Shown: piece by piece, positions 1 through 64,000 of the stretch
Position numbering within the stretch: the first letter of the stretch is position 1
How the letters are laid out: every line of letters starts with the position of its first letter
Source of the DNA: Escherichia coli
GTDB lineage: Bacteria > Pseudomonadota > Gammaproteobacteria > Enterobacterales > Enterobacteriaceae
Assembly: GCF_022846255.1 (NCBI RefSeq)
Contig: NZ_AP025682.1
Length of the DNA stretch: 64,000 nucleotides
Direction: 5' to 3' (one strand)
Notes under the pieces: generated by a model
Database searches by the model: none
Told to the model about the DNA's origin: nothing
The model's input: the letters and a program-made list of their open reading frames with translations, nothing else
Translations under genes and position numbers: made by a program

Positions 1-194
1 TTCCGCAAATTATGCATACGCCGACTGTCGTTATTTTCATGCACCCTCCCGGTTTATAGAAAGTGTGCAACTTTGTTGAACGGTTGTCTGGTGGGAGTTT
101 TGCGTTCCCCGAGGCACGTTCAGAAGAATTTAACGATAGGGTGAAAACTGCTCAAAACTCTGCGAGGCAGCTTCCAGTTCCAGATTAGAGAAAT

Positions 195-222
195 GAAAAA
201 AGCACCCGACAGGTGCTTTTCT
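195..222 (-). terminator. Rho-independent terminator downstream of ihfB
   Basis: hairpin agcacc-cgaca-ggtgct flanked by A-run/T-run (bidirectional shape). Confidence 0.6.
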
Positions 223-245
223 CGCGTTCAAGTTTGAGTAAAAAC

Positions 246-530
246 TTAACCGTAAATATTGGCGCGATCGCGCAGTTCTTTACCTGGTTTAAAGTGAGGA
301 ACGTATTTTCCTTCCAGTTCTACTTTATCGCCAGTCTTCGGATTACGTCCGGTACGTGGTGCGCGGTAGTGCAAAGAGAAACTGCCGAAACCGCGGATTT
401 CAATACGCTCGCCCTGCGCAAGAGTCGAGGCCATATGCTCCAGCATCTCTTTTACTGCATCTTCAACCGTCTTGGCGGGAATGTGCGATTGCTGGGTGGC
501 AAGTCTTTCTATCAATTCTGACTTGGTCAT
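246..530 (-). CDS. ihfB: Integration host factor beta subunit
   Basis: 94-aa [17 protein letters not shown]... recognised as IHF-beta; followed on minus strand by a hairpin + T-run terminator. Confidence 0.95.
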
Positions 531-689
531 GATTCCTCCGGTTCCTTAAAGGCAAATTAAGCGGCTGCTGTTGCTGCATTGATTAAGGGCGGCCGTAGCC
601 GCCCTTAGTGCTTGATTACAGGACGAAACCTGCAATCTGTCAAGTAAACTCAACAAACTTCGGAATAAAAATCCCGAAGAGTCAGAGAA

Positions 690-2363
690 TTACTCGCCTT
701 TAGCTGCTTTGAAAGCTTCAGCCATTGCGTTGTTGGAGAAGTTTGCATCTTCCTGTTTGTTAACAGTTGCGATTGCATCTTTCTCGTCAGCTTCGTCTTT
801 CGCACGAACAGACAGGCTGATTGCGCGGTTTTTACGATCAACGCCGGTGAATTTAGCTTCAACTTCGTCGCCAACGCTCAGAACCAGGGTAGCGTCTTCA
901 ACGCGGTCACGGGATGCTTCAGAAGCACGCAGGTAACCTTCAACGCCGTCAGCCAGTTCTACGGTTGCGCCTTTAGCGTCAACTGCAGTTACTTTACCGG
1001 TTACGATAGCGCCTTTCTTGTTCAGAGCAACCCAGTTGTTGAACGGATCTTCTGCGAGCTGTTTAACGCCCAGGGAGATACGTTCACGTTCTGCGTCAAC
1101 CTGCAGAACAACTGCAGCGATTTCGTCGCCTTTTTTGTATTCACGAACTGCTTCTTCGCCTGCAACGTTCCAGGAGATGTCAGACAGGTGAACCAGGCCG
1201 TCGATGCCGCCGTCCAGGCCGATGAAGATACCGAAGTCAGTGATAGACTTGATTTTACCTTCAACACGGTCGCCCTTGTTGTGGGTTTCCGCGAACTGCT
1301 GCCACGGGTTAGCTTTGCACTGTTTCAGACCCAGGGAGATACGACGACGTTCTTCGTCGATATCCAGAACCATAACTTCCACTACATCGCCAACGTTAAC
1401 AACTTTGGACGGGTGGATGTTTTTGTTGGTCCAATCCATTTCGGAAACGTGTACCAGGCCTTCAACGCCTTCTTCGATTTCAACGAAGCAGCCGTAGTCG
1501 GTCAGGTTGGTCACGCGACCAGTCAGTTTGGTACCTTCCGGATAACGTTTAGCGATAGCTACCCACGGATCTTCGCCCAGCTGTTTCAGGCCCAGGGATA
1601 CACGGGTACGTTCGCGGTCGAACTTCAGCACTTTAACAGTGATTTCGTCGCCCACGTTGACGATTTCGCTCGGATGCTTAACGCGTTTCCAGGCCATGTC
1701 AGTGATGTGCAGCAGGCCGTCAACGCCGCCCAGATCAACGAATGCACCGTAGTCAGTGAGGTTCTTAACGATACCTTTAACTTCCATGCCTTCCTGCAGG
1801 TTTTCCAGCAGCTGATCGCGCTCTGCGCTGTTTTCGGATTCGATAACGGCACGACGAGAAACAACAACGTTGTTGCGCTTCTGATCCAGCTTGATTACTT
1901 TGAATTCAAGCTCTTTGCCTTCCAGGTGCAGAGTGTCACGCACCGGACGAACGTCTACCAGAGAACCTGGCAGGAACGCACGAATACCGTTCAGCTCAAC
2001 AGTGAAGCCGCCCTTAACTTTGCCGTTGATAACACCGGTAACAGTTTCAGCATCTTCGTAAGCTTTTTCCAGCGTGATCCAGGCTTCGTGACGTTTAGCT
2101 TTCTCACGGGACAGCAGAGTTTCACCGAAGCCGTCTTCTACTGCGTCCAGAGCAACGTCAACTTCGTCACCTACCTGGATTTCCAGCTCGCCCTGGGCGT
2201 TTTTGAACTGCTCAGCCGGGATGGCGGACTCAGATTTCAGACCAGCGTCAACCAGTACTACGTCTTTGTCGATAGCAACAACAACGCCACGAACGATAGA
2301 ACCCGGGCGGGTTTCGATTTCTTTTAAGGACTCTTCAAAGAGTTGAGCAAAAGATTCAGTCAT
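690..2363 (-). CDS. rpsA: 30S ribosomal protein S1
   Basis: 557-aa ORF with six S1 domains, [26 protein letters not shown]... start. Confidence 0.97.
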
Positions 2364-2473
2364 GTTTAATCTTCAGGTTTATATTTAACGTCCACCTGGC
2401 TCCATGCCGGATGGGGTTGTTTAACATACCCGCTGTCATTCCATTGCAACGGGGGTACTGCAAATTCGGTCGC

Positions 2474-3157
2474 TTATGCGAGAGCCAATTTCTGGCGCGC
2501 GTATTGTAGCGCTTTTTCAATCACTTGCTCAATGCTTAAGGTGGTGGAATCCAACACTAAAGCATCGGCTGCCGGAACCAGTGGCGCTACCGCTCGGTTA
2601 CGATCGCGGTCGTCGCGTTCTTTGATCTCGGCCAAAAGGCGCTCAAAGTTAACACTAAAGCCCTTCTCCTGCAACTGTAGCATGCGGCGATGCGCACGTT
2701 CTTCCGAGGAGGCGTCAAGGAAAATTTTCACTGGCGCATCAGGGAATACCACCGTTCCCATGTCGCGGCCATCGGCAATCAGGCCTGGTAATTCGCGAAA
2801 CGCGCGTTGGCGACGCAATAATGCTTCACGAACGCGTGGGAATGCCGCGACTTGTGAAGCAGCATTCGCCACTTCCTGAGTACGAATTTCGCCGCTGACA
2901 TCTTCCCCTTCGAGGATCACTTCCAGATTACCGTTGGTTGACACAAAACGTACATCCAGATGGGATGCCAGCGGCACCAGCGCATCTTCCGATGCAACAT
3001 CAACATGGTGATGTAATGCCGCTAGTGCCAGTACGCGATAAATTGCACCCGAATCCAGCAGATGCCATTGCAACGCTTCCGCCATAGCCTTACACAAGGT
3101 GCCTTTCCCTGCACCGCTTGGGCCATCAATGGTAATAACCGGGGCAATTGCCGTCAT
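2474..3157 (-). CDS. cmk: Cytidylate kinase
   Basis: 227-aa ORF, P-loop GPSGAGKGT near N-terminus; conserved position upstream of rpsA. Confidence 0.95.
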
Positions 3158-3329
3158 CTTTATCTCCTTAAAACAGGCGTACCGTTAACATAACCGCGCG
3201 CATTATACGCGCCGACGCCACAAATCGTTAACGTTGTGTGCAAAAACCAGTTTTGTCTGTATTCAGATGGGGATTTATTGCGCAATTATAGCGGGCTGGC
3301 AGAAGACCAGCCCGAAAGATGACAATGAT

Positions 3330-4094
3330 TTACTTACCAGAGGCGATACGATCACGGATGTGTTGCGCACGCTCTGTTGATGGTGGGTGAGAATCAAACA
3401 TGGACTGGGTGCGACCGCCATCCAGGCTGGCCAGTTTTTCAAAGCTACCAACCAGCCCCTGGGTACTGATGCCACGTTTCTTCAACAGATCAAAAGAGAA
3501 ATCATCTGCTTCGGATTCTTTATCACGGGAGTATTTAGCATTGATAGCGCCTTCTGCGATATCACCTAATTGTGAACGGGAAAGCTGGGAAGCCACACCG
3601 CTGGTAGCTGAAATGGCATCGCGTGCGGCCACGATCGCATAAGAAGCTTTCATTTCAGCCAGCGAGTGACCCAACGCGACGTGGCCCAGTTCATGGCCCA
3701 GAACGCCTTCAATTTCGTTGTCGTTCATCATGTCCATCAGGCCACTGTAGACACGAACACAACCGTTCGCCATCGCCCATGCGTTGACGTCGCTGGTCAT
3801 ATAAACCTTATAGTTGACTGGCGTGCCATTAATATTGTTACCCAATGCTTTGGCGATTTTTGCCAGACGTTTCCCGTACTTGCTGGATTTGCTTGCCACT
3901 TTATTGCCGCTGTCCATTTCGACACAGCCCTGATTGGCGATTGCTTTAGCATCAGCATCGCTTAATGTTGCGGCTTTATAAGCATTCAGACCTGAGCTGA
4001 TAGCCAAATCGGTATTAATACCGTGCGTATTCTGACATCCTGTCAGTAAGGCTGCAGAGGTCGCAATCGCCAGCAATAATTTAGTATTCTTCAT
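3330..4094 (-). CDS. ycaL: M48-family metallopeptidase lipoprotein (YcaL)
   Basis: ORF 3330..4103; likely start at MKNTKLLLAIATSAALLTGC (lipobox); HELGHVALGH zinc motif. Confidence 0.85.
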   Translation of the reverse strand: MKNTKLLLAIATSAALLTGCQNTHGINTDLAISSGLNAYKAATLSDADAKAIANQGCVEMDSGNKVASKSSKYGKRLAKIAKALGNNINGTPVNYKVYMTSDVNAWAMANGCVRVYSGLMDMMNDNEIEGVLGHELGHVALGHSLAEMKASYAIVAARDAISATSGVASQLSRSQLGDIAEGAINAKYSRDKESEADDFSFDLLKKRGISTQGLVGSFEKLASLDGGRTQSMFDSHPPSTERAQHIRDRIASGK

Positions 4095-4263
4095 GTGAAT
4101 CATCCGTTGATTAATTATATATAAACATTATGTATCAACAAGTTACATTGATAATTAACGCTACCATTAATAAAAATACCCCACAAGGTCCGAAAAAAAA
4201 CGCCGGCAATGTGCCGACGTCTTTGAAAAGAAAGGATTGTCTATGTTATCGCCCGTTATTCAT

Positions 4264-5547
4264 TCAGCCGGGTTGACTTATCCGCGCCAATTGCTCGAAA
4301 TAGTCTGGAAAAGTTTTAGCGGTACATTTTGGATCAAGAATCGTCACAGCCGTATCTGATAATGCGACCAGCGAGAAACACATCGCCATCCGGTGATCAT
4401 TATAAGTGGCGATCTCAGCAAATTTCAGTTTTTCCGGTGGCGTAATGCGAATGAAATCATGCCCCTCTTCGACTTCCGCACCGACTTTACGCAGTTCTGT
4501 TGCCATCGCAAACAGGCGATCGGTCTCTTTAACACGCCAGTTATAGATATTGCGCAGCGTGGTGGTGCCTTTTGCAAATAACGCCGCGGTGGCAATGGTC
4601 ATCGCCGCATCGGGAATATGGTTCATATCCATATCAATGGCGTTCAGTTCACCACGCGTGCAGGAAATATAATCATCGCCCCAGCAAATGGTCGCGCCCA
4701 TTTTTTCCAGAACATCAGCAAAGCGAATATCACCCTGCATACTGTTGCGTCCAATGCCGGTCACTTTTACAGTGCCGCCTCTGATTGCTGCTGCTGCCAG
4801 GAAATAAGAAGCCGAAGATGCATCGCCTTCAACCAAATAAGTGCCCGGAGACTGGTAAGACTGCCCCCCTTTTACGACAAATTGTTGATAGTGCTGATTT
4901 TCAATTTCAACACCAAACGTCTTCATCAGATTGAGGGTGATATCGATATAAGGTTTAGAAACCAGATCGCCTTTAATACGAATCACCGTATCTTCCGGCG
5001 CAAGAGGCGCAGTCATTAACAGTGCGGTGAGGAACTGGCTGGAAACGGAGCCATCAACATCAACGTTGCCGCCAGTAAAGCCGCCCTGTAAACGCAATGG
5101 CGGATAATTTTCTTGTTCCAGGTAAGTGATCTTCGCCCCGCCCTGGCGCAGCGCATCCACCAGATGACCAATCGGGCGTTCTTTCATTCGCAGTTCACCG
5201 GTCAGTACAATATCATTGCTACCCAGGCAAAGTGCTGCCGCCAGCGGACGCATTGCCGTTCCGGCGTTACCGAGGAACAACTCCCGGGCACTTTCTGCGT
5301 GTAATGGACCACCGTTACCGATAATTTCGCAACGCGTACGATCGGCTGAAAGCGTATAGCTTACCCCTAACGCTGTTAATGCATTCAGCATATGGCGCAC
5401 GTCATCGCTATCCAGCAGATTGGTTAATACTGTTTTGCCGTGTGCTAATGCCGCCAGCAATAAAGCGCGGTTAGAAACGCTCTTGGAACCGGGCAGATTA
5501 ATAGTGCCATCGACACGAGCGATGGGTTGTAACGTTAGGGATTCCAT
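4264..5547 (-). CDS. aroA: 3-phosphoshikimate 1-carboxyvinyltransferase (EPSP synthase)
   Basis: 427-aa [38 protein letters not shown]... Confidence 0.96.
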
Positions 5548-5617
5548 GAACTCAACTCTCTACAACAGAAATAAAAACCCCACAGGCTGGCTGTGGGGAT
5601 TATGCAAAATTTCGACA

Positions 5618-6706
5618 TTAGCCGTGACGACGTTCGAACTCAACCATGAAGTCTGTCAGTGCTTTAACACCTTCCAGCGGCATGGCGTTATAAATAGACG
5701 CACGCATTCCGCCGACCACTCGGTGACCTTTCAGCGCATGTAAGCCCGCAGCGAAAGACTCTTCGAGGAACAATTTATCAAGCGCGCTATCCGCCAACTG
5801 GAACGGCACGTTCATCCGTGAACGGTTAGCTTTCGCCACATCATTGCGGTAGAAATCGCTGTTATCAATCACCCCATACAGCAGTTCTGCTTTTTGCTGA
5901 TTGATCTTATCCATTGCAACCACACCGCCGTTCGCTTTCAGCCATTTGAAGACCAGGCCAGATAAGTACCAGGCAAATGTCGGCGGCGTGTTGAACATGG
6001 AATCGTTATCGTTGAGGATGGAGTAATCCAGAATCGATGGGCAGGCGATATTCGCTTTGCCCAGCAAATCTTCACGAACGATGACGATTGTCAGGCCAGC
6101 CGGGCCGATATTTTTCTGCGCGCCAGCGTAAATTACACCATAACGGCTGACATCAATCGGACGGGAAAGAATGGTTGAAGAGAAGTCAGCGGCGACCACC
6201 ACGTCTTTGCCGAAGTCTGGCGTTTCGTCGATGGCGATACCGTCAATGGTTTCGTTCGGGCAGTAATGCATATAAGCAGCATTATCAGAGAGTTGCCATT
6301 CACTCATTGGCTTAACTGCGCGAAGACCATCAACGGTCACTTTCGCATCAAACACATTTGGTGTGCAGTATTTTTTCGCTTCTTTGATAGCACTTGCTGC
6401 CCAGTAACCCGCATCAACATAATCTGCAGTGGTTTTATCACCAAGAATATTCAGCGGTACAGCAGCAAATTGACCGCGACCACCGCCATGGCAGAACAAT
6501 ACCTTGTAGTTGGAGGGGACGTTAAGAAGATCGCGAAAATCCTTCTCGGCTTCCTCTGCAACCTGAATGAACTCTTTGCCACGGTGACTCACTTCCATCA
6601 CCGACGTACCAAGACCGTTCCAGTCGCGCAGTTCCTGTTGAGCCTGTTTAAGCACCTCTGCCGGTAGCATTGCCGGACCAGAACTAAAATTGAAGATTTG
6701 AGCCAT
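5618..6706 (-). CDS. serC: Phosphoserine aminotransferase
   Basis: 362-aa [24 protein letters not shown]...; serC-aroA operon arrangement. Confidence 0.96.
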
Positions 6707-6904
6707 TTCCCCTCACCACGTTGCGTTGCTATTAACCCGCGGTCAATCGATTGCGACCACAGGTAATACATTATTCCAGTGGCTATCGGTTTTATCATTC
6801 AGTGACACACATCGCAATGAGTAAAACCGTTGAGGGCAAAAATGTGGCTTGCATCACACAAAAGAATCTCTCGGATTATTAGCAAAAAGCCGATGTTTTT
6901 GCTG

Positions 6905-7597
6905 TCAGGTCACCCGTTTAGCCCGACTTGCCTTCGTCCATTCTGGATTTGCACAGCGCGGACATAATTGTTTTTCCCCCGCGTTCATATGAATGATTTC
7001 ACTGCAACGGATGCAGGCATAGTCCGCCGACTCCGGCACCACTTTGTAACGCTGAGTACAGTCACTGGGTAAAATAAGTAATCCCGGTTTCACCTTGTCA
7101 TCTTCAAAGAAATAAACACTGATTTGCCCGTTGGTTTCAAGAATCGCCAGACGTACCTGTCCCAACTGCTCTACACCGCGCAATCGTAGCTCCATAAAGA
7201 ACTCAAATTCCGTCATGTTGGAGTTATTGAGTTTCGACCAGGCCAGCTCGCCATCTTCAATAATGACAACCGGCTTGCCTTCCAGAAGATCTTCCAGTTT
7301 TTCACTGTGCGCCATCAACCACATTACCAGGCGGTATAACAACGCCAGAGTAATAAAGACGATAAGTACCGGGACCATCGGCACATCATCATAAAACGCC
7401 ACATCTCCCGCCGCTGAACCCAGTGTCAGAATGATTAACACTTCAAACAGCGACATCTGCCGCACACCGCGTCTTCCGGTCATTTTGAGGAACAAAAAAA
7501 CCAGTACAAAGGTATAAAGACTACGTAGTGCAACTTCGCCAAGGAAATCAAAAGGCACTTTATCAAATGCCATACGGTGGAGATCGAACGCCTTCAT
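6905..7597 (-). CDS. ycaP: DUF421 inner-membrane protein YcaP
   Basis: 230-aa ORF with N-terminal hydrophobic segments, position between serC and ycaO. Confidence 0.8.
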   Translation of the reverse strand: MKAFDLHRMAFDKVPFDFLGEVALRSLYTFVLVFLFLKMTGRRGVRQMSLFEVLIILTLGSAAGDVAFYDDVPMVPVLIVFITLALLYRLVMWLMAHSEKLEDLLEGKPVVIIEDGELAWSKLNNSNMTEFEFFMELRLRGVEQLGQVRLAILETNGQISVYFFEDDKVKPGLLILPSDCTQRYKVVPESADYACIRCSEIIHMNAGEKQLCPRCANPEWTKASRAKRVT

Positions 7598-7726
7598 TTT
7601 TATGCTCTTATCGTGGTTTATCCGCTAAAAGCATAGCCAACAGTTCATCGGCATGGCGGCGGTGATAGCGCCTTTGAGATAAAACCCGTATTATTGCGCG
7701 CTTTCCGTACGACTAAAGTGATTTTC

Positions 7727-9487
7727 ATGACGCAAACATTTATCCCCGGCAAAGATGCCGCTCTGGAAGATTCCATCGCACGCTTCCAGCAAAAACTTTC
7801 AGACCTCGGTTTTCAGATTGAAGAGGCCTCCTGGCTGAATCCCGTGCCTAACGTCTGGTCTGTACATATTCGCGACAAAGAGTGCGCACTGTGTTTTACC
7901 AACGGTAAAGGCGCAACCAAAAAAGCGGCGCTAGCTTCTGCCCTCGGTGAATATTTCGAGCGTCTCTCAACCAACTACTTTTTTGCGGACTTCTGGCTGG
8001 GCGAAACCATCGCCAACGGCCCATTCGTGCATTATCCCAACGAAAAATGGTTCCCACTGACCGAAAATGACGATGTACCAGAAGGGCTGCTCGATGACCG
8101 TCTGCGCGCATTTTACGATCCGGAGAATGAACTGACCGGTAGTATGCTGATTGACCTGCAATCCGGTAACGAAGATCGTGGTATTTGCGGTCTACCGTTT
8201 ACGCGCCAGTCCGACAATCAGACCATTTATATTCCGATGAATATCATTGGTAACTTGTACGTTTCTAACGGTATGTCTGCTGGCAATACCCGTAACGAAG
8301 CACGCGTTCAGGGGTTGTCCGAAGTTTTCGAACGTTACGTGAAAAACCGCATTATTGCTGAAAGCATCAGCTTGCCGGAAATCCCGGCAGACGTGCTGGC
8401 ACGTTATCCAGCAGTAGTTGAAGCGATCGAAACGCTGGAAGCGGAAGGTTTCCCGATCTTCGCTTATGACGGTTCGCTTGGCGGCCAGTATCCGGTGATT
8501 TGCGTGGTACTGTTCAATCCTGCTAACGGTACCTGCTTTGCCTCATTCGGTGCGCATCCTGATTTTGGCGTTGCACTGGAACGTACCGTGACCGAGTTGC
8601 TGCAAGGTCGTGGCCTGAAAGATCTGGATGTGTTTACTCCACCAACCTTCGATGATGAAGAAGTCGCTGAACATACCAACCTCGAAACGCACTTTATCGA
8701 TTCCAGCGGTTTAATCTCCTGGGACCTGTTCAAGCAGGATGCCGATTATCCGTTTGTTGACTGGAGCTTCTCCGGCACCACGGAAGAAGAGTTCGCCACG
8801 CTGATGGCTATCTTCAAAAAGGAAGATAAAGAAGTTTATATTGCCGATTACGAGCATCTGGGTGTCTACGCTTGCCGTATTATCGTGCCTGGCATGTCCG
8901 ATATTTATCCGGCTGAAGATCTGTGGCTGGCGAATAACAGTATGGGCAGCCATTTACGTGAAACGATTCTTTCGCTACCAGGTAGCGAGTGGGAAAAGGA
9001 AGATTACCTGAACCTCATCGAGCAACTGGATGAAGAAGGTTTTGATGACTTTACCCGCGTGCGTGAACTGTTGGGTCTGGCGACCGGGTCGGATAACGGC
9101 TGGTACACTCTGCGTATCGGTGAATTAAAAGCCATGCTGGCGCTGGCTGGTGGCGATCTGGAACAGGCTCTGGTCTGGACCGAATGGACGATGGAGTTTA
9201 ACTCATCAGTATTCAGCCCGGAACGCGCCAATTATTATCGCTGCCTGCAAACGTTGTTATTACTGGCGCAGGAAGAAGATCGCCAGCCGCTGCAATATCT
9301 GAATGCGTTTGTTCGCATGTACGGCGCAGATGCCGTGGAAGCCGCCAGTGCGGCAATGAGCGGCGAAGCGGCATTTTATGGCTTGCAACCAGTAGATAGC
9401 GATCTGCACGCGTTTGCTGCACATCAGTCGTTGTTGAAGGCCTACGAAAAGCTGCAACGCGCCAAAGCAGCATTCTGGGCAAAATAA
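7727..9487 (+). CDS. ycaO: YcaO (ribosomal protein S12 methylthiotransferase accessory factor)
   Basis: ORF 7694..9487; start placed at MTQTFIPGKDAALEDS... (586 aa). Confidence 0.9.
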   Translation: MTQTFIPGKDAALEDSIARFQQKLSDLGFQIEEASWLNPVPNVWSVHIRDKECALCFTNGKGATKKAALASALGEYFERLSTNYFFADFWLGETIANGPFVHYPNEKWFPLTENDDVPEGLLDDRLRAFYDPENELTGSMLIDLQSGNEDRGICGLPFTRQSDNQTIYIPMNIIGNLYVSNGMSAGNTRNEARVQGLSEVFERYVKNRIIAESISLPEIPADVLARYPAVVEAIETLEAEGFPIFAYDGSLGGQYPVICVVLFNPANGTCFASFGAHPDFGVALERTVTELLQGRGLKDLDVFTPPTFDDEEVAEHTNLETHFIDSSGLISWDLFKQDADYPFVDWSFSGTTEEEFATLMAIFKKEDKEVYIADYEHLGVYACRIIVPGMSDIYPAEDLWLANNSMGSHLRETILSLPGSEWEKEDYLNLIEQLDEEGFDDFTRVRELLGLATGSDNGWYTLRIGELKAMLALAGGDLEQALVWTEWTMEFNSSVFSPERANYYRCLQTLLLLAQEEDRQPLQYLNAFVRMYGADAVEAASAAMSGEAAFYGLQPVDSDLHAFAAHQSLLKAYEKLQRAKAAFWAK

Positions 9488-9892
9488 AATCAAATAGCCT
9501 ACGCAATGTAGGCTTAATGATTCGTCTGAGTTATATTACGGGGCGTTTTTTTAATGCCCCGCTTTACATATATTTGCATTAATAAAATAATTGTAATTAT
9601 AAGGTTAAATATCGGTAATTTGTATTTAATAAATACGATCGATATTGTTACTTTATTCGCCAGGTGCTCCCTTTTAATTAACTGTTTTAGCGGAGGATGC
9701 GGAAAAAATTCAACTCATTTGTTAATTTTTAAAATTTATTTTTATTTGGATAATCAAATATTTACTCCGTATTTGCATAAAAACCATGCGAGTTACGGGC
9801 CTATAAGCCAGGCGAGATATGATCTATATCAATTTCTCATCTATAATGCTTTGTTAGTATCTCGTCGCCGACTTAATAAAGAGAGAGTTAGT

Positions 9893-10750
9893 GTGAAAGC
9901 TGACAACCCTTTTGATCTTTTACTTCCTGCTGCAATGGCCAAAGTGGCCGAAGAGGCAGGTGTCTATAAAGCAACGAAACATCCGCTTAAGACTTTCTAT
10001 CTGGCGATTACCGCCGGTGTTTTCATCTCAATCGCATTCGTCTTCTATATCACAGCAACCACTGGCACAGGTACAATGCCCTTCGGCATGGCAAAACTGG
10101 TTGGCGGCATTTGCTTCTCTCTGGGGTTGATTCTTTGTGTTGTCTGCGGAGCCGATCTCTTTACTTCCACAGTGTTGATTGTTGTTGCCAAGGCGAGTGG
10201 GCGCATCACCTGGGGTCAGTTGGCGAAAAACTGGCTAAATGTTTATTTTGGCAACCTGGTCGGCGCACTGCTGTTTGTACTTTTAATGTGGCTTTCCGGC
10301 GAGTATATGACCGCAAATGGTCAATGGGGACTAAACGTCCTACAAACCGCCGACCACAAAGTGCACCATACTTTTATTGAGGCCGTCTGTCTTGGTATCC
10401 TGGCGAACCTGATGGTATGTCTGGCAGTATGGATGAGTTATTCTGGCCGCAGCCTGATGGACAAAGCGTTCATTATGGTGCTGCCGGTCGCGATGTTTGT
10501 TGCCAGCGGTTTTGAGCACAGTATCGCAAACATGTTTATGATCCCGATGGGTATTGTAATCCGCGACTTCGCATCTCCGGAATTCTGGACCGCTGTCGGT
10601 TCTGCACCGGAAAATTTTTCTCACCTGACCGTGATGAACTTCATCACTGATAACCTGATTCCGGTTACGATCGGTAATATTATCGGCGGTGGTTTGTTGG
10701 TTGGGTTGACATACTGGGTCATTTATCTGCGTGAAAACGATCACCATTAA
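9893..10750 (+). CDS. focA: Formate channel FocA
   Basis: C-terminal 285 aa of ORF 9554..10750; start placed at in-frame GTG (VKADNPFDLLLPAAMAK...); the upstream part of the ORF is AT-rich promoter DNA. Confidence 0.9.
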   Translation: MKADNPFDLLLPAAMAKVAEEAGVYKATKHPLKTFYLAITAGVFISIAFVFYITATTGTGTMPFGMAKLVGGICFSLGLILCVVCGADLFTSTVLIVVAKASGRITWGQLAKNWLNVYFGNLVGALLFVLLMWLSGEYMTANGQWGLNVLQTADHKVHHTFIEAVCLGILANLMVCLAVWMSYSGRSLMDKAFIMVLPVAMFVASGFEHSIANMFMIPMGIVIRDFASPEFWTAVGSAPENFSHLTVMNFITDNLIPVTIGNIIGGGLLVGLTYWVIYLRENDHH

Positions 10751-10804
10751 TGGTTGTCGAAGTACGCAGTAAATAAAAAATCCACTTAAGAAGGTAGGTG
10801 TTAC

Positions 10805-13087
10805 ATGTCCGAGCTTAATGAAAAGTTAGCCACAGCCTGGGAAGGTTTTACCAAAGGTGACTGGCAGAATGAAGTAAACGTCCGTGACTTCATTCAGAAA
10901 AACTACACTCCGTACGAGGGTGACGAGTCCTTCCTGGCTGGCGCTACTGAAGCGACCACCACCCTGTGGGACAAAGTAATGGAAGGCGTTAAACTGGAAA
11001 ACCGCACTCACGCGCCAGTTGACTTTGACACCGCTGTTGCTTCCACCATCACCTCTCACGACGCTGGCTACATCAACAAAGCGTTGGAAAAAGTTGTTGG
11101 TCTGCAGACTGAAGCTCCGCTGAAACGTGCTCTTATCCCGTTCGGTGGTATCAAAATGATCGAAGGTTCCTGCAAAGCGTACAACCGCGAACTGGACCCG
11201 ATGATCAAAAAAATCTTCACTGAATACCGTAAAACTCACAACCAGGGCGTGTTCGACGTTTACACTCCGGACATCCTGCGTTGCCGTAAATCCGGTGTTC
11301 TGACCGGTCTGCCAGATGCTTATGGCCGTGGTCGTATCATCGGTGACTACCGTCGCGTTGCGCTGTACGGTATCGACTATCTGATGAAAGACAAATACGC
11401 TCAGTTCACCTCTCTGCAGGCTGATCTGGAAAACGGCGTAAACCTGGAACAGACTATCCGTCTGCGCGAAGAAATCGCTGAACAGCACCGCGCTCTGGGT
11501 CAGATGAAAGAAATGGCTGCGAAATACGGCTACGACATCTCTGGTCCGGCTACCAACGCTCAGGAAGCTATCCAGTGGACTTACTTCGGCTACCTGGCTG
11601 CTGTTAAGTCTCAGAACGGTGCTGCAATGTCCTTCGGTCGTACCTCCACCTTCCTGGATGTGTACATCGAACGTGACCTGAAAGCTGGCAAGATCACCGA
11701 ACAAGAAGCGCAGGAAATGGTTGACCACCTGGTCATGAAACTGCGTATGGTTCGCTTCCTGCGTACTCCGGAATACGATGAACTGTTCTCTGGCGACCCG
11801 ATCTGGGCAACCGAATCTATCGGTGGTATGGGCCTCGACGGTCGTACCCTGGTTACCAAAAACAGCTTCCGTTTCCTGAACACCCTGTACACCATGGGTC
11901 CGTCTCCGGAACCGAACATGACCATTCTGTGGTCCGAAAAACTGCCGCTGAACTTCAAGAAATTCGCTGCTAAAGTGTCCATCGACACCTCTTCTCTGCA
12001 GTATGAGAACGATGACCTGATGCGTCCGGACTTCAACAACGATGACTACGCTATCGCTTGCTGCGTAAGCCCGATGATCGTTGGTAAACAAATGCAGTTC
12101 TTCGGTGCGCGTGCAAACCTGGCGAAAACCATGCTGTACGCAATCAACGGCGGCGTTGACGAAAAACTGAAAATGCAGGTTGGTCCGAAGTCTGAGCCGA
12201 TCAAAGGCGATCTCCTGAACTACGATGAAGTGATGGAGCGCATGGATCACTTCATGGACTGGCTGGCTAAACAGTACATCACTGCACTGAACATCATCCA
12301 CTACATGCACGACAAGTACAGCTACGAAGCCTCTCTGATGGCGCTGCACGACCGTGACGTTATCCGCACCATGGCGTGTGGTATCGCTGGTCTGTCCGTT
12401 GCTGCTGACTCCCTGTCTGCAATCAAATATGCGAAAGTTAAACCGATTCGTGACGAAGACGGTCTGGCTATCGACTTCGAAATCGAAGGCGAATACCCGC
12501 AGTTTGGTAACAACGATCCGCGTGTAGATGACCTGGCTGTTGACCTGGTAGAACGTTTCATGAAGAAAATTCAGAAACTGCACACCTACCGTGACGCTAT
12601 CCCGACTCAGTCTGTTCTGACCATCACTTCTAACGTTGTGTATGGTAAGAAAACTGGTAACACCCCAGACGGTCGTCGTGCTGGCGCGCCGTTCGGACCG
12701 GGTGCTAACCCGATGCACGGTCGTGACCAGAAAGGTGCAGTAGCCTCTCTGACTTCCGTTGCTAAACTGCCGTTTGCTTACGCTAAAGATGGTATCTCCT
12801 ACACCTTCTCTATCGTTCCGAACGCACTGGGTAAAGACGACGAAGTTCGTAAGACCAACCTGGCTGGTCTGATGGATGGTTACTTCCACCACGAAGCGTC
12901 CATCGAAGGTGGTCAGCACCTGAACGTTAACGTGATGAACCGTGAAATGCTGCTCGACGCGATGGAAAACCCGGAAAAATATCCGCAGCTGACCATCCGT
13001 GTATCTGGCTACGCAGTACGTTTCAACTCGCTGACTAAAGAACAGCAGCAGGACGTTATTACTCGTACCTTCACTCAATCTATGTAA
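10805..13087 (+). CDS. pflB: Pyruvate formate-lyase (formate C-acetyltransferase 1)
   Basis: 760-aa [32 protein letters not shown]..., C-terminal glycyl-radical motif RVSGYAV. Confidence 0.97.
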
Positions 13088-13129
13088 TTAGATTTGACTG
13101 AAATCGTACAGTAAAAAGCGTACAATAAA

Positions 13130-26900: not shown

Positions 26901-27992
26901 TACAGGCTGCCAGGCTACTGTAGGTTGCGCAGGTGGAACATCAACAGAGGCAACAGGCGGCGTCTGAGTCACAGGTTCAACCGGTGCAGCCCAGCTTTGC
27001 GTCGCCGTGGTAGCAGCAGCTGCTACAGCAACAGGTTCGGTAATTGGCGCACCGTTTAATAATGGATCGTACTCGTCATATTCTGGCTGCGTTGCACGAT
27101 TGCCCGAAAAGAGGACGTCGTCAGGGTCGGCAGCCACACCGCGTGCAGTGTAGGTAATCTCTTCGTCATCATCCATCCGCTTACCGGAGAACAACGCAGC
27201 GTCTGTTTGCCGCCCCATCGGATTAATGAATTTTTCCGCCAACCGTTTACGACGCGCTAGCGCGCCGCGAAGAATACGGGCACGGCGTGATTCATGCTGT
27301 TTGCCGTGACTTTCATCTTCTTCATATTCTTCGTCGTCTTCATACTCATCTTCATCGACCCAGGTATCATCGCGACGGGTACGATTACTGGCGAAGGTAA
27401 GAATATTTAAAATCCAGCCGCCGAGTTTTTCAGCAATGGTCACCCATGACCAACCGGTGAACAGCGTCAGGCCCGCTGCCCAAACGCAGAGCAGTGCAAT
27501 AGTTCCCCCGCTACTGTGTAGCAGTGGTTGTAGCGTAGTGCTCAGTAAGCTGCCAATGACGCCACCGGAGGCAAAATACCAGATATCGTCAGCGTTGATT
27601 GCCGCCAGACCACAGGAGGTAAGGATGAGCGCCAAAACGCCAATGATGCGTAGCGAAACGGCAAAATAATCAATGTATTCGTCGCTGGACTGATGACGCC
27701 AGGCAAACCAACAACCGCCGACAATAATGACGGGAATGGTGTAAGCCATCACGCCAAAAATAAAGAACAGCGTATCTGCCAGCCATGCACCGGGCATCCC
27801 ACCTAAATTATGGATAGGTTCATGCCAGGCCGTTTGCGACCAGCTGGGGTCCGAAGGGTTAAAGCTTAGTAAGGCAGCCATCAACCAGACGGCAAACAGG
27901 ACAATAAGGATCAGCAACGCCTCCAGAAGGCGGCGTCCGCTACTTAACTTTGTCAATGTGACTTCTTTGTCTTCAGTGTATTCCTGGCTCAA
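23922..27992 (-). CDS. ftsK: DNA translocase FtsK
   Basis: 1356-aa ORF: N-terminal membrane domain, long Pro/Gln-rich linker, C-terminal motor with Walker A GTTGSGKS. Confidence 0.96.
25462..25745 (-). repeat. In-frame tandem repeat (about 39-bp unit, about 7 copies) encoding the [13 protein letters not shown] linker repeats of FtsK
   Basis: near-identical tactgcggctgcggcgcaactggctgttgtggctgctga units visible on plus strand. Confidence 0.85.
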
Positions 27993-28070
27993 GAAAGGCT
28001 CTCCAGGTTACAGGCTTTTCCTGCCCGATGCTAAAACGGACAACAGTACCAGGTTACCCCAGTACTGTTG

Positions 28071-28086
28071 CTGTATGGATTAACAG
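28071..28086. promoter_or_regulatory. Putative LexA (SOS) box upstream of ftsK
   Basis: CTGT-N8-ACAG palindrome ctgtatggattaacag in the lrp-ftsK intergenic region. Confidence 0.5.
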
Positions 28087-28126
28087 GAGTGTAATCAAAA
28101 TACGCCGATTTTGCACCTGTTCCGTG

Positions 28127-28621
28127 TTAGCGCGTCTTAATAACCAGACGATTACTCTGCTTGACTTCTTCCATAACAACGTATGTCCGTGTGTCATTGA
28201 CGCCAGGCAGACGCAGCAGGGTTTCCCCCAGCAACTTACGGTAAGCTGACATATCCGGCACGCGTGTTTTCAACAGGTAGTCGAAATCACCGGATACTAA
28301 ATGACACTCCTGAATTTCTTCAAGTTTTTGTACAGCGGTATTGAATTGTTCAAACACATCCGGTGCGCCACGATTCAGAGTAATCTCAACGAATACCAGA
28401 AGTGATGCATCCAGATAATGGGGGTTCAGCAGCGCCGTATAGCCCTGAATAAACCCTTGTCTTTCCAGCCGACGCACACGCTCAAGGCACGGCGTTGGGG
28501 AAAGTCCCACACGTTTAGAAAGCTCGACGTTAGAAATACGCCCATCCTTTTGCAACTCATTAAGAATGTTACGATCGATACGGTCGAGATCTTTGCCAGG
28601 GCGCTTCTTGCTATCTACCAT
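28127..28621 (-). CDS. lrp: Leucine-responsive regulatory protein
   Basis: ORF 28127..28675; start at MVDSKKRPGKDLDRIDRNILNELQKDGR (164 aa). Confidence 0.96.
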   Translation of the reverse strand: MVDSKKRPGKDLDRIDRNILNELQKDGRISNVELSKRVGLSPTPCLERVRRLERQGFIQGYTALLNPHYLDASLLVFVEITLNRGAPDVFEQFNTAVQKLEEIQECHLVSGDFDYLLKTRVPDMSAYRKLLGETLLRLPGVNDTRTYVVMEEVKQSNRLVIKTR

Positions 28622-29047
28622 TATTATTGTCTCTCTGTATTCCTTCCCTACTCCTGTCTGACCCTGAAACATCACTGTTCAGAGTCGCTACCCGTCACGA
28701 TAGACCGAAATCATGAAGATTCACGGCGCGCAATGCCTGGGTCTACGGTGAGAAGACCGTTGCCTTGTGGCAGCTATCGACATCACGAATGGCGTCTGTC
28801 CACGCCATACGTAGATTTCACTAGCACGGTAAACATGGTATTTACATGCATGGTTATGCGCATATAAGAATACTGTTTTTTTCTTCCTCGAATGTTTTCG
28901 CAAAACACCAGGGGATTGTCAAAGCAAAACATCGATTTTTAGTACAACATGCCAGATATTCATTAACAGGGGCGTTTATTCATCATTTAATCGGCTTATA
29001 AAGCGGGAAATTTAAGTAGCAGAGGTGATAATGACGGGAGAATTTGA

Positions 29048-30130
<1,083 letters not shown>

Positions 30131-30252
30131 TTTTACAAATCAGTAACAAAAGTAAAGAAGGCGACACCATGCGACTATGGGTCGCCTTTATTTTTTCCTC
30201 GTTGTAACATTGCTCTGCAAATAATTCTGATAACTCACCTGCTAAGCGTGCA

Positions 30253-32019
30253 ATGAATAAATCCCGTCAAAAAGAGTTAACCCGCTGGTTAAAACAGCAA
30301 AGCGTCATCTCCCAACGTTGGCTGAATATTTCTCGTCTGCTGGGCTTTGTGAGCGGCATATTGATCATTGCCCAGGCCTGGTTCATGGCGCGAATTCTGC
30401 AACATATGATTATGGAGAATATTCCCCGTGAAGCCCTGCTGCTTCCCTTTACGTTACTGGTTCTGACCTTTGTACTGCGCGCATGGGTGGTCTGGTTACG
30501 CGAACGGGTGGGTTATCACGCCGGGCAGCATATCCGCTTTGCCATCCGCCGTCAGGTTCTCGACCGTCTGCAACAAGCAGGGCCAGCGTGGATTCAGGGT
30601 AAACCGGCGGGGAGCTGGGCGACGCTGGTACTCGAGCAAATTGACGATATGCATGATTACTATGCACGCTACCTGCCGCAAATGGCGCTGGCAGTGTCGG
30701 TGCCGTTGCTGATTGTGGTGGCGATCTTCCCCTCTAACTGGGCTGCGGCGCTCATTCTGCTGGGCACAGCACCGTTAATTCCGTTGTTTATGGCGCTGGT
30801 TGGAATGGGGGCTGCCGATGCTAACCGACGTAACTTTCTCGCTCTTGCTCGCTTAAGTGGGCATTTCCTCGATCGCCTGCGCGGCATGGAAACACTGCGT
30901 ATTTTTGGTCGTGGTGAAGCTGAAATTGAAAGTATTCGTTCTGCTTCGGAAGATTTCCGCCAACGGACAATGGAAGTGCTACGGCTGGCGTTTTTATCCT
31001 CCGGCATTCTCGAATTTTTTACCTCGCTGTCAATTGCGCTGGTGGCGGTCTACTTTGGTTTTTCCTATCTCGGCGAGCTGGATTTTGGTCACTACGATAC
31101 TGGCGTGACGCTGGCTGCGGGTTTTCTGGCCCTGATCCTTGCGCCGGAGTTTTTCCAGCCATTACGCGATCTCGGTACGTTTTATCATGCTAAAGCCCAG
31201 GCTGTTGGCGCAGCTGACAGTCTGAAAACGTTTATGGAAACCCCGCTCGCCCATCCGCAACGTGGTGAGGCGGAATTAGCATCAACCGATCCGGTGACCA
31301 TTGAAGCCGAGGATCTGTTTATTACATCACCAGAAGGTAAAACGCTGGCCGGACCGCTGAACTTTACTTTGCCAGCAGGCCAACGTGCAGTGTTGGTTGG
31401 TCGCAGCGGTTCAGGTAAAAGCTCACTACTGAACGCGCTTTCTGGTTTTCTCTCATATCAGGGATCGCTACGAATCAACGGGATAGAATTACGCGATTTA
31501 TCACCGGAATCATGGCGTAAACATCTCTCCTGGGTTGGGCAAAACCCACAATTACCGGCAGCAACATTACGGGATAACGTACTACTGGCGCGACCTGATG
31601 CCAGCGAACAAGAGTTACAAACAGCGCTGGATAACGCCTGGGTCAGTGAGTTTCTACCGCTACTGCCGCAAGGCATTGATACGCCTGTTGGTGACCAGGC
31701 TGCCCGCCTTTCCGTGGGGCAGGCGCAGCGCGTGGCGGTGGCCCGTGCGTTACTAAATCCCTGTTCGCTATTACTGTTGGATGAACCCGCTGCCAGCCTT
31801 GATGCTCACAGTGAACAGCGCGTAATGGAGGCGCTGAATGCCGCCTCTCTGCGCCAGACAACGTTAATGGTCACCCACCAGTTAGAAGATCTTGCTGACT
31901 GGGATGTCATTTGGGTAATGCAGGATGGTCAGATTATTGAGCAAGGACGTTACGCGGAATTAAGTGTGGCTGGTGGCCCATTCGCCACATTACTGGCCCA
32001 TCGTCAGGAGGAGATTTAA
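30253..32019 (+). CDS. cydD: Glutathione/cysteine ABC exporter subunit CydD
   Basis: 588-aa ORF, TMD + NBD (Walker A GRSGSGKSS). Confidence 0.95.
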   Translation: MNKSRQKELTRWLKQQSVISQRWLNISRLLGFVSGILIIAQAWFMARILQHMIMENIPREALLLPFTLLVLTFVLRAWVVWLRERVGYHAGQHIRFAIRRQVLDRLQQAGPAWIQGKPAGSWATLVLEQIDDMHDYYARYLPQMALAVSVPLLIVVAIFPSNWAAALILLGTAPLIPLFMALVGMGAADANRRNFLALARLSGHFLDRLRGMETLRIFGRGEAEIESIRSASEDFRQRTMEVLRLAFLSSGILEFFTSLSIALVAVYFGFSYLGELDFGHYDTGVTLAAGFLALILAPEFFQPLRDLGTFYHAKAQAVGAADSLKTFMETPLAHPQRGEAELASTDPVTIEAEDLFITSPEGKTLAGPLNFTLPAGQRAVLVGRSGSGKSSLLNALSGFLSYQGSLRINGIELRDLSPESWRKHLSWVGQNPQLPAATLRDNVLLARPDASEQELQTALDNAWVSEFLPLLPQGIDTPVGDQAARLSVGQAQRVAVARALLNPCSLLLLDEPAASLDAHSEQRVMEALNAASLRQTTLMVTHQLEDLADWDVIWVMQDGQIIEQGRYAELSVAGGPFATLLAHRQEEI

Positions 32020-33741
32020 ATGCGCGCTTTGCTACCCTATCTGGCACTGTATAAACGTCATAAATGGATGTTAAGTCTTGGTATTGTGCTGGCAATTGTC
32101 ACGCTGCTCGCCAGTATCGGTCTGTTGACACTTTCCGGCTGGTTCCTCTCCGCCTCAGCGGTAGCGGGGGTTGCCGGACTGTACAGCTTCAACTATATGC
32201 TACCCGCTGCGGGCGTGCGTGGCGCAGCAATCACCCGTACTGCCGGGCGCTATTTTGAACGCCTGGTAAGTCACGATGCGACTTTCCGCGTGTTGCAGCA
32301 TCTGCGCATTTACACCTTCAGCAAATTACTGCCCCTCTCCCCTGCCGGACTGGCGCGCTATCGTCAGGGCGAATTACTCAACCGCGTGGTGGCGGATGTT
32401 GATACGCTCGATCATCTTTACCTGCGCGTTATCTCACCGCTGGTAGGCGCTTTTGTGGTGATTATGGTGGTGACAATCGGGTTAAGTTTCCTTGATTTCA
32501 CCCTCGCCTTTACGCTGGGCGGCATTATGTTACTGACGCTTTTCCTGATGCCACCACTGTTTTATCGTGCGGGAAAAAGCACCGGGCAAAATCTGACTCA
32601 TCTTCGCGGGCAGTATCGCCAACAACTGACGGCCTGGCTGCAAGGGCAAGCTGAGCTGACCATTTTTGGTGCCAGCGATCGTTATCGCACGCAGTTAGAG
32701 AATACCGAAATTCAGTGGCTGGAAGCGCAACGTCGTCAATCTGAACTCACCGCATTATCGCAAGCGATAATGCTGCTCATTGGCGCGTTAGCGGTGATCC
32801 TGATGCTGTGGATGGCGTCTGGCGGCGTTGGCGGCAATGCTCAACCCGGCGCGTTAATTGCCCTGTTTGTCTTCTGCGCGTTAGCCGCGTTTGAAGCACT
32901 GGCACCAGTAACGGGTGCATTTCAGCATCTGGGGCAAGTCATTGCCTCTGCCGTACGGATCACTGACTTAACGGATCAAAAACCGGAAGTCACCTTCCCT
33001 GATACCCAAACTCGTGTTGCCGATCGCGTTTCGCTGACGTTACGGGATGTTCAGTTCACTTATCCGGAGCAATCCCAACAGGCACTTAAAGGGATTTCTC
33101 TTCAGGTAAACGCCGGGGAACATATAGCGATTCTCGGGCGAACCGGATGCGGCAAATCAACACTGTTACAACTGCTGACCCGCGCATGGGACCCGCAACA
33201 AGGCAAGATTTTGCTTAACGATAGCCCCATAGCCAGCCTGAATGAAGCGACTCTACGACAGACCATCAGCGTTGTGCCACAGCGAGTGCATCTGTTTAGC
33301 GCCACGCTGCGTGATAATCTGTTACTCGCCTCACCTGGCAGTAGTGATGAGGCTCTGGCGGAGATCTTACGTCGCGTTGGTCTGGAGAAGCTGCTCGAGG
33401 ATGCAGGTCTCAACAGTTGGTTAGGTGAAGGCGGACGCCAGCTCTCCGGTGGTGAACTGCGCCGTCTGGCTATCGCCCGTGCGCTGTTACATGATGCGCC
33501 TCTGGTATTGCTGGATGAACCTACAGAAGGCTTAGATGCCACAACCGAAAGTCAGATCCTTGAATTGCTTGCAGAAATGATGCATGAGAAAACGGTGTTA
33601 ATGGTCACCCATCGACTTCGCGGACTCTCTCGTTTCCAACAAATAATAGTGATGGACAACGGGCAAATTATTGAGCAAGGTACTCACGCAGAACTGCTTG
33701 CCAGACAGGGGCGTTATTACCAGTTTAAGCAGGGTTTGTAA
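32020..33741 (+). CDS. cydC: Glutathione/cysteine ABC exporter subunit CydC
   Basis: 573-aa ORF starting at the base after the cydD stop; Walker A GRTGCGKST. Confidence 0.95.
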   Translation: MRALLPYLALYKRHKWMLSLGIVLAIVTLLASIGLLTLSGWFLSASAVAGVAGLYSFNYMLPAAGVRGAAITRTAGRYFERLVSHDATFRVLQHLRIYTFSKLLPLSPAGLARYRQGELLNRVVADVDTLDHLYLRVISPLVGAFVVIMVVTIGLSFLDFTLAFTLGGIMLLTLFLMPPLFYRAGKSTGQNLTHLRGQYRQQLTAWLQGQAELTIFGASDRYRTQLENTEIQWLEAQRRQSELTALSQAIMLLIGALAVILMLWMASGGVGGNAQPGALIALFVFCALAAFEALAPVTGAFQHLGQVIASAVRITDLTDQKPEVTFPDTQTRVADRVSLTLRDVQFTYPEQSQQALKGISLQVNAGEHIAILGRTGCGKSTLLQLLTRAWDPQQGKILLNDSPIASLNEATLRQTISVVPQRVHLFSATLRDNLLLASPGSSDEALAEILRRVGLEKLLEDAGLNSWLGEGGRQLSGGELRRLAIARALLHDAPLVLLDEPTEGLDATTESQILELLAEMMHEKTVLMVTHRLRGLSRFQQIIVMDNGQIIEQGTHAELLARQGRYYQFKQGL

Positions 33742-33782
33742 GCTATTATTGAACGATCCGACTTGCGTGGAGTTTTGCGGTC

Positions 33783-34487
33783 ATGCGCCTGGTTCAGCTT
33801 TCTCGCCATTCAATAGCCTTCCCTTCCCCGGAAGGCGCATTACGTGAGCCTAACGGCCTGCTGGCACTGGGGGGCGATCTTAGCCCTGCGCGCCTGTTAA
33901 TGGCTTACCAGCGTGGTATTTTTCCGTGGTTTTCTCCAGGTGACCCCATCCTCTGGTGGTCGCCCGATCCCCGCGCGGTGCTTTGGCCTGAATCACTGCA
34001 TATCAGCCGTAGTATGAAGCGATTTCATAAACGCTCGCCCTATAGTGTCACGATGAATTACGCTTTTGGTCAGGTCATTGAAGGCTGTGCCAGCGATCGC
34101 GAAGAAGGAACCTGGATCACGCGTGGCGTGGTCGAAGCCTACCATCGCCTTCACGAACTCGGTCATGCCCACTCTATTGAAGTCTGGCGTGAAGATGAGC
34201 TTGTCGGCGGTATGTACGGCGTGGCCCAGGGAACGCTATTTTGTGGCGAGTCCATGTTCAGCCGGATGGAAAATGCGTCTAAAACGGCGCTTCTGGTATT
34301 CTGTGAGGAATTTATCGGTCATGGCGGTAAGCTTATCGACTGCCAGGTCCTTAACGATCACACAGCGTCGCTTGGTGCCTGCGAAATTCCCCGCCGGGAT
34401 TACCTTAATTATCTCAATCAAATGCGCCTCGGACGATTGCCGAATAATTTCTGGGTACCACGGTGCTTGTTTTCACCACAAGAATGA
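33783..34487 (+). CDS. aat: Leucyl/phenylalanyl-tRNA--protein transferase
   Basis: 234-aa [36 protein letters not shown]... Confidence 0.93.
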
Positions 34488-34768
34488 ATGTTTTCGGCAC
34501 ATTTCTCCCCAGAGTGTTATAATTGCGGTCGCAGAGTTGGTTACGCTCATTACCCCGCTGCCGATAAGGAATTTTTCGCGTCAGGTAACGCCCATCGTTT
34601 ATCTCACCGCTCCCTTATACGTTGCGCTTTTGGTGCGGCTTAGCCGTGTGTTTTCGGAGTAATGTGCCGAACCTGTTTGTTGCGATTTAGCGCGCAAATC
34701 TTTACTTATTTACAGAACTTCGGCATTATCTTGCCGGTTCAAATTACGGTAGTGATACCCCAGAGGAT

Positions 34769-34990
<222 letters not shown>

Positions 34991-35102
34991 TTGTTTTACC
35001 GCCTGATGGGCGAAGAGAAAGAACGAGTAAAAGGTCGGTTTAACCGGCCTTTTTTGCGTCTGAGAGTTACGGGGAATAAATATTCCAGGATGGAGTATTG
35101 AG

Positions 35103-36152
35103 TTTGAAAACTGCCTGTACGGCAGTGAACAGCGCCCGCTTTTTTACCGCGTCAGCGCAGCGTTTCTAAGCTGCCTGTACGGCAGTGAACTCCCTGATTC
35201 AGTTGCGCTCCCCGACGAGCTGTTTCTAAGCTGCCTGTACGGCAGTGAACCGTTGGCGTTTCGCGGCAACAGGTTTTTCAATTTTCTAAGCTGCCTGTAC
35301 GGCAGTGAACGTAGTTTTGATTCCAGCGATAACTGCCTATTTATTTCTAAGCTGCCTGTACGGCAGTGAACGTAGTTTTGATTCCAGCGATAACTGCCTA
35401 TTTATTTCTAAGCTGCCTGTACGGCAGTGAACGATCAGGCCCGGCTTTCCCCACACGTTCGTATTTTCTAAGCTGCCTGTACGGCAGTGAACCGCCTGCC
35501 ATTCAACCTGCAAATAGTTTTCGATTTCTAAGCTGCCTGTACGGCAGTGAACGAACTGTGGCACGAGGTTGCAGGCGTAAGACTTTTCTAAGCTGCCTGT
35601 ACGGCAGTGAACGCCATCTTTGAATATAACGCCCCGATTGTGATTTTCTAAGCTGCCTGTACGGCAGTGAACCCCTACCGTTTTAATAAATGGGATTTGC
35701 ATTATTTCTAAGCTGCCTGTACGGCAGTGAACGCTGAGGTGTTTACAATGCGTGCCGTGCTGGTTTTCTAAGCTGCCTGTACGGCAGTGAACTCTGTTTT
35801 TCGTCAGCAGGATTAAACCAGGCATTTCTAAGCTGCCTGTACGGCAGTGAACTCTCATCAATTACGGGTTCGTTGGCTGGATCTTTTCTAAGCTGCCTGT
35901 ATGGCAGTGAACGTCTTCTGCGCATCCGTACCACTCACCAATGATTTCTAAGCTGCCTGTATGGCAGTGAACTTAATCGGTAACGTTGCTCTAATTCCCC
36001 CTCTTTTCTAAGCTGCCTGTATGGCAGTGAACCCAGCGAGAATTGAGGCTGTTTGCCGTGTGCTTTTCTAAGCTGCCTGTATGGCAGTGAACATAAACGC
36101 GCGCAGGTTGTTGAGGTGCTCGAGTTTCTAAGCTGCCTGTATGGCAGTGAAC
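35103..36152 (-). CRISPR. Type I-F CRISPR array A: 18 repeats, 17 spacers (16 unique)
   Basis: 28-bp repeat (RNA sense on minus strand GTTCACTGCCGTACAGGCAGCTTAGAAA) at 60-61 bp period with 32-33 bp spacers; degenerate terminal repeat at 35103..35130; five repeats at 35885..36152 carry a loop variant. Confidence 0.97.
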
Positions 36153-36423
36153 TGGAATAATAGCAGACTATCCGATTGATTTACTGTTAAAACTTACAAA
36201 ATCGCAGATTCAAACCCTTTTTCCAGACTTCAAAACAGAAATAAACAAAATCAATGAGTTACATTTCGCCCTAAAAAAAGGGTCGATTTGGTATTTCTTC
36301 AATCTCATATTTTCTGCATAGCTTTTGATAAACAATTGACCAGAACACATACGGTCATAATCTCCGTCCCGCGAACAGCGTGTTCATTGCGTAACCAAAC
36401 AAATCAATCTATATAAATTCTTC

Positions 36424-36452
36424 TTGACCGTTTCACTCCAACTCCCTATAGT
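36424..36452 (+). promoter_or_regulatory. Putative sigma-70 promoter of tRNA-Ser
   Basis: TTGACC - 17 bp - TATAGT followed by GC-rich discriminator (agcgcccc), about 40 nt upstream of the tRNA. Confidence 0.55.
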
Positions 36453-36495
36453 AGCGCCCCGTTGCCACCTATGAGGTCTGGCAGCAAAACAATTT

Positions 36496-36583
36496 GGTGA
36501 GGTGTCCGAGTGGCTGAAGGAGCACGCCTGGAAAGTGTGTATACGGCAACGTATCCGGGGTTCGAATCCCCGCCTCACCGCCA
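36496..36583 (+). tRNA. serW: tRNA-Ser (anticodon GGA)
   Basis: 88-nt sequence GGTGAGGTGTCCGAGTGGCTGAAGG...TTCGAATCCCCGCCTCACCGCCA with long variable arm and encoded CCA. Confidence 0.93.
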
Positions 36584-36594
36584 TCTTTAAAGAA

Positions 36595-36626
36595 GAGCTC
36601 GTACGAAAGTACGGGCTTTTTTTTCG
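36595..36626 (+). terminator. Rho-independent terminator after tRNA-Ser
   Basis: gagctcgtac-gaaa-gtacgggc hairpin followed by TTTTTTTT. Confidence 0.7.
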
Positions 36627-36704
36627 CATTGATGCACCTTAAATAAAAAACACGTACTTCCTCTTCGAAAGTACGTGAAAATCAGTGGCTGATTACCATA
36701 CCCA

Positions 36705-37718
36705 CTAGTCGTAGGATACGGCAAATATGGCTTTGCTTTGGACTTCTCCAGGCTGTAGTGCTTCCTCCTTCACGCGGACATATTTCGCGGTAATCGGGAA
36801 GGTGTACTGATTCTCAATGGCCGCCATTTTAGTTAGTTTGTTCATCAGAGTATCACCCAGCTTTAACGGTGTTGTTGCGTTACCATTATAAATCTGGAAC
36901 CCAACCCCCTTAGCACCATTAAGCGATGTGTTTTTCAGAATGGTTCCACTATCATCCCATTCACCGCGCGCAACTTTAAAAGTCACTGGATTAGTCGTGA
37001 CGTTATAAACACTGTCACAATTTAAAACCAGATCTATAGAACCTGATTTCGTGTTATTGGCAGATTGCATCTCACTTACCGTTGTTTCTGGCATTCTTAT
37101 TTCGTAAATCGGTTGCGAAAAACTACAGGTTGTGGGTTTGTGTTTGATGCTAAATTCTATATTCTGAGTGTAAGAAACATCACTATTTAGTCGCCCAGTA
37201 ACCCAACATAAAAGCCATGATATGATATTATTATTGCAAGAGTTATCTGTTAGTATGCTAATAGCGGGGCGCGGGATGGTTATCTTGTCGATATTGGTGG
37301 TTATAGTATGGTCTACTTTACTCGTTGGCCCAACATATTCTGCCTTAAGAGTGAACGGTTTGGTATTTATCACATCCTGAGTGTTATATTCTTTTGGAGA
37401 AGCACCCAAGGAGTCAGTTCCAGTAGAAACAGGAAAACTACTACTCTCAAGGTTAAATTTCATAAAAATTGATTTCCCCGAATCCGACTCTCTAAGTTCA
37501 ACGATATAATCTTTTAACGGTGTTGCATAATACATTTTATCGCTTGCTGCATTACATGTGAACGTATCGACTAAGTTTGTATGAATTACAGCCGTTACCG
37601 TATCTTGTGCCATATCCAGTTCTATCGTTTGGCTTGCTGTTGTATTAGGCCCCAAGGTACATTTAGCCTGCCCCAAAAAAGGCAAAGCCAGTAAAAACAA
37701 AAACCAATATTTCTTCAT
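36705..37718 (-). CDS. Fimbrial adhesin / minor tip subunit (chaperone-usher pilus)
   Basis: ORF 36705..37739 (TTG-initiated in the track); likely ATG start at MKKYWFLFLLALPFLGQA signal peptide; last gene of the operon; AT-rich codon usage. Confidence 0.6.
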   Translation of the reverse strand: MKKYWFLFLLALPFLGQAKCTLGPNTTASQTIELDMAQDTVTAVIHTNLVDTFTCNAASDKMYYATPLKDYIVELRESDSGKSIFMKFNLESSSFPVSTGTDSLGASPKEYNTQDVINTKPFTLKAEYVGPTSKVDHTITTNIDKITIPRPAISILTDNSCNNNIISWLLCWVTGRLNSDVSYTQNIEFSIKHKPTTCSFSQPIYEIRMPETTVSEMQSANNTKSGSIDLVLNCDSVYNVTTNPVTFKVARGEWDDSGTILKNTSLNGAKGVGFQIYNGNATTPLKLGDTLMNKLTKMAAIENQYTFPITAKYVRVKEEALQPGEVQSKAIFAVSYD

Positions 37719-37729
37719 AAACAAATCCT

Positions 37730-40222
37730 TTAACGACAAATATAAACTTTATTCTCATCAATAACGTTATCAAAGGTAATAGTGCAGAATTGTTCCTGCT
37801 GTTTATTAACCGAGACGCGAATCGACGCGGGAACATCATTGGTGCGAATAAATATCCGACTTCCCTGTCCTACTAAGCCCACATTATTGCCACTTTCATC
37901 TTCAACCTCATAACCAAACGGCAACGGAGAGCCATCAGGTCGTTGGGAGATGAAATACCAGGGCTTGCGTTTATCAGTCTCAAACTGCGTCATCACTACC
38001 GCACCACGATAAGGAACGGTGTTTTTACGGTTACCCAGTAGCGCCACATCGCTTTTACTGTCGGCAATATCCAACATCAACGTATTTTCACGATACGGCG
38101 TCAGGTTGTCATAAATAGCGTAGCCTCTGCTATCCGTGGTCAAGTAACGATATCCCTGCACCGCAGCCCCCTCCAGCCCAGGTGCTTTGACAATGGCAAA
38201 CGTATCGGAAAGTCTGGGAGCCAGTGCCACCCCGTCCGACCACGCGACGAAACCGCCTTGAATATTACCGCTAACCTGTTGATATCTTTTCGACTGGCTA
38301 TAGCTGCCACCAATAGTCGCCAATGGCGCACGCCAGGTCAGGTTTCCACCTGCTGTTGTTTCGCTGCCCTGGTGTTGATGGCTCAAGTTTGCCCCGTAGC
38401 TGAACTGATCGCGGCTCCCCGCTACACCGCTGAGGCTGGTATTATTCGACCGATAGCCGTCTTTATCAAAAGTGGTCGAGTTAGAAACAAATAAATCTCG
38501 TCGTTTTTCAGTGATTCCATCGCCCCACGAGAAGGGAATTGAGAAATATAAGTTAATGCGTCTATCTTCGCGGTTATCTTCGTCGTAGGTCTGGCTAACA
38601 GACAAGGTATAACTAAGGCGTTCCCAGGAGTTCGAATAGCTGAGTTGATAATCTTTCCCTGTCCCGCTGCGTTCCCAATAATCCCGCCATTGACCGCTGA
38701 CCGACAGATATCCCCAATTTTCCGGTAATGACTGGTTTATATTTACAGAAAAGCTGTTCTTACGACCAAAATCGTACTGATAATAGTCGGCGATATCATA
38801 AACTGAGTCATCTTCTCGATTATAACTTTTCCTGTTATTTGCCCTCACGTGATCGTTAAAAGTACGATAATCTCGAGAAGAATAACGCCAGGCCGCCAGC
38901 GAAAATTGCGTTCCACTTTGAGAGAGATATTTGTTCCACGCAATCTGATAACTTTGACCATTAAACACATCACCGTTATCTTGTTCACTGTGGGAATGGG
39001 TAAAATCAACAGATACCGCACCAATCGGTGTATTCCATCCCGTGCCGAGAACAAACGATGAGTAATTATCAGACAACTGCGTGCCAGCATAGAGAGTCAG
39101 CAAATTATTAAGGCCATACTGATAGCTTCCCTGAATAAAATCTGACTGATCGCTGGCTCCCTCAATACGGCTACGTCCGACAGCAAATTCATATTTCGAA
39201 ACGCCCGGTTGCAACATATTTGGTACCGATGAATAAGGTACACGATAACGCGACACCGAACCGTCAGCTTCTTTAACGGTAACTTCCAGATCGGCACCAC
39301 CACCTGCAAGTTGCAAATCATCAATGGCGAATGGACCTGGCGGAACTTCTTTCTGGTAAACCACAAAGCCATTTTGTTCGATAGTGACAAGTGCGTTACT
39401 TTGGGCAACACCACGCACCACAGGCGTAAAATTCTGTTTAGAGTTCGGCAACATCTGCATATCGCGCCAAAGGCGTACACCGCGAAAACGCACGGAGTCA
39501 AAAACATCAGAACCGGTATACATTTCACCAGCACGCAATGTGCCAAGAATATGTGGAATTCCGCGCTCCAGATATAACGTGTTACTCTTCCATTTACCGC
39601 TGTTATCGTCACTTTTCGTATAATTGGCATTTGAATGCAACTGCCAGCCCAGCAGATTCAAACCACTATTCAGATTTAAATAGCTACTTTTATTATCTCC
39701 TCCGTGCTTATAATTACTGTAATACTGACTGGCATAATAAGAAGTATATAATGCGTTAATCCCACGATCCCATGCCTCAGGTGGAACATATCCGCGTTCA
39801 TACTCAACAACATAGGCCTGGGGTACACTCAACTTCAGGTTAAAATGCCCAATATCATAGTCAACGCTACCTCCCTGTACTGCATCCCGAAGAGGTACGC
39901 ATTCTACGCCTTTATCAATATTAATTCCTTCAGTGAGGATACCTATTTGCTTTAACTGCTCCCAAGATAAACATGTCGCATCCGGATCATCTTTAATGTC
40001 GACATTATAGTGTCCGCGCCACTGATTATTCAGGTAAACATCCATATCATAGATACCTGGCATCGGCTTATCACTATCAATATGATAGTCAGAAATTTTT
40101 TCCCCATTTAATCCGCCAATCATAAAATGGGTGTCAAATGTTTCATCTTCCGCCCATGCAAGCGACGTTGCCAACACCGACAGGATAGCCAGCGTAATAG
40201 AATTAAGTTTAGACATAATCAA
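37730..40222 (-). CDS. Fimbrial outer-membrane usher protein
   Basis: 830-aa ORF, size and composition typical of FimD/PapC ushers, between chaperone and adhesin. Confidence 0.85.
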   Translation of the reverse strand: MIMSKLNSITLAILSVLATSLAWAEDETFDTHFMIGGLNGEKISDYHIDSDKPMPGIYDMDVYLNNQWRGHYNVDIKDDPDATCLSWEQLKQIGILTEGINIDKGVECVPLRDAVQGGSVDYDIGHFNLKLSVPQAYVVEYERGYVPPEAWDRGINALYTSYYASQYYSNYKHGGDNKSSYLNLNSGLNLLGWQLHSNANYTKSDDNSGKWKSNTLYLERGIPHILGTLRAGEMYTGSDVFDSVRFRGVRLWRDMQMLPNSKQNFTPVVRGVAQSNALVTIEQNGFVVYQKEVPPGPFAIDDLQLAGGGADLEVTVKEADGSVSRYRVPYSSVPNMLQPGVSKYEFAVGRSRIEGASDQSDFIQGSYQYGLNNLLTLYAGTQLSDNYSSFVLGTGWNTPIGAVSVDFTHSHSEQDNGDVFNGQSYQIAWNKYLSQSGTQFSLAAWRYSSRDYRTFNDHVRANNRKSYNREDDSVYDIADYYQYDFGRKNSFSVNINQSLPENWGYLSVSGQWRDYWERSGTGKDYQLSYSNSWERLSYTLSVSQTYDEDNREDRRINLYFSIPFSWGDGITEKRRDLFVSNSTTFDKDGYRSNNTSLSGVAGSRDQFSYGANLSHQHQGSETTAGGNLTWRAPLATIGGSYSQSKRYQQVSGNIQGGFVAWSDGVALAPRLSDTFAIVKAPGLEGAAVQGYRYLTTDSRGYAIYDNLTPYRENTLMLDIADSKSDVALLGNRKNTVPYRGAVVMTQFETDKRKPWYFISQRPDGSPLPFGYEVEDESGNNVGLVGQGSRIFIRTNDVPASIRVSVNKQQEQFCTITFDNVIDENKVYICR

Positions 40223-40230
40223 TCCCTGAT

Positions 40231-40911
40231 CTATTTGACGGTTTTTACTTTTTCACTCAAATAGTTCCCATGGTCATCAATCAGCGTAATTGTATATTGA
40301 TTGATGGCTAAGGCTGTGGTGATAGTCTTATCTGACCAGGGGGCTAATAACAACGTTTCGTGATTTATTTTTCCACTTCCCATCAACTCAGGAATAGTTA
40401 TCCAGTTTGCGGAGTTGTTTTTGATATTAATACCACCATTGGCATGCTTAATGCTCAGACGACGAAAACTTTCTTTATCTACGCCAGTAAGTCCCTCTGG
40501 GCGGTAGATAAATTTAATACGATTCTGCATGGCGAATTTTATGCCATTCTTATCTTCTAATTCGGGGCAATTAGGTGGGATGTCTAGCACATTAAGGAAG
40601 AATAGGCTTTCGCGATCTTTTGGTAGTGTATTCGCCAATTTTTTGATTTTGAGTTGTTGCCCTTCCCCCCCTTTTACGTGAGCGACCGGTGGCGTCAACA
40701 CAAACGGAACATGAATTTTTTCTGGGGGTAGACTGGTATCGCCATCATCAATCCATGACTGAACCAGGGCGCTACGATTACCTTCATTCATTAACTGAAC
40801 GGTAATCTCTTTTTTCTTTTCTGGATAAATAACACGAGTGCCGTAGATATAGACACCACTCCACGCAGGCGTGACTATGCCGGCCAGCAAGAAGGCTATT
40901 AATTTTTTCAT
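40231..40911 (-). CDS. Periplasmic pilus chaperone (PapD/FimC-like)
   Basis: 226-aa ORF with signal peptide MKKLIAFLLAGIVTPAWSG and chaperone-like N-terminal region. Confidence 0.8.
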   Translation of the reverse strand: MKKLIAFLLAGIVTPAWSGVYIYGTRVIYPEKKKEITVQLMNEGNRSALVQSWIDDGDTSLPPEKIHVPFVLTPPVAHVKGGEGQQLKIKKLANTLPKDRESLFFLNVLDIPPNCPELEDKNGIKFAMQNRIKFIYRPEGLTGVDKESFRRLSIKHANGGINIKNNSANWITIPELMGSGKINHETLLLAPWSDKTITTALAINQYTITLIDDHGNYLSEKVKTVK

Positions 40912-40964
40912 TAAACAATCCTTGTTTGAGAAATCGGCGACCGAAGCCGCCGATAAACACGATA

Positions 40965-41513
40965 TTAATCTGTCACGACAGTCATTGTCAGAGCAGAGTT
41001 AACCGGGCCAGCAGTCACCGCATCACCTGATTGCGCGTATTTCGCACTGAAATTTAGTGTATATTCATTAGAGCTGTTTTTTTCTAACTCAATACTTTTA
41101 TCACCGTCAATCTGTTGAGATTGCCCATCTGCACTCTCATAGTAGACAGCAAAACCAGCACCATTTGGGTTTGCCACAGTATTAATGGTGATATCGCTAC
41201 GATTTGCATCAAACTGACTTCTGGAAAACGTAATTCTGGGAGTCTCATCTCCTGTACATTTGACCGTCAGCGGTACAGTTGTTTTATTTGAATAACCATC
41301 ATAAATATAACCAGCGCTCTTACCATCAAATTGATCAGCACCAATATCGTTCATAGCAATAGTAGCCTGGCTATTTCCGATAAATTGACAAGTAGTTCCA
41401 ACCACATTACCGGTAATAACTAACTCACCCTGTTCACTCCCCTCCTCTGCAAAAGCCCCTGCACTCATAAAAAGAGAAGATAATACTGCAACTGCAATAA
41501 TTGAACGTTTCAT
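40965..41513 (-). CDS. Major fimbrial subunit
   Basis: 182-aa ORF with signal peptide and Thr/Ser/Gly-rich pilin-like composition; first gene of the operon, preceded by about 380 bp of AT-rich DNA. Confidence 0.75.
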   Translation of the reverse strand: MKRSIIAVAVLSSLFMSAGAFAEEGSEQGELVITGNVVGTTCQFIGNSQATIAMNDIGADQFDGKSAGYIYDGYSNKTTVPLTVKCTGDETPRITFSRSQFDANRSDITINTVANPNGAGFAVYYESADGQSQQIDGDKSIELEKNSSNEYTLNFSAKYAQSGDAVTAGPVNSALTMTVVTD

Positions 41514-41841
41514 AGTCTATTCCTTAACTAATTTATTCCAGGTGATCAAGAGTCTTTTTCCTCTCGGAAATGAATTTCGCAAATTACATTTTCTATCGCA
41601 ATGTAAACAATTTGTTTTTGTGATTTAAATCAAATTATCAAAAGCATATAACAAACAAAAACATCTACAAAAAATATTTTCCTTGTTTACTATTCGGCAT
41701 TATTTGATGTCTTTGCAAGGTAAATTAATACGTATAATTAATTGTGGTTTTTTATTTTAAATAAACATCCGCATACTGATAAAAGTGTAGGGCATTGAAT
41801 TATTTATTCTATTTCCAGCCAGAAATAGGCTTTTCAATAGA

Positions 41842-41874
41842 CAAAAAGACCTGACAGCAAGGCCAGGTCTTTTA
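41842..41874 (-). terminator. Terminator downstream of cas6f (bidirectional shape)
   Basis: gacctg-N10-caggtc hairpin flanked by A-run and T-run. Confidence 0.6.
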
Positions 41875-41892
41875 TACATTACAACTTACTAA

Positions 41893-42447
41893 TCAAAACC
41901 AGGGAATAGTGGCGGTTGCGCTTAATCCGTAACTACTAAATTCCCCTTTAACCGGTTCAGTAAGCAAATCACCATGACGGATAAACAGCTTGAACTGCTG
42001 CTGACTCGACAAACTATTCATATTAAGAAAGGGTAAATCGGTCCGCTGTTCAGCCTGCGTCGCCAGTCGCTCAATCGCCTGTTCTTCAGTTAGCCAGCCT
42101 TTTTTCACTGAACGCCTTAACAGACGCTGAGGGTTACTTTTTACCTGTACACGACTTACGACTCGCCAGCCTTTAATTTCAGGTACTAGCGTGACAGGCG
42201 AACATTGGCAGTAATCAGTAAGCCCTTTACGCCACGTAGAGGCTTCAAGTTCTTGCAATGCGGGGGCACTGCCGTGCAAGCGTAAACGCGCTCCCGGCGT
42301 AACATTCACGTCCGGGAAACTCACGCCGATATCACCTTGCCCTCTTGCACCTAATGCCCGATGCAATTTGGCAAATAACGCCGCCATCAACATTTCGCTC
42401 GAAAATTCAGGATCTGGCAGAACGCGGATCTCAAGGTAGTGATCCAT
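41893..42447 (-). CDS. cas6f: Type I-F CRISPR endoribonuclease Cas6f (Csy4)
   Basis: ORF 41893..42489; start placed at MDHYLEIRVLPDPEF; last gene of cas operon. Confidence 0.9.
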   Translation of the reverse strand: MDHYLEIRVLPDPEFSSEMLMAALFAKLHRALGARGQGDIGVSFPDVNVTPGARLRLHGSAPALQELEASTWRKGLTDYCQCSPVTLVPEIKGWRVVSRVQVKSNPQRLLRRSVKKGWLTEEQAIERLATQAEQRTDLPFLNMNSLSSQQQFKLFIRHGDLLTEPVKGEFSSYGLSATATIPWF

Positions 42448-42457
42448 TGGCAGCTCC

Positions 42458-43459
42458 TTATTCCGATTTCTCACCAAAGACACCGCCACGGATCAGCACA
42501 GCCATCACGTAGCGCTGCTGATCAACGTCTGGTTTCATCCCTTTAGTCACCCAATTGTCCAGTAAGGTATAAAAGTCGAGTTTTTCTTTCGGTTGACGGC
42601 AGGCCACACCGCGACTGGTTACAGAACCGTAAGGTTCCACGGCTATAGCCCCCAATTCATCAACCTTTGGATGCCAGGTATCAATGGTACGTAAAGCATT
42701 GCCAATCTTCTGAGAGTGAATACCGGCAATGCCAGCCACCTGGTATAACACGCGACTTTTACTACTGTTGCTGTCGAGTACCAGCTCCTGCGACGGAAAA
42801 ACTTCTTGCCCGGCACCAAGACGAACCTGCGCTTCAACGGTAAGCATCACCCACTCTTTTGCGCTTAATCCTTGCTCTATAATGGCCGCCAGCTGCGTGA
42901 CCGCTGCCTGTCCCTGGTCAAATTGACGTAAAGAGAAGTCATGGCTGTTAAAAGTCCAGGAAGTGTCGTTAGCAGTAACTTTCACCTGGATCTGCTCAGC
43001 ACCAATGCGGTTGCGCCACAGAAAACGACCATTTGCCAGATTCAGCGCATAGCGAAGCGCCAGCTCTTTAAAGCCATGTTCGCTGATGTAACCTTCAATG
43101 ACCCCGGAAAGCGCCTCCTGGTAAGCCATATCATTACATACTGACGGTGTGGATAAATTACCCAGCACACGCAGCGTAAACACCACCTTTAACGTATCCG
43201 CATCTACCGGAAGCGAAGCCACATCCACCCGTTGCAGGTTAGCTTTTTGGATTTCAGCATCCAGTTTTGTGGAGTCACTGGTAATCGTATTTTTCAAGCG
43301 ATTAGAGATAGTTCCGCGAACCGCTTTCTCCTGAATCTCAATGGGTTGCCATACATTTCCTTGCCAGTTACCTGCGTACATTACCGCGTCAGATGTTGCC
43401 AGTTTGCGCTCAAATGCCAGTACCGATGCCGTTTTTATTACTACAGGAGCCTTTGCCAT
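42458..43459 (-). CDS. cas7f: Type I-F Cascade backbone subunit Cas7f (Csy3)
   Basis: 333-aa [36 protein letters not shown]..., position in operon. Confidence 0.9.
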
Positions 43460-43469
43460 AATTATGTCC

Positions 43470-44393
43470 TTATTCTAAATCGTCATATTCATTAAAAGTA
43501 AAATCATCACCAGCTGGCATTGCCGAGCAATAGTAGCCAGTGTCCGTTGTGCGGTAACGCCACATCAGCGGTTGCAAGTCAGTTATGCGATGTAATCCGC
43601 GCCATTCGCCGATGCCATATACCGCTTCGGCAAAAGCAAATGGCGTCACGGTGTCGCGCGCATTTTCAACTTCACCGGGTGCGTAAACAGGAGAAATGCG
43701 TTGGTAGCCACACATTAACGGTACCAGGAAACCAGGCATTGGCTTCGGCTGATATGTCCATTTTGCGCTGTTGTCTTCTGCCGGAGATTCGGCCTGATAT
43801 TTAACGGCAGCAAAATCAAGCCAGGCATCCAGCAATGAGATGTCGGGATGTTGTTGGTGATGTTCAGCCAGCCATTCACTGCGATCGTAAAGCGCATAGC
43901 CAGGCATTAAACGCCAGATGATTTTACGCAGTTGCTTTTCATCTTCAGGCGCATGAAAAAGCTGTGGTTCGCGCATGTCAACAATGCTGCCGCCCGCCAG
44001 TTTGTGGCTCTGGCAGAGCATTTTCAGATGGTCACACAGAGCTTTTCTGCCATATTCACCATTGGTGATTTCCCCTTCACATTCAATGAGCAAAGATACC
44101 GTCAGATGCATACGGCCCTCTTCATTGAACGAAGCGGTTTTACCTTCTCTGGTTAGTGGGTTACGGGTGAGAGCAAACTGAAAATACCGCCCAGAGCTAT
44201 ATGCCTGAATATGTTGTTCATGGCTAACTACCGCGCAACCGTCAAAACTTACGCCAAAATCATCCGCCACTTTGCGAGAAAGCGCATGAACATAGCCGAG
44301 AAAATGGGTCATCGCCGGGAATCCCCAGGTCAACCCGGAGACGGCGTTAGCGTTTTCGATACGTATATGGGGTAACAAGAGCAGATAACTCAT
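43470..44393 (-). CDS. cas5f: Type I-F Cascade subunit Cas5f (Csy2)
   Basis: 307-aa ORF, operon position between csy1 and csy3, overlaps csy1 stop by 4 bp. Confidence 0.88.
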
Positions 44394-45697
44394 TTCAGCG
44401 CCTCCTGCAAAACAGCTTCCATTTCACGCATCCGTTGAGCGAACAGAGACTGGCTGCGCCATTCTCTTTGCTCGACAGCGCCCACGTCGAAACTGGATTT
44501 TTTCAGGCGATAGTTGAGCCAGCGCGCAAAATCATCGGCCACCGCCCCCTGCCAGTCGTTTTTCTCCCGCTCCAGTTTGAAAACCTCATCGGACAGGCTT
44601 CGCCACGGATCCAGCCAAAGCTGCTGATGGCGAGGTAAATCTTGCGATTGCGCTGACCATCCCTGCCATTTTTCTTGCTGAAAAGCGGATGCCTGCATGA
44701 ACAGCAGATCGATCAACTCATCAATATATTTCGCCCGCGCAGTTCGGATATGAACATTATTTATGTCAACCTTCAACAGGTAAGTCATCCGGGCGATAAT
44801 GCCCGAAGCCGCCCTATTGAAATCGCCGCGTAAGGCAAAAATACTGAGCATGTTTTGTGGTGCGCGATCCAGCGTCGCCCAGGTAGGCGGCATTGACGGC
44901 AACAGCCAGACGCGCCCCCCACGCACACTATTGAGCAATGAAATATTTTGCGGTTTTGTGCCTCCGAAATGCATTTCAGCAAGATTCGGGAAACGAATAT
45001 CTGGCTGTGAGTGCCATTTACCTGCTTTGTGCGCTTCGCGAATGGCTTTCGATTCCTCACTAAAGCGCACGGCGGTTAGCTTTTCATACATCGCCTGCGC
45101 CAGTGAACTGGAAAACAGTGGGCATAAGAGGTGATAACCATCCGCAACAGGGAAATAGATTTGTTTTGCCAGTTTATGGCTGGCAGGCCGTCCAGTTGTC
45201 CATGCCTGGCTAAACCCAGCTACCCACTGCTCCAGTTGCGCTTTATCCTCTGCAAACGTACTTAATGCCTGATAATCACCACGCTTCAGGCTGGCAAGCA
45301 GTGAATCTCCGTTCACATCAGTTTGTAGCAACTTTGCGACGTCAAGTGCAGCGGCGTTACCAATCGCGTCAGTAGCGACATTCGCCAACGATGCCGTGTT
45401 TAAATAGCTTTCGTTAGCGGAGGTTTCCAGATAAAAGCTACTGGCTTTAGAATCACCATGACTGAATTTAGCGCCATGAGTGACTAATTTGATTTGCCCG
45501 GCACGCTTTGCCGCATCCGTTAACCAGTGACGAGGCAGGTAGCGTGCCTCGAGTTCCTGCCGCTCCTGAGCGATGACGCTGGCATCCTCGCCCTGTTCCA
45601 GTCGCTTTGTTGCTTCTTTTTCAAAGGCCTCGACTTTGGGTTGCCTTCGCGAAGCGATATAGTCAGTGATAAATTGTATTAGCGCCGTTTTTTCCAT
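44390..45697 (-). CDS. cas8f: Type I-F Cascade large subunit Cas8f (Csy1)
   Basis: 435-aa ORF, AAGGAG RBS upstream of ATG, first gene of csy cluster. Confidence 0.88.
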   Translation of the reverse strand: MEKTALIQFITDYIASRRQPKVEAFEKEATKRLEQGEDASVIAQERQELEARYLPRHWLTDAAKRAGQIKLVTHGAKFSHGDSKASSFYLETSANESYLNTASLANVATDAIGNAAALDVAKLLQTDVNGDSLLASLKRGDYQALSTFAEDKAQLEQWVAGFSQAWTTGRPASHKLAKQIYFPVADGYHLLCPLFSSSLAQAMYEKLTAVRFSEESKAIREAHKAGKWHSQPDIRFPNLAEMHFGGTKPQNISLLNSVRGGRVWLLPSMPPTWATLDRAPQNMLSIFALRGDFNRAASGIIARMTYLLKVDINNVHIRTARAKYIDELIDLLFMQASAFQQEKWQGWSAQSQDLPRHQQLWLDPWRSLSDEVFKLEREKNDWQGAVADDFARWLNYRLKKSSFDVGAVEQREWRSQSLFAQRMREMEAVLQEALK

Positions 45698-45743
45698 CTC
45701 GGCTCCTTTCGTTAATCCATCAAATTGAAGTTGCTCCCTGACT

Positions 45744-45827
45744 TCACTGAAAAATCTCCGTAGCCCAACCAGGCTTCAGTACAACGACGCATACAGCAAA
45801 AGGGACAACACCCGTGGTGATAATCAT
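45744..45827 (-). CDS. Hypothetical 27-aa hydrophobic mini-ORF (MIITTGVVPFAVCVVVLKPGWATEIFQ); candidate Cre-repressed toxin or upstream leader peptide
   Basis: ATG preceded by AGGTGAG at 6-nt spacing; not in ORF track (too short); lies between the Cre-like target site and csy1. Confidence 0.2.
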   Translation of the reverse strand: MIITTGVVPFAVCVVVLKPGWATEIFQ

Positions 45828-45837
45828 GGATAGCTCA

Positions 45838-45871
45838 CCTAGAGGTATCTACGTTTTAATCTAGTAAAATC
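45838..45871 (+). promoter_or_regulatory. Putative Cascade binding site (CC PAM + 11-nt seed match to the psi-spacer), overlapping a putative minus-strand promoter and RBS
   Basis: cc-tagaggtatct at 45838..45850 is identical to the first 11 nt of the psi-spacer at 45969..45979; I-F PAM is 5'-CC on the non-target strand. Confidence 0.45.
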
Positions 45872-45940
45872 CATGCAATAACCAATAGTGATATTACCAT
45901 GCATGAAATATTTGCCACACAATGATTTAAAAACTAACAT

Positions 45941-46014
45941 TCACGCACTGCCGTTGGCAGCTTAGAAATAGAGGTATCTCCGGATACGGACTTGTAAACT
46001 GCCGTACAGGCAGC
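45941..46014 (+). ncRNA. Degenerate mini-CRISPR (psiR-psiS-psiR), CreA/CreR-like crRNA-resembling RNA gene
   Basis: psiR1 tcacgcactgccgttggcagcttagaaa (intact 8-nt 5' handle, shortened loop); 25-nt psi-spacer; psiR2 gtaaactgccgtacaggcagc (intact Cas6f hairpin, lacks 3' handle); orientation opposite to cas genes; possible promoter TTGCCA-17-TAACAT at 45912..45940. Confidence 0.5.
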
Positions 46015-46024
46015 CCGCGCCCCT

Positions 46025-49000
46025 TCACGGGGCGCGGTACACACCTAACCAGGGGTGATAACGCCAGTCATCGACCACATCTTCTTCACTGACGGGTACT
46101 CTCACCTCAGCAAACTTTTCCCCAACGCTTGCTATCTCACAACCTTGCTTATCAGCTAAATTCAACAAAACGTGTTGGTAATCCATCACGCCCCAGCAAG
46201 CGACACCGCTGGCGCATCTCACCTCTTCTCGCCTGAAATTCCCTTGCGCTTTACGCTCGTTGTCGCCCGTACGGGAATAGAAACGCGCTTCGCTTTCTTC
46301 ATCATCCATATGCAGAAAAAATACCGCCTCCGGCAAAGGGGAATAACGAAATGGCGTCTGGCGCTGTATCCAGCCGTTCCAGCTTAGCGGTGCACGCCAC
46401 CATTGCGCCGCCACCACATGTTTGCTTTTACTGCTCATCAATTCGGCGGATAAACGACTATGTTCTAGCTCCGCCAGTTTGTTGGCATTATTGGCAGACA
46501 GGATCCGCGGCAAGGCGTTAATCGTCCGGTAGTCCGCGATCGGAATCAGTTCGCAAATATCGTGGCTATTCAGCAAGTGTTCTTTTGTTTCGAAACCAGG
46601 CTTACAAAATGCGGGGGCTTTTTTCTGCAATGATTTGATATTGCTACGCAAAATAACCAGATTCTCACTGGTCGGCACATTTCTACGGTGGCGCTGAATA
46701 CGTCCGGCAAATTGAATTATCGAACGCATGGAGCTTGGTTCGATAATTCCCCAATCCGCATCCCAGTCACGCCCCACTTCTATAACCGATGTCCCCAACA
46801 CCACAAACAGATGGTGCGATTCCGGACGGTTATGTAAGGCATCTGCGATATCTTCGTTGTTCCAGAAATCGAGTTCGTTATGACGGGTAAAAGCGCGGTC
46901 CAGTCGCTTCTCAATATCTGAACGCACCGCCAGCGGGTGTCGGGAGTGGTAAACACAATAATGAATACAAACATTTTCTGGTGAAGGAATGGCAATCAGG
47001 GCTTTGGTCACTGCAACCAGTGGATTGATATTCGCGAAGCGCACCAGGCCCAGCGAAACGGTTTTACCGCTTTCGTGTAGCTGGCGATGCGCCTGATGCA
47101 ACTTCAGCATTTGCGTATGCACCGTCTGGGCCACACTTTCGGTAACATCCTGGATTGCAACTGATGCAGATGAAATCGAAGCAACACGCCCGAAATGCAG
47201 CCGCTCTTTTTCAGCCAGCATTACCGCCCGCCTGGCAACAAATTTTGTATGCGCATCGCGAAAGGCCGCTCCATCGCTAATTTGCGTGGCATCAGCATCG
47301 TTTTCGTCAAACCAGGCACAGCAAATATTGACGGGCCTGCCGTTGGTACCACAAGACGCCTGCCACATTTTACGCCCGGCAAGATAAGCCGCGAACAGCG
47401 CCTGAATCAGGCCTGGCGGAAGCGTCGCCGAAGAGAGTAACACCCGCGTTCCCAGCATCCCGGCCCAGTTCATCAAACGACATACCGCATGAAGATCAGC
47501 AATATCAAAGTCGTCGGGTTCGTCGAGCACTAAATCGCTGGTTAACAGACGCAACATCGCCGGAAGCTGTTTCCCGCCACGCACACCCTCGGTCGCGGAA
47601 ATAAGATGATCAATTGTCGCGACCAGAATCGGCGCGCTCACTAACGCCTTAAGTTTGCTGTCATCCTTCAACCATTTTTCCAGCGCCCCGGTATGCAGGC
47701 TGCCTTCGTACTTAACGAACTGTTGCTCCTCTGCCGGCGACTCTTGCGAGGCACTTCCACAATCATTGTCTATTTTTTCCTGCTGCCAGAGCTGTTTAAC
47801 TGCCGCCGAACCAATTAATACCGCCAGCTCATCCTCACCGAGTCCAAGTCGACTACGCAGAGCATCGCCGGTTTGCAAAGTCAGCGTACGCAATCCCAGC
47901 GCGACGGTAAAACGGCACCCTTCCCGCTCATCGGCAAGCGCATACATAATGCGGGCGTTCGCAAAGGTTTTACCGCACCCCGTCGAGGCCATATTAACGC
48001 CGAAAAATCCCTCCTCCCGGCTTCGTTCACGTAACGCTCGCGCCACATCCGAGGCTTTATCCTGCCAGCGATATTTCGCATCTGTAGCTCGCTGGCTAAA
48101 ACCTTTATGTCGGGCAATTGCCGGAAGAGAAGCCCGTGTGCGCATCAGCTGCCGCCCAAGCAAAAACGCATGATGTGCGACGCCGACCAGGTGCTCGTCC
48201 ACCCGTTGTTTGAGTGCGCCACTTTGCCTATCGCTATTTGCCCAGACGATATAATCCGGCTCCTGCCATTTTTGCTGCGCATCGCTTGAGGAATAGTAAT
48301 GATCGGCAAGCATCAGGCAAAAACGCGCCATATGTGAGGGGAACAACTGTTCCATCAGCCCGTATGTCTTTAAACCGAGCGCGTTACTTGCCCGGCGGGA
48401 AATCTGATGTGCTTTTTCTCGCCAGCTAGCACTCTGAAGCGGTGTTCCAGCCGGAAATTGCCAGACGTGCGCAAAATCCTGTTGTAACCAGTCATCTCTG
48501 CGGTGGTTAACGGCATTCCAGTCAGCATTAAGTTGCCTTTCCAGCCAACTTTCACACCCTTTGCAAGATTGTTCCGGTTGTGGCGAAAGATTCTCCGGAA
48601 TTCGATGATGGGAAAGGATCAGCCAACCTACCGTTTTGGCTAGCGGTTGCAGCGAAGTAAATGGGCTATCTGAAAATTGAGGCGTGTCTTTTAGCAGGCG
48701 TTCCAGAATCGCAGATTCATCATCTGCCGTAAGTTCGCCAAGCTTCGCCAGCCACACATCGTCGGGCCGATCACCGACAAACGCCTGAAAGAGCCGCAGT
48801 GAGATCCATTCATGTCGGTATGGTTGATAACTGCGGGCATTCTTTTGGGTCAGGCTTTGCTGAAAGCTGCGTCCGGATTTTCCAAAATCATGAAATAACC
48901 CGGCGATGGCTGCCAGCAGCGCAATGCTTTCCGCACATTGCCAGCGGTTTTCTTCCTTGTTCACCAGGCTGGTTTGCGTTGTGCGATTTGTGGGAACGCG

Positions 49001-49258
49001 CCCCTGAGCATTAAAACGACGAATATTACCCACAATCCACATCAACTCAATTTGTCCATTCTTCTTTAGCCAGTGACATGCCACTGCGGTATTTCGCCTG
49101 GCAGTTTTGCGCAGTAAACGGCGGAGTGTATTAACGCCTTCCAGAGTAATCACTGTTTGCCATGCGGCATCACCTGTACGTTCAGCAAACTGATCAATAA
49201 TACGGCAGCTTTCCACGCGGGCGTTTTTTGTACAGCGCGAGATAATCAGAACATTCAT
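46025..49258 (-). CDS. cas3: Type I-F Cas2-Cas3 fusion (Cas2 domain + HD nuclease + SF2 helicase)
   Basis: 1077-aa ORF; N-terminal Cas2-like region; HD motif LLAAIAGLFHDFGK; overlaps cas1 stop by 4 bp. Confidence 0.92.
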   Translation of the reverse strand: MNVLIISRCTKNARVESCRIIDQFAERTGDAAWQTVITLEGVNTLRRLLRKTARRNTAVACHWLKKNGQIELMWIVGNIRRFNAQGRVPTNRTTQTSLVNKEENRWQCAESIALLAAIAGLFHDFGKSGRSFQQSLTQKNARSYQPYRHEWISLRLFQAFVGDRPDDVWLAKLGELTADDESAILERLLKDTPQFSDSPFTSLQPLAKTVGWLILSHHRIPENLSPQPEQSCKGCESWLERQLNADWNAVNHRRDDWLQQDFAHVWQFPAGTPLQSASWREKAHQISRRASNALGLKTYGLMEQLFPSHMARFCLMLADHYYSSSDAQQKWQEPDYIVWANSDRQSGALKQRVDEHLVGVAHHAFLLGRQLMRTRASLPAIARHKGFSQRATDAKYRWQDKASDVARALRERSREEGFFGVNMASTGCGKTFANARIMYALADEREGCRFTVALGLRTLTLQTGDALRSRLGLGEDELAVLIGSAAVKQLWQQEKIDNDCGSASQESPAEEQQFVKYEGSLHTGALEKWLKDDSKLKALVSAPILVATIDHLISATEGVRGGKQLPAMLRLLTSDLVLDEPDDFDIADLHAVCRLMNWAGMLGTRVLLSSATLPPGLIQALFAAYLAGRKMWQASCGTNGRPVNICCAWFDENDADATQISDGAAFRDAHTKFVARRAVMLAEKERLHFGRVASISSASVAIQDVTESVAQTVHTQMLKLHQAHRQLHESGKTVSLGLVRFANINPLVAVTKALIAIPSPENVCIHYCVYHSRHPLAVRSDIEKRLDRAFTRHNELDFWNNEDIADALHNRPESHHLFVVLGTSVIEVGRDWDADWGIIEPSSMRSIIQFAGRIQRHRRNVPTSENLVILRSNIKSLQKKAPAFCKPGFETKEHLLNSHDICELIPIADYRTINALPRILSANNANKLAELEHSRLSAELMSSKSKHVVAAQWWRAPLSWNGWIQRQTPFRYSPLPEAVFFLHMDDEESEARFYSRTGDNERKAQGNFRREEVRCASGVACWGVMDYQHVLLNLADKQGCEIASVGEKFAEVRVPVSEEDVVDDWRYHPWLGVYRAP

Positions 49259-50244
49259 TGATCAGCCTTAGCCAGTGCCTGGGCAGTTTCCTGCAAAGAG
49301 GTGATCATGACATCCAGCGCATCCGTTTGTTGAAAGATATTGATGCAGCGTAGACGAAACTCCTGGGCATCTTCACCTGCCATCGCGGCGATAAATGCTT
49401 GCGGCATCACAAGGGCATCTTTAATCAGATCGGCAAGGTCAAAAACCAGCCCGCCGCGACGTGTTTTACCGTGCATTACTGCTAAACCGTGCGGGATCCC
49501 GGTTACCCACGCCGCCACTGCTGCCAGTCCATAAGCCAGATAATTCCCTTGATCGAGGAAGCGGTTGGCCATATCAATACCACCGCCCCGTTTTGCGCGA
49601 GTGAAATCGCCATACCCCACTGTTTGACTGACCATTTTGTATAACGCTTTAGTCAATTTGGCCTCTACGAGCATAAGCTGCGTATGGTTTTCTGCCGCGT
49701 CTATTTCTTCACGAGTACGATTCAGGAGGGTATGCAGCGCATTAACATCAGGTTGAAATGCGTGTTCACGCTGCATTTTCGAGCTGGACCAGTGCTTATC
49801 GATATGTGTCAGGCGGATTAACTGAAAACGTTTCGCGGCGGCAAGTCGTTTATCTTCAGCAAACCAAAAAGAAACCCACTGCTGGAGATACTCTGTAGGG
49901 CGATATTCACTTTGTGGGCTGAGCCAGGAGACATCAACATCCACTTCATTTGCCGAATACAGCGGCGTGCCATCCGTACCACAAAAGCCCACCATCACCC
50001 CGGCATGAGCAAATTCACGCATCGCCGCCTGAGTAACGGAAGTTCCCATTCCCAACATCAATGCCGTGGTATTCGCAATGGGGATATTCCAGTAGTACGA
50101 CTCTTTACCTTCGCTGGTGACATACTCCACCCGCCCACCATTCACCTGTACCCGGCATTTTTCCAGATAATAAATATTGGCGCGTTTGGAGTGGAGAATG
50201 GTTTTGAGATCGGAAGGCGTGAGGTAATTCGAAGACATAAACAC
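49255..50244 (-). CDS. cas1: Type I-F CRISPR integrase Cas1
   Basis: 329-aa ORF upstream of cas2-3, first gene of cas operon. Confidence 0.9.
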   Translation of the reverse strand: MFMSSNYLTPSDLKTILHSKRANIYYLEKCRVQVNGGRVEYVTSEGKESYYWNIPIANTTALMLGMGTSVTQAAMREFAHAGVMVGFCGTDGTPLYSANEVDVDVSWLSPQSEYRPTEYLQQWVSFWFAEDKRLAAAKRFQLIRLTHIDKHWSSSKMQREHAFQPDVNALHTLLNRTREEIDAAENHTQLMLVEAKLTKALYKMVSQTVGYGDFTRAKRGGGIDMANRFLDQGNYLAYGLAAVAAWVTGIPHGLAVMHGKTRRGGLVFDLADLIKDALVMPQAFIAAMAGEDAQEFRLRCINIFQQTDALDVMITSLQETAQALAKADQ

Positions 50245-50400
50245 ATCCTGTGATTATTTTATATTTGAAGGTATTGGGCTTAGTACAGCATTGATTTATG
50301 TGCTGAAAATTGATTTCTGTCGCAATTATTACGATTGTTATTGTATGCTGAAGCTAATGGTTTGAAGTTGAGAGCGTCATGATATGACCAAACGTCTACC

Positions 50401-51268
50401 ATTATCGTATTGTGAAACTACCTGTACGGCAGTGAACCGCGTAGAGCTGCTGCGCAAACTCGACACTCATTTCTAAGCTGCCTGTACGGCAGTGAACCCT
50501 CGTTCATCAAGGTGCTCAAAGCTTGACATTTTCTAAGCTGCCTGTACGGCAGTGAACGCCAAGAACGCTGTTACCGCTTCCCTGTGCGCTTTCTAAGCTG
50601 TCTGTACGGCAGTGAACCCAGATTGCCGAAAACATCGCCTTTGATGAACTTTCTAAGCTGCCTGTACGGCAGTGAACGGGCGCGGTGTCGTCCAGGATTT
50701 GGAGGCAACTTTCTAAGCTGCCTGTACGGCAGTGAACAACAGGTCGTCCAGCGCATCCCACGGATCCGGTTTCTAAGCTGCCTGTACGGCAGTGAACATC
50801 GCGCACACGCAGTCTTACATTTGCCACCATTTCTAAGCTGCCTGTACGGCAGTGAACGAGTGATTATTATGGCCCAATCGGACGATGACTTTCTAAGCTG
50901 CCTGTACGGCAGTGAACCTCCACCCGTGGTAAGCAGAAAGGGCCGTAACTTTCTAAGCTGCCTGTACGGCAGTGAACTGATCTGTTGCGATACTGACAGT
51001 ATCGTTAGCTTTCTAAGCTGCCTGTACGGCAGTGAACTGTTTTTTTGACGTGTAAACCGGGCGGTTTTTTTTCTAAGCTGCCTGTACGGCAGTGAACATC
51101 TCCGTATTTACTGTCCTCCCTGCTATCCATTTCTAAGCTGCCTGTACGGCAGTGAACTGCCAGTTTCGAAAACGTGCAGCAAATGCAGTTTTCTAAGCTG
51201 CCTGTACGGCAGTGAACTACCTTAATTTGAAATGAACCTTTGCCGCATATTTCTAAGCTGCCTGTACG
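50401..51268 (-). CRISPR. Type I-F CRISPR array B: 15 repeats, 14 spacers
   Basis: same 28-bp repeat at exact 60-bp period, 32-bp spacers; degenerate terminal repeat at 50401..50428 next to cas1; repeat at 50581 has a stem substitution. Confidence 0.97.
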
Positions 51269-51431
51269 GCAGTGAACTCAAATACTACACGTTTAGCTCG
51301 TTGTTGATAAAGAAAAATCATCTCATTTTCCTGCTGCCACCCTTTTTTATTCTTACCTTCCAGCACCATTAATTATCAACAACTTACCTTCACCTCCAAA
51401 AATAGGGTTTTCACCGTTCCCCCCTACAAAC

Positions 51432-51465
51432 AAAAAGTCCGTAACCTCTTTCGAGATTACGGACT
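51432..51465 (-). terminator. Rho-independent terminator after clpA
   Basis: gtccgtaa...ttacggac hairpin followed on minus strand by TTTTGTTT. Confidence 0.65.
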
Positions 51466-51489
51466 TCACCAACCTACCTAACAATTAGA

Positions 51490-53766
51490 TTAATGCGCTG
51501 CTTCCGCCTTGTGCTTTTGTGCACTCTGGAATCCGTAAGTCAGCTCATTTTTATCTTTATCCAGCGCAACCGTCACCTGACCGCCGTCCACCAGCGAACC
51601 AAACAACAGTTCGTTGGCGAGCGGTTTTTTCAGGTTGTCCTGGATGACACGCGCCATCGGACGTGCGCCCATTGCCCGGTCGTAACCTTTCTCGGCCAGC
51701 CAGTTACGCGCTTCCTGGCTCACTTCCAGAGAAACACCTTTCTGATCCAGCTGAACCTGCAACTCGACGATGAATTTATCCACTACCTGATGGATCACGT
51801 CGGTGGAGAGATGATCGAACCAGATAATGTTGTCGAGACGGTTACGAAACTCCGGCGTAAAGATCTTCTTGATCTCTTCCATCGCATCAGTGCTGTTGTC
51901 CTGGTGGATAAGACCAATCGATTTACGCTCAGTTTCTCGTACCCCAGCGTTGGTGGTCATCACCAATACCACGTTACGGAAGTCCGCTTTGCGTCCGTTG
52001 TTATCGGTCAGCGTACCGTTGTCCATCACCTGCAACAGAATATTGAACACGTCCGGATGCGCTTTCTCGATTTCGTCCAGCAGCAGTACCGCGTGCGGAT
52101 GCTTGATGACCGCATCGGTCAGCAGCCCCCCCTGATCAAAACCAACGTATCCCGGAGGCGCACCAATCAGACGGCTGACGGTATGGCGTTCCATATACTC
52201 GGACATATCAAAGCGCAGAAGCTCAATGCCCAAAGCTTTCGAAAGCTGTACCGTCACCTCTGTTTTCCCGACCCCGGTAGGACCGGCAAACAGGAACGAA
52301 CCGACCGGTTTATGTTCGTGACCTAAACCTGCACGCGCCATCTTAATGGCTTCAGTCAGCGCCTCAATGGCTTTATCCTGACCGAAGACCAGCATTTTCA
52401 GGCGATCGCCGAGGTTTTTCAGGGTATCGCGGTCACTCTGCGAAACACTCTTCTCTGGAATGCGCGCAATACGGGCCACCACGGACTCAATATCCGCCAC
52501 ATTAACGGTTTTCTTGCGTTTGCTTACCGGCATCAGGCGTGCGCGAGCGCCCGCTTCGTCGATAACGTCAATGGCTTTATCCGGCAGATGACGATCGTTA
52601 ATGTATTTCACCGCCAGCTCTACCGCTGCACGCACCGCTTTTGCGGTATAACGCACGTCGTGGTGCGCTTCATACTTCGGTTTCAGGCCATTGATGATCT
52701 GTACGGTTTCTTCTATCGACGGTTCAGTAATATCAATTTTCTGGAAGCGACGCGCCAGAGCACGGTCTTTCTCGAAAATGTTGCTGAACTCCTGATAGGT
52801 TGTCGAACCAATTACGCGGATTTTACCGCTGGAGAGCAACGGTTTAATCAGGTTAGCCGCATCGACCTGGCCACCAGACGCTGCACCCGCACCGATAATG
52901 GTGTGGATCTCATCAATAAACAGGATGCTGTTAGTGTCCTGCTCCAACTGCTTGAGCAACGCTTTAAAACGTTTTTCAAAGTCGCCGCGATATTTTGTGC
53001 CCGCTAACAGAGAACCGATATCGAGAGAGTAAATCGTACAGTCAGCCATCACTTCCGGCACATCGCCCTGAACAATTCGCCAGGCAAGCCCCTCCGCAAT
53101 CGCGGTTTTACCGACACCAGACTCCCCCACCAGCAGCGGGTTGTTTTTACGGCGACGGCAGAGAACCTGAATAGCACGCTCCAGCTCCTTCTCACGACCA
53201 ATCAGTGGGTCGATTCCGCCCACTCGCGCAAGCTGATTCAGGTTCGTCGTGAAATTCTCCATACGTTCCTCCCCACCAGCTTGTTCTTCGCTGTTTGGCT
53301 GGCTGCCAGGATCAGAAGACTGTGTCGGCTCGTCTTTACGCGTGCCATGAGAGATAAAGTTCACCACATCGAGACGGCTGACTTCATGTTTGCGCAACAG
53401 ATATGCCGCCTGCGACTCCTGTTCGCTAAAGATAGCGACCAGAACGTTTGCACCGGTAACCTCATTGCGACCGGAGGACTGGACATGGAAGACCGCACGT
53501 TGCAGTACACGCTGAAAACTCAGCGTCGGCTGTGTGTCGCGCTCCTCTTCACTGGCAGGCAGAACGGGTGTGGTTTGTTCAATAAAGGCTTCCAGTTCCT
53601 GACGGAGCGCAACCAAATCCACAGAACACGCTTCCAGCGCCTCCCGGGCAGATGGGTTACTGAGCAGCGCCAGTAACAAGTGCTCGACGGTCATAAACTC
53701 ATGACGGTGCTCGCGCGCTCTGGCGAAAGCCATATTTAAACTGAGTTCCAGTTCTTGATTGAGCAT
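51490..53766 (-). CDS. clpA: ATP-dependent Clp protease ATP-binding subunit ClpA
   Basis: ORF 51490..53781; start at [23 protein letters not shown] (758 aa); two AAA+ modules. Confidence 0.96.
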
Positions 53767-53796
53767 AGGCACCTCCCCCAATTTTTATGCCTGCAT

Positions 53797-54117
53797 TCAG
53801 GCTTTTTCTAGCGTACACAGCAATGGATGCTCATTCTCCCTCGCGTACTTGTTCACCATCGCCACTTTGGTTTCTGCAACCTCAGCGGTAAAGACTCCGC
53901 AAATGGCCTTCCCCTGGTAGTGAACAGCGAGCATCAATTGCGTTGCACGTTCTACATCATAAGAAAAGAATTTTTGTAACACGTCAATAACAAACTCCAT
54001 CGGAGTATAATCATCATTGACTAATATCACTTTATACATAGATGGCGGTTTTAGCGCGTCGCGAACTTTTTCTTCCGCCAGTTGATCAAAGTCCAGCCAG
54101 TCGTTCGTTTTACCCAT
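53797..54117 (-). CDS. clpS: ClpA adaptor protein ClpS
   Basis: 106-aa [46 protein letters not shown]... Confidence 0.96.
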
Positions 54118-54439
54118 TGTCAGTTATCATCTTCGGTTACGGTTATCGGCAGAACGCCCTGCCGCTGACAAGAGCTTATTTGCCTGACCAATCTACTCCA
54201 CATGATAGATAACTATCATCTATCGTTGGCATCAGCGACATCTGTCACATTCCTGTCAATAGCGTTAACTGCTTCAAATTTTTGATTCATACCTGCCCCC
54301 TGGCCCCTGTCAAATGCTTGACGGCTCGCCCTAATTCTCTAAATTGTATTTCTAGAGTTGGCGAGGTTTTGAACAGCCCCCTCTCTGACCCCGGTTTATT
54401 CCATCTTACTTGTATAAGATTTGCGAAGGATGTCGAAGC

Positions 54440-54664
54440 ATGGAAAAGGGTACTGTTAAGTGGTTCAACAATGCCAAAGGGTTTGGTTTCATCTGCCCTG
54501 AAGGCGGCGGCGAAGATATTTTCGCTCATTATTCCACCATTCAGATGGATGGTTACAGAACGCTAAAAGCTGGACAATCCGTTCAGTTTGATGTCCACCA
54601 GGGGCCAAAAGGCAATCACGCCAGTGTTATTGTGCCCGTCGAAGTAGAAGCGGCAGTCGCGTAG
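54440..54664 (+). CDS. cspD: Cold-shock-domain protein CspD
   Basis: ORF 54410..54664; start at MEKGTVKWFNNAKGFGFI (74 aa). Confidence 0.95.
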   Translation: MEKGTVKWFNNAKGFGFICPEGGGEDIFAHYSTIQMDGYRTLKAGQSVQFDVHQGPKGNHASVIVPVEVEAAVA

Positions 54665-54697
54665 CTCTTCTGTCTCATTGTGTACATCCTAAAGGCA

Positions 54698-54730
54698 AAA
54701 TGCCAGCCCGATCGGCTGGCATTTTTATCC
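54698..54730. terminator. Bidirectional terminator between cspD and macB
   Basis: aaatgccagcc-cgat-cggctggcattttt hairpin. Confidence 0.7.
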
Positions 54731-54738
54731 CAAACAAA

Positions 54739-56685
54739 TTACTCTCGTGCCAGAGCATCTACTGGATCCAGTCGTGCCGCATTTCGTGCGGGTAACCAGC
54801 CAAATAAAATCCCGGTGACCGTCGAGCAAAGAAACGCCAGCAGCAGTGCCAACGGTGAAAAACCAATCTCCCAGCCGGGTAAGAAAAGCTGCAAGGTGAA
54901 AGCAATTAACAGTGACAGTGTTATTCCCAACGCGCCACCAACCAGGCAAACCAGTACGGCTTCGATCAAAAACTGTTGCAAAACATCGCTTGCTCGCGCA
55001 CCTACAGCCATGCGAATGCCAATTTCCCGCGTCCGCTCGGTCACTGACACCAGCATAATATTCATTACACCAATACCGCCCACCACCAGCGAAATCACCG
55101 CAACCAGCGTCAGAAACAGTTGTAAAGTACGTGTGGTCTTTTCAACGGTTTTCAAGACGCCATCCATGTTCCAGGTAAAGAAATCCTTCTTACCGTGGCG
55201 CAGTGAAAGTAAACGCGTGAGTTGCTGTTCCGCCTCAGCGCTGTCAAAGCCTTCTTTCACCCTGACAGTAATGGAGTTCAGCCACGACTGCCCCATAACT
55301 CGCCCGGACATCGTGCTGTATGGCAGCCAGACACGCAGCACTTTACTGCTACCAAACATCGACTGTTTTTCTTCCGCCACACCAATGACTCTGGCGGGCA
55401 TATTGCCGACCAGAATCACCTCGCCAACCACATCTGCTTTATGGGGGAAAAGCTGGCGGCGAGTATTACTGTCGAGAACCACGACCTGCGCACGACCGTT
55501 CAGCTGCTCCTGATTAAAGGTGTTCCCTTCACTGAAGGTCATGCCATAGACATTAAAATAATCGCCGCTCACGCCATTGGCACTGGCAGCCACATCAACA
55601 TTGTTATAACGCAGGCGCAGGTTTTGCGAGACGGCGGGCGTGGCAGAGGCAACCCACGGTTGTTTTTGGATGGCGATTAAGTCGTCGTACTTCAGCGCCT
55701 GCTGATATTGCGGATCGTCATCGCCAAAATCTTTCCCGGGATAGACATCAATAGTATTCGTACCAATAGAACGAATATCCGCCAGCACCATTTGTTTAGC
55801 GGCGTCGCCCACCACGACAATGGAAACCACCGACGCAATACCGATAATAATCCCCAGCATGGTCAGTAAAGTACGCATTTTATTCGCTGCCAGCGCCCGC
55901 CATGCCATCGTCAGCGCCTCGTTAAAACCGCTGACAAACTGCCGCCAGCCAGACGCCGTGTTGACAACAGGTTCCGTTCCGCCAGTAGCATTCACTTTTT
56001 CAACGGCGGGAGGATTGCGCACAATTTCGCCGTCGCGAATTTCGATCACCCGCTCGGCCTGAGCAGCAACCTGCGGATCGTGGGTGACGATAATCACCGT
56101 ATGCCCGCGATCGCGCAGCTGATGCAGGATCGCCATCACCTCTTCGCCAGAATGGCTGTCCAGTGCGCCGGTCGGTTCATCGGCAAGAATTACCTGACCG
56201 CCGTTCATCAATGCCCGCGCGATACTGACGCGCTGTTGCTGGCCACCCGAAAGCTGTGCCGGGTAATACTCTGTACGGTCTTCCAGCCCCAGTCGTTGCA
56301 GTAACTCCTGGGCGCGAAGCAGCCGCTGTTTCCGCTCAAGACCGGCATAGACGGCGGGTACTTCAACGTTCTGCTCGGCGGTTAAATGCGAAAGCAAATG
56401 GTAACGCTGGAAAATAAAGCCGAAATGCTCGCGGCGCAGTTGCGCCAGCGCATCGGCGTCCAGCGTGGCAACATCCTGACCGGCGACGCGATAGGTGCCG
56501 CTGGTGGCCTTATCCAGGCAGCCGAGAATATTCATCAGGGTCGATTTACCGGAACCCGAAGCGCCGACAATCGCCACCATCTCACCGGCATAAATATCGA
56601 GGCTGATGCCCTTCAGCACCTCAACCTGCTCATCACCGGCAGGATAGCTGCGACGAATATCCTTTAATTCGAGCAAGGGCGTCAT
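54739..56685 (-). CDS. macB: Macrolide export ABC transporter ATPase/permease MacB
   Basis: 648-aa ORF, N-terminal NBD (GASGSGKST) and C-terminal FtsX-like permease. Confidence 0.95.
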
Positions 56686-57797
56686 TGCGCAGCTCCTGGT
56701 TTGGCCTCACCAATCACCACTTCATCGCCCGCTTCCAGCCCTTTGACAATCTCAACATCGGTATCGTTACGTGCGCCAATCGTCACTTCACGCTCGCGTG
56801 TTTCACCATTACGCAACAATTTGACTTTATAACGATTATCGCCAACCGGATCGCCTAACGCCGACAGAGGGATCGTCAGCACATTTTTCACATCGGTGAG
56901 CTGAATATGCACTTGCGCGGTCATATCCAGCCGCAGTAAACCATTGGGGTTGGGTACTTCAAAACGGGCGTAATAGAAAATAGCGTCGTTAATCTTTTCC
57001 GGCGTCGGTAGCACATCCTTGATTTGCCCCTCGTAGCGCGTCAGTGGATCGCCAAGCACCGTAAACCAGGCTTTTTGCCCCGGCTTCAGGTGGATTACAT
57101 CCGCTTCAGAAACCTGCGCTTTTACCAGCATGGTGCTCATATCTGCCAGCGTCAGAATGTTCGGTGCTTGTTGTGCGGCAATCACCGTCTGGCCTTGCAG
57201 AGTGGTGATTTGCGTGACTTCCCCGGCCATCGGGGCAACGATGCGGGTGTAATCGAGATTGGTTTTAGCCGTATCGAGAGAGGCCTGATTGCGCTTGATT
57301 TGCGCGTCAATGGTGCCAATTTGCGCCTGTTTCACAGCCATCTCCGTCGCGGCGTTATCGAGATCCTGCTGTGAAACCGCTTGCGTTTGTGCAAGACGTT
57401 GCTGACGGGAATACGTCACCCGCGCCAGTTTCAGCTCCGCTTCCGCCTGCTGCCGCTGCGCGCGTAGCTCCATCAGCGTTGCTTCCACCTCCTTGATCTG
57501 GTTTTCAGCCTGTTCAGGATCAATAACCCCTAAAAGCTGGTCTTTTTTTACTTTATCGCCAATCGCCACCGACAGCGTTTTCAACTGACCGCTGACCTGC
57601 GCGCCCACGTCAACCTTACGCAGCGCGTCCAGCTTTCCGGTCGCCAGCACGCTTTGCTGTAAATCACCGGGGCGCACAATCAGCGTCTGATAAGTCGGCA
57701 CCGGTGCGTTAAGAATTCTCCATAACGTAATCAGCCCGGCGATGACTAACACCATCGCAATAACGTAACGCTTCTTCACGGTTTTCCGCTTTTTCAT
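56682..57797 (-). CDS. macA: Macrolide export periplasmic adaptor MacA
   Basis: ORF 56682..57824; start at [18 protein letters not shown]; overlaps macB start by 4 bp. Confidence 0.93.
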
Positions 57798-57911
57798 AAA
57801 TATTCTGAATACTCCATATGCCAATCCGGGTCATTAACTTCAACGAAATATCAACAAAATCCTAAAATTTACGTTAGTAATCACACTATTGATGTTTGGT
57901 TAAGATACGCA

Positions 57912-58904
57912 ATGGTGAAATCGACGTCATGTATAACCATTGATTTAATGAATATGTCGCAGCTAACTGAACGGACCTTTACGCCATCTGAATCTCTCAG
58001 CAGCCTGTCACTTTTTCTTAGTCTGGCACGTGGACAGTGTCGGCCGGGTAAATTCTGGCATCGCCGTAGTTTTCGCCAGAAATTTTTGCTGCGCTCGTTG
58101 ATTATGCCGCGTTTAAGCGTTGAGTGGATGAACGAACTTTCCCACTGGCCTAATCTCAATGTGTTGTTAACGCGCCAGCCGCGACTGCCTGTGCGTCTGC
58201 ATCGCCCTTACCTTGCGGCGAATCTTAGCCGTAAGCAATTGCTGGAGGCGTTACGTTACCATTATGCGTTACTCCGCGGGTGTATGTCGGCGGAAGAATT
58301 CAGCTTATATTTGAATACCCCCGGGCTGCAACTGGCGAAGCTGGAAGGCAAAAACGGCGAGCAGTTCACACTTGAGCTGACCATGATGATCTCAATGGAT
58401 AAAGAAGGTGACAGCACAATCCTGTTTCGCAACAGCGAAGGTATTCCTCTGGCAGAGATCACGTTTACCCTGTGTGAATATCAGGGGAAAAGAACAATGT
58501 TTATTGGCGGACTGCAAGGCGCAAAATGGGAAATCCCACATCAGGAAATCCAGAATGCGACGAAAGCCTGCCACGGGCTATTTCCCAAACGCCTCGTGAT
58601 GGAAGCGGCCTGTCTGTTTGCCCAACGTTTGCAGGTAGAGCAGATTATTGCCGTCAGCAATGAAACGCATATTTACCGCAGCCTGCGTTATCGTGATAAA
58701 GAAGGCAAGATCCATGCCGATTACAACGCGTTCTGGGAGTCGGTTGGCGGCGTATGTGATGCTGAACGTCATTACCGCCTTCCAGCACAGATAGCACGAA
58801 AAGAGATTGCCGAAATCGCCAGTAAAAAACGGGCTGAATACCGTCGGCGCTATGAGATGCTCGACGCTATTCAGCCACAAATGGCCACGATGTTTCGCGG
58901 TTAA
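57912..58904 (+). CDS. ybjX: DUF535/VirK-like protein YbjX
   Basis: 330-aa ORF; exact start uncertain (alternative in-frame ATG at MNMSQLTERTF). Confidence 0.8.
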   Translation: MVKSTSCITIDLMNMSQLTERTFTPSESLSSLSLFLSLARGQCRPGKFWHRRSFRQKFLLRSLIMPRLSVEWMNELSHWPNLNVLLTRQPRLPVRLHRPYLAANLSRKQLLEALRYHYALLRGCMSAEEFSLYLNTPGLQLAKLEGKNGEQFTLELTMMISMDKEGDSTILFRNSEGIPLAEITFTLCEYQGKRTMFIGGLQGAKWEIPHQEIQNATKACHGLFPKRLVMEAACLFAQRLQVEQIIAVSNETHIYRSLRYRDKEGKIHADYNAFWESVGGVCDAERHYRLPAQIARKEIAEIASKKRAEYRRRYEMLDAIQPQMATMFRG

Positions 58905-60559
58905 TCCGCGCGACCGCGCGCCAGCCACAGCACGCGTGAGAACATTTTTTTCAGCAGCGTCGGTACGGAATCCACACCACGACGTCCGGCCTCCATTGCC
59001 ACTTCAATGGCAAGATCGGGTTTGGAAGAGCGATGGATCGCTTTCGAGATAATTTTGCGCAGATTCATCGGTACATTTTCCGGGATTTGCGCCACGCGGT
59101 GGAACACATCGGAAAATCCCTGGCGATACATAAAATGTTCCATATCCAGCGCCGGTAACGCCGTTAAATGTTCTCGTTCGGCTTCCCGATCATTATTCAA
59201 CAGGCTGCGTACCGTAGCGGCATATTTCTTCCCTGCTTCATCGCCATCGACCAGTACATGCCATTCAATCCCCATTCGCCGGGCAAATTTAACCAGTGGC
59301 TTTAGCCCGGACTGGGCAAACTCAATGACCTTGATCCCTTCGGCATCAAAATGATGTCCGCACTGACGCGCCAGTTCATTGATAACCCAGGTTTCCGTTT
59401 CCCCTTCCACCAGCAGCCAACAGCGGGCAAACAGCGATGACGGACGGTTAAAACGAATGTGAAAGGAGATGCGTCGGCTATCTTCGGTACTCAAGCCACT
59501 CGGTCCCAGACGCCAGGCGGCAACGCGAGAGGACTCACGTACCAGTCGGCAAACATGCTCTACCGGCGTTAACGAAAGCAACTCTCCCGAGTTGGTAGTA
59601 GCGATGCGCTGCAATGGCAGAAGGTTCAACAGATGCCAGGCAACTGAAAGCATAATGGGGTGCAAACGGGTTTCTGGATCTTCGATCAGCAACAATGGAC
59701 GGGCGTCTTTATCCAGCCGCAATGTGCCTTTTGCCTGCAATAAAGTAGCAAACAGACCGAGCAAAATAACCCGATACGAGCGCCCACCAGGTCGGTCAAT
59801 CATCCGGTTGATGATATCCAGATAGCGCCAGCTTCGTTGCTCATTGCTGGCTCGCCGCCGCATTAAACGATATCGCGCCTGTCCGGCCCCCTGCTCAGAG
59901 AAATAATGCTCAAGCAGCTGTACCATTGCGGAAAGTCCCTGACGAATCTGTCCATCAGAGAGATTTTGCGGATGTGAGGACAACTCACGGGCGAGGAAAT
60001 CGAGCTGGCGCGCGGTGACTTCCACATTAGGGACATTTGGCACCGTGCCATTACGAATACGGCGCATAAAACGGGCATCACGCAAGCGCAGCACCGGCAT
60101 TAAACGCACCAGATGGCGTGCCTGATCGTTAATATCCTCGACATCAATCGGATGTCCGTCTTTATCGAGAAAACTGCGGAGTGTCATCACGCTGCCGTCT
60201 TCCGCACTCTCCCCTTCCAGACGATAAAAAATACGGTGATAGCCATCGGTGCATGGCGTCCAGCACGCTTCCAGTGGCCGATAGCGGCGTACCCGATGTC
60301 GGCCTGGCAGCGATTCGCGGAAGGTCAAAATAATATGCAGATGATGTTCCCGTCCGTTGATATCTCCCGGCGGGAACCAGAAATCGTCGCGCTCAAAATG
60401 GTAGAGATCTGATTCTGGCGATAGCAGCAGGGTTAAGGCGTCCAGCAAGCTGGATTTACCCCACGCGTTCTCCCCAATCAGGACGTTGTTTTGTTCCAGC
60501 ATCAACGACAAACGGTTGATACCGCGAAAACCCACAATTTCAACGCGCTCAAGAATCAT
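58901..60559 (-). CDS. ybjD: OLD-family ATP-dependent endonuclease-like protein YbjD
   Basis: 552-aa ORF, N-terminal P-loop GENAWGKSS. Confidence 0.88.
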   Translation of the reverse strand: MILERVEIVGFRGINRLSLMLEQNNVLIGENAWGKSSLLDALTLLLSPESDLYHFERDDFWFPPGDINGREHHLHIILTFRESLPGRHRVRRYRPLEACWTPCTDGYHRIFYRLEGESAEDGSVMTLRSFLDKDGHPIDVEDINDQARHLVRLMPVLRLRDARFMRRIRNGTVPNVPNVEVTARQLDFLARELSSHPQNLSDGQIRQGLSAMVQLLEHYFSEQGAGQARYRLMRRRASNEQRSWRYLDIINRMIDRPGGRSYRVILLGLFATLLQAKGTLRLDKDARPLLLIEDPETRLHPIMLSVAWHLLNLLPLQRIATTNSGELLSLTPVEHVCRLVRESSRVAAWRLGPSGLSTEDSRRISFHIRFNRPSSLFARCWLLVEGETETWVINELARQCGHHFDAEGIKVIEFAQSGLKPLVKFARRMGIEWHVLVDGDEAGKKYAATVRSLLNNDREAEREHLTALPALDMEHFMYRQGFSDVFHRVAQIPENVPMNLRKIISKAIHRSSKPDLAIEVAMEAGRRGVDSVPTLLKKMFSRVLWLARGRAD

Positions 60560-60984
60560 ATCCCCTCCAGAAATATGTGACTTATCCTTTACGCTGGCAG
60601 TATAACGGGAAAGGCCATGCTAATACGTGATGACATCACATTTAAGCATGGCAAATGTCTGAAAAATGAGCGAATAATCGCGTTATACTCCCTCTTGCTG
60701 ATAAGCCTGCAAAAACAACAAAATCAAATAATTAGCATGATAAATTATTTTTTATTACGCCTAAAGGATTAAATCTTTTGCTTGCACTACACTGTCAATC
60801 AGACAAATGACTATATGGGGCAACCCGCTGTTGCCCTAAATCAAATTTACTGGATTTATTTATCTGGTGAATGACTCGCCTTCGTTTTTAAAATAGCCGC
60901 GCATTATTTCCGTCGTCACTTTTTTACGACGACCCTATAAAACGACCATATTTTTCACAGGGTCAATTTTTAATTGAGGTGGAT

Positions 60985-61680
60985 ATGTTCAGAAAATTAG
61001 CAGCTGAATGTTTTGGTACTTTCTGGCTTGTTTTTGGTGGCTGTGGTAGTGCCGTACTGGCCGCAGGCTTCCCGGAATTAGGCATTGGTTTTGCCGGCGT
61101 GGCGCTGGCATTCGGTCTGACCGTTCTGACGATGGCCTTTGCTGTTGGTCATATTTCTGGTGGTCATTTTAACCCGGCGGTCACTATTGGTTTATGGGCT
61201 GGCGGACGTTTCCCGGCAAAAGAAGTCGTTGGCTACGTAATTGCCCAGGTTGTCGGCGGTATTGTTGCGGCGGCGCTGCTGTATTTAATTGCCAGTGGTA
61301 AAACGGGTTTTGACGCGGCAGCCAGCGGTTTTGCTTCTAACGGTTATGGCGAGCATTCGCCAGGCGGTTATTCCATGCTTTCCGCGCTGGTAGTTGAACT
61401 GGTATTGAGTGCAGGTTTCCTGCTGGTGATCCACGGCGCAACCGACAAATTCGCTCCTGCTGGTTTTGCGCCGATCGCTATTGGTCTGGCCTTAACCCTG
61501 ATTCACTTAATCAGTATTCCGGTGACTAACACTTCTGTTAACCCGGCGCGCAGCACCGCGGTTGCTATCTTCCAGGGCGGCTGGGCGTTAGAACAACTGT
61601 GGTTCTTCTGGGTGGTGCCAATTGTCGGCGGTATTATCGGTGGTCTGATTTACCGGACCCTGCTGGAAAAACGTAATTAA
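60985..61680 (+). CDS. aqpZ: Aquaporin Z
   Basis: ORF 60979..61680; start at [19 protein letters not shown]; two NPA motifs (NPAV, NPAR). Confidence 0.96.
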
Positions 61681-62137
61681 TTAGCATTGGCATTTTATCT
61701 GCCCTGGTTGTTTTATCTTCGACGTTACAAACCGCACGGGTGTTGGTGGCGTCAAAATCGCTGAAGCGTTCCCCGAAGGCCGGGGCAGCCCACATGGATG
61801 TGGGCTGAGGGCGCGTCTTACAGGGACGTTACCTCGCGCCCGACCCGGTAGCCGAAGGGGATAAGCTGAAGGTACCGCGCAGCGGCGATTTTGTTCGCCA
61901 GAGCCCGGGGGTGCAGGGGGCGGCGGCGACTGGCCGCCCCCTGCGCGCTCCCTGCGCCAGTGGCTTTATATGGCATTGCACATGAAAGGAGCGCAACAAT
62001 GCTAAACACTCATATAGAATTAAAAATCCCCCTCTGATGCATAACATTTCCTTTTAATTGCAACTTTACTCGTCCTTCCGCTTTCAGTAGTGTGTCATCG
62101 CGCATTTCGACTTCATCTTTGCAAGGACTGGGTTTTC

Positions 62138-63037
62138 ATGTTTTCTGGGCTGTTAATCATTCTGGTTCCCCTGATTTTGGGTTACCTCATTCCGCTTCGC
62201 CAAAAAGCTGCATTAAAAGTTATTAATCAGCTATTAAGTTGGATGGTTTACCTCATTCTCTTTTTTATGGGTATCAGTCTGGCGTTTCTCGATAACCTCG
62301 CCAGTAACCTGTTGGCGATTCTGCATTATTCTGCTGTCAGTATTACCGTTATTTTACTGTGTAATATTGCCGCCCTGATGTGGCTGGAGCGCGGTCTGCC
62401 GTGGCGCAACTACCACCAGCAAGAAAAACTCCCATCGCGTATTGCGATGGCGCTGGAGTCGCTAAAACTGTGCGGCGTAGTAGTGATTGGTTTTGCCATT
62501 GGCCTGAGTGGACTGGCTTTCTTACAACACGCGACCGAAGCCAGTGAATACACCTTAATTCTGCTACTTTTCCTCGTCGGTATTCAGTTGCGCAATAATG
62601 GCATGACCTTAAAGCAGATTGTCCTTAATCGCCGGGGAATGATTGTCGCCGTGGTGGTGGTTGCCAGTTCATTAATTGGTGGTTTAATTAACGCCTTTAT
62701 TCTTGATCTTCCCATCAATACCGCGCTGGCAATGGCCTCCGGTTTCGGCTGGTATTCTCTTTCCGGTATTTTATTGACCGAATCTTTTGGTCCTGTAATC
62801 GGGAGCGCGGCGTTTTTTAATGATCTGGCCCGTGAGCTGATTGCTATTATGTTAATCCCTGGGCTGATTCGCCGTAGCCGCTCTACTGCACTGGGCTTAT
62901 GCGGTGCGACGTCGATGGATTTCACCCTGCCCGTTCTTCAACGTACAGGCGGGCTGGATATGGTCCCGGCGGCGATTGTTCACGGTTTTATTCTTAGTCT
63001 GTTAGTGCCGATTCTCATCGCCTTTTTCTCTGCATAA
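62138..63037 (+). CDS. lysO: Lysine exporter LysO (YbjE)
   Basis: ORF 62090..63037; start at MFSGLLIILVPLILGYL (299 aa), polytopic membrane protein. Confidence 0.88.
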   Translation: MFSGLLIILVPLILGYLIPLRQKAALKVINQLLSWMVYLILFFMGISLAFLDNLASNLLAILHYSAVSITVILLCNIAALMWLERGLPWRNYHQQEKLPSRIAMALESLKLCGVVVIGFAIGLSGLAFLQHATEASEYTLILLLFLVGIQLRNNGMTLKQIVLNRRGMIVAVVVVASSLIGGLINAFILDLPINTALAMASGFGWYSLSGILLTESFGPVIGSAAFFNDLARELIAIMLIPGLIRRSRSTALGLCGATSMDFTLPVLQRTGGLDMVPAAIVHGFILSLLVPILIAFFSA

Positions 63038-63180
63038 TACCTCTCTGGCGGTAGATCTCTGCCGCCAAAATTGCGCTAAATCAATCTCCCTTAAAGTTGC
63101 ATTAAAAATCTCTTTTATCCCCGCGTTAAGCGTCTTAACCTTAAACATGTATATTAAATATAACTTTAAAAGGTGTGATC

Positions 63181-64000
63181 ATGTTTTGTGTGCAATGTGA
63201 ACAAACTATCCGTACTCCGGCAGGAAACGGCTGCTCATACGCGCAGGGGATGTGTGGTAAAACGGCGGAAACCTCTGACCTTCAGGATTTACTCATCGCG
63301 ACGCTGCAAGGGCTTTCGGCCTGGGCAGTGAAAGCACGTGAATACGGCATCATCAACCACGATGTAGACAGCTTTGCGCCACGTGCCTTTTTCTCAACCC
63401 TGACCAACGTTAACTTCGATTCTCCGCGTATTGTCGGCTACGCTCGTGAAGCGATTGCCCTGCGCGAGGCGCTGAAAGCACAGTGCCTGGCTGTAGATGC
63501 CAACGCCCGCGTCGATAACCCGATGGCTGACCTGCAACTGGTGAGTGACGATCTCGGCGAGCTGCAACGTCAGGCGGCGGAATTTACTCCCAATAAAGAT
63601 AAAGCGGCGATTGGCGAAAACATTCTCGGCCTGCGTCTGCTCTGCCTGTATGGCCTGAAAGGTGCGGCGGCCTATATGGAACACGCACACGTTCTCGGTC
63701 AATACGACAACGATATTTATGCACAGTACCATAAAATCATGGCGTGGCTGGGGACCTGGCCTGCCGATATGAACGCGCTTCTTGAGTGTTCAATGGAAAT
63801 CGGCCAGATGAACTTCAAAGTGATGAGCATTCTGGATGCAGGCGAAACCAGTAAATACGGTCACCCGACGCCAACCCAGGTCAACGTCAAAGCGACGGCA
63901 GGTAAATGCATTCTGATTTCCGGTCACGATCTCAAAGATCTCTACAACCTGCTGGAACAGACCGAAGGCACGGGCGTTAATGTCTACACCCACGGTGAAA
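63181..64000 (+). CDS. hcp: Hydroxylamine reductase / hybrid-cluster protein (5' part, runs off window end)
   Basis: ATG at 63181 then [27 protein letters not shown]; no stop within window, so absent from ORF track. Confidence 0.9.

Follow-up and report, generated by a model that had tools for sequence, protein, structure and literature searches.

[quoted passage not shown] Between cas2/3 and csy1 there is a gap of about 327-330 bp, for which the RefSeq annotation gives nothing in any record inspected. Inside this gap, and outside the arrays, we found a mini-CRISPR (45941-46014, plus strand) made of two degenerate repeats (psiR1 and psiR2) and one spacer-like sequence (psiS), together with a CC-flanked site that matches the beginning of psiS and a short open reading frame. 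The features, in order of position, are the following.

41893-42489, minus strand: cas6f.
42458-43459, minus strand: csy3.
43470-44393, minus strand: csy2.
44390-45697, minus strand: csy1.
41893..45697, minus strand: the csy1-csy2-csy3-cas6f operon as a whole, with NCBIfam equivalog matches; presumed regulated genes and source of the effector.
45698..45743, minus strand: conserved leader that separates the mini-ORF from csy1 and contains the ribosome-binding site of csy1.
45744..45827, minus strand: mini-ORF of 27 codons, MIITTGVVPFAVCVVVLKPGWATEIFQ, directly past the target and after AGGTGAG; its first 17 residues are hydrophobic.
45834..45840, minus strand: Shine-Dalgarno-like AGGTGAG, overlapping the complement of the PAM; purine-rich AGGATGA or AGGAGAG in divergent variants.
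45838..45839, plus strand: CC, the type I-F PAM, on the spacer-matching strand; unchanged in 13 of 13 homologous loci.
45840..45864, plus strand: target of the mini-CRISPR guide, resembling a protospacer; it matches at positions 1-11 and 13-14 (45840-45853) and not over the PAM-distal 11 nt.
45858..45863, minus strand: -10-like hexamer TAGATT in the PAM-distal part of the protospacer; TAnnnT at a fixed distance from the PAM in all variants.
45891..45899, minus strand: extended -10-like TGnTAATAT, a candidate alternative promoter on the csy strand, 53 nt upstream of the PAM; a conserved block in a divergent stretch.
45912..45940, plus strand: promoter-like site TTGCCA-17-TAACAT for the mini-CRISPR, with its predicted start just 5' of the first repeat hairpin.
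45941..45968, plus strand: psiR1, degenerate repeat 1, with hairpin CTGCC-GTT-GGCAG (shortened loop) and the canonical 8-nt 5' handle CTTAGAAA.
45969..45993, plus strand: psiS, spacer-like guide of 25 nt, TAGAGGTATCTCCGGATACGGACTT.
45994..46014, plus strand: psiR2, degenerate repeat 2, GTAAA followed by the canonical Cas6f hairpin CTGCCGTACAGGCAG, with loss of the 3' CTTAGAAA portion.
46015..46037, no strand assigned: GC-rich hairpin CCGCGCCCC/GGGGCGCGG, overlapping the cas2/3 stop codon.
46025-49258, minus strand: cas2/3 (Cas3f), which with cas1 makes up the upstream transcription unit (46025..50244).
49255-50244, minus strand: cas1.
True arrays, minus strand: 28-nt repeats GTTCACTGCCGTACAGGCAGCTTAGAAA and 32-nt spacers (32-33 nt over 30 spacers).

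The mini-CRISPR is opposite to cas2/3 in orientation, its repeats and promoter-like site being on the plus strand and the cas genes on the minus. That promoter-like site is the sole sigma-70-like site called by our scan in the region, and in every variant its -10 is unchanged and its -35 TTGNNA-like. The psiR1 hairpin and handle are likewise retained across all variants, with variation in the loop and the 5' flank, and psiR2 does not change at all. The Rfam model of I-F repeats, CRISPR-DR4, gives two sub-threshold plus-strand matches that cover both repeats (45946-45968 in psiR1), and the Rfam search of the region returned nothing beyond these two fragments. We rejected a canonical array as a description of the element, given that psiR2 retains 19 of 28 repeat positions, that the psiR1 loop is shortened and that the spacer measures 25 nt, as against 32-33 nt in the 30 true spacers; nor does any homologue contain extra repeat-spacer units in the mini-CRISPR. 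Guide lengths of 23-27 nt have been reported for bacterial I-F CreA and CreR. The GC-rich hairpin that follows psiR2 is possibly the end of the mini-CRISPR transcript. It occurs in the window and in E. coli T309.Ta3, is absent from the other homologues compared, and was not called by the terminator scan.

The match between guide and target had been described in the initial annotation as a PAM followed by 11 identical nucleotides, and re-reading the sequence bears this out: CC-TAGAGGTATCT at 45838-45850 is the PAM plus positions 1-11 of the spacer-like sequence, which starts at 45969. Over a longer stretch, the plus strand reads CC-TAGAGGTATCTACG at 45838-45853 and TAGAGGTATCTCCG at 45969-45982; positions 1-11 are identical, position 12 is mismatched and 13-14 are matched. 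We agree with the earlier claim that identity is gone after position 14, save for a lone match at position 17. According to the published work on I-F mini-arrays, every sixth base of the guide is flipped out in type I-F complexes; since position 12 is thereby left unpaired, all 13 of the 13 pairing positions as far as 14 are in effect matched. The CC dinucleotide has already been published as the type I-F PAM of CreA targets in the I-F modules of Acinetobacter and P. aeruginosa. Because the spacer-like sequence is 25 nt long (45969-45993), not 32, the protospacer is 45840-45864, so the start first given for the site stands and its end, placed at 45871, has to be drawn back to 45864. The AGGTGAG reported at 45840..45834 of the minus strand is present as stated.

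How probable is such a match by chance? For the exact 13-mer the analytic expectation is 1e-5 in the 330-bp intergenic region, which makes the previous estimate of about 1e-5 a fair one, and 0.002 in the 64-kb window. A search of both strands of the 64-kb window for CC+TAGAGNTATCT, position 6 being left open and up to one mismatch allowed, returned a single occurrence, against 0.10 expected (with one mismatch).

Of 5,426 complete E. coli genomes, 238 have the gap, as do E. whittamii, Escherichia sp. E1V33 and four metagenome contigs. A scan of GTDB with Csy1 brought up four Escherichia loci, Pseudocitrobacter and distant I-F loci, and a scan of metagenomes for the leader yielded the four contigs, with one new variant among them. 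Pseudocitrobacter faecalis has a related I-F system without any cas2/3-csy1 gap, and from the loci compared the module seems to be restricted to Escherichia. The arrangement recurs, since the unrelated I-F locus of Desulfamplus magnetovallimortis has a mini-array of its own, whose guide matches a CC-flanked site about 105 nt away at 18 of 20 positions. No match was obtained by BLAST of the mini-CRISPR against a phage collection or of the whole gap against a plasmid collection. We also looked for mimics in phages and plasmids by scanning IMG/VR for handle plus seed; the 12 matches all lack the repeat hairpin and lie in AT-rich coding sequence, and we set them aside as chance.

Nine different pairings of guide and target could be assembled from the E. 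coli, E. whittamii, Escherichia sp. E1V33 and metagenome loci. All nine have the CC PAM and agree at positions 1-4, 7-11 and 13. At position 5 guide and target both carry G, save in L001-type E. coli, where both carry T, a double change that preserves pairing. At position 6, on the other hand, targets have G, A or T and guides have G or A, freely combined, and at position 12 the target has A, G or T against a C in every guide. From position 14 onward the target drifts, and guide positions 12-25 are the same in all nine pairs. The spacing between target and guide is constant, at 129-130 nt, in every homologue. The stretch that separates the mini-CRISPR from the target is only 68-95% identical across loci, and the steadiness of the pairing positions is therefore not a mere result of low divergence. 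As I-F complexes flip out every sixth base, this is the pattern of variation to be expected if a Csy complex pairs the guide with the target, and on the strength of these alignments we take it to be the evolutionary footprint of Csy-guide pairing. The anatomy of the mini-CRISPR supports the CreA/CreR-type guide first proposed for the locus, one that would bind a seed-matched site beside a PAM, close to the presumed csy promoter, and leave it uncut; these comparative data support it more strongly.

The target lies close to sequences that could serve as promoters on the csy strand. The initial annotation had placed one there, and its hexamers are indeed present (TTGGTT at 45885..45880 and TAGATT at 45863..45858); the pair scores only 7 of 12, and our consensus scan calls zero csy-strand promoters in the region, where all candidates are weak. 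We regard that assignment as plausible but weak. Among the variants the -10-like hexamer takes the forms TAGATT, TAAATT and TAATAT, with a weak -35, and the second -10-like hexamer reads TAATAT or TAGTAT, preceded by the TG of an extended -10 in the non-B2 variants. More than about 20 nt downstream of the target and PAM, the csy strand has no promoter-like sites. The guide pairs with the non-template strand of transcription in the csy direction. The leader further downstream is 96-98% identical among homologues, against 73-94% for the 5' end of csy1 in the same homologues. A Csy-guide complex bound at the target would be placed to lower transcription into the leader and csy1-cas6f, from which we infer autoregulation of the CreR type. 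The position of the target relative to the start of transcription is not critical, because in P. aeruginosa repression still exceeds 90% with CreA targets that lie about 30 bp upstream of the -35, and in Acinetobacter sp. WCHA45 the target lies downstream of where transcription starts (Wang et al. 2023, Nat Commun, PMC10097628).

E. coli LF82, whose gap is identical to that of UTI89, provides information on transcription of this region. In this strain no RT-PCR product was obtained across cas2/3-csy1, csy1 was expressed, and interference was efficient (Almendros et al. 2012, PMC3506596). Since LF82 csy1 is expressed and is not co-transcribed with cas2/3, the csy promoter must lie inside the gap. 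And since LF82 expresses csy1 and interferes efficiently despite carrying the element, any repression would have to be partial. It may also be weak, as only 11-13 bp pair here, fewer than in the characterised I-F cases.

We consider that the element is a CreR/CreA-type mini-CRISPR and that its likeliest role, in which we have reasonably good though not full confidence, is autorepression of the csy operon. The predicted plus-strand promoter at 45912-45940 would drive transcription of a mini-CRISPR RNA that points away from csy1 and runs antisense to the last part of cas2/3. Cas6f would cut both repeat hairpins to give a 53-nt RNA consisting of the 8-nt CUUAGAAA handle, the 25-nt guide and a 20-nt hairpin handle, and this RNA could be loaded into a Csy complex with one Csy3 subunit fewer. 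The complex would read the CC PAM at 45838 and pair only through guide positions 1-5, 7-11 and 13-14; the R-loop would be incomplete, Cas2/3 would not be recruited and the chromosome would stay uncut. Sitting on or just downstream of the sole promoter-like elements available to the leader, the mini-ORF and csy1-cas6f, the bound complex would lower their transcription. With a repressor formed by the operon's own products, the result would be a negative feedback that holds the level of Csy in check. Titration of Csy by crRNAs, or its block by an anti-CRISPR, would release expression. The autorepression loop would also serve as a sensor, with csy expression rising whenever the complex is titrated by anti-CRISPRs or by the load of crRNAs. 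When E. coli I-F loci were sampled at even spacing, about 40% had a nonsense codon in csy2, and because of it the circuit is dead in those genomes.

The short open reading frame just past the target raises a different possibility, namely an addiction module of the CreTA type, in which the guide would be the antitoxin CreA and the mini-ORF peptide, or its RNA, a toxin repressed by Csy that kills or arrests the cell upon loss of Csy or in the presence of an anti-CRISPR. The layout is the one known from I-F systems: the cas3-csy1 gap holds the mini-CRISPR, the target is flanked by CC, and a Shine-Dalgarno sequence with a mini-ORF lies in divergent orientation. Residues 1-17 of the predicted peptide are very hydrophobic (mean Kyte-Doolittle hydropathy 2.56), and the Shine-Dalgarno sequence, the ATG and the frame are kept in six variants although the stretch diverges. 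By a hand count, the variable columns of the mini-ORF distribute 5:1:8 over codon positions 1:2:3, which is suggestive and not significant, and comprise 6 synonymous changes and 6 mostly conservative replacements. A second overlapping frame (45792..45712) is open too, however, so the persistence of the mini-ORF is weak evidence. We had entertained conservation of the 3' half of the mini-ORF at the peptide level and dropped it, the B2 variants being frameshifted there and the second frame open. Nor does the mini-ORF resemble the known CreT RNAs: we read no consecutive rare or proline codons in it, and the leader RNA, for which an alifold consensus exists with too little variation to test, folds no better than shuffled sequences (z = 0.13), giving no sign of their stable hairpin. 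The peptide has no match in NCBIfam, PADLOC or, by tblastn, the plasmid collection.

The natural history of the csy genes bears on the same question from both sides. In B2-type E. coli (about 200 of the 238 genomes) the mini-ORF has lost its ATG and has a 1-nt insertion that produces a +1 frameshift, and it is in this lineage that csy2 nonsense codons and IS insertions are seen; IS100 interrupts the csy operon of one B2-type genome. In the three genomes with ATG-type loci that we inspected the csy genes are intact, and the sole csy deletion seen outside B2, in the one E. coli deletion mutant SZQ1, removed the entire intergenic region along with csy1-csy2. All this would fit a toxin guarded by Csy. 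Against it stands metagenome contig L032, in which the mini-CRISPR, the target and the ATG-bearing mini-ORF are intact and csy2 has the nonsense mutation E152*; over 4,132 nt this single contig departs from an intact locus at that codon and nowhere else. In UTI89 csy2 ends at Q72*, and 24 of 60 rows in an evenly spaced sample of 240 matches, the type strain ATCC 11775 among them, are 100% identical to UTI89 over the gap and the csy operon, whence Csy-null cells with an altered leader must be common; they are viable, and it is their mini-ORF that is altered. Addiction implies that loss of the effector is not tolerated while the toxin is intact, an expectation that fails with L032 and with the csy2 nulls of the UTI89 type. 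Should the L032 sequence be genuine, a lethal toxin guarded by Csy is unlikely; should it stem from faulty assembly, what is left of the pattern mildly favours a toxin. On balance we think that a CreTA-type module is improbable.

The small hydrophobic type I toxins of enterobacteria, such as Ibs, TisB, ShoB and Ldr, are 19-35 aa long. In size and in its single, very hydrophobic stretch the mini-ORF product is like them (cf. PMC2887945), and differs in having neither sequence similarity to them, nor an NCBIfam match, nor an antisense RNA partner; toxicity of the kind they exert is partly contradicted by the natural csy2-null loci. That the leader encodes a new class of CRISPR-guarded toxin, a 27-residue hydrophobic membrane peptide akin to type I toxins whose transcription is held off by Csy and the guide, is by our reckoning a shade less probable still than an addiction module in general. 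If it were true, the loss of the toxin in B2 (ATG lost, frameshift) would have freed csy2 to decay in UTI89-like strains.

Two further explanations appear to us very improbable, and equally so. The guide may be functional with its main target elsewhere, or with a role other than transcriptional, for instance by competing with crRNAs as a decoy or by triggering priming, the local match being secondary. It could be said for this that the search for sites covered the 64-kb window and that guide positions 12-25 are invariant though unpaired with the local target; yet that window contains no second PAM plus seed match, and the local site stands at its constant distance of 129-130 nt from the guide in every homologue and covaries with it. 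The element could also be a non-functional relic, a decayed array fragment whose 14-nt repeat arose by duplication or gene conversion with no guide/target relation, for degenerate repeats are frequent near cas genes and the guide/target identity ends after 14 nt, but exactly the parts of a mature guide RNA are kept (handle, two hairpins, predicted promoter) while loops and flanks drift, the variation tracks the 6-nt periodicity of pairing and includes the double change at position 5, and gene conversion between the two copies does not account for the pattern because it would have homogenised positions 6 and 12, at which guide and target differ in most variants.

The type I-F system of E. coli (strains LF82, UTI89 and the ECOR strains) is usually described as constitutive. 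The element described here suggests that the system's own effector limits it by way of a crRNA-like guide, and it flags a feature that has gone unannotated in 238 of 5,426 complete E. coli genomes. Its natural variants provide a clean in vivo footprint of the I-F pairing rules (the PAM, a 5+5+1 seed, and free sixth positions), and they supply ready compensatory mutants that make of this locus a convenient experimental case. As for csy2, a large B2 clade that includes the type strain of the species appears, from its nonsense codon, to carry a dead Csy complex.

By its anatomy the element belongs to the published kind of I-F regulatory mini-array (CreR/CreA), every anatomical trait of which can be recognised in it. 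We found no earlier description of the E. coli I-F element in the literature searched, the main text of two survey papers included. It is set apart from the published I-F examples by the lack of shared sequence, by a pairing of 11-13 bp, by its longer hydrophobic ORF, and by its occurrence in Escherichia only. I-F CreTA or CrePA modules have been characterised in the same cas3-csy1 slot in Acinetobacter and P. aeruginosa, and in the I-F systems of both it has been shown experimentally that the same architecture represses without cleavage. The I-F mini-arrays described in 2023 (bioRxiv 10.1101/2023.03.03.530964) are opposite to cas3, use a CC PAM and have mismatches at positions 6 and 12, and for one of them repression was shown to occur without Cas3 and to depend on Cascade.

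The closest comparison is with CreTA1 and CreTA2 (bioRxiv 10.1101/2023.03.03.530964; Wang et al. 2026, bioRxiv 10.64898/2026.06.02.729485). As in these, the E. coli element is located in the cas2/3-csy1 gap opposite to cas3, has a first repeat with the 5' handle and hairpins in both repeats, and combines a short guide (20 or 26 nt in CreTA1/CreTA2) with PAM-proximal pairing beside a CC PAM and with mismatches at positions 6 and 12. Unlike them, it shares no sequence homology and pairs over a shorter stretch, of 11-13 bp; and where CreTA1/CreTA2 have a 15-nt mini-ORF with two proline codons and a GC hairpin, it has a hydrophobic ORF of 27 codons without such a hairpin. Repression by CreTA1/CreTA2 is Cascade-dependent and Cas3-independent by experiment.

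The CreTA of Acinetobacter sp. WCHA45 (PMC10097628) similarly occupies the cas3-csy1 gap and has a CC-flanked target, placed in WCHA45 downstream of the promoter of the toxin, a divergent Shine-Dalgarno sequence and a conserved mini-ORF. It differs in that it pairs at 17 of 20 positions and needs the PAM-distal pairs, in that its toxin is the RNA of a 33-bp ORF with the AUG in a hairpin stem, and in that natural E. coli loci without csy2 function keep the module. CrePA of A. baylyi ADP1 (Shu et al., bioRxiv 10.1101/2024.01.05.574328; cited as Nat Chem Biol 2025) has the same slot, the CC PAM and the mismatch at position 12 in common with the E. coli element; its guide, of about 30 nt, pairs at 18 of 19 positions and a protein-coding gene lies downstream of the target. 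Its toxin is a 103-aa protein with a KilAC domain, in contrast to the 27-codon E. coli ORF, which has no detectable family.

Finally, the CreR elements of type I-E (Salmonella enterica), I-B and V-A systems (Liu et al., bioRxiv 10.1101/2023.03.10.532045) are degenerate mini-CRISPRs with no proven toxin and with a target that adjoins the promoter of the effector operon, as may be the case here. They differ from the E. coli element in subtype, PAM and repeat family, and I-F examples are only listed in that work. Those CreR elements bring about an autorepression of Cas that senses crRNA load and anti-CRISPRs (bioRxiv 10.1101/2023.03.10.532045), and this is the model that we adopt for E. coli.

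The csy2 gene of Escherichia coli UTI89 (L027 7066-7989) carries a premature stop, Q72*, generated by a CAG to TAG change. Of 60 evenly spaced rows taken from 240 E. coli matches, 24 are 100% identical to UTI89 across the cas2/3-csy1 gap and the csy operon, including the type strain ATCC 11775 and NC_007946. Because of this premature stop and of the number of identical rows, a large B2 clade probably lacks a working Csy complex. A second nonsense allele, E152* (GAA to TAA), was found in csy2 of a metagenome contig (L032 4526-5449, SKEE01000949.1), where it is the sole difference from an intact E. coli locus across 4,132 nt. The contig keeps the mini-CRISPR, the target and the ATG mini-ORF intact; the allele could be a real null or an assembly error.

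The csy operon is also disrupted by larger rearrangements. A deletion in E. coli SZQ1 fuses a truncated cas3f to csy3 (L036 887-3965), taking out the entire gap together with csy1 and csy2, and in E. coli TUM13066 (H101) an IS100 is inserted within the operon. Beside the csy operon, the window holds a four-gene cluster:

36705-41513, minus strand: YehD-type chaperone-usher fimbrial operon (subunit, chaperone, usher and adhesin-like genes)

This cluster is flanked by cas6f on one side and by the tRNA-Ser/CRISPR array on the other, whereas in UTI89 and LF82 the tRNA-Ser directly follows cas6f.

The first 600 nt of csy1 (window 45098-45697) show only 73-74% identity to two E. coli variants, whereas the flanking regions are far closer (leader 93-99%, cas2/3 end 90-95%). 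This contrast in sequence identity suggests module exchange or diversifying selection acting on the Csy1 N-terminus. Just upstream of csy1, the leader contains a second small ORF:

45712-45792, minus strand: 26-aa ORF, MRRCTEAWLGYGDFSVKSGSNFNLMD

Read in a different frame, it overlaps the mini-ORF over the latter's 3' half and ends 14 nt upstream of the csy1 ATG. The B2 frameshift fuses the N-terminus of the mini-ORF into the frame of this second ORF.

Positions 12-25 of the mini-CRISPR guide (window 45980-45993) are unchanged in 13 of 13 loci, though this stretch forms no pairs with the target. An inverted repeat, GTATC-TCCG-GATAC, lies within guide positions 6-19 (window 45974-45987). At the cas2/3 end, a 9-bp GC hairpin (window 46015-46037) whose loop holds the cas2/3 stop codon is common to the window and E. 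coli T309.Ta3, and the other homologues have unrelated sequence in its place. In the first array, a G-to-A substitution alters the hairpin stem of five repeats in a row (window 35892-36147; CTGCCATACAGGCAG), and a degenerate copy at 35110 forms the last repeat.

Outside E. coli, an unrelated I-F locus in Desulfamplus magnetovallimortis contains a mini-array of its own between cas3 and csy1 (L008 2223-2388). The guide of this mini-array is 20 nt long and agrees with a CC-flanked site at 18 of those 20 positions, and the mini-array has GTAAAC at the start of repeat 2 in common with the mini-CRISPR of the window.

Follow-up and report, generated by a model that had tools for sequence, protein, structure and literature searches.

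The type I-F locus and its intergenic region

In the 64-kb stretch of E. coli DNA that was analysed as a whole and is referred to here as the window, the cas genes of a type I-F system lie on the minus strand between two CRISPR arrays, which share the repeat GTTCACTGCCGTACAGGCAGCTTAGAAA and have spacers of 32 nt. Gene identities were assigned with NCBIfam equivalogs, at scores far over the cut-off, and the parts of the locus are as follows.

50410..51277, minus strand: CRISPR array upstream of cas1, used for the reference repeat and a source of competing crRNAs
49255-50244, minus strand: cas1 (NCBIfam equivalog match)
46025..49258, minus strand: cas2-3 (NCBIfam equivalog match)
46025..50244, minus strand: the cas1 and cas2-3 block
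44390..45697, minus strand: csy1 (NCBIfam equivalog match)
41893-42489, minus strand: cas6f (NCBIfam equivalog match)
41893..45697, minus strand: the csy1-csy2-csy3-cas6f operon, the putatively regulated genes
~35103..36152, minus strand: second CRISPR array, with an identical repeat

The first 3 kb of the window hold rpsA-cmk-ihfB, at 100% identity to E. coli. Between cas2-3 and csy1 is an intergenic region of 327 bp (45698-46024), and the allele found in the window is at most 91% identical to that of any among 5,426 complete E. coli genomes. By analogy with related systems, the products of the csy1-csy2-csy3-cas6f operon would also be the processors and carriers of the RNA that we predict from this region.

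A degenerate mini-array on the plus strand

The intergenic region contains two repeat-like units around one spacer-like unit, outside the regular arrays, preceded by a promoter-like site and followed by a GC-rich hairpin.

45912..45940, plus strand: predicted mini-array promoter, TTGCCA-17-TAACAT (promoter scan)
45941-45968, plus strand: psiR1, degenerate repeat tcacgcactgccgttggcagCTTAGAAA (sequence; CRISPR-DR4 22.7 bits)
45969-45993, plus strand: psiS, 25-nt spacer-like guide tagaggtatctccggatacggactt (= TAGAGGTATCTCCGGATACGGACTT)
45994-46014, plus strand: psiR2, gtaaACTGCCGTACAGGCAGC (sequence; CRISPR-DR4 20 bits)
46015-46023 / 46029-46037, no strand assigned: 9-bp GC hairpin with the cas2-3 stop codon inside its loop

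An earlier note on this DNA had described the gene bounds, the 327-bp gap and a psiR-psiS-psiR layout oriented against the cas genes, and on all of these the sequence agrees with it to the base. Its account of the repeats also held when they were set against the array repeat: psiR1 has kept the exact 8-nt 5' handle CTTAGAAA (45961-45968) behind a shortened hairpin, CTGCC-GTT-GGCAG (45948-45960), of 13 nt vs 15 nt in the array repeat, and psiR2 consists of GTAAAC (GTTCAC in the array repeat), the exact Cas6f hairpin CTGCCGTACAGGCAG (45999-46013) and a C, and lacks the TTAGAAA handle. The two units thus divide the repeat between them, psiR1 retaining the 5' handle and psiR2 the 3' hairpin, with both hairpins kept. 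When every allelic variant of psiR1 was folded, the stem terminated exactly at the handle, as it does in the canonical repeat. The seed of psiS comprises positions 1-11 and takes part in an internal hairpin, GTATC-TCCG-GATAC.

Allowing up to two mismatches, the 15-nt hairpin has 34 copies in the window vs 0.1 expected; the only plus-strand copy is that of psiR2, and the mini-array is opposite in strand to both arrays. Scored against the Rfam family CRISPR-DR4, the two pseudo-repeats reached 22.7 and 20 bits, below the gathering score of 35, as was to be expected because the repeats are degenerate. A canonical CRISPR array was ruled out by this degeneracy, by the length of psiS (25 nt, with 32 nt in the arrays) and by the presence of one unchanging spacer in all alleles. 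Many E. coli records annotate a spurious 104-aa protein over the mini-array.

The promoter that the earlier note had proposed, TTGCCA-17-TAACAT, was the sole promoter-like site called in a scan of 45500-46300. Its -10 element adjoins psiR1, and the expected start (~45946-45948) falls just 5' of the psiR1 hairpin. The site was the best position weight matrix (PWM) match in each of the eight loci scanned, scoring 13.0 bits in six of them, with the -35 variants TTGCAG and TTGCAA in the remainder. The note was right, too, that a GC hairpin at 46015-46037 straddles the cas2-3 stop codon; however, this hairpin is, as judged from related sequences, no conserved part of the mini-array, being only 73% identical across alleles and degenerate in several, and it also adjoins cas2-3 in Pseudocitrobacter, a locus that has no mini-array. 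As a candidate terminator it was rejected on the same poor conservation and on a scan of both strands that called no terminator-like site.

A PAM-flanked target upstream of csy1

Within this intergenic region, on the csy1 side of the mini-array, a site that carries the cognate PAM is complementary to the PAM-proximal part of psiS, and the best predicted promoter for the csy genes is found there too.

45838-45839 and 45840-45864, plus strand (non-target strand): CC PAM and protospacer with a seed match to psiS
-35 at 45885..45880 and -10 at 45863..45858, minus strand: best predicted csy-sense promoter, TTGGTT-16-TAGATT (PWM 8.3 bits, weak)

CC-TAGAGGTATCT at 45838-45850 pairs with the first 11 positions of psiS, and there are further matches at positions 13, 14 and 17. 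The distance to psiS, which is downstream on the plus strand, is 104 nt, and that to the csy1 ATG, downstream on the minus strand, is 141 bp; the target is located behind the mini-array promoter, so that the two transcription units diverge. The two strands of the 64-kb window hold ~7,200 sites flanked by CC, of which one agreed with psiS at 10 of 10 positions in seed 1-5 and 7-11, with the runner-up at 8 of 10; the exact target 13-mer occurs once in the window, the expectation for a random 13-mer being ~1e-5 per 327 bp. The DNA copy of psiS itself is preceded by AA, not CC, and is therefore not a self-target. The earlier note had missed the target site and had named a decayed array fragment with no matching target elsewhere as what would speak against its reading, a picture that the target contradicts.

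The pairing between psiS and its target is short, with 10 effective seed pairs and 2-3 more, vs ~19-20 nt in validated I-F examples. The -10 element and the expected start of the predicted csy promoter fall inside the protospacer, in a PWM match that is weak (8.3 bits) and has alternatives. The match recurs in the window-type alleles, and the ATCC-type allele has a -10-like hexamer at the same place. Taken from the sequence, the short pairing and the weak csy promoter prediction would both count against a reading of the element as an autorepressor.

Conservation and co-variation among Escherichia alleles

Nine distinct alleles of the region were compared: that of the window, four from E. coli (L001-L004), and one each from E. 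whittamii (L005), E. coli SCPM (L006), Escherichia sp. E1V33 (L007) and a metagenome (L027). A search of genome contigs with Csy1 had returned eight loci, four of them close, and a metagenome search with psiS and psiR2 four loci, with one new allele. For each part of the region, conservation was expressed as the mean pairwise identity among the nine alleles, which form a small and closely related set.

handle: 95% identity
psiR1 hairpin: 85% identity, with changes in the loop only, or a 4-bp stem
psiS 1-11: 93% identity
psiS 12-25: 100% identity
psiR2: 98.9% identity
target seed: 92% identity
target 12-25: 60% identity
DNA between the target and the mini-array promoter: 71% identity
GC hairpin: 73% identity
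cas2-3 coding: 91% identity
csy1 coding: 83% identity

The mini-array is 93-100% identical vs 60-73% for nearby intergenic DNA, and both the element and the match of its spacer to the target are conserved in the related loci that make up the nine alleles. Psi-repeats less conserved than their flanks, which the earlier note had named as an argument against its reading, were not seen in this Escherichia set. The CC PAM and the pairing at seed positions 1-5 and 7-11 are present in nine of nine alleles, as is a target-to-psiS distance of 104-105 nt.

Seed variation in the nine alleles is confined to positions 5 and 6. In the 503025-type allele, position 5 changes from G to T in psiS and target alike, a compensatory change and the sole such event seen, which provides the co-variation with the target that the earlier note had proposed looking for. 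At position 6 the psiS/target combinations G/G, G/A, A/A, A/G and G/T all occur, and position 12 is mismatched in all nine. In type I-F guides every sixth base is flipped out and unpaired (10.1101/2023.03.03.530964; 10.64898/2026.06.02.729485), and the pattern at positions 5, 6 and 12 is the one to be expected of such a guide. No seed variant beyond these came from four further E. coli genomes. One additional target allele (L030, assembly GCA_027213255.1) has a T to A change at seed position 9, on a contig that ends before the mini-array; this allele occurs in no complete genome.

The anatomy, the PAM-flanked partial target, the conservation and the co-variation are thus direct observations, and the CC-flanked target, the conservation above background and the I-F pairing pattern support the reading that the earlier note had offered, namely that of a CreA/CreR-like regulatory mini-CRISPR. 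One observation goes the other way: positions 12-25 of psiS are invariant in the nine alleles despite largely not pairing with the target, and this is a point against the guide model, which leaves it unexplained.

Distribution of the module

Among E. coli genomes having this cas2-3, 238 of 240 carry the module. In Pseudocitrobacter faecalis, with a Csy1 71% identical, cas2-3 and csy1 are ~30 bp apart and there is no module between them, and the mini-array module was absent from three distant I-F loci that were checked. Desulfamplus magnetovallimortis (L011) offers an independent case: its I-F locus contains a mini-array laid out in the same way, whose psiS, AGATTTTATATAGATTTGAT, is a different one and agrees with a CC-flanked site upstream of the csy1 in that locus except at positions 13 and 18. 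GTAAAC was considered as a general signature of I-F psiR2 and discarded, the Desulfamplus array repeat itself beginning with GTAAAC.

No match was obtained when the mini-array was searched with blastn against 50,697 phage records, nor when the whole intergenic region was searched against 72,556 plasmids. In IMG/VR, 12 matches to handle plus seed were found, all without the repeat hairpin, and were attributed to chance in AT-rich DNA. A phage- or plasmid-encoded mimic (Racr/Cracr) was rejected in view of the chromosomal location inside the cas operon and the lack of a match in the phage and plasmid collections.

A proposed circuit for csy autorepression

We consider it likely that the element is a CreR-type (cas-regulating) crRNA-like gene, i.e. 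a regulatory mini-array, that steers the Csy complex onto the region upstream of csy1 for self-repression. The mechanism has been validated in relatives, namely P. aeruginosa YL84 (10.1101/2023.03.03.530964), P. aeruginosa CreA1/2 (10.64898/2026.06.02.729485) and A. baylyi CreA, and it is on these that transcription, Cas6f processing, loading, non-cleaving binding, the promoter position and the feedback logic are modelled here.

In the proposed circuit, the conserved sigma-70 promoter (45912-45940) would transcribe the plus strand, opposite to the cas genes. Cas6f would then cut both pseudo-repeat hairpins at their 3' base, assuming that it accepts the psiR1 hairpin, which is 2 nt shorter, and would release an RNA of ~53 nt made up of CUUAGAAA, the 25-nt psiS and GUAAACUGCCGUACAGGCAG.

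45961..46013, plus strand: predicted mature 53-nt crRNA-like RNA with an 8-nt handle, the 25-nt psiS and a 20-nt 3' hairpin part (Cas6f cleavage rule)

Together with Csy1-3 and Cas6f, this RNA could assemble into a shortened Csy complex, as the 48- and 54-nt CreA RNAs published for I-F do. The complex would read the CC PAM at 45838-45839 and pair with the minus strand at protospacer positions 1-5, 7-11 and 13-14. The resulting short R-loop would cover the predicted csy -10 element and start, 141 bp upstream of the csy1 ATG, and the bound complex may in addition obstruct read-through from cas1 and cas2-3. By analogy with the YL84 and CreA cases, such a partial match would block csy1-4 transcription and would not license Cas2-3, so that Csy would repress its own operon without recruiting Cas2-3 for cutting. 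Repression would be expected to relax upon inhibition of Csy by anti-CRISPRs or its titration by array crRNAs.

The csy1 leader and alternative explanations

In P. aeruginosa and Acinetobacter, mini-arrays at the same position have proved to be CreA antitoxins with a toxin downstream of the target, which brings the DNA between the E. coli target and csy1 into consideration.

45698..45837, minus strand: conserved 140-nt leader, from the target to the csy1 ATG
45827..45744, minus strand: 27-codon ORF in the csy1 leader, MIITTGVVPFAVCVVVLKPGWATEIFQ, with AGGTGA upstream

The element could on this account belong to a CreTA-type addiction or anti-anti-CRISPR module, whose RNA would be mainly an antitoxin (CreA) that silences the promoter of a leader-encoded toxin, the latter being a 27-aa hydrophobic peptide or an RNA toxin, perhaps on one transcript with csy1-4, the arrangement of P. 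aeruginosa CreTA1. We hold this to be unlikely, and the leader itself provides evidence in both directions. Positions 45698-45782 are 92-97% identical among alleles, above csy1 (83%) and cas2-3 (91%) and hence more conserved than the flanking cas coding sequence, and the mini-array, target and leader are missing together as one block in Pseudocitrobacter; yet the leader fold has no added stability over shuffles (z=0.4), and Rfam and NCBIfam searches of leader and ORF gave no family match.

The ORF opens right after the PAM, with an ATG behind an SD-like AGGTGA, and the first 17 residues of its product are strongly hydrophobic, but the AGG of the SD-like motif is dictated by the PAM and seed position 1. 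In the window-type alleles, the ORF has seven synonymous and seven non-synonymous substitutions vs 26% expected (p=0.047, uncorrected for phylogeny), with seven variable sites at third, five at first and one at second codon positions, which would suit a coding sequence. A peptide toxin is disfavoured by the ATCC 11775-type allele, the commonest in E. coli (201 of 238 genomes), in which a frame shift gives a 37-aa product with an unrelated and less hydrophobic C-terminus, and by the 3' half of the ORF, which is conserved at the nucleotide level regardless of frame. The 27-aa sequences are absent from a collection of 15 billion proteins, and the 37-aa variant appears there only as a 'hypothetical protein', clustered with the spurious 104-aa call. 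The tandem rare or proline codons and the hairpin-flanked mini-ORF of known CreT are also missing. Finally, an internal stop makes csy2 a pseudogene in E. coli ATCC 11775, so that no Csy repression would be expected there, yet the module is intact.

An enterobacterial safeguard of the CreTA kind, in which CreA-guided Csy would silence the promoter of an undescribed toxin ahead of csy1, be it the MIITTGVVPFAVCVVVLKPGWATEIFQ peptide or an RNA element in the ultra-conserved 85-nt stretch of the leader, is one to which we assign a low probability. If it were true, the frame-shifted allele that is widespread in phylogroup-B2-like strains would represent a detoxified derivative, and the 3' half of psiS, invariant though unpaired, would serve a further purpose, e.g. 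in a second target or in controlled processing.

The invariance of psiS 12-25 without target pairing is a point in favour of a host-encoded, Racr-like repeat decoy that would titrate Cas6f, or of a terminator or stabiliser at the cas2-3 3' end, for which the spacer would be irrelevant; on the minus strand, four hairpins (GC hairpin, anti-psiR2, anti-psiS and anti-psiR1) do follow the cas2-3 stop. This explanation appears very improbable, given the scan that called no terminator-like site on either strand and the poorly conserved GC hairpin, and it leaves the PAM, the seed match, the position-5 co-variation and the dedicated plus-strand promoter unaccounted for. A functionless remnant of a decayed CRISPR array or an ectopic repeat copy, for which the degeneracy of both repeats, below the Rfam threshold, and the many sporadic stand-alone repeats reported in I-F1 loci (10.1101/2023.03.03.530964) could be cited, is the least credible reading, as the element is 93-100% identical where adjacent intergenic DNA is 60-73%, has its own conserved predicted promoter and a unique PAM-flanked seed match with the compensatory, position-6 and position-12 patterns, and is oriented opposite to both arrays.

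Significance

Regulation of type I-F in E. coli is poorly understood, and the autorepression reading offers a concrete, testable circuit in the most tractable host, with guide, PAM, seed and target all within 180 bp and with natural alleles that supply compensatory and position-6 variants. If true, the circuit would explain low csy expression and its rise when anti-CRISPRs or abundant crRNAs titrate Csy. The element also matters for annotation, given the spurious 104-aa protein called over it in many E. coli records. The principle of autoregulation is established in Pseudomonas, Acinetobacter, Salmonella I-E, haloarchaea and Cas12a systems, and the conceptual gain is for this reason small unless a leader toxin is found.

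Comparison with known systems

Repeat-like sequences adjoining cas3 were reported in 25-29% of I-E, I-D and I-F1 loci by Shmakov et al. 2023 (10.1101/2023.03.03.530964), who validated one mini-array, in P. aeruginosa YL84, where repression occurred without cleavage. The E. coli element resembles their I-F1 regulatory mini-arrays in its place between cas2-3 and csy1/cas8f, its transcription opposite to cas3 (predicted here), its two repeat-like units, short spacer and CC PAM, and its partial seed-proximal match upstream of cas8f with mismatches at positions 6 and 12. It differs in that its psiS and target sequences are unrelated to those of the Pseudomonas mini-arrays and pair over a shorter stretch (1-11 and 13-14), and in that its target is behind the mini-array's own promoter, divergent and 104 nt away, whereas the target described by Shmakov et al. 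is downstream of the mini-array.

CreR was defined by Liu et al. 2023 (10.1101/2023.03.10.532045), with experimental demonstration for I-B, I-E and V-A and a listing of I-F candidates, and the name is conditional there on the question of toxin coupling. With CreR the E. coli element shares a stand-alone degenerate mini-CRISPR in which the handle is left in psiR1 and the 3' part in psiR2, limited complementarity by the effector promoter (predicted here) and the logic of autorepression (proposed here). For bacterial I-F CreA/CreR, psiS lengths of 23-27 nt have been reported, and the 25 nt seen here fall within them. Unlike the experimentally shown CreR cases, it belongs to subtype I-F, and its processing would involve the Cas6f hairpin.

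Closer relatives are P. aeruginosa CreTA1 and CreTA2 (Wang et al. 2026, 10.64898/2026.06.02.729485), whose mature CreA RNAs are 48 and 54 nt long, whose target is ~30 bp upstream of the -35 element of the toxin promoter and whose toxin consists of a GC hairpin and a 15-nt mini-ORF that has two proline codons. Common to these and the E. coli element are the cas2-3/csy1 intergenic position, the CC PAM, the unpaired positions 6 and 12, the psiR1 handle and the retention of both hairpins, and the dimensions are similar (psiS of 20 or 26 nt vs 25 nt in E. coli; RNA of 48/54 nt vs 53 nt predicted). Unlike P. aeruginosa CreTA, the E. coli locus has no such mini-ORF and has a predicted promoter that overlaps the target, and the candidate downstream of it is the 27-codon leader ORF.

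In the Acinetobacter I-F CreTA/CrePA systems (PMC10097628; Shu et al. 2024, 10.1101/2024.01.05.574328), a 30-nt psiS pairs over 19 nt, either a 103-aa KilAC protein or a small RNA acts as toxin, and the mature CreA has no 3' hairpin. The E. coli element is like these in the location of creA in the cas3-csy1 intergenic region, the CC PAM, seed pairing minus position 12 and a promoter-adjacent target (predicted here), but shows neither a 30-nt psiS nor 19-nt pairing, no KilAC or small-RNA toxin and no hairpin-less RNA. The main text of the key papers contains no description that we could find of an Escherichia I-F mini-array. The class is already known for type I-F, including the exact cas2-3/csy1 location, and the E. 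coli element probably belongs to it.

Conserved stretches of the cas2-3/csy1 intergenic region

The mini-array (psiR1-psiS-psiR2, opposite to the cas genes) and the leader that runs from its target to the csy1 start codon both hold stretches conserved among alleles of this region. Across the nine alleles compared, from E. coli, E. whittamii, Escherichia sp. E1V33 and a metagenome, the non-pairing 3′ half of the spacer-like psiS (45980-45993) is 100% invariant; this half and seed positions 6-10 fold into a hairpin (GUAUC-UCCG-GAUAC). In the csy1 leader, an 85-nt stretch (45698-45782, minus strand) shows 92-97% identity among alleles, which is higher than that of the flanking cas coding regions; this stretch had no match in an Rfam search, and a fold test of it returned nothing significant.

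One target allele carries a T to A change at seed position 9 (CCTAGAGATAACT), located at ~85-100 at the end of a contig of GCA_027213255.1. Since this contig stops short of the mini-array, the target side alone is represented, and the allele was absent from complete genomes (closest 95%).

Gene annotations at the locus

Many E. coli assemblies (864 contigs) carry an annotated 104-aa “hypothetical protein” that lies antisense across the mini-array and target, and the E. coli proteins P0001, P0003 and P0007 correspond to ~45700-46020 on the minus strand. One source labels the 104-aa product as a YbhN-family membrane protein. In some RefSeq genomes one locus-tag number is missing from the csy1-cas3f interval. 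The annotation looks like a spurious gene call on top of a non-coding RNA gene. In the E. coli type strain, ATCC 11775, the annotation lists csy2 (10725-11648 of its contig) as a pseudogene interrupted by an internal stop; despite this, the mini-array, target and leader are all intact.

Surroundings of the cas operon and comparison with other type I-F loci

Within the window, a fimbrial operon sets the cas operon apart from its downstream array:

36496-36583, tRNA-Ser(GGA)
36705-41513, minus strand, yehD-like chaperone-usher fimbrial operon between tRNA-Ser(GGA) and cas6f (major subunit, chaperone, 830-aa usher and a 344-aa ORF)

The downstream array, on the minus strand, includes two neighbouring, identical 33-nt spacers at 35291-35427 (repeat spacing 61 vs 60) and, at 35893-36147, a loop variant (CTGCCATACAGGCAG) in five leader-proximal repeats. 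E. coli ATCC 11775 differs from the window in that its order is infA-CRISPR-tRNA-Ser-cas6f, without the fimbrial insert.

Further afield, Desulfamplus magnetovallimortis has an independent I-F mini-array upstream of csy1 (~5715-5790 of its contig, minus strand), which has its own partial, CC-flanked target; in this organism GTAAAC also opens the repeat of the regular array. In E. whittamii and one metagenome allele, the psiR1 handle (the 8-nt 5′ crRNA part) reads CTAAGAAA, which is the Pseudomonas-type handle, whereas the arrays of these two loci retain CTTAGAAA.

Follow-up and report, generated by a model that had tools for sequence, protein, structure and literature searches.

The CRISPR array beside clpA in this Escherichia coli locus contains one internal repeat with a base change in the stem of the hairpin that Cas6f recognizes, and this raises the question of whether the crRNAs that depend on this repeat are still matured normally. 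The substitution had been picked out from the letters of the DNA, with the suggestion that it breaks one stem pair and could reduce processing of the adjacent crRNA. We found the structural side of this reading to be correct, while its functional side is plausible when judged from folding models and from what is known of related enzymes.

Array B and its divergent repeat

The window (the whole 64-kb stretch of DNA that was analyzed) carries two CRISPR arrays, A and B, which share the repeat consensus GTTCACTGCCGTACAGGCAGCTTAGAAA and both lie on the minus strand (Table 1). With up to 3 mismatches allowed, the 28-nt consensus had 32 matches in the window and 0 in 100 shuffles, and array B, with its regular spacing and 14 different spacers of 32 nt, is far beyond chance. 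The two arrays occupy the known E. coli type I-F locus, which runs from infA/tRNA-Ser to clpA with the cas genes in between, and the site of array B is that of the CRISPR array annotated next to clpA in E. coli genomes. The flanking genes were 97.2 to 97.9% identical to those of E. coli SZQ1, and the host is E. coli-like. The leader region at 51278-51489 had only 86% identity to SZQ1, compared to 97 to 98% for the flanking genes.

The system shares its features with type I-F as represented by Rfam CRISPR-DR4 (RF01317), P. aeruginosa PA14, Pectobacterium atrosepticum, and E. coli I-F, i.e., a 28-nt repeat with 32-nt spacers, a 5-bp stem and 5-nt loop at repeat positions 6 to 20, the 8-nt 5' handle CUUAGAAA, a CC PAM, and an adjacent cas1/cas2-3/csy1-3/cas6f operon. 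All six I-F cas genes were full length, agreed in length with their annotated E. coli counterparts, and matched their NCBIfam equivalogs far above the cut-offs; csy1, csy2, and csy3 encode Csy/Cascade subunits. The endoribonuclease Cas6f aligned end to end with the P. aeruginosa Csy4 structures (E 2e-48) and keeps the catalytic H29, R102/Q104 (here R99/Q101), and the basic helix of Csy4.

Table 1. Features of the type I-F locus, with positions in the window
Feature	Position	Strand	Remarks
CRISPR array A, infA/tRNA-Ser side	35103..36152	-	18 repeats, same family, same I-F system
cas6f (csy4)	41893..42447	-	184 aa; NCBIfam TIGR02563, E 3.6e-54
csy3	42458-43459	-	NCBIfam TIGR02566
csy2	43470-44393	-	NCBIfam TIGR02565
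csy1	44390-45697	-	NCBIfam TIGR02564
cas2-3f	46025-49258	-	NCBIfam TIGR02562
cas1f	49255-50238	-	NCBIfam TIGR03637
CRISPR array B, clpA side	50410..51277	-	15 repeats of 28 nt, 14 spacers of 32 nt, period 60
Degenerate terminal (trailer-end) repeat	50410..50437	-	GTTCACTGCCGTACAGGTAGTTTCACAA; leader-distal end; Rfam 22 bits, below gathering threshold
Spacer 12	50558..50589	-	crRNA needs a cut in the variant repeat for its 8-nt 5' handle
Variant repeat, no. 12 of 15 from leader	50590..50617	-	GTTCACTGCCGTACAGaCAGCTTAGAAA; G17A; C9·A17 mismatch in the Cas6f stem
Spacer 11	50618..50649	-	variant repeat would form the 3' hairpin handle of its crRNA
Leader of array B	51278..51433	-	AT-rich; between clpA terminator-like hairpin (51467-51434) and repeat 1

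Two other features of the locus were noted. A chaperone-usher fimbrial operon (36705-41513; genes for a YehD-like subunit, a chaperone, an 830-aa usher, and another ORF of 344 aa) lies inside the I-F locus, between tRNA-Ser (36496-36583) and cas6f, an interval of only about 110 bp in the six E. coli I-F loci that were compared. Within array A, spacers 14 and 13 (35311-35343 and 35372-35404) are identical, each with 33 nt in place of 32 (TAAATAGGCAGTTATCGCTGGAATCAAAACTAC), and represent a spacer-repeat unit that has been duplicated.

Array B is transcribed on the minus strand, because the Rfam match is on that strand, the degenerate repeat lies at 50410-50437, and the leader is found beside the clpA terminator. 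Judged by its spacers, the array looks live. Spacer 1 matched Escherichia phage CharmingMan over 29 of 30 aligned bases, and spacer 11 matched a gene of the DUF3164 family at 32/32 positions, with the I-F PAM (in guide sense, CC 5' of the protospacer). This protospacer lies in the Mu-like prophage of two E. coli genomes (in E. coli A35, GG follows it on the strand shown), and the DUF3164 protein of the prophage is widespread in Escherichia assemblies (562 blocks in the look-up). For spacer 12, no match was found in E. coli genomes, phages, plasmids, metagenome contigs, or viral contigs. Two ORFs called mechanically across the array, at 50516-50830 (minus strand, 104 aa) and 50584-51048 (plus strand, 154 aa), are built from repeat-spacer units and almost certainly do not represent genes.

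Array B is confined to one lineage. None of its 14 spacers (50438-51249) occurred in any array of the 5,426 complete E. coli genomes searched, and metagenome scans for spacer 11-N28-spacer 12, and for spacer 12 alone, found nothing. Logan contigs carrying an identical Cas1 end within the array, before repeat 12. Outside the window, this lineage is known only from the assembly GCA_005387665.1 and a few sequencing runs with identical Cas1. The runs DRR322657, DRR322658, SRR19238557, SRR33442678, and ERR2357297 share both the Cas1 and the trailer spacers. The assembly differed from the window at 1 of 8,984 bases (in clpA, at 51553), and its array, including the variant repeat, was identical.

In RNA sense, the variant repeat reads GUUCACUGCCGUACAGaCAGCUUAGAAA, with A17 in place of the type I-F consensus G, whereas the other 13 full repeats of array B are consensus. 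The original prediction had described it as the fourth repeat, at 50581-50608. The repeat does exist, but it lies 9 nt further to the right, where the quoted variant tttctaagctgTctgtacggcagtgaac has its one exact occurrence in the window (50590-50617); the interval first assigned to it covers the final 9 nt of a spacer followed by 19 nt from the start of the repeat, with the changed base inside. This base is a plus-strand T at 50601 (C-to-T), at which the other 13 full-consensus repeats have C. The ordinal "fourth" holds only when repeats are counted from the left on the plus strand and the degenerate one is included; in the order of minus-strand transcription, the repeat is number 12 of 15. 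The variant is present as a single copy, and repeats 1 to 11 upstream of it are all consensus. The change of GGCAG to GACAG in RNA sense was borne out by the sequence and, with stem positions 6-10 and 16-20 taken from Rfam CRISPR-DR4, one pair of the 5-bp stem, C9-G17, is lost, as had been proposed.

Variant repeats in related arrays

We scanned one genome per species for G17A in otherwise canonical I-F repeats. The substitution was found in 16 other species representatives, always once per array. Of these arrays, 13 have more than three repeats, and in 8 of them the substitution sits among the final three, against an expectation of 3.05 (P about 0.002). Serratia sp. AKBS12 carried the identical variant 28-mer at position 9 of 11. 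When E. coli-type I-F arrays were surveyed (14 arrays from seven genomes, this window included), 8/14 had at least one non-consensus internal repeat, and 14 of the 156 internal repeats were non-consensus. The clpA-side arrays of E. coli SZQ1, A1, and CEA224S share a penultimate repeat, GTTCACTGCCGTACAGGCcGtTTAGAAA (A19C/C21T), in which A19C breaks the U7-A19 stem pair. The kind of event seen in array B, in which an old CRISPR repeat acquires a point mutation, is already known and common in the arrays examined.

It has been reported that small differences occur in the repeats at the trailer end of CRISPR arrays, with the last repeat deviating the most (PMC3497052). Repeat 12 resembles such degeneration in being a single-copy variant that is located in the older part of the array (12/15) and absent from the newer repeats. 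It differs in that it is not terminal, that one base only is changed, and that this base belongs to a stem pair, whereas terminal repeats degenerate in the 3' tail.

The identical G17A 28-mer was also present in 30 of the 5,426 complete E. coli genomes, as repeat 1 of a cas-less orphan array beside clpA. In these 30 genomes, GACAG is found in the first repeat of the orphan array as well as in its terminal one (3001-3028 and 3121-3148 in the extracted loci L008/L009), and the middle repeat is consensus. One orphan spacer matched the cas2-3 of the window (47955-47986) with 0 mismatches and the other matched cas1 (50110-50141) with 3 mismatches, both with a CC PAM (L008/L009, 3001-3140). These matches fit the anti-cas orphan CRISPR4 arrays that were published for E. 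coli without cas genes (Almendros et al. 2016; summarized in PMC8616872). The orphan arrays thus share with array B the site by clpA and the repeat family, and their first repeat has the identical G17A, but they lack cas genes, consist of three repeats, and carry spacers that target cas2-3 and cas1, whereas array B has 15 repeats, spacers directed at phages, and a complete cas operon.

Stability of the hairpin and processing by Cas6f

We then compared the variant and wild-type hairpins. The lost pair, C9-G17, is the second from the loop in the hairpin CUGCC-GUACA-GGCAG. Against Rfam CRISPR-DR4 (gathering score 35), the variant repeat scored 40.4 bits compared to 50.1 for the 13 wild-type repeats, a cost of 9.7 bits; it is still above the gathering score, while the complete 5-bp stem (6-10 with 16-20), present in the other 13 full repeats, is absent from it. 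The predicted energy of the canonical stem rose from -8.6 kcal/mol in the wild type to -1.4 kcal/mol in the variant, and the predicted stem-pair probability of the isolated repeat was about 1.0 for the wild type versus 0.15 for the variant. In the minimum-free-energy fold of the variant repeat, the hairpin was gone. Within its 92-nt native spacer context, the variant had a predicted stem-pair probability of 0.00, versus 0.66 to 0.96 when A17 was reverted to G. These models predict that the free hairpin is strongly destabilized in the variant repeat, and four of its five stem pairs stay intact, among them the lower three, with C6-G20 and U7-A19 beside the cut site.

Folding is a weak guide to processing at this locus. 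The wild-type repeats 2, 8, 9, and 10 also had stem probabilities of ≤0.10 in their local context, and equilibrium folding alone is therefore without predictive value for processing. Local-context folding was a weak discriminator, and folding of the whole 1-kb pre-crRNA was uninformative, with repeats pairing with each other.

Cas6f makes major-groove contacts with the repeat stem-loop and is highly sensitive to helical geometry (PMC5965381). Cleavage takes place at the 3' base of the stem, after which the enzyme remains on the hairpin and serves as the nucleation point of the Csy complex (PMC5965381, PMC3497052, PMC3902920), and Csy4 processing in vivo has been described as responding in nearly all-or-none fashion to the structural context of the RNA (bioRxiv 10.1101/2020.11.15.384107). 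For the Cas6b of M. maripaludis, the single substitution G16C likewise removes a G-C pair from the hairpin of the repeat, and cleavage fell (PMC3479195); unlike repeat 12, which is a natural variant, that substrate was engineered and used in vitro, and it has a weak hairpin and is cut by an enzyme of another Cas6 subfamily. The reviews and analogous cases that the literature search covered gave no Cas6f or P. aeruginosa Csy4 data on a C9·A17 substrate.

Our preferred reading, which we hold with reasonable though not full confidence, is that G17A is a point mutation of an ordinary kind, located in a repeat that is old and internal, and that it probably lowers Cas6f processing of the spacer-11 and spacer-12 crRNAs. 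[quoted passage not shown] Loss of C9-G17 would weaken both binding and cleavage of repeat 12. A single adjacent crRNA had been thought to be affected, but two depend on the variant repeat: one cut in repeat 12 would supply both the 3' hairpin of the spacer-11 crRNA and the 8-nt 5' handle of the spacer-12 crRNA, so that a weaker substrate would lower the two flanking crRNAs together. The spacer-11 crRNA, whose target is a Mu-like phage, would be left without a proper 3' hairpin and Cas6f cap, the spacer-12 crRNA would miss its 5' handle, and the remaining twelve crRNAs would be unaffected. Reduced processing of these two crRNAs is, from the models and analogies above, probable. A test by equal abundance of the flanking crRNAs would be confounded, because in a related I-F variant system crRNA abundance differs widely from spacer to spacer even where the repeats are identical (PMC4605320), and because four wild-type repeats of array B have a low predicted hairpin occupancy in their spacer context.

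The main alternative, possible but in our estimate unlikely, is that the variant is functionally silent. Csy4 reads the two pairs beside the cut site base-specifically and binds with picomolar affinity. An enzyme of this kind could clamp a weakened stem, and Cas6f might tolerate the C·A mismatch, with the binding energy that the intact lower stem and the basic helix provide folding the hairpin on the enzyme, and both crRNAs maturing normally. Consistent with this, four of five pairs are kept, including the two at the cut site; the score of 40.4 bits exceeds the gathering score; the four wild-type repeats with low predicted hairpin occupancy are presumably processed; and the variant is retained in two assemblies and has appeared repeatedly across many species. 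On the other hand, the predicted destabilization amounts to about 7 kcal/mol, and recognition by Cas6f is, according to the reviews cited above, highly sensitive to helical geometry. In addition, the stem CUGCC/GGCAG was invariant in all I-F arrays seen here while the loop varied, and the enrichment of G17A at the trailer end fits relaxed selection on old repeats and not full neutrality everywhere.

Origin of the substitution and its meaning

Whenever a spacer is acquired, the first repeat is copied together with any mutation in it. Because G17A is present as a single copy with eleven consensus repeats upstream, we infer that it arose in place, once repeat 12 was no longer leader-proximal. Array A offers a different picture: its leader-proximal repeats 1 to 5 (35885-36152) all carry a G11A loop variant (GTTCACTGCCaTACAGG...), and repeats 6 to 17 are consensus. 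The block suggests that the first repeat of array A was mutated and then copied through four later acquisitions; if G11A was propagated in this way, the loop variant would be compatible with adaptation. We also considered whether the C-to-T change in array B falls in a Dcm deamination hotspot (CCWGG), and this was rejected by inspection since the site is outside a CCWGG context.

For the G17A variant, the persistence in two assemblies shows that it is under no strong counter-selection. Most likely, it is neutral to slightly harmful and has been kept by drift, as is usual toward the trailer end.

A selective origin appears far less probable. The variant could have been favored by silencing spacer 11 in a host carrying the Mu-like prophage, as an escape from CRISPR autoimmunity, and the perfect match of spacer 11 with its I-F PAM in the prophage of two E. 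coli genomes, the wide distribution of the DUF3164 protein in Escherichia assemblies, and the fact that the variant repeat is exactly the one supplying the 3' hairpin of the spacer-11 crRNA would all agree with such a history. We nevertheless consider it very improbable, given that no protospacer for any spacer was found within the 64-kb window, that single-repeat variants are common without any such explanation, and that the rest of the locus shows no degradation. A broader version, in which G17A is a recurrent, selectable off-switch that silences single crRNAs without deletion of the spacer (here spacer 11, and also at the first repeats of the orphan arrays and in the 16 species), seems to us just as improbable.

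Even less credible is the import of the variant by recombination from an array that already had G17A, e.g., the orphan array of cas-less E. coli. In 30 of 5,426 complete genomes, that array has the exact variant 28-mer as its repeat 1, and the flank that follows it there weakly resembles spacer 12. This likeness between spacer 12 and the orphan spacer is at chance level, being reached by 2.3% of shuffles, and the idea that spacer 12 had diverged from the orphan anti-cas3 spacer was rejected on that ground. Moreover, no complete E. coli genome has any array-B spacer, and a C-to-T transition is the simplest independent event, one that recurred in 16 unrelated species. Finally, a sequencing or assembly error is similarly improbable: arrays are repetitive and short-read contigs end within array B, but the identical base in a second, near-identical assembly, which differs elsewhere at one clpA base, makes an error unlikely.

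Point mutation in place, followed by drift, is the reading that we prefer. If reduced processing holds, the strain keeps two spacers, one of them directed against a Mu-like phage, that would give weaker or no immunity. The variant repeat is also a natural substrate for gauging how far Cas6f tolerates imperfection of the stem. As a real yet ordinary variant in a standard I-F array, it has little importance beyond annotation, and it may serve as a small reminder that functional immunity is overstated by spacer content.

Follow-up and report, generated by a model that had tools for sequence, protein, structure and literature searches.

The TRIP1 repeats of Escherichia coli, first listed by Rudd (1999) and surveyed by Li et al. 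(2024, Genes 15:236; PMC10888264), are sequences of 62-65% GC with a predicted "double-Y" RNA fold that take part in large chromosomal inversions. The survey places TRIP1a between aqpZ and ybjE (MG1655 915016-915281), TRIP1b, which carries a 125-bp internal deletion, between putP and ycdN, TRIP1c between yohI and yohG, TRIP1d between alx and sstT, and TRIP1e between copA and ybaP. It also reports both orientations at the a and c loci, with 1255 copies of TRIP1a in the reverse direction and 3448 in the forward direction.

Two of these loci have been studied under the name RRS, for "replication risk sequence", by Pham, Wood, Dunbar, Cox, and Goodman (Pham et al. NAR 2023 and 2024; bioRxiv 2026), who themselves equate RRS-lysO with TRIP1a and RRS-dusC with TRIP1c. 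The RRS-lysO core of MG1655 lies 168-389 bp upstream of lysO, that is at 915025-915246, and a G-quadruplex (G4)-forming motif, GGGGGTGCAGGGGGCGGCGG, is published in the same paper (PMC11194060). The two K-12 copies sit ~650 kb on either side of dif, and at both MG1655 loci the G-rich strand is the lagging-strand template (Pham et al.). In vitro, Pol I, II, and IV are blocked by that strand, and Pol III synthesis in M13 is lowered; in vivo, a RecA and SSB peak of single-stranded DNA appears at each RRS and extends ~2 kb along the lagging strand, wherever the element is placed (Pham et al.). A single RRS can be deleted, whereas the double deletion is obtained only with a compensating 200-kb amplification or with extra or inverted copies; at least one copy is conditionally essential in MG1655, and supercoiling changes genome-wide when both copies are lost or inverted (Pham et al.).

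In the mechanism established for K-12, unwinding at the fork lets the G-rich strand adopt a very stable structure, with a G-quadruplex at the published motif and extensive hairpins. As the lagging-strand template, the folded strand blocks DNA polymerase, and because the Okazaki fragment is blocked, SSB and RecA load onto a gap that can reach ~2 kb. The RRS authors cite the pilE G4 of Neisseria gonorrhoeae as the only precedent. Both are bacterial G-quadruplexes that fold during replication and leave a gap or nick, from which a programmed outcome follows, but they differ in sequence, organism, and outcome, which is antigenic variation for pilE and a topology or termination role for RRS.

On the RNA side, SELEX and NMR work has defined the CsrA/RsmE consensus as (A/U)CANGGANG(U/A). 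The TwoAYGGAY family (RF01731; Weinberg et al. 2010) is grouped in the CsrB clan, and CsrA binding has been proposed for it. The literature regards TwoAYGGAY as an RNA; work on RRS has dealt with DNA only.

Identity of the GC-rich block between aqpZ and lysO

We analysed a stretch of 64,000 nucleotides of E. coli DNA (RefSeq assembly GCF_022846255.1, contig NZ_AP025682.1), called the window below, whose positions are used throughout. The block of interest lies between aqpZ and lysO (ybjE), named here after the RefSeq annotation of near-identical loci (Table 1). In 100-bp segments, GC content is 0.28-0.45 in the flanks and rises to 0.65-0.72 between 61750 and 61999. The richest 250-bp segment of the entire 64 kb (GC 0.676) starts at 61715, and the 47 segments of that length with a GC content of at least 0.66 all start within 61699-61749. 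The preliminary description of this DNA, made from the letters alone, had reported a block of roughly 70% GC at 61740-61990. A real and sharply bounded block does lie there and holds the GC maximum of the window, although the figure was slightly high, if fair (64.7% for the 275-bp element against 39.9% for the rest of the intergenic region), and the limits, when set by homology among copies, are slightly wider. Read along its G-rich strand, the 275-bp copy starts with TTACAAACCGCACGG and ends with CATGAAAGGAGCGCAACAA; it begins 44 bp past the aqpZ stop codon and ends 138 bp before the lysO start codon, and in this allele it is sense to both genes.

Table 1. Features of the aqpZ-lysO region, in coordinates of the 64,000-nucleotide window
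Feature	Position	Strand	Basis
aqpZ, upstream flanking gene	60985-61680	+	ORF list and RefSeq annotation of matching loci
Full TRIP1a repeat copy, 275 bp	61725-61999	+ (G-rich strand)	BLAST and alignment to other copies
Equivalent of the 222-bp RRS-lysO core	61741-61962	+	mapped through the gapless 275-bp K-12 match
5' domain, TwoAYGGAY-like	61752-61893	+	inverted repeat; sub-threshold Rfam alignment; covarying helices 2-8
Hairpin 1, CAGCCCACA-UGGA-UGUGGGCUG	61786-61807	+	perfect 10-bp palindrome, arms 61786-61795 and 61798-61807
Hairpin 2, GGGCGCG...CGCGCCC	61809-61841	+	minimum free energy (MFE) and consensus structure
RRS G-quadruplex-forming 20-mer, GGGGGTGCAGGGGGCGGCGG	61907-61926	+ only	exact string match
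Hairpin 3, 12 bp, perfect, 8-nt loop GGCGACTG	61913-61944	+	inverted-repeat search
3' helix, GCGCTCC (61945-61951) with GGAGCGC (61988-61994)	61945-61994	+	MFE
lysO (ybjE), downstream flanking gene	62138-63037	+	ORF list and RefSeq annotation

The copy in the window aligns without a gap over 275 bp to MG1655 915009-915283, with 91.6% identity to K-12 TRIP1a. Its identity to TRIP1c is about 91-92% for K-12 and 93.8% for Ecol_867, and it is 91.8% identical to TRIP1d and 89.9% identical to the E. albertii copy. [quoted passage not shown] With TRIP1 as described by Li et al. it shares the sequence, the intergenic locus, the GC content (62-65%), and the predicted double-Y fold, with nothing essential different, and it falls into the "reverse direction" class of TRIP1a counted in 1255 genomes.

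By sequence and by position, the block is TRIP1a, the TRIP1 repeat of E. coli between aqpZ and lysO, and hence RRS-lysO; this explanation as a whole, with the published mechanism derived in K-12, we hold to be likely. It is therefore an already known, named, and published repetitive element rather than a new one. A full-text literature search for the literal string CCACATGGATGTGGG returned no match. What the preliminary description had seen, a structured element unlike REP overlapped by spurious reading frames, holds, and the idea of a repeated element was right in spirit. Its proposed functions fared less well: neither a small RNA, nor a decayed mobile remnant, nor a regulator of lysO is what the literature describes, which is an element acting on replication and topology at the DNA level.

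Fold and comparative structure

As RNA, the + strand of the window copy folds with a predicted energy of -149.7 kcal/mol (z = -5.85) and the - strand with -131.7 kcal/mol (z = -4.19); with DNA parameters the z scores are -5.84 and -4.94, respectively. None of 200 dinucleotide shuffles folds as well in any of these four comparisons, in keeping with the earlier view of a discrete and unusually structured GC-rich element.

The predicted fold has two parts. The 5' domain is closed by an outer stem, CAAAATCGCTGAAGCG with CGCAGCGGCGATTTTG, that encloses a junction with two hairpins, and it corresponds to the 125-bp segment absent from TRIP1b and from strain 04-00955. The loop of hairpin 1 presents the motif ACATGGATGT at 61792-61801, and the loop of hairpin 2 presents ACAGGGACGT at 61820-61829; both fit the CsrA/RsmE consensus. 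Hairpin 1 is a second perfect palindrome, of 10 bp. The 3' half contains hairpin 3, in which GCAGGGGGCGGC (61913-61924) pairs with GCCGCCCCCTGC (61933-61944) and the 5' arm overlaps the G4 motif, followed by the 3' helix, which surrounds a variable AT-rich insert. Hairpin 3 is the perfect stem that had been given as 11 bp; the stem is real, and its length is 12 bp. Perfect hairpins of at least 11 bp with loops of 3-20 nt occur at only five loci in the 64 kb.

We compared this fold across 41 sequences less than 97% identical to one another, drawn from E. coli, E. albertii, and Klebsiella together with 120 metagenome contigs. The structure was tested with RNAalifold and with an explicit count of pairs, using slid partners and 500 shuffles as controls. 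Paired cells amount to 85.7% against ~40% in the slid controls, and 30 pairs show double changes against 13-15. No shuffle out of 500 reaches the observed value for paired cells, for either count of double changes, or for the covariation score; for further standard pair types, 76 of the 500 do. The stems thus covary across 41 enterobacterial copies, and most helices are supported.

Individual helices bear the same signature. In the stem of hairpin 1, AU is replaced by GC in 13 of the 41 copies at one pair and in 6 at another, and CG is replaced by GC in 6. Compensatory changes in hairpin 3 (helices 9-10) of other copies turn GGCGGC/GCCGCC into GGAGGA/TCCTCC and GTGCAG/CTGCGC into GTACAG/CTGTGC, and a diverged subfamily has TGTTAAGGGGGC/GCCCCCTTAACA in this position. 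The 3' helix (helix 11) is 97.8% paired, with double changes from CG to UA and from CG to AU in 5/41 copies. The loop of hairpin 2 reads CA-N-GGA in every one of the 41 copies, with N variable, and this loop lay outside the pattern used for scanning; the invariance of the hairpin 1 loop, in contrast, follows by construction from the scan pattern. Two more GGA motifs are conserved, GGRATAAG (38/41) and the 3' GGAGCGC-type motif (40/41). The exact G4 20-mer is present in 10 of these diverse copies, and a canonical motif with four runs of G3 in one.

Which strand carries the structure was also considered. A strong excess of G-U over A-C pairs (330 versus 123 cells) was rejected as a strand assignment: the structure had been derived from the + strand, and the excess shrank on the pairs common to the MFE structures of both strands, where the counts, 94 versus 59 cells and 8 versus 7 pairs, favour neither strand.

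Inverted orientation and population distribution

Relative to aqpZ and lysO, the element in the window is inverted compared with K-12, where it is antisense to both genes. GC skew on the strand bearing the G4 motif is -0.05 over the whole window and negative in all eight 8-kb blocks; the control at K-12 dusC gives +0.035 on the G4 strand, with every block positive. With the element inverted and the skew negative, the G4 strand is the leading-strand template here. The window thereby departs from the K-12 configuration of RRS, with G4 on the lagging-strand template, and has the arrangement of the engineered "inverted RRS" strains.

The strand facing lagging-strand synthesis is the weaker, C-rich one. 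Engineered strains with inverted RRS show no RecA or SSB peak in vivo (Pham et al.), and with the C-rich strand as the lagging-strand template ~66% of encounters are blocked in vitro (RRS literature). For these two reasons we infer that the natural inverted allele would be less efficient at triggering gaps than the K-12 allele. It would still supply whatever function makes at least one RRS indispensable.

Such alleles are common. In a megablast search of complete E. coli genomes, the 275-bp core is found in 5425 of 5426, at 1-9 places in each (median 4) when the query includes flanks and at up to 10 for the element alone. The whole intergenic region of the window type, i.e. this allele, is present in 895 of the 5426 genomes, and the K-12-type arrangement at dusC in 3311. 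In O157:H7 both RRS copies are flipped. Because natural alleles point both ways at both loci, and both are flipped in O157:H7, the orientation that puts G4 on the lagging-strand template is not conserved. Across the ~33 loci of the family, orientation is likewise unbiased against local GC skew. O157:H7 is the natural counterpart of the engineered "double-inverted" strain, and the natural inverted alleles bear on whether G4 on the lagging-strand template is the selected configuration. We found no link between the TRIP1 orientation survey and the RRS orientation model in the literature searched.

The flipped alleles of the two loci are 93-94% identical to each other and 87-92% identical to the K-12-type allele of their own locus. 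The flanks of the window allele (44 nt and 37 nt) do not resemble those of K-12, whichever way round they are compared, and the idea that the flipped allele arose by simple local inversion was rejected on this ground. Large inversions between TRIP1a and TRIP1c, whether one or two, could not flip the element in place either, as we reason. The K-12 TRIP1a allele has an aqpZ terminator hairpin; the window allele, with its unrelated flanks, does not.

Two side observations concern the replication model as such. Placement of G4 on the lagging-strand template describes the arrangement in K-12, not the sequence family, for which Li et al. report both directions (PMC10888264). Separately, the C-arm covaries with the G-arm and the sequence of loop 2 is conserved; a simple roadblock requires neither, and both speak against that model, as does the presence of the exact G4 20-mer in only 10 of the 41 copies.

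A possible role at the RNA level

The main alternative is that the element is, or derives from, a ~270-nt RNA of the TwoAYGGAY class with two CANGGANG loops that binds CsrA or is controlled by it. We consider this unlikely, and keep it under consideration because the stems covary, the similarity to TwoAYGGAY is detectable below threshold, and loop 2 is conserved and of CsrA type. In this allele the sense transcript would be the 3' UTR of aqpZ or the 5' leader of lysO. Structured RNAs typically combine several helices, stems that covary, and loops that are conserved, as this element does, and the two further conserved GGA motifs, like the CA-N-GGA of loop 2 with its free N as in the CsrA consensus, add to the case.

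At gathering thresholds, Rfam places no family in the region; below them, TwoAYGGAY appears together with chance miRNA matches on the GC hairpin. TwoAYGGAY is the best Rfam match for the window copy (27.6 bits, E = 0.071), for TRIP1d (33.1 bits), and for the E. albertii copy (36.9 bits); all three align over the full length of the model, with the two loops in register. Its place in the CsrB clan and the proposed binding of CsrA also count in favour. All of these scores, however, lie below the gathering score of 43, a true member from a Psychromonas MAG reaches 68.4 bits, and the Klebsiella copies gave no TwoAYGGAY match in the Rfam scan. The CsrC model gives the element 8.6 bits where its gathering score is 61, so that it falls outside the Csr/Rsm families as modelled.

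What the element shares with TwoAYGGAY is an outer stem around two adjacent hairpins with GGA loops (AUGGAU and AGGGAC). The first loop, AUGGAU, fits the AYGGAY pattern, and the second is AGGGAC, AAGGAC, or ACGGAC, in which GGA is kept and the Y position is not; the enclosing stem is present and covaries; where TwoAYGGAY has AYGGAY in its second loop, the element has ARGGAY or ACGGAC. The TwoAYGGAY model also lacks the 3' half of the element, with its G-rich hairpin 3 and helix 4. RNAs of the CsrB, CsrC, and McaS type likewise present GGA in hairpin loops fitting (A/U)CANGGANG(U/A), and the two loop GGAs of the element are ~26 nt apart, but GGA sites in the element number only 2-4, it comes with no known promoter or terminator, and CLIP lends it no support.

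No terminator-like site lies within 61500-62300, so there is none between the aqpZ stop codon and the element, which speaks for an RNA-level role. Against such a role, a consensus scan of four alleles found no flanking sigma-70-like promoter or intrinsic terminator, and ybjE and dusC are among the unbound genes in the gene-level CsrA CLIP-seq tables of Potts et al. (2017). No sense bias (4 versus 5) is seen among copies in tandem intergenic regions, the comparison of G-U with A-C on pairs shared by both strands favours neither strand, and the invariance of loop 1 is an artefact of the scan pattern. The small-RNA proposal of the preliminary description is helped by the covariation of the stems, the TwoAYGGAY match below threshold, and the loops of CsrA type, and gets no support from the promoter scan or from the CsrA CLIP tables.

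A broader form of the same idea is that selection may target the whole multi-helix fold, including the TwoAYGGAY-class 5' half with its two CsrA-type loops, and not mainly a G4 on the lagging strand. The element would then be, or descend from, a dispersed family of CsrA-binding RNAs of Enterobacteriaceae, with look-alike multi-copy elements across Gammaproteobacteria. We hold this to be doubtful, with the published DNA-level account of RRS still preferred. Unrelated Gammaproteobacteria were among the matches listed in a scan of genome contigs for the two-loop pattern. That the K-12 orientation rule is no requirement is clear from the natural flipped alleles (both copies in O157:H7; the window allele in 895/5426 genomes). 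Covariation over the whole fold, the CsrA-type loop 2, and the near-threshold similarity to TwoAYGGAY connect two literatures that do not cite each other.

A dispersed repeat family

Further E. coli copies lie at yohP-dusC, putP-efeU, and alx-sstT, and in total the element occupies at least five loci in E. coli and ~33 locus clusters in enterobacterial metagenome contigs. As a family, the element behaves in a way that would suit a REP-like dispersed repeat, two copies of which have taken on, or bring to light, a role in the chromosome. A stricter version would make it a REP- or MITE-like repeat with no host function, whose fold is kept for spread or gene conversion and whose effect on replication is incidental, a side effect of its extreme stability, and this we regard as distinctly improbable.

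Much of the distribution is what such a repeat would show. Copy number varies, from the 1-9 or at most 10 copies per E. coli genome given above to as many as 13 in one chromosome-sized Klebsiella record. Copies sit mostly between convergent genes and almost never in divergent regions, as REP and MITE elements do. A single locus can hold the element in either orientation, with flanks that are unrelated, tandem arrays are seen, and internal deletions between short direct repeats recur. Marks of mobility, however, did not appear: neither terminal inverted repeats nor target-site duplications are visible at the ends of the element, no copy was seen in association with a transposase, and a distant blastn search of a phage collection found no copy. 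The "plasmid" matches are all typed as non-mobilizable and include multi-megabase records resembling mislabelled chromosomes. A repeat with no function also sits poorly with the symmetric placement of the pair around dif and with the report that the K-12 double deletion is viable only with the compensating 200-kb amplification.

Whatever its history, the element is not REP or BIME, as the preliminary description had judged. A search with the REP consensus GCCKGATGCGRCGY, allowing up to 2 mismatches, found seven sites in the window and none within 61681-62137, the intergenic region itself, and the annotation of the K-12 equivalents shows no REP feature either. Like REP/BIME, the element is GC-rich, palindromic, dispersed between genes, and mostly downstream of them, and both can affect DNA topology; REP/BIME units, though, are ~35 bp long and number in the hundreds, whereas the element is ~275 bp long, has a multi-helix fold, and occurs in a handful of copies.

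Coding and cis-regulatory readings

A cis-regulatory structure serving the neighbours, as a lysO leader or as a terminator or mRNA stabiliser for aqpZ, would suit the very stable hairpin and the position of the element, close to and sense to both genes, but it is very improbable, since the same element stands beside unrelated neighbours at putP-efeU, dusC-yohP, alx-sstT, copA-ybaP, and many Klebsiella loci, is antisense to lysO and aqpZ in K-12, and has no U-tract after hairpin 3. The narrower proposal of a lysO-specific regulator is unlikely because the element occurs at no fewer than four other loci and in both orientations.

The four overlapping reading frames of 48-72 amino acids have no Pfam match at E <= 1, and homologous copies differ by indels of 1-2 nt, so the frames are spurious, as had been suspected. 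A protein-coding gene was rejected on the same two grounds and on the lack of conservation of the mini-ORFs. A leader peptide translated from an ATG after the Shine-Dalgarno-like AAAGGAG was rejected as well, because the mini-ORFs differ wholly between copies: those downstream of AAAGGAG read MLNTHIELKIPL*, MMNQHITTS*, and MRD*, with none in TRIP1d or TRIP1b, and the ATG is absent from TRIP1b, TRIP1d, and strain 04-00955. The apparent Shine-Dalgarno sequence is itself the 3' strand of the covarying GCGCTCC/GGAGCGC helix.

Orientation of the element at the lysO and dusC loci

The window carries the flipped allele of the element at the lysO locus (RRS-lysO, the TRIP1a repeat), that is, the orientation opposite to that of K-12. 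In O157:H7, both RRS (replication risk sequence)/TRIP1 copies lie in reverse orientation relative to K-12, at dusC (L255/L257) as well as at lysO (L256), and in Ecol_867 the dusC copy is flipped in a genome that does not carry the window-type lysO allele. Flipped lysO and flipped dusC alleles share 93-94% identity, whereas forward and flipped alleles within one locus share only 87-92%, and the flanks of flipped alleles are unrelated to those of forward alleles.

Downstream of aqpZ, K-12 has a canonical hairpin with a T-run (AGAAGGCCTGGCGTAATGTCAGGCCTTTTTTT; L005 5285-5352). The window allele shows no terminator-like hairpin in the 44 nt (61681-61724) that separate the aqpZ stop codon from the element, which here lies in sense, so aqpZ transcripts of this strain may read through into the RRS.

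Internal deletions

The lysO copy of strain 04-00955 (L001 1545-1683) and TRIP1b, the K-12 putP-efeU copy (L130 2356-2498), share an internal deletion of 125 bp that arose independently in the two. Direct repeats, GTTCCCCGAAGGCCGGGG and GTTCGCCAGAGCCCGGGG, flank the deleted segment, which corresponds exactly to the TwoAYGGAY-like 5' domain; hairpin 3 (in the window, the 12-bp perfect stem) and the G-run region are retained. In addition, hairpin 3 is shortened by 11-22 nt on its 3' arm in strain 04-00955 and in three other copies (L154, L136, and L198).

Two-loop elements in other Gammaproteobacteria

A pattern search requiring two CsrA-type loops (ACATGGATGT, a gap of 10-40 nt, then ACARGGAYGT) matched more than 120 loci, and among the matches listed nearly all belong to Gammaproteobacteria, including Shewanella, Marinobacter, Lysobacter, Arenimonas, Stenotrophomonas, Pseudoxanthomonas, and Acinetobacter, with frequent multiple copies within one genome. 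Every copy contains an outer stem enclosing a conserved two-hairpin core, and the sequence of this stem varies between copies while its complementarity stays perfect. Among the matches listed, the Psychromonas MAG locus (L010) alone reaches the Rfam TwoAYGGAY threshold, with others scoring a sub-threshold 25-35 bits; some loci give sub-threshold Rfam matches to Ysr224 on the opposite strand.

Copy number, tandem arrays, and plasmid records

One human-gut metagenome contig (L138 1851-3500) contains three Klebsiella-type copies of the element in tandem at a spacing of ≈650 bp, and another contig (L144 597-967) contains two at a 340-bp spacing. There are 13 copies in Klebsiella pneumoniae CP125156.1 and 10 in one E. 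coli record. Several records in the plasmid collection PLSDB are chromosome-sized (4.8-5.4 Mb); we take these to be chromosomes mislabelled as plasmids, and element copies in such "plasmid" records should not be counted as evidence of mobility.

Other hairpins in the window

Besides hairpin 3, the window contains four more perfect hairpins of at least 11 bp, listed below with its exact REP-consensus match.

Locations of related features and records
Feature	Location or record	Remark
Perfect hairpins, at least 11 bp	window 14029-14058, 14072-14107, 46714-46749, 54697-54725	two near 14.0 kb adjacent
Exact REP-consensus match	window 23876-23889	one match
dusC locus of Ecol_867 and ET650	L002/L003	
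Two-loop element loci	L029-L041	13 copies in MAG VYCF01
Further two-loop element loci	L084-L088, L091-L096, L017/L018, L026-L028, L053/L054, L063-L066	and others
PLSDB chromosome-sized records	CP125156.1; NZ_OL790696.1; NZ_CP141089.1; NZ_CP134663.1	5.37; 4.80; 4.94; 4.90 Mb
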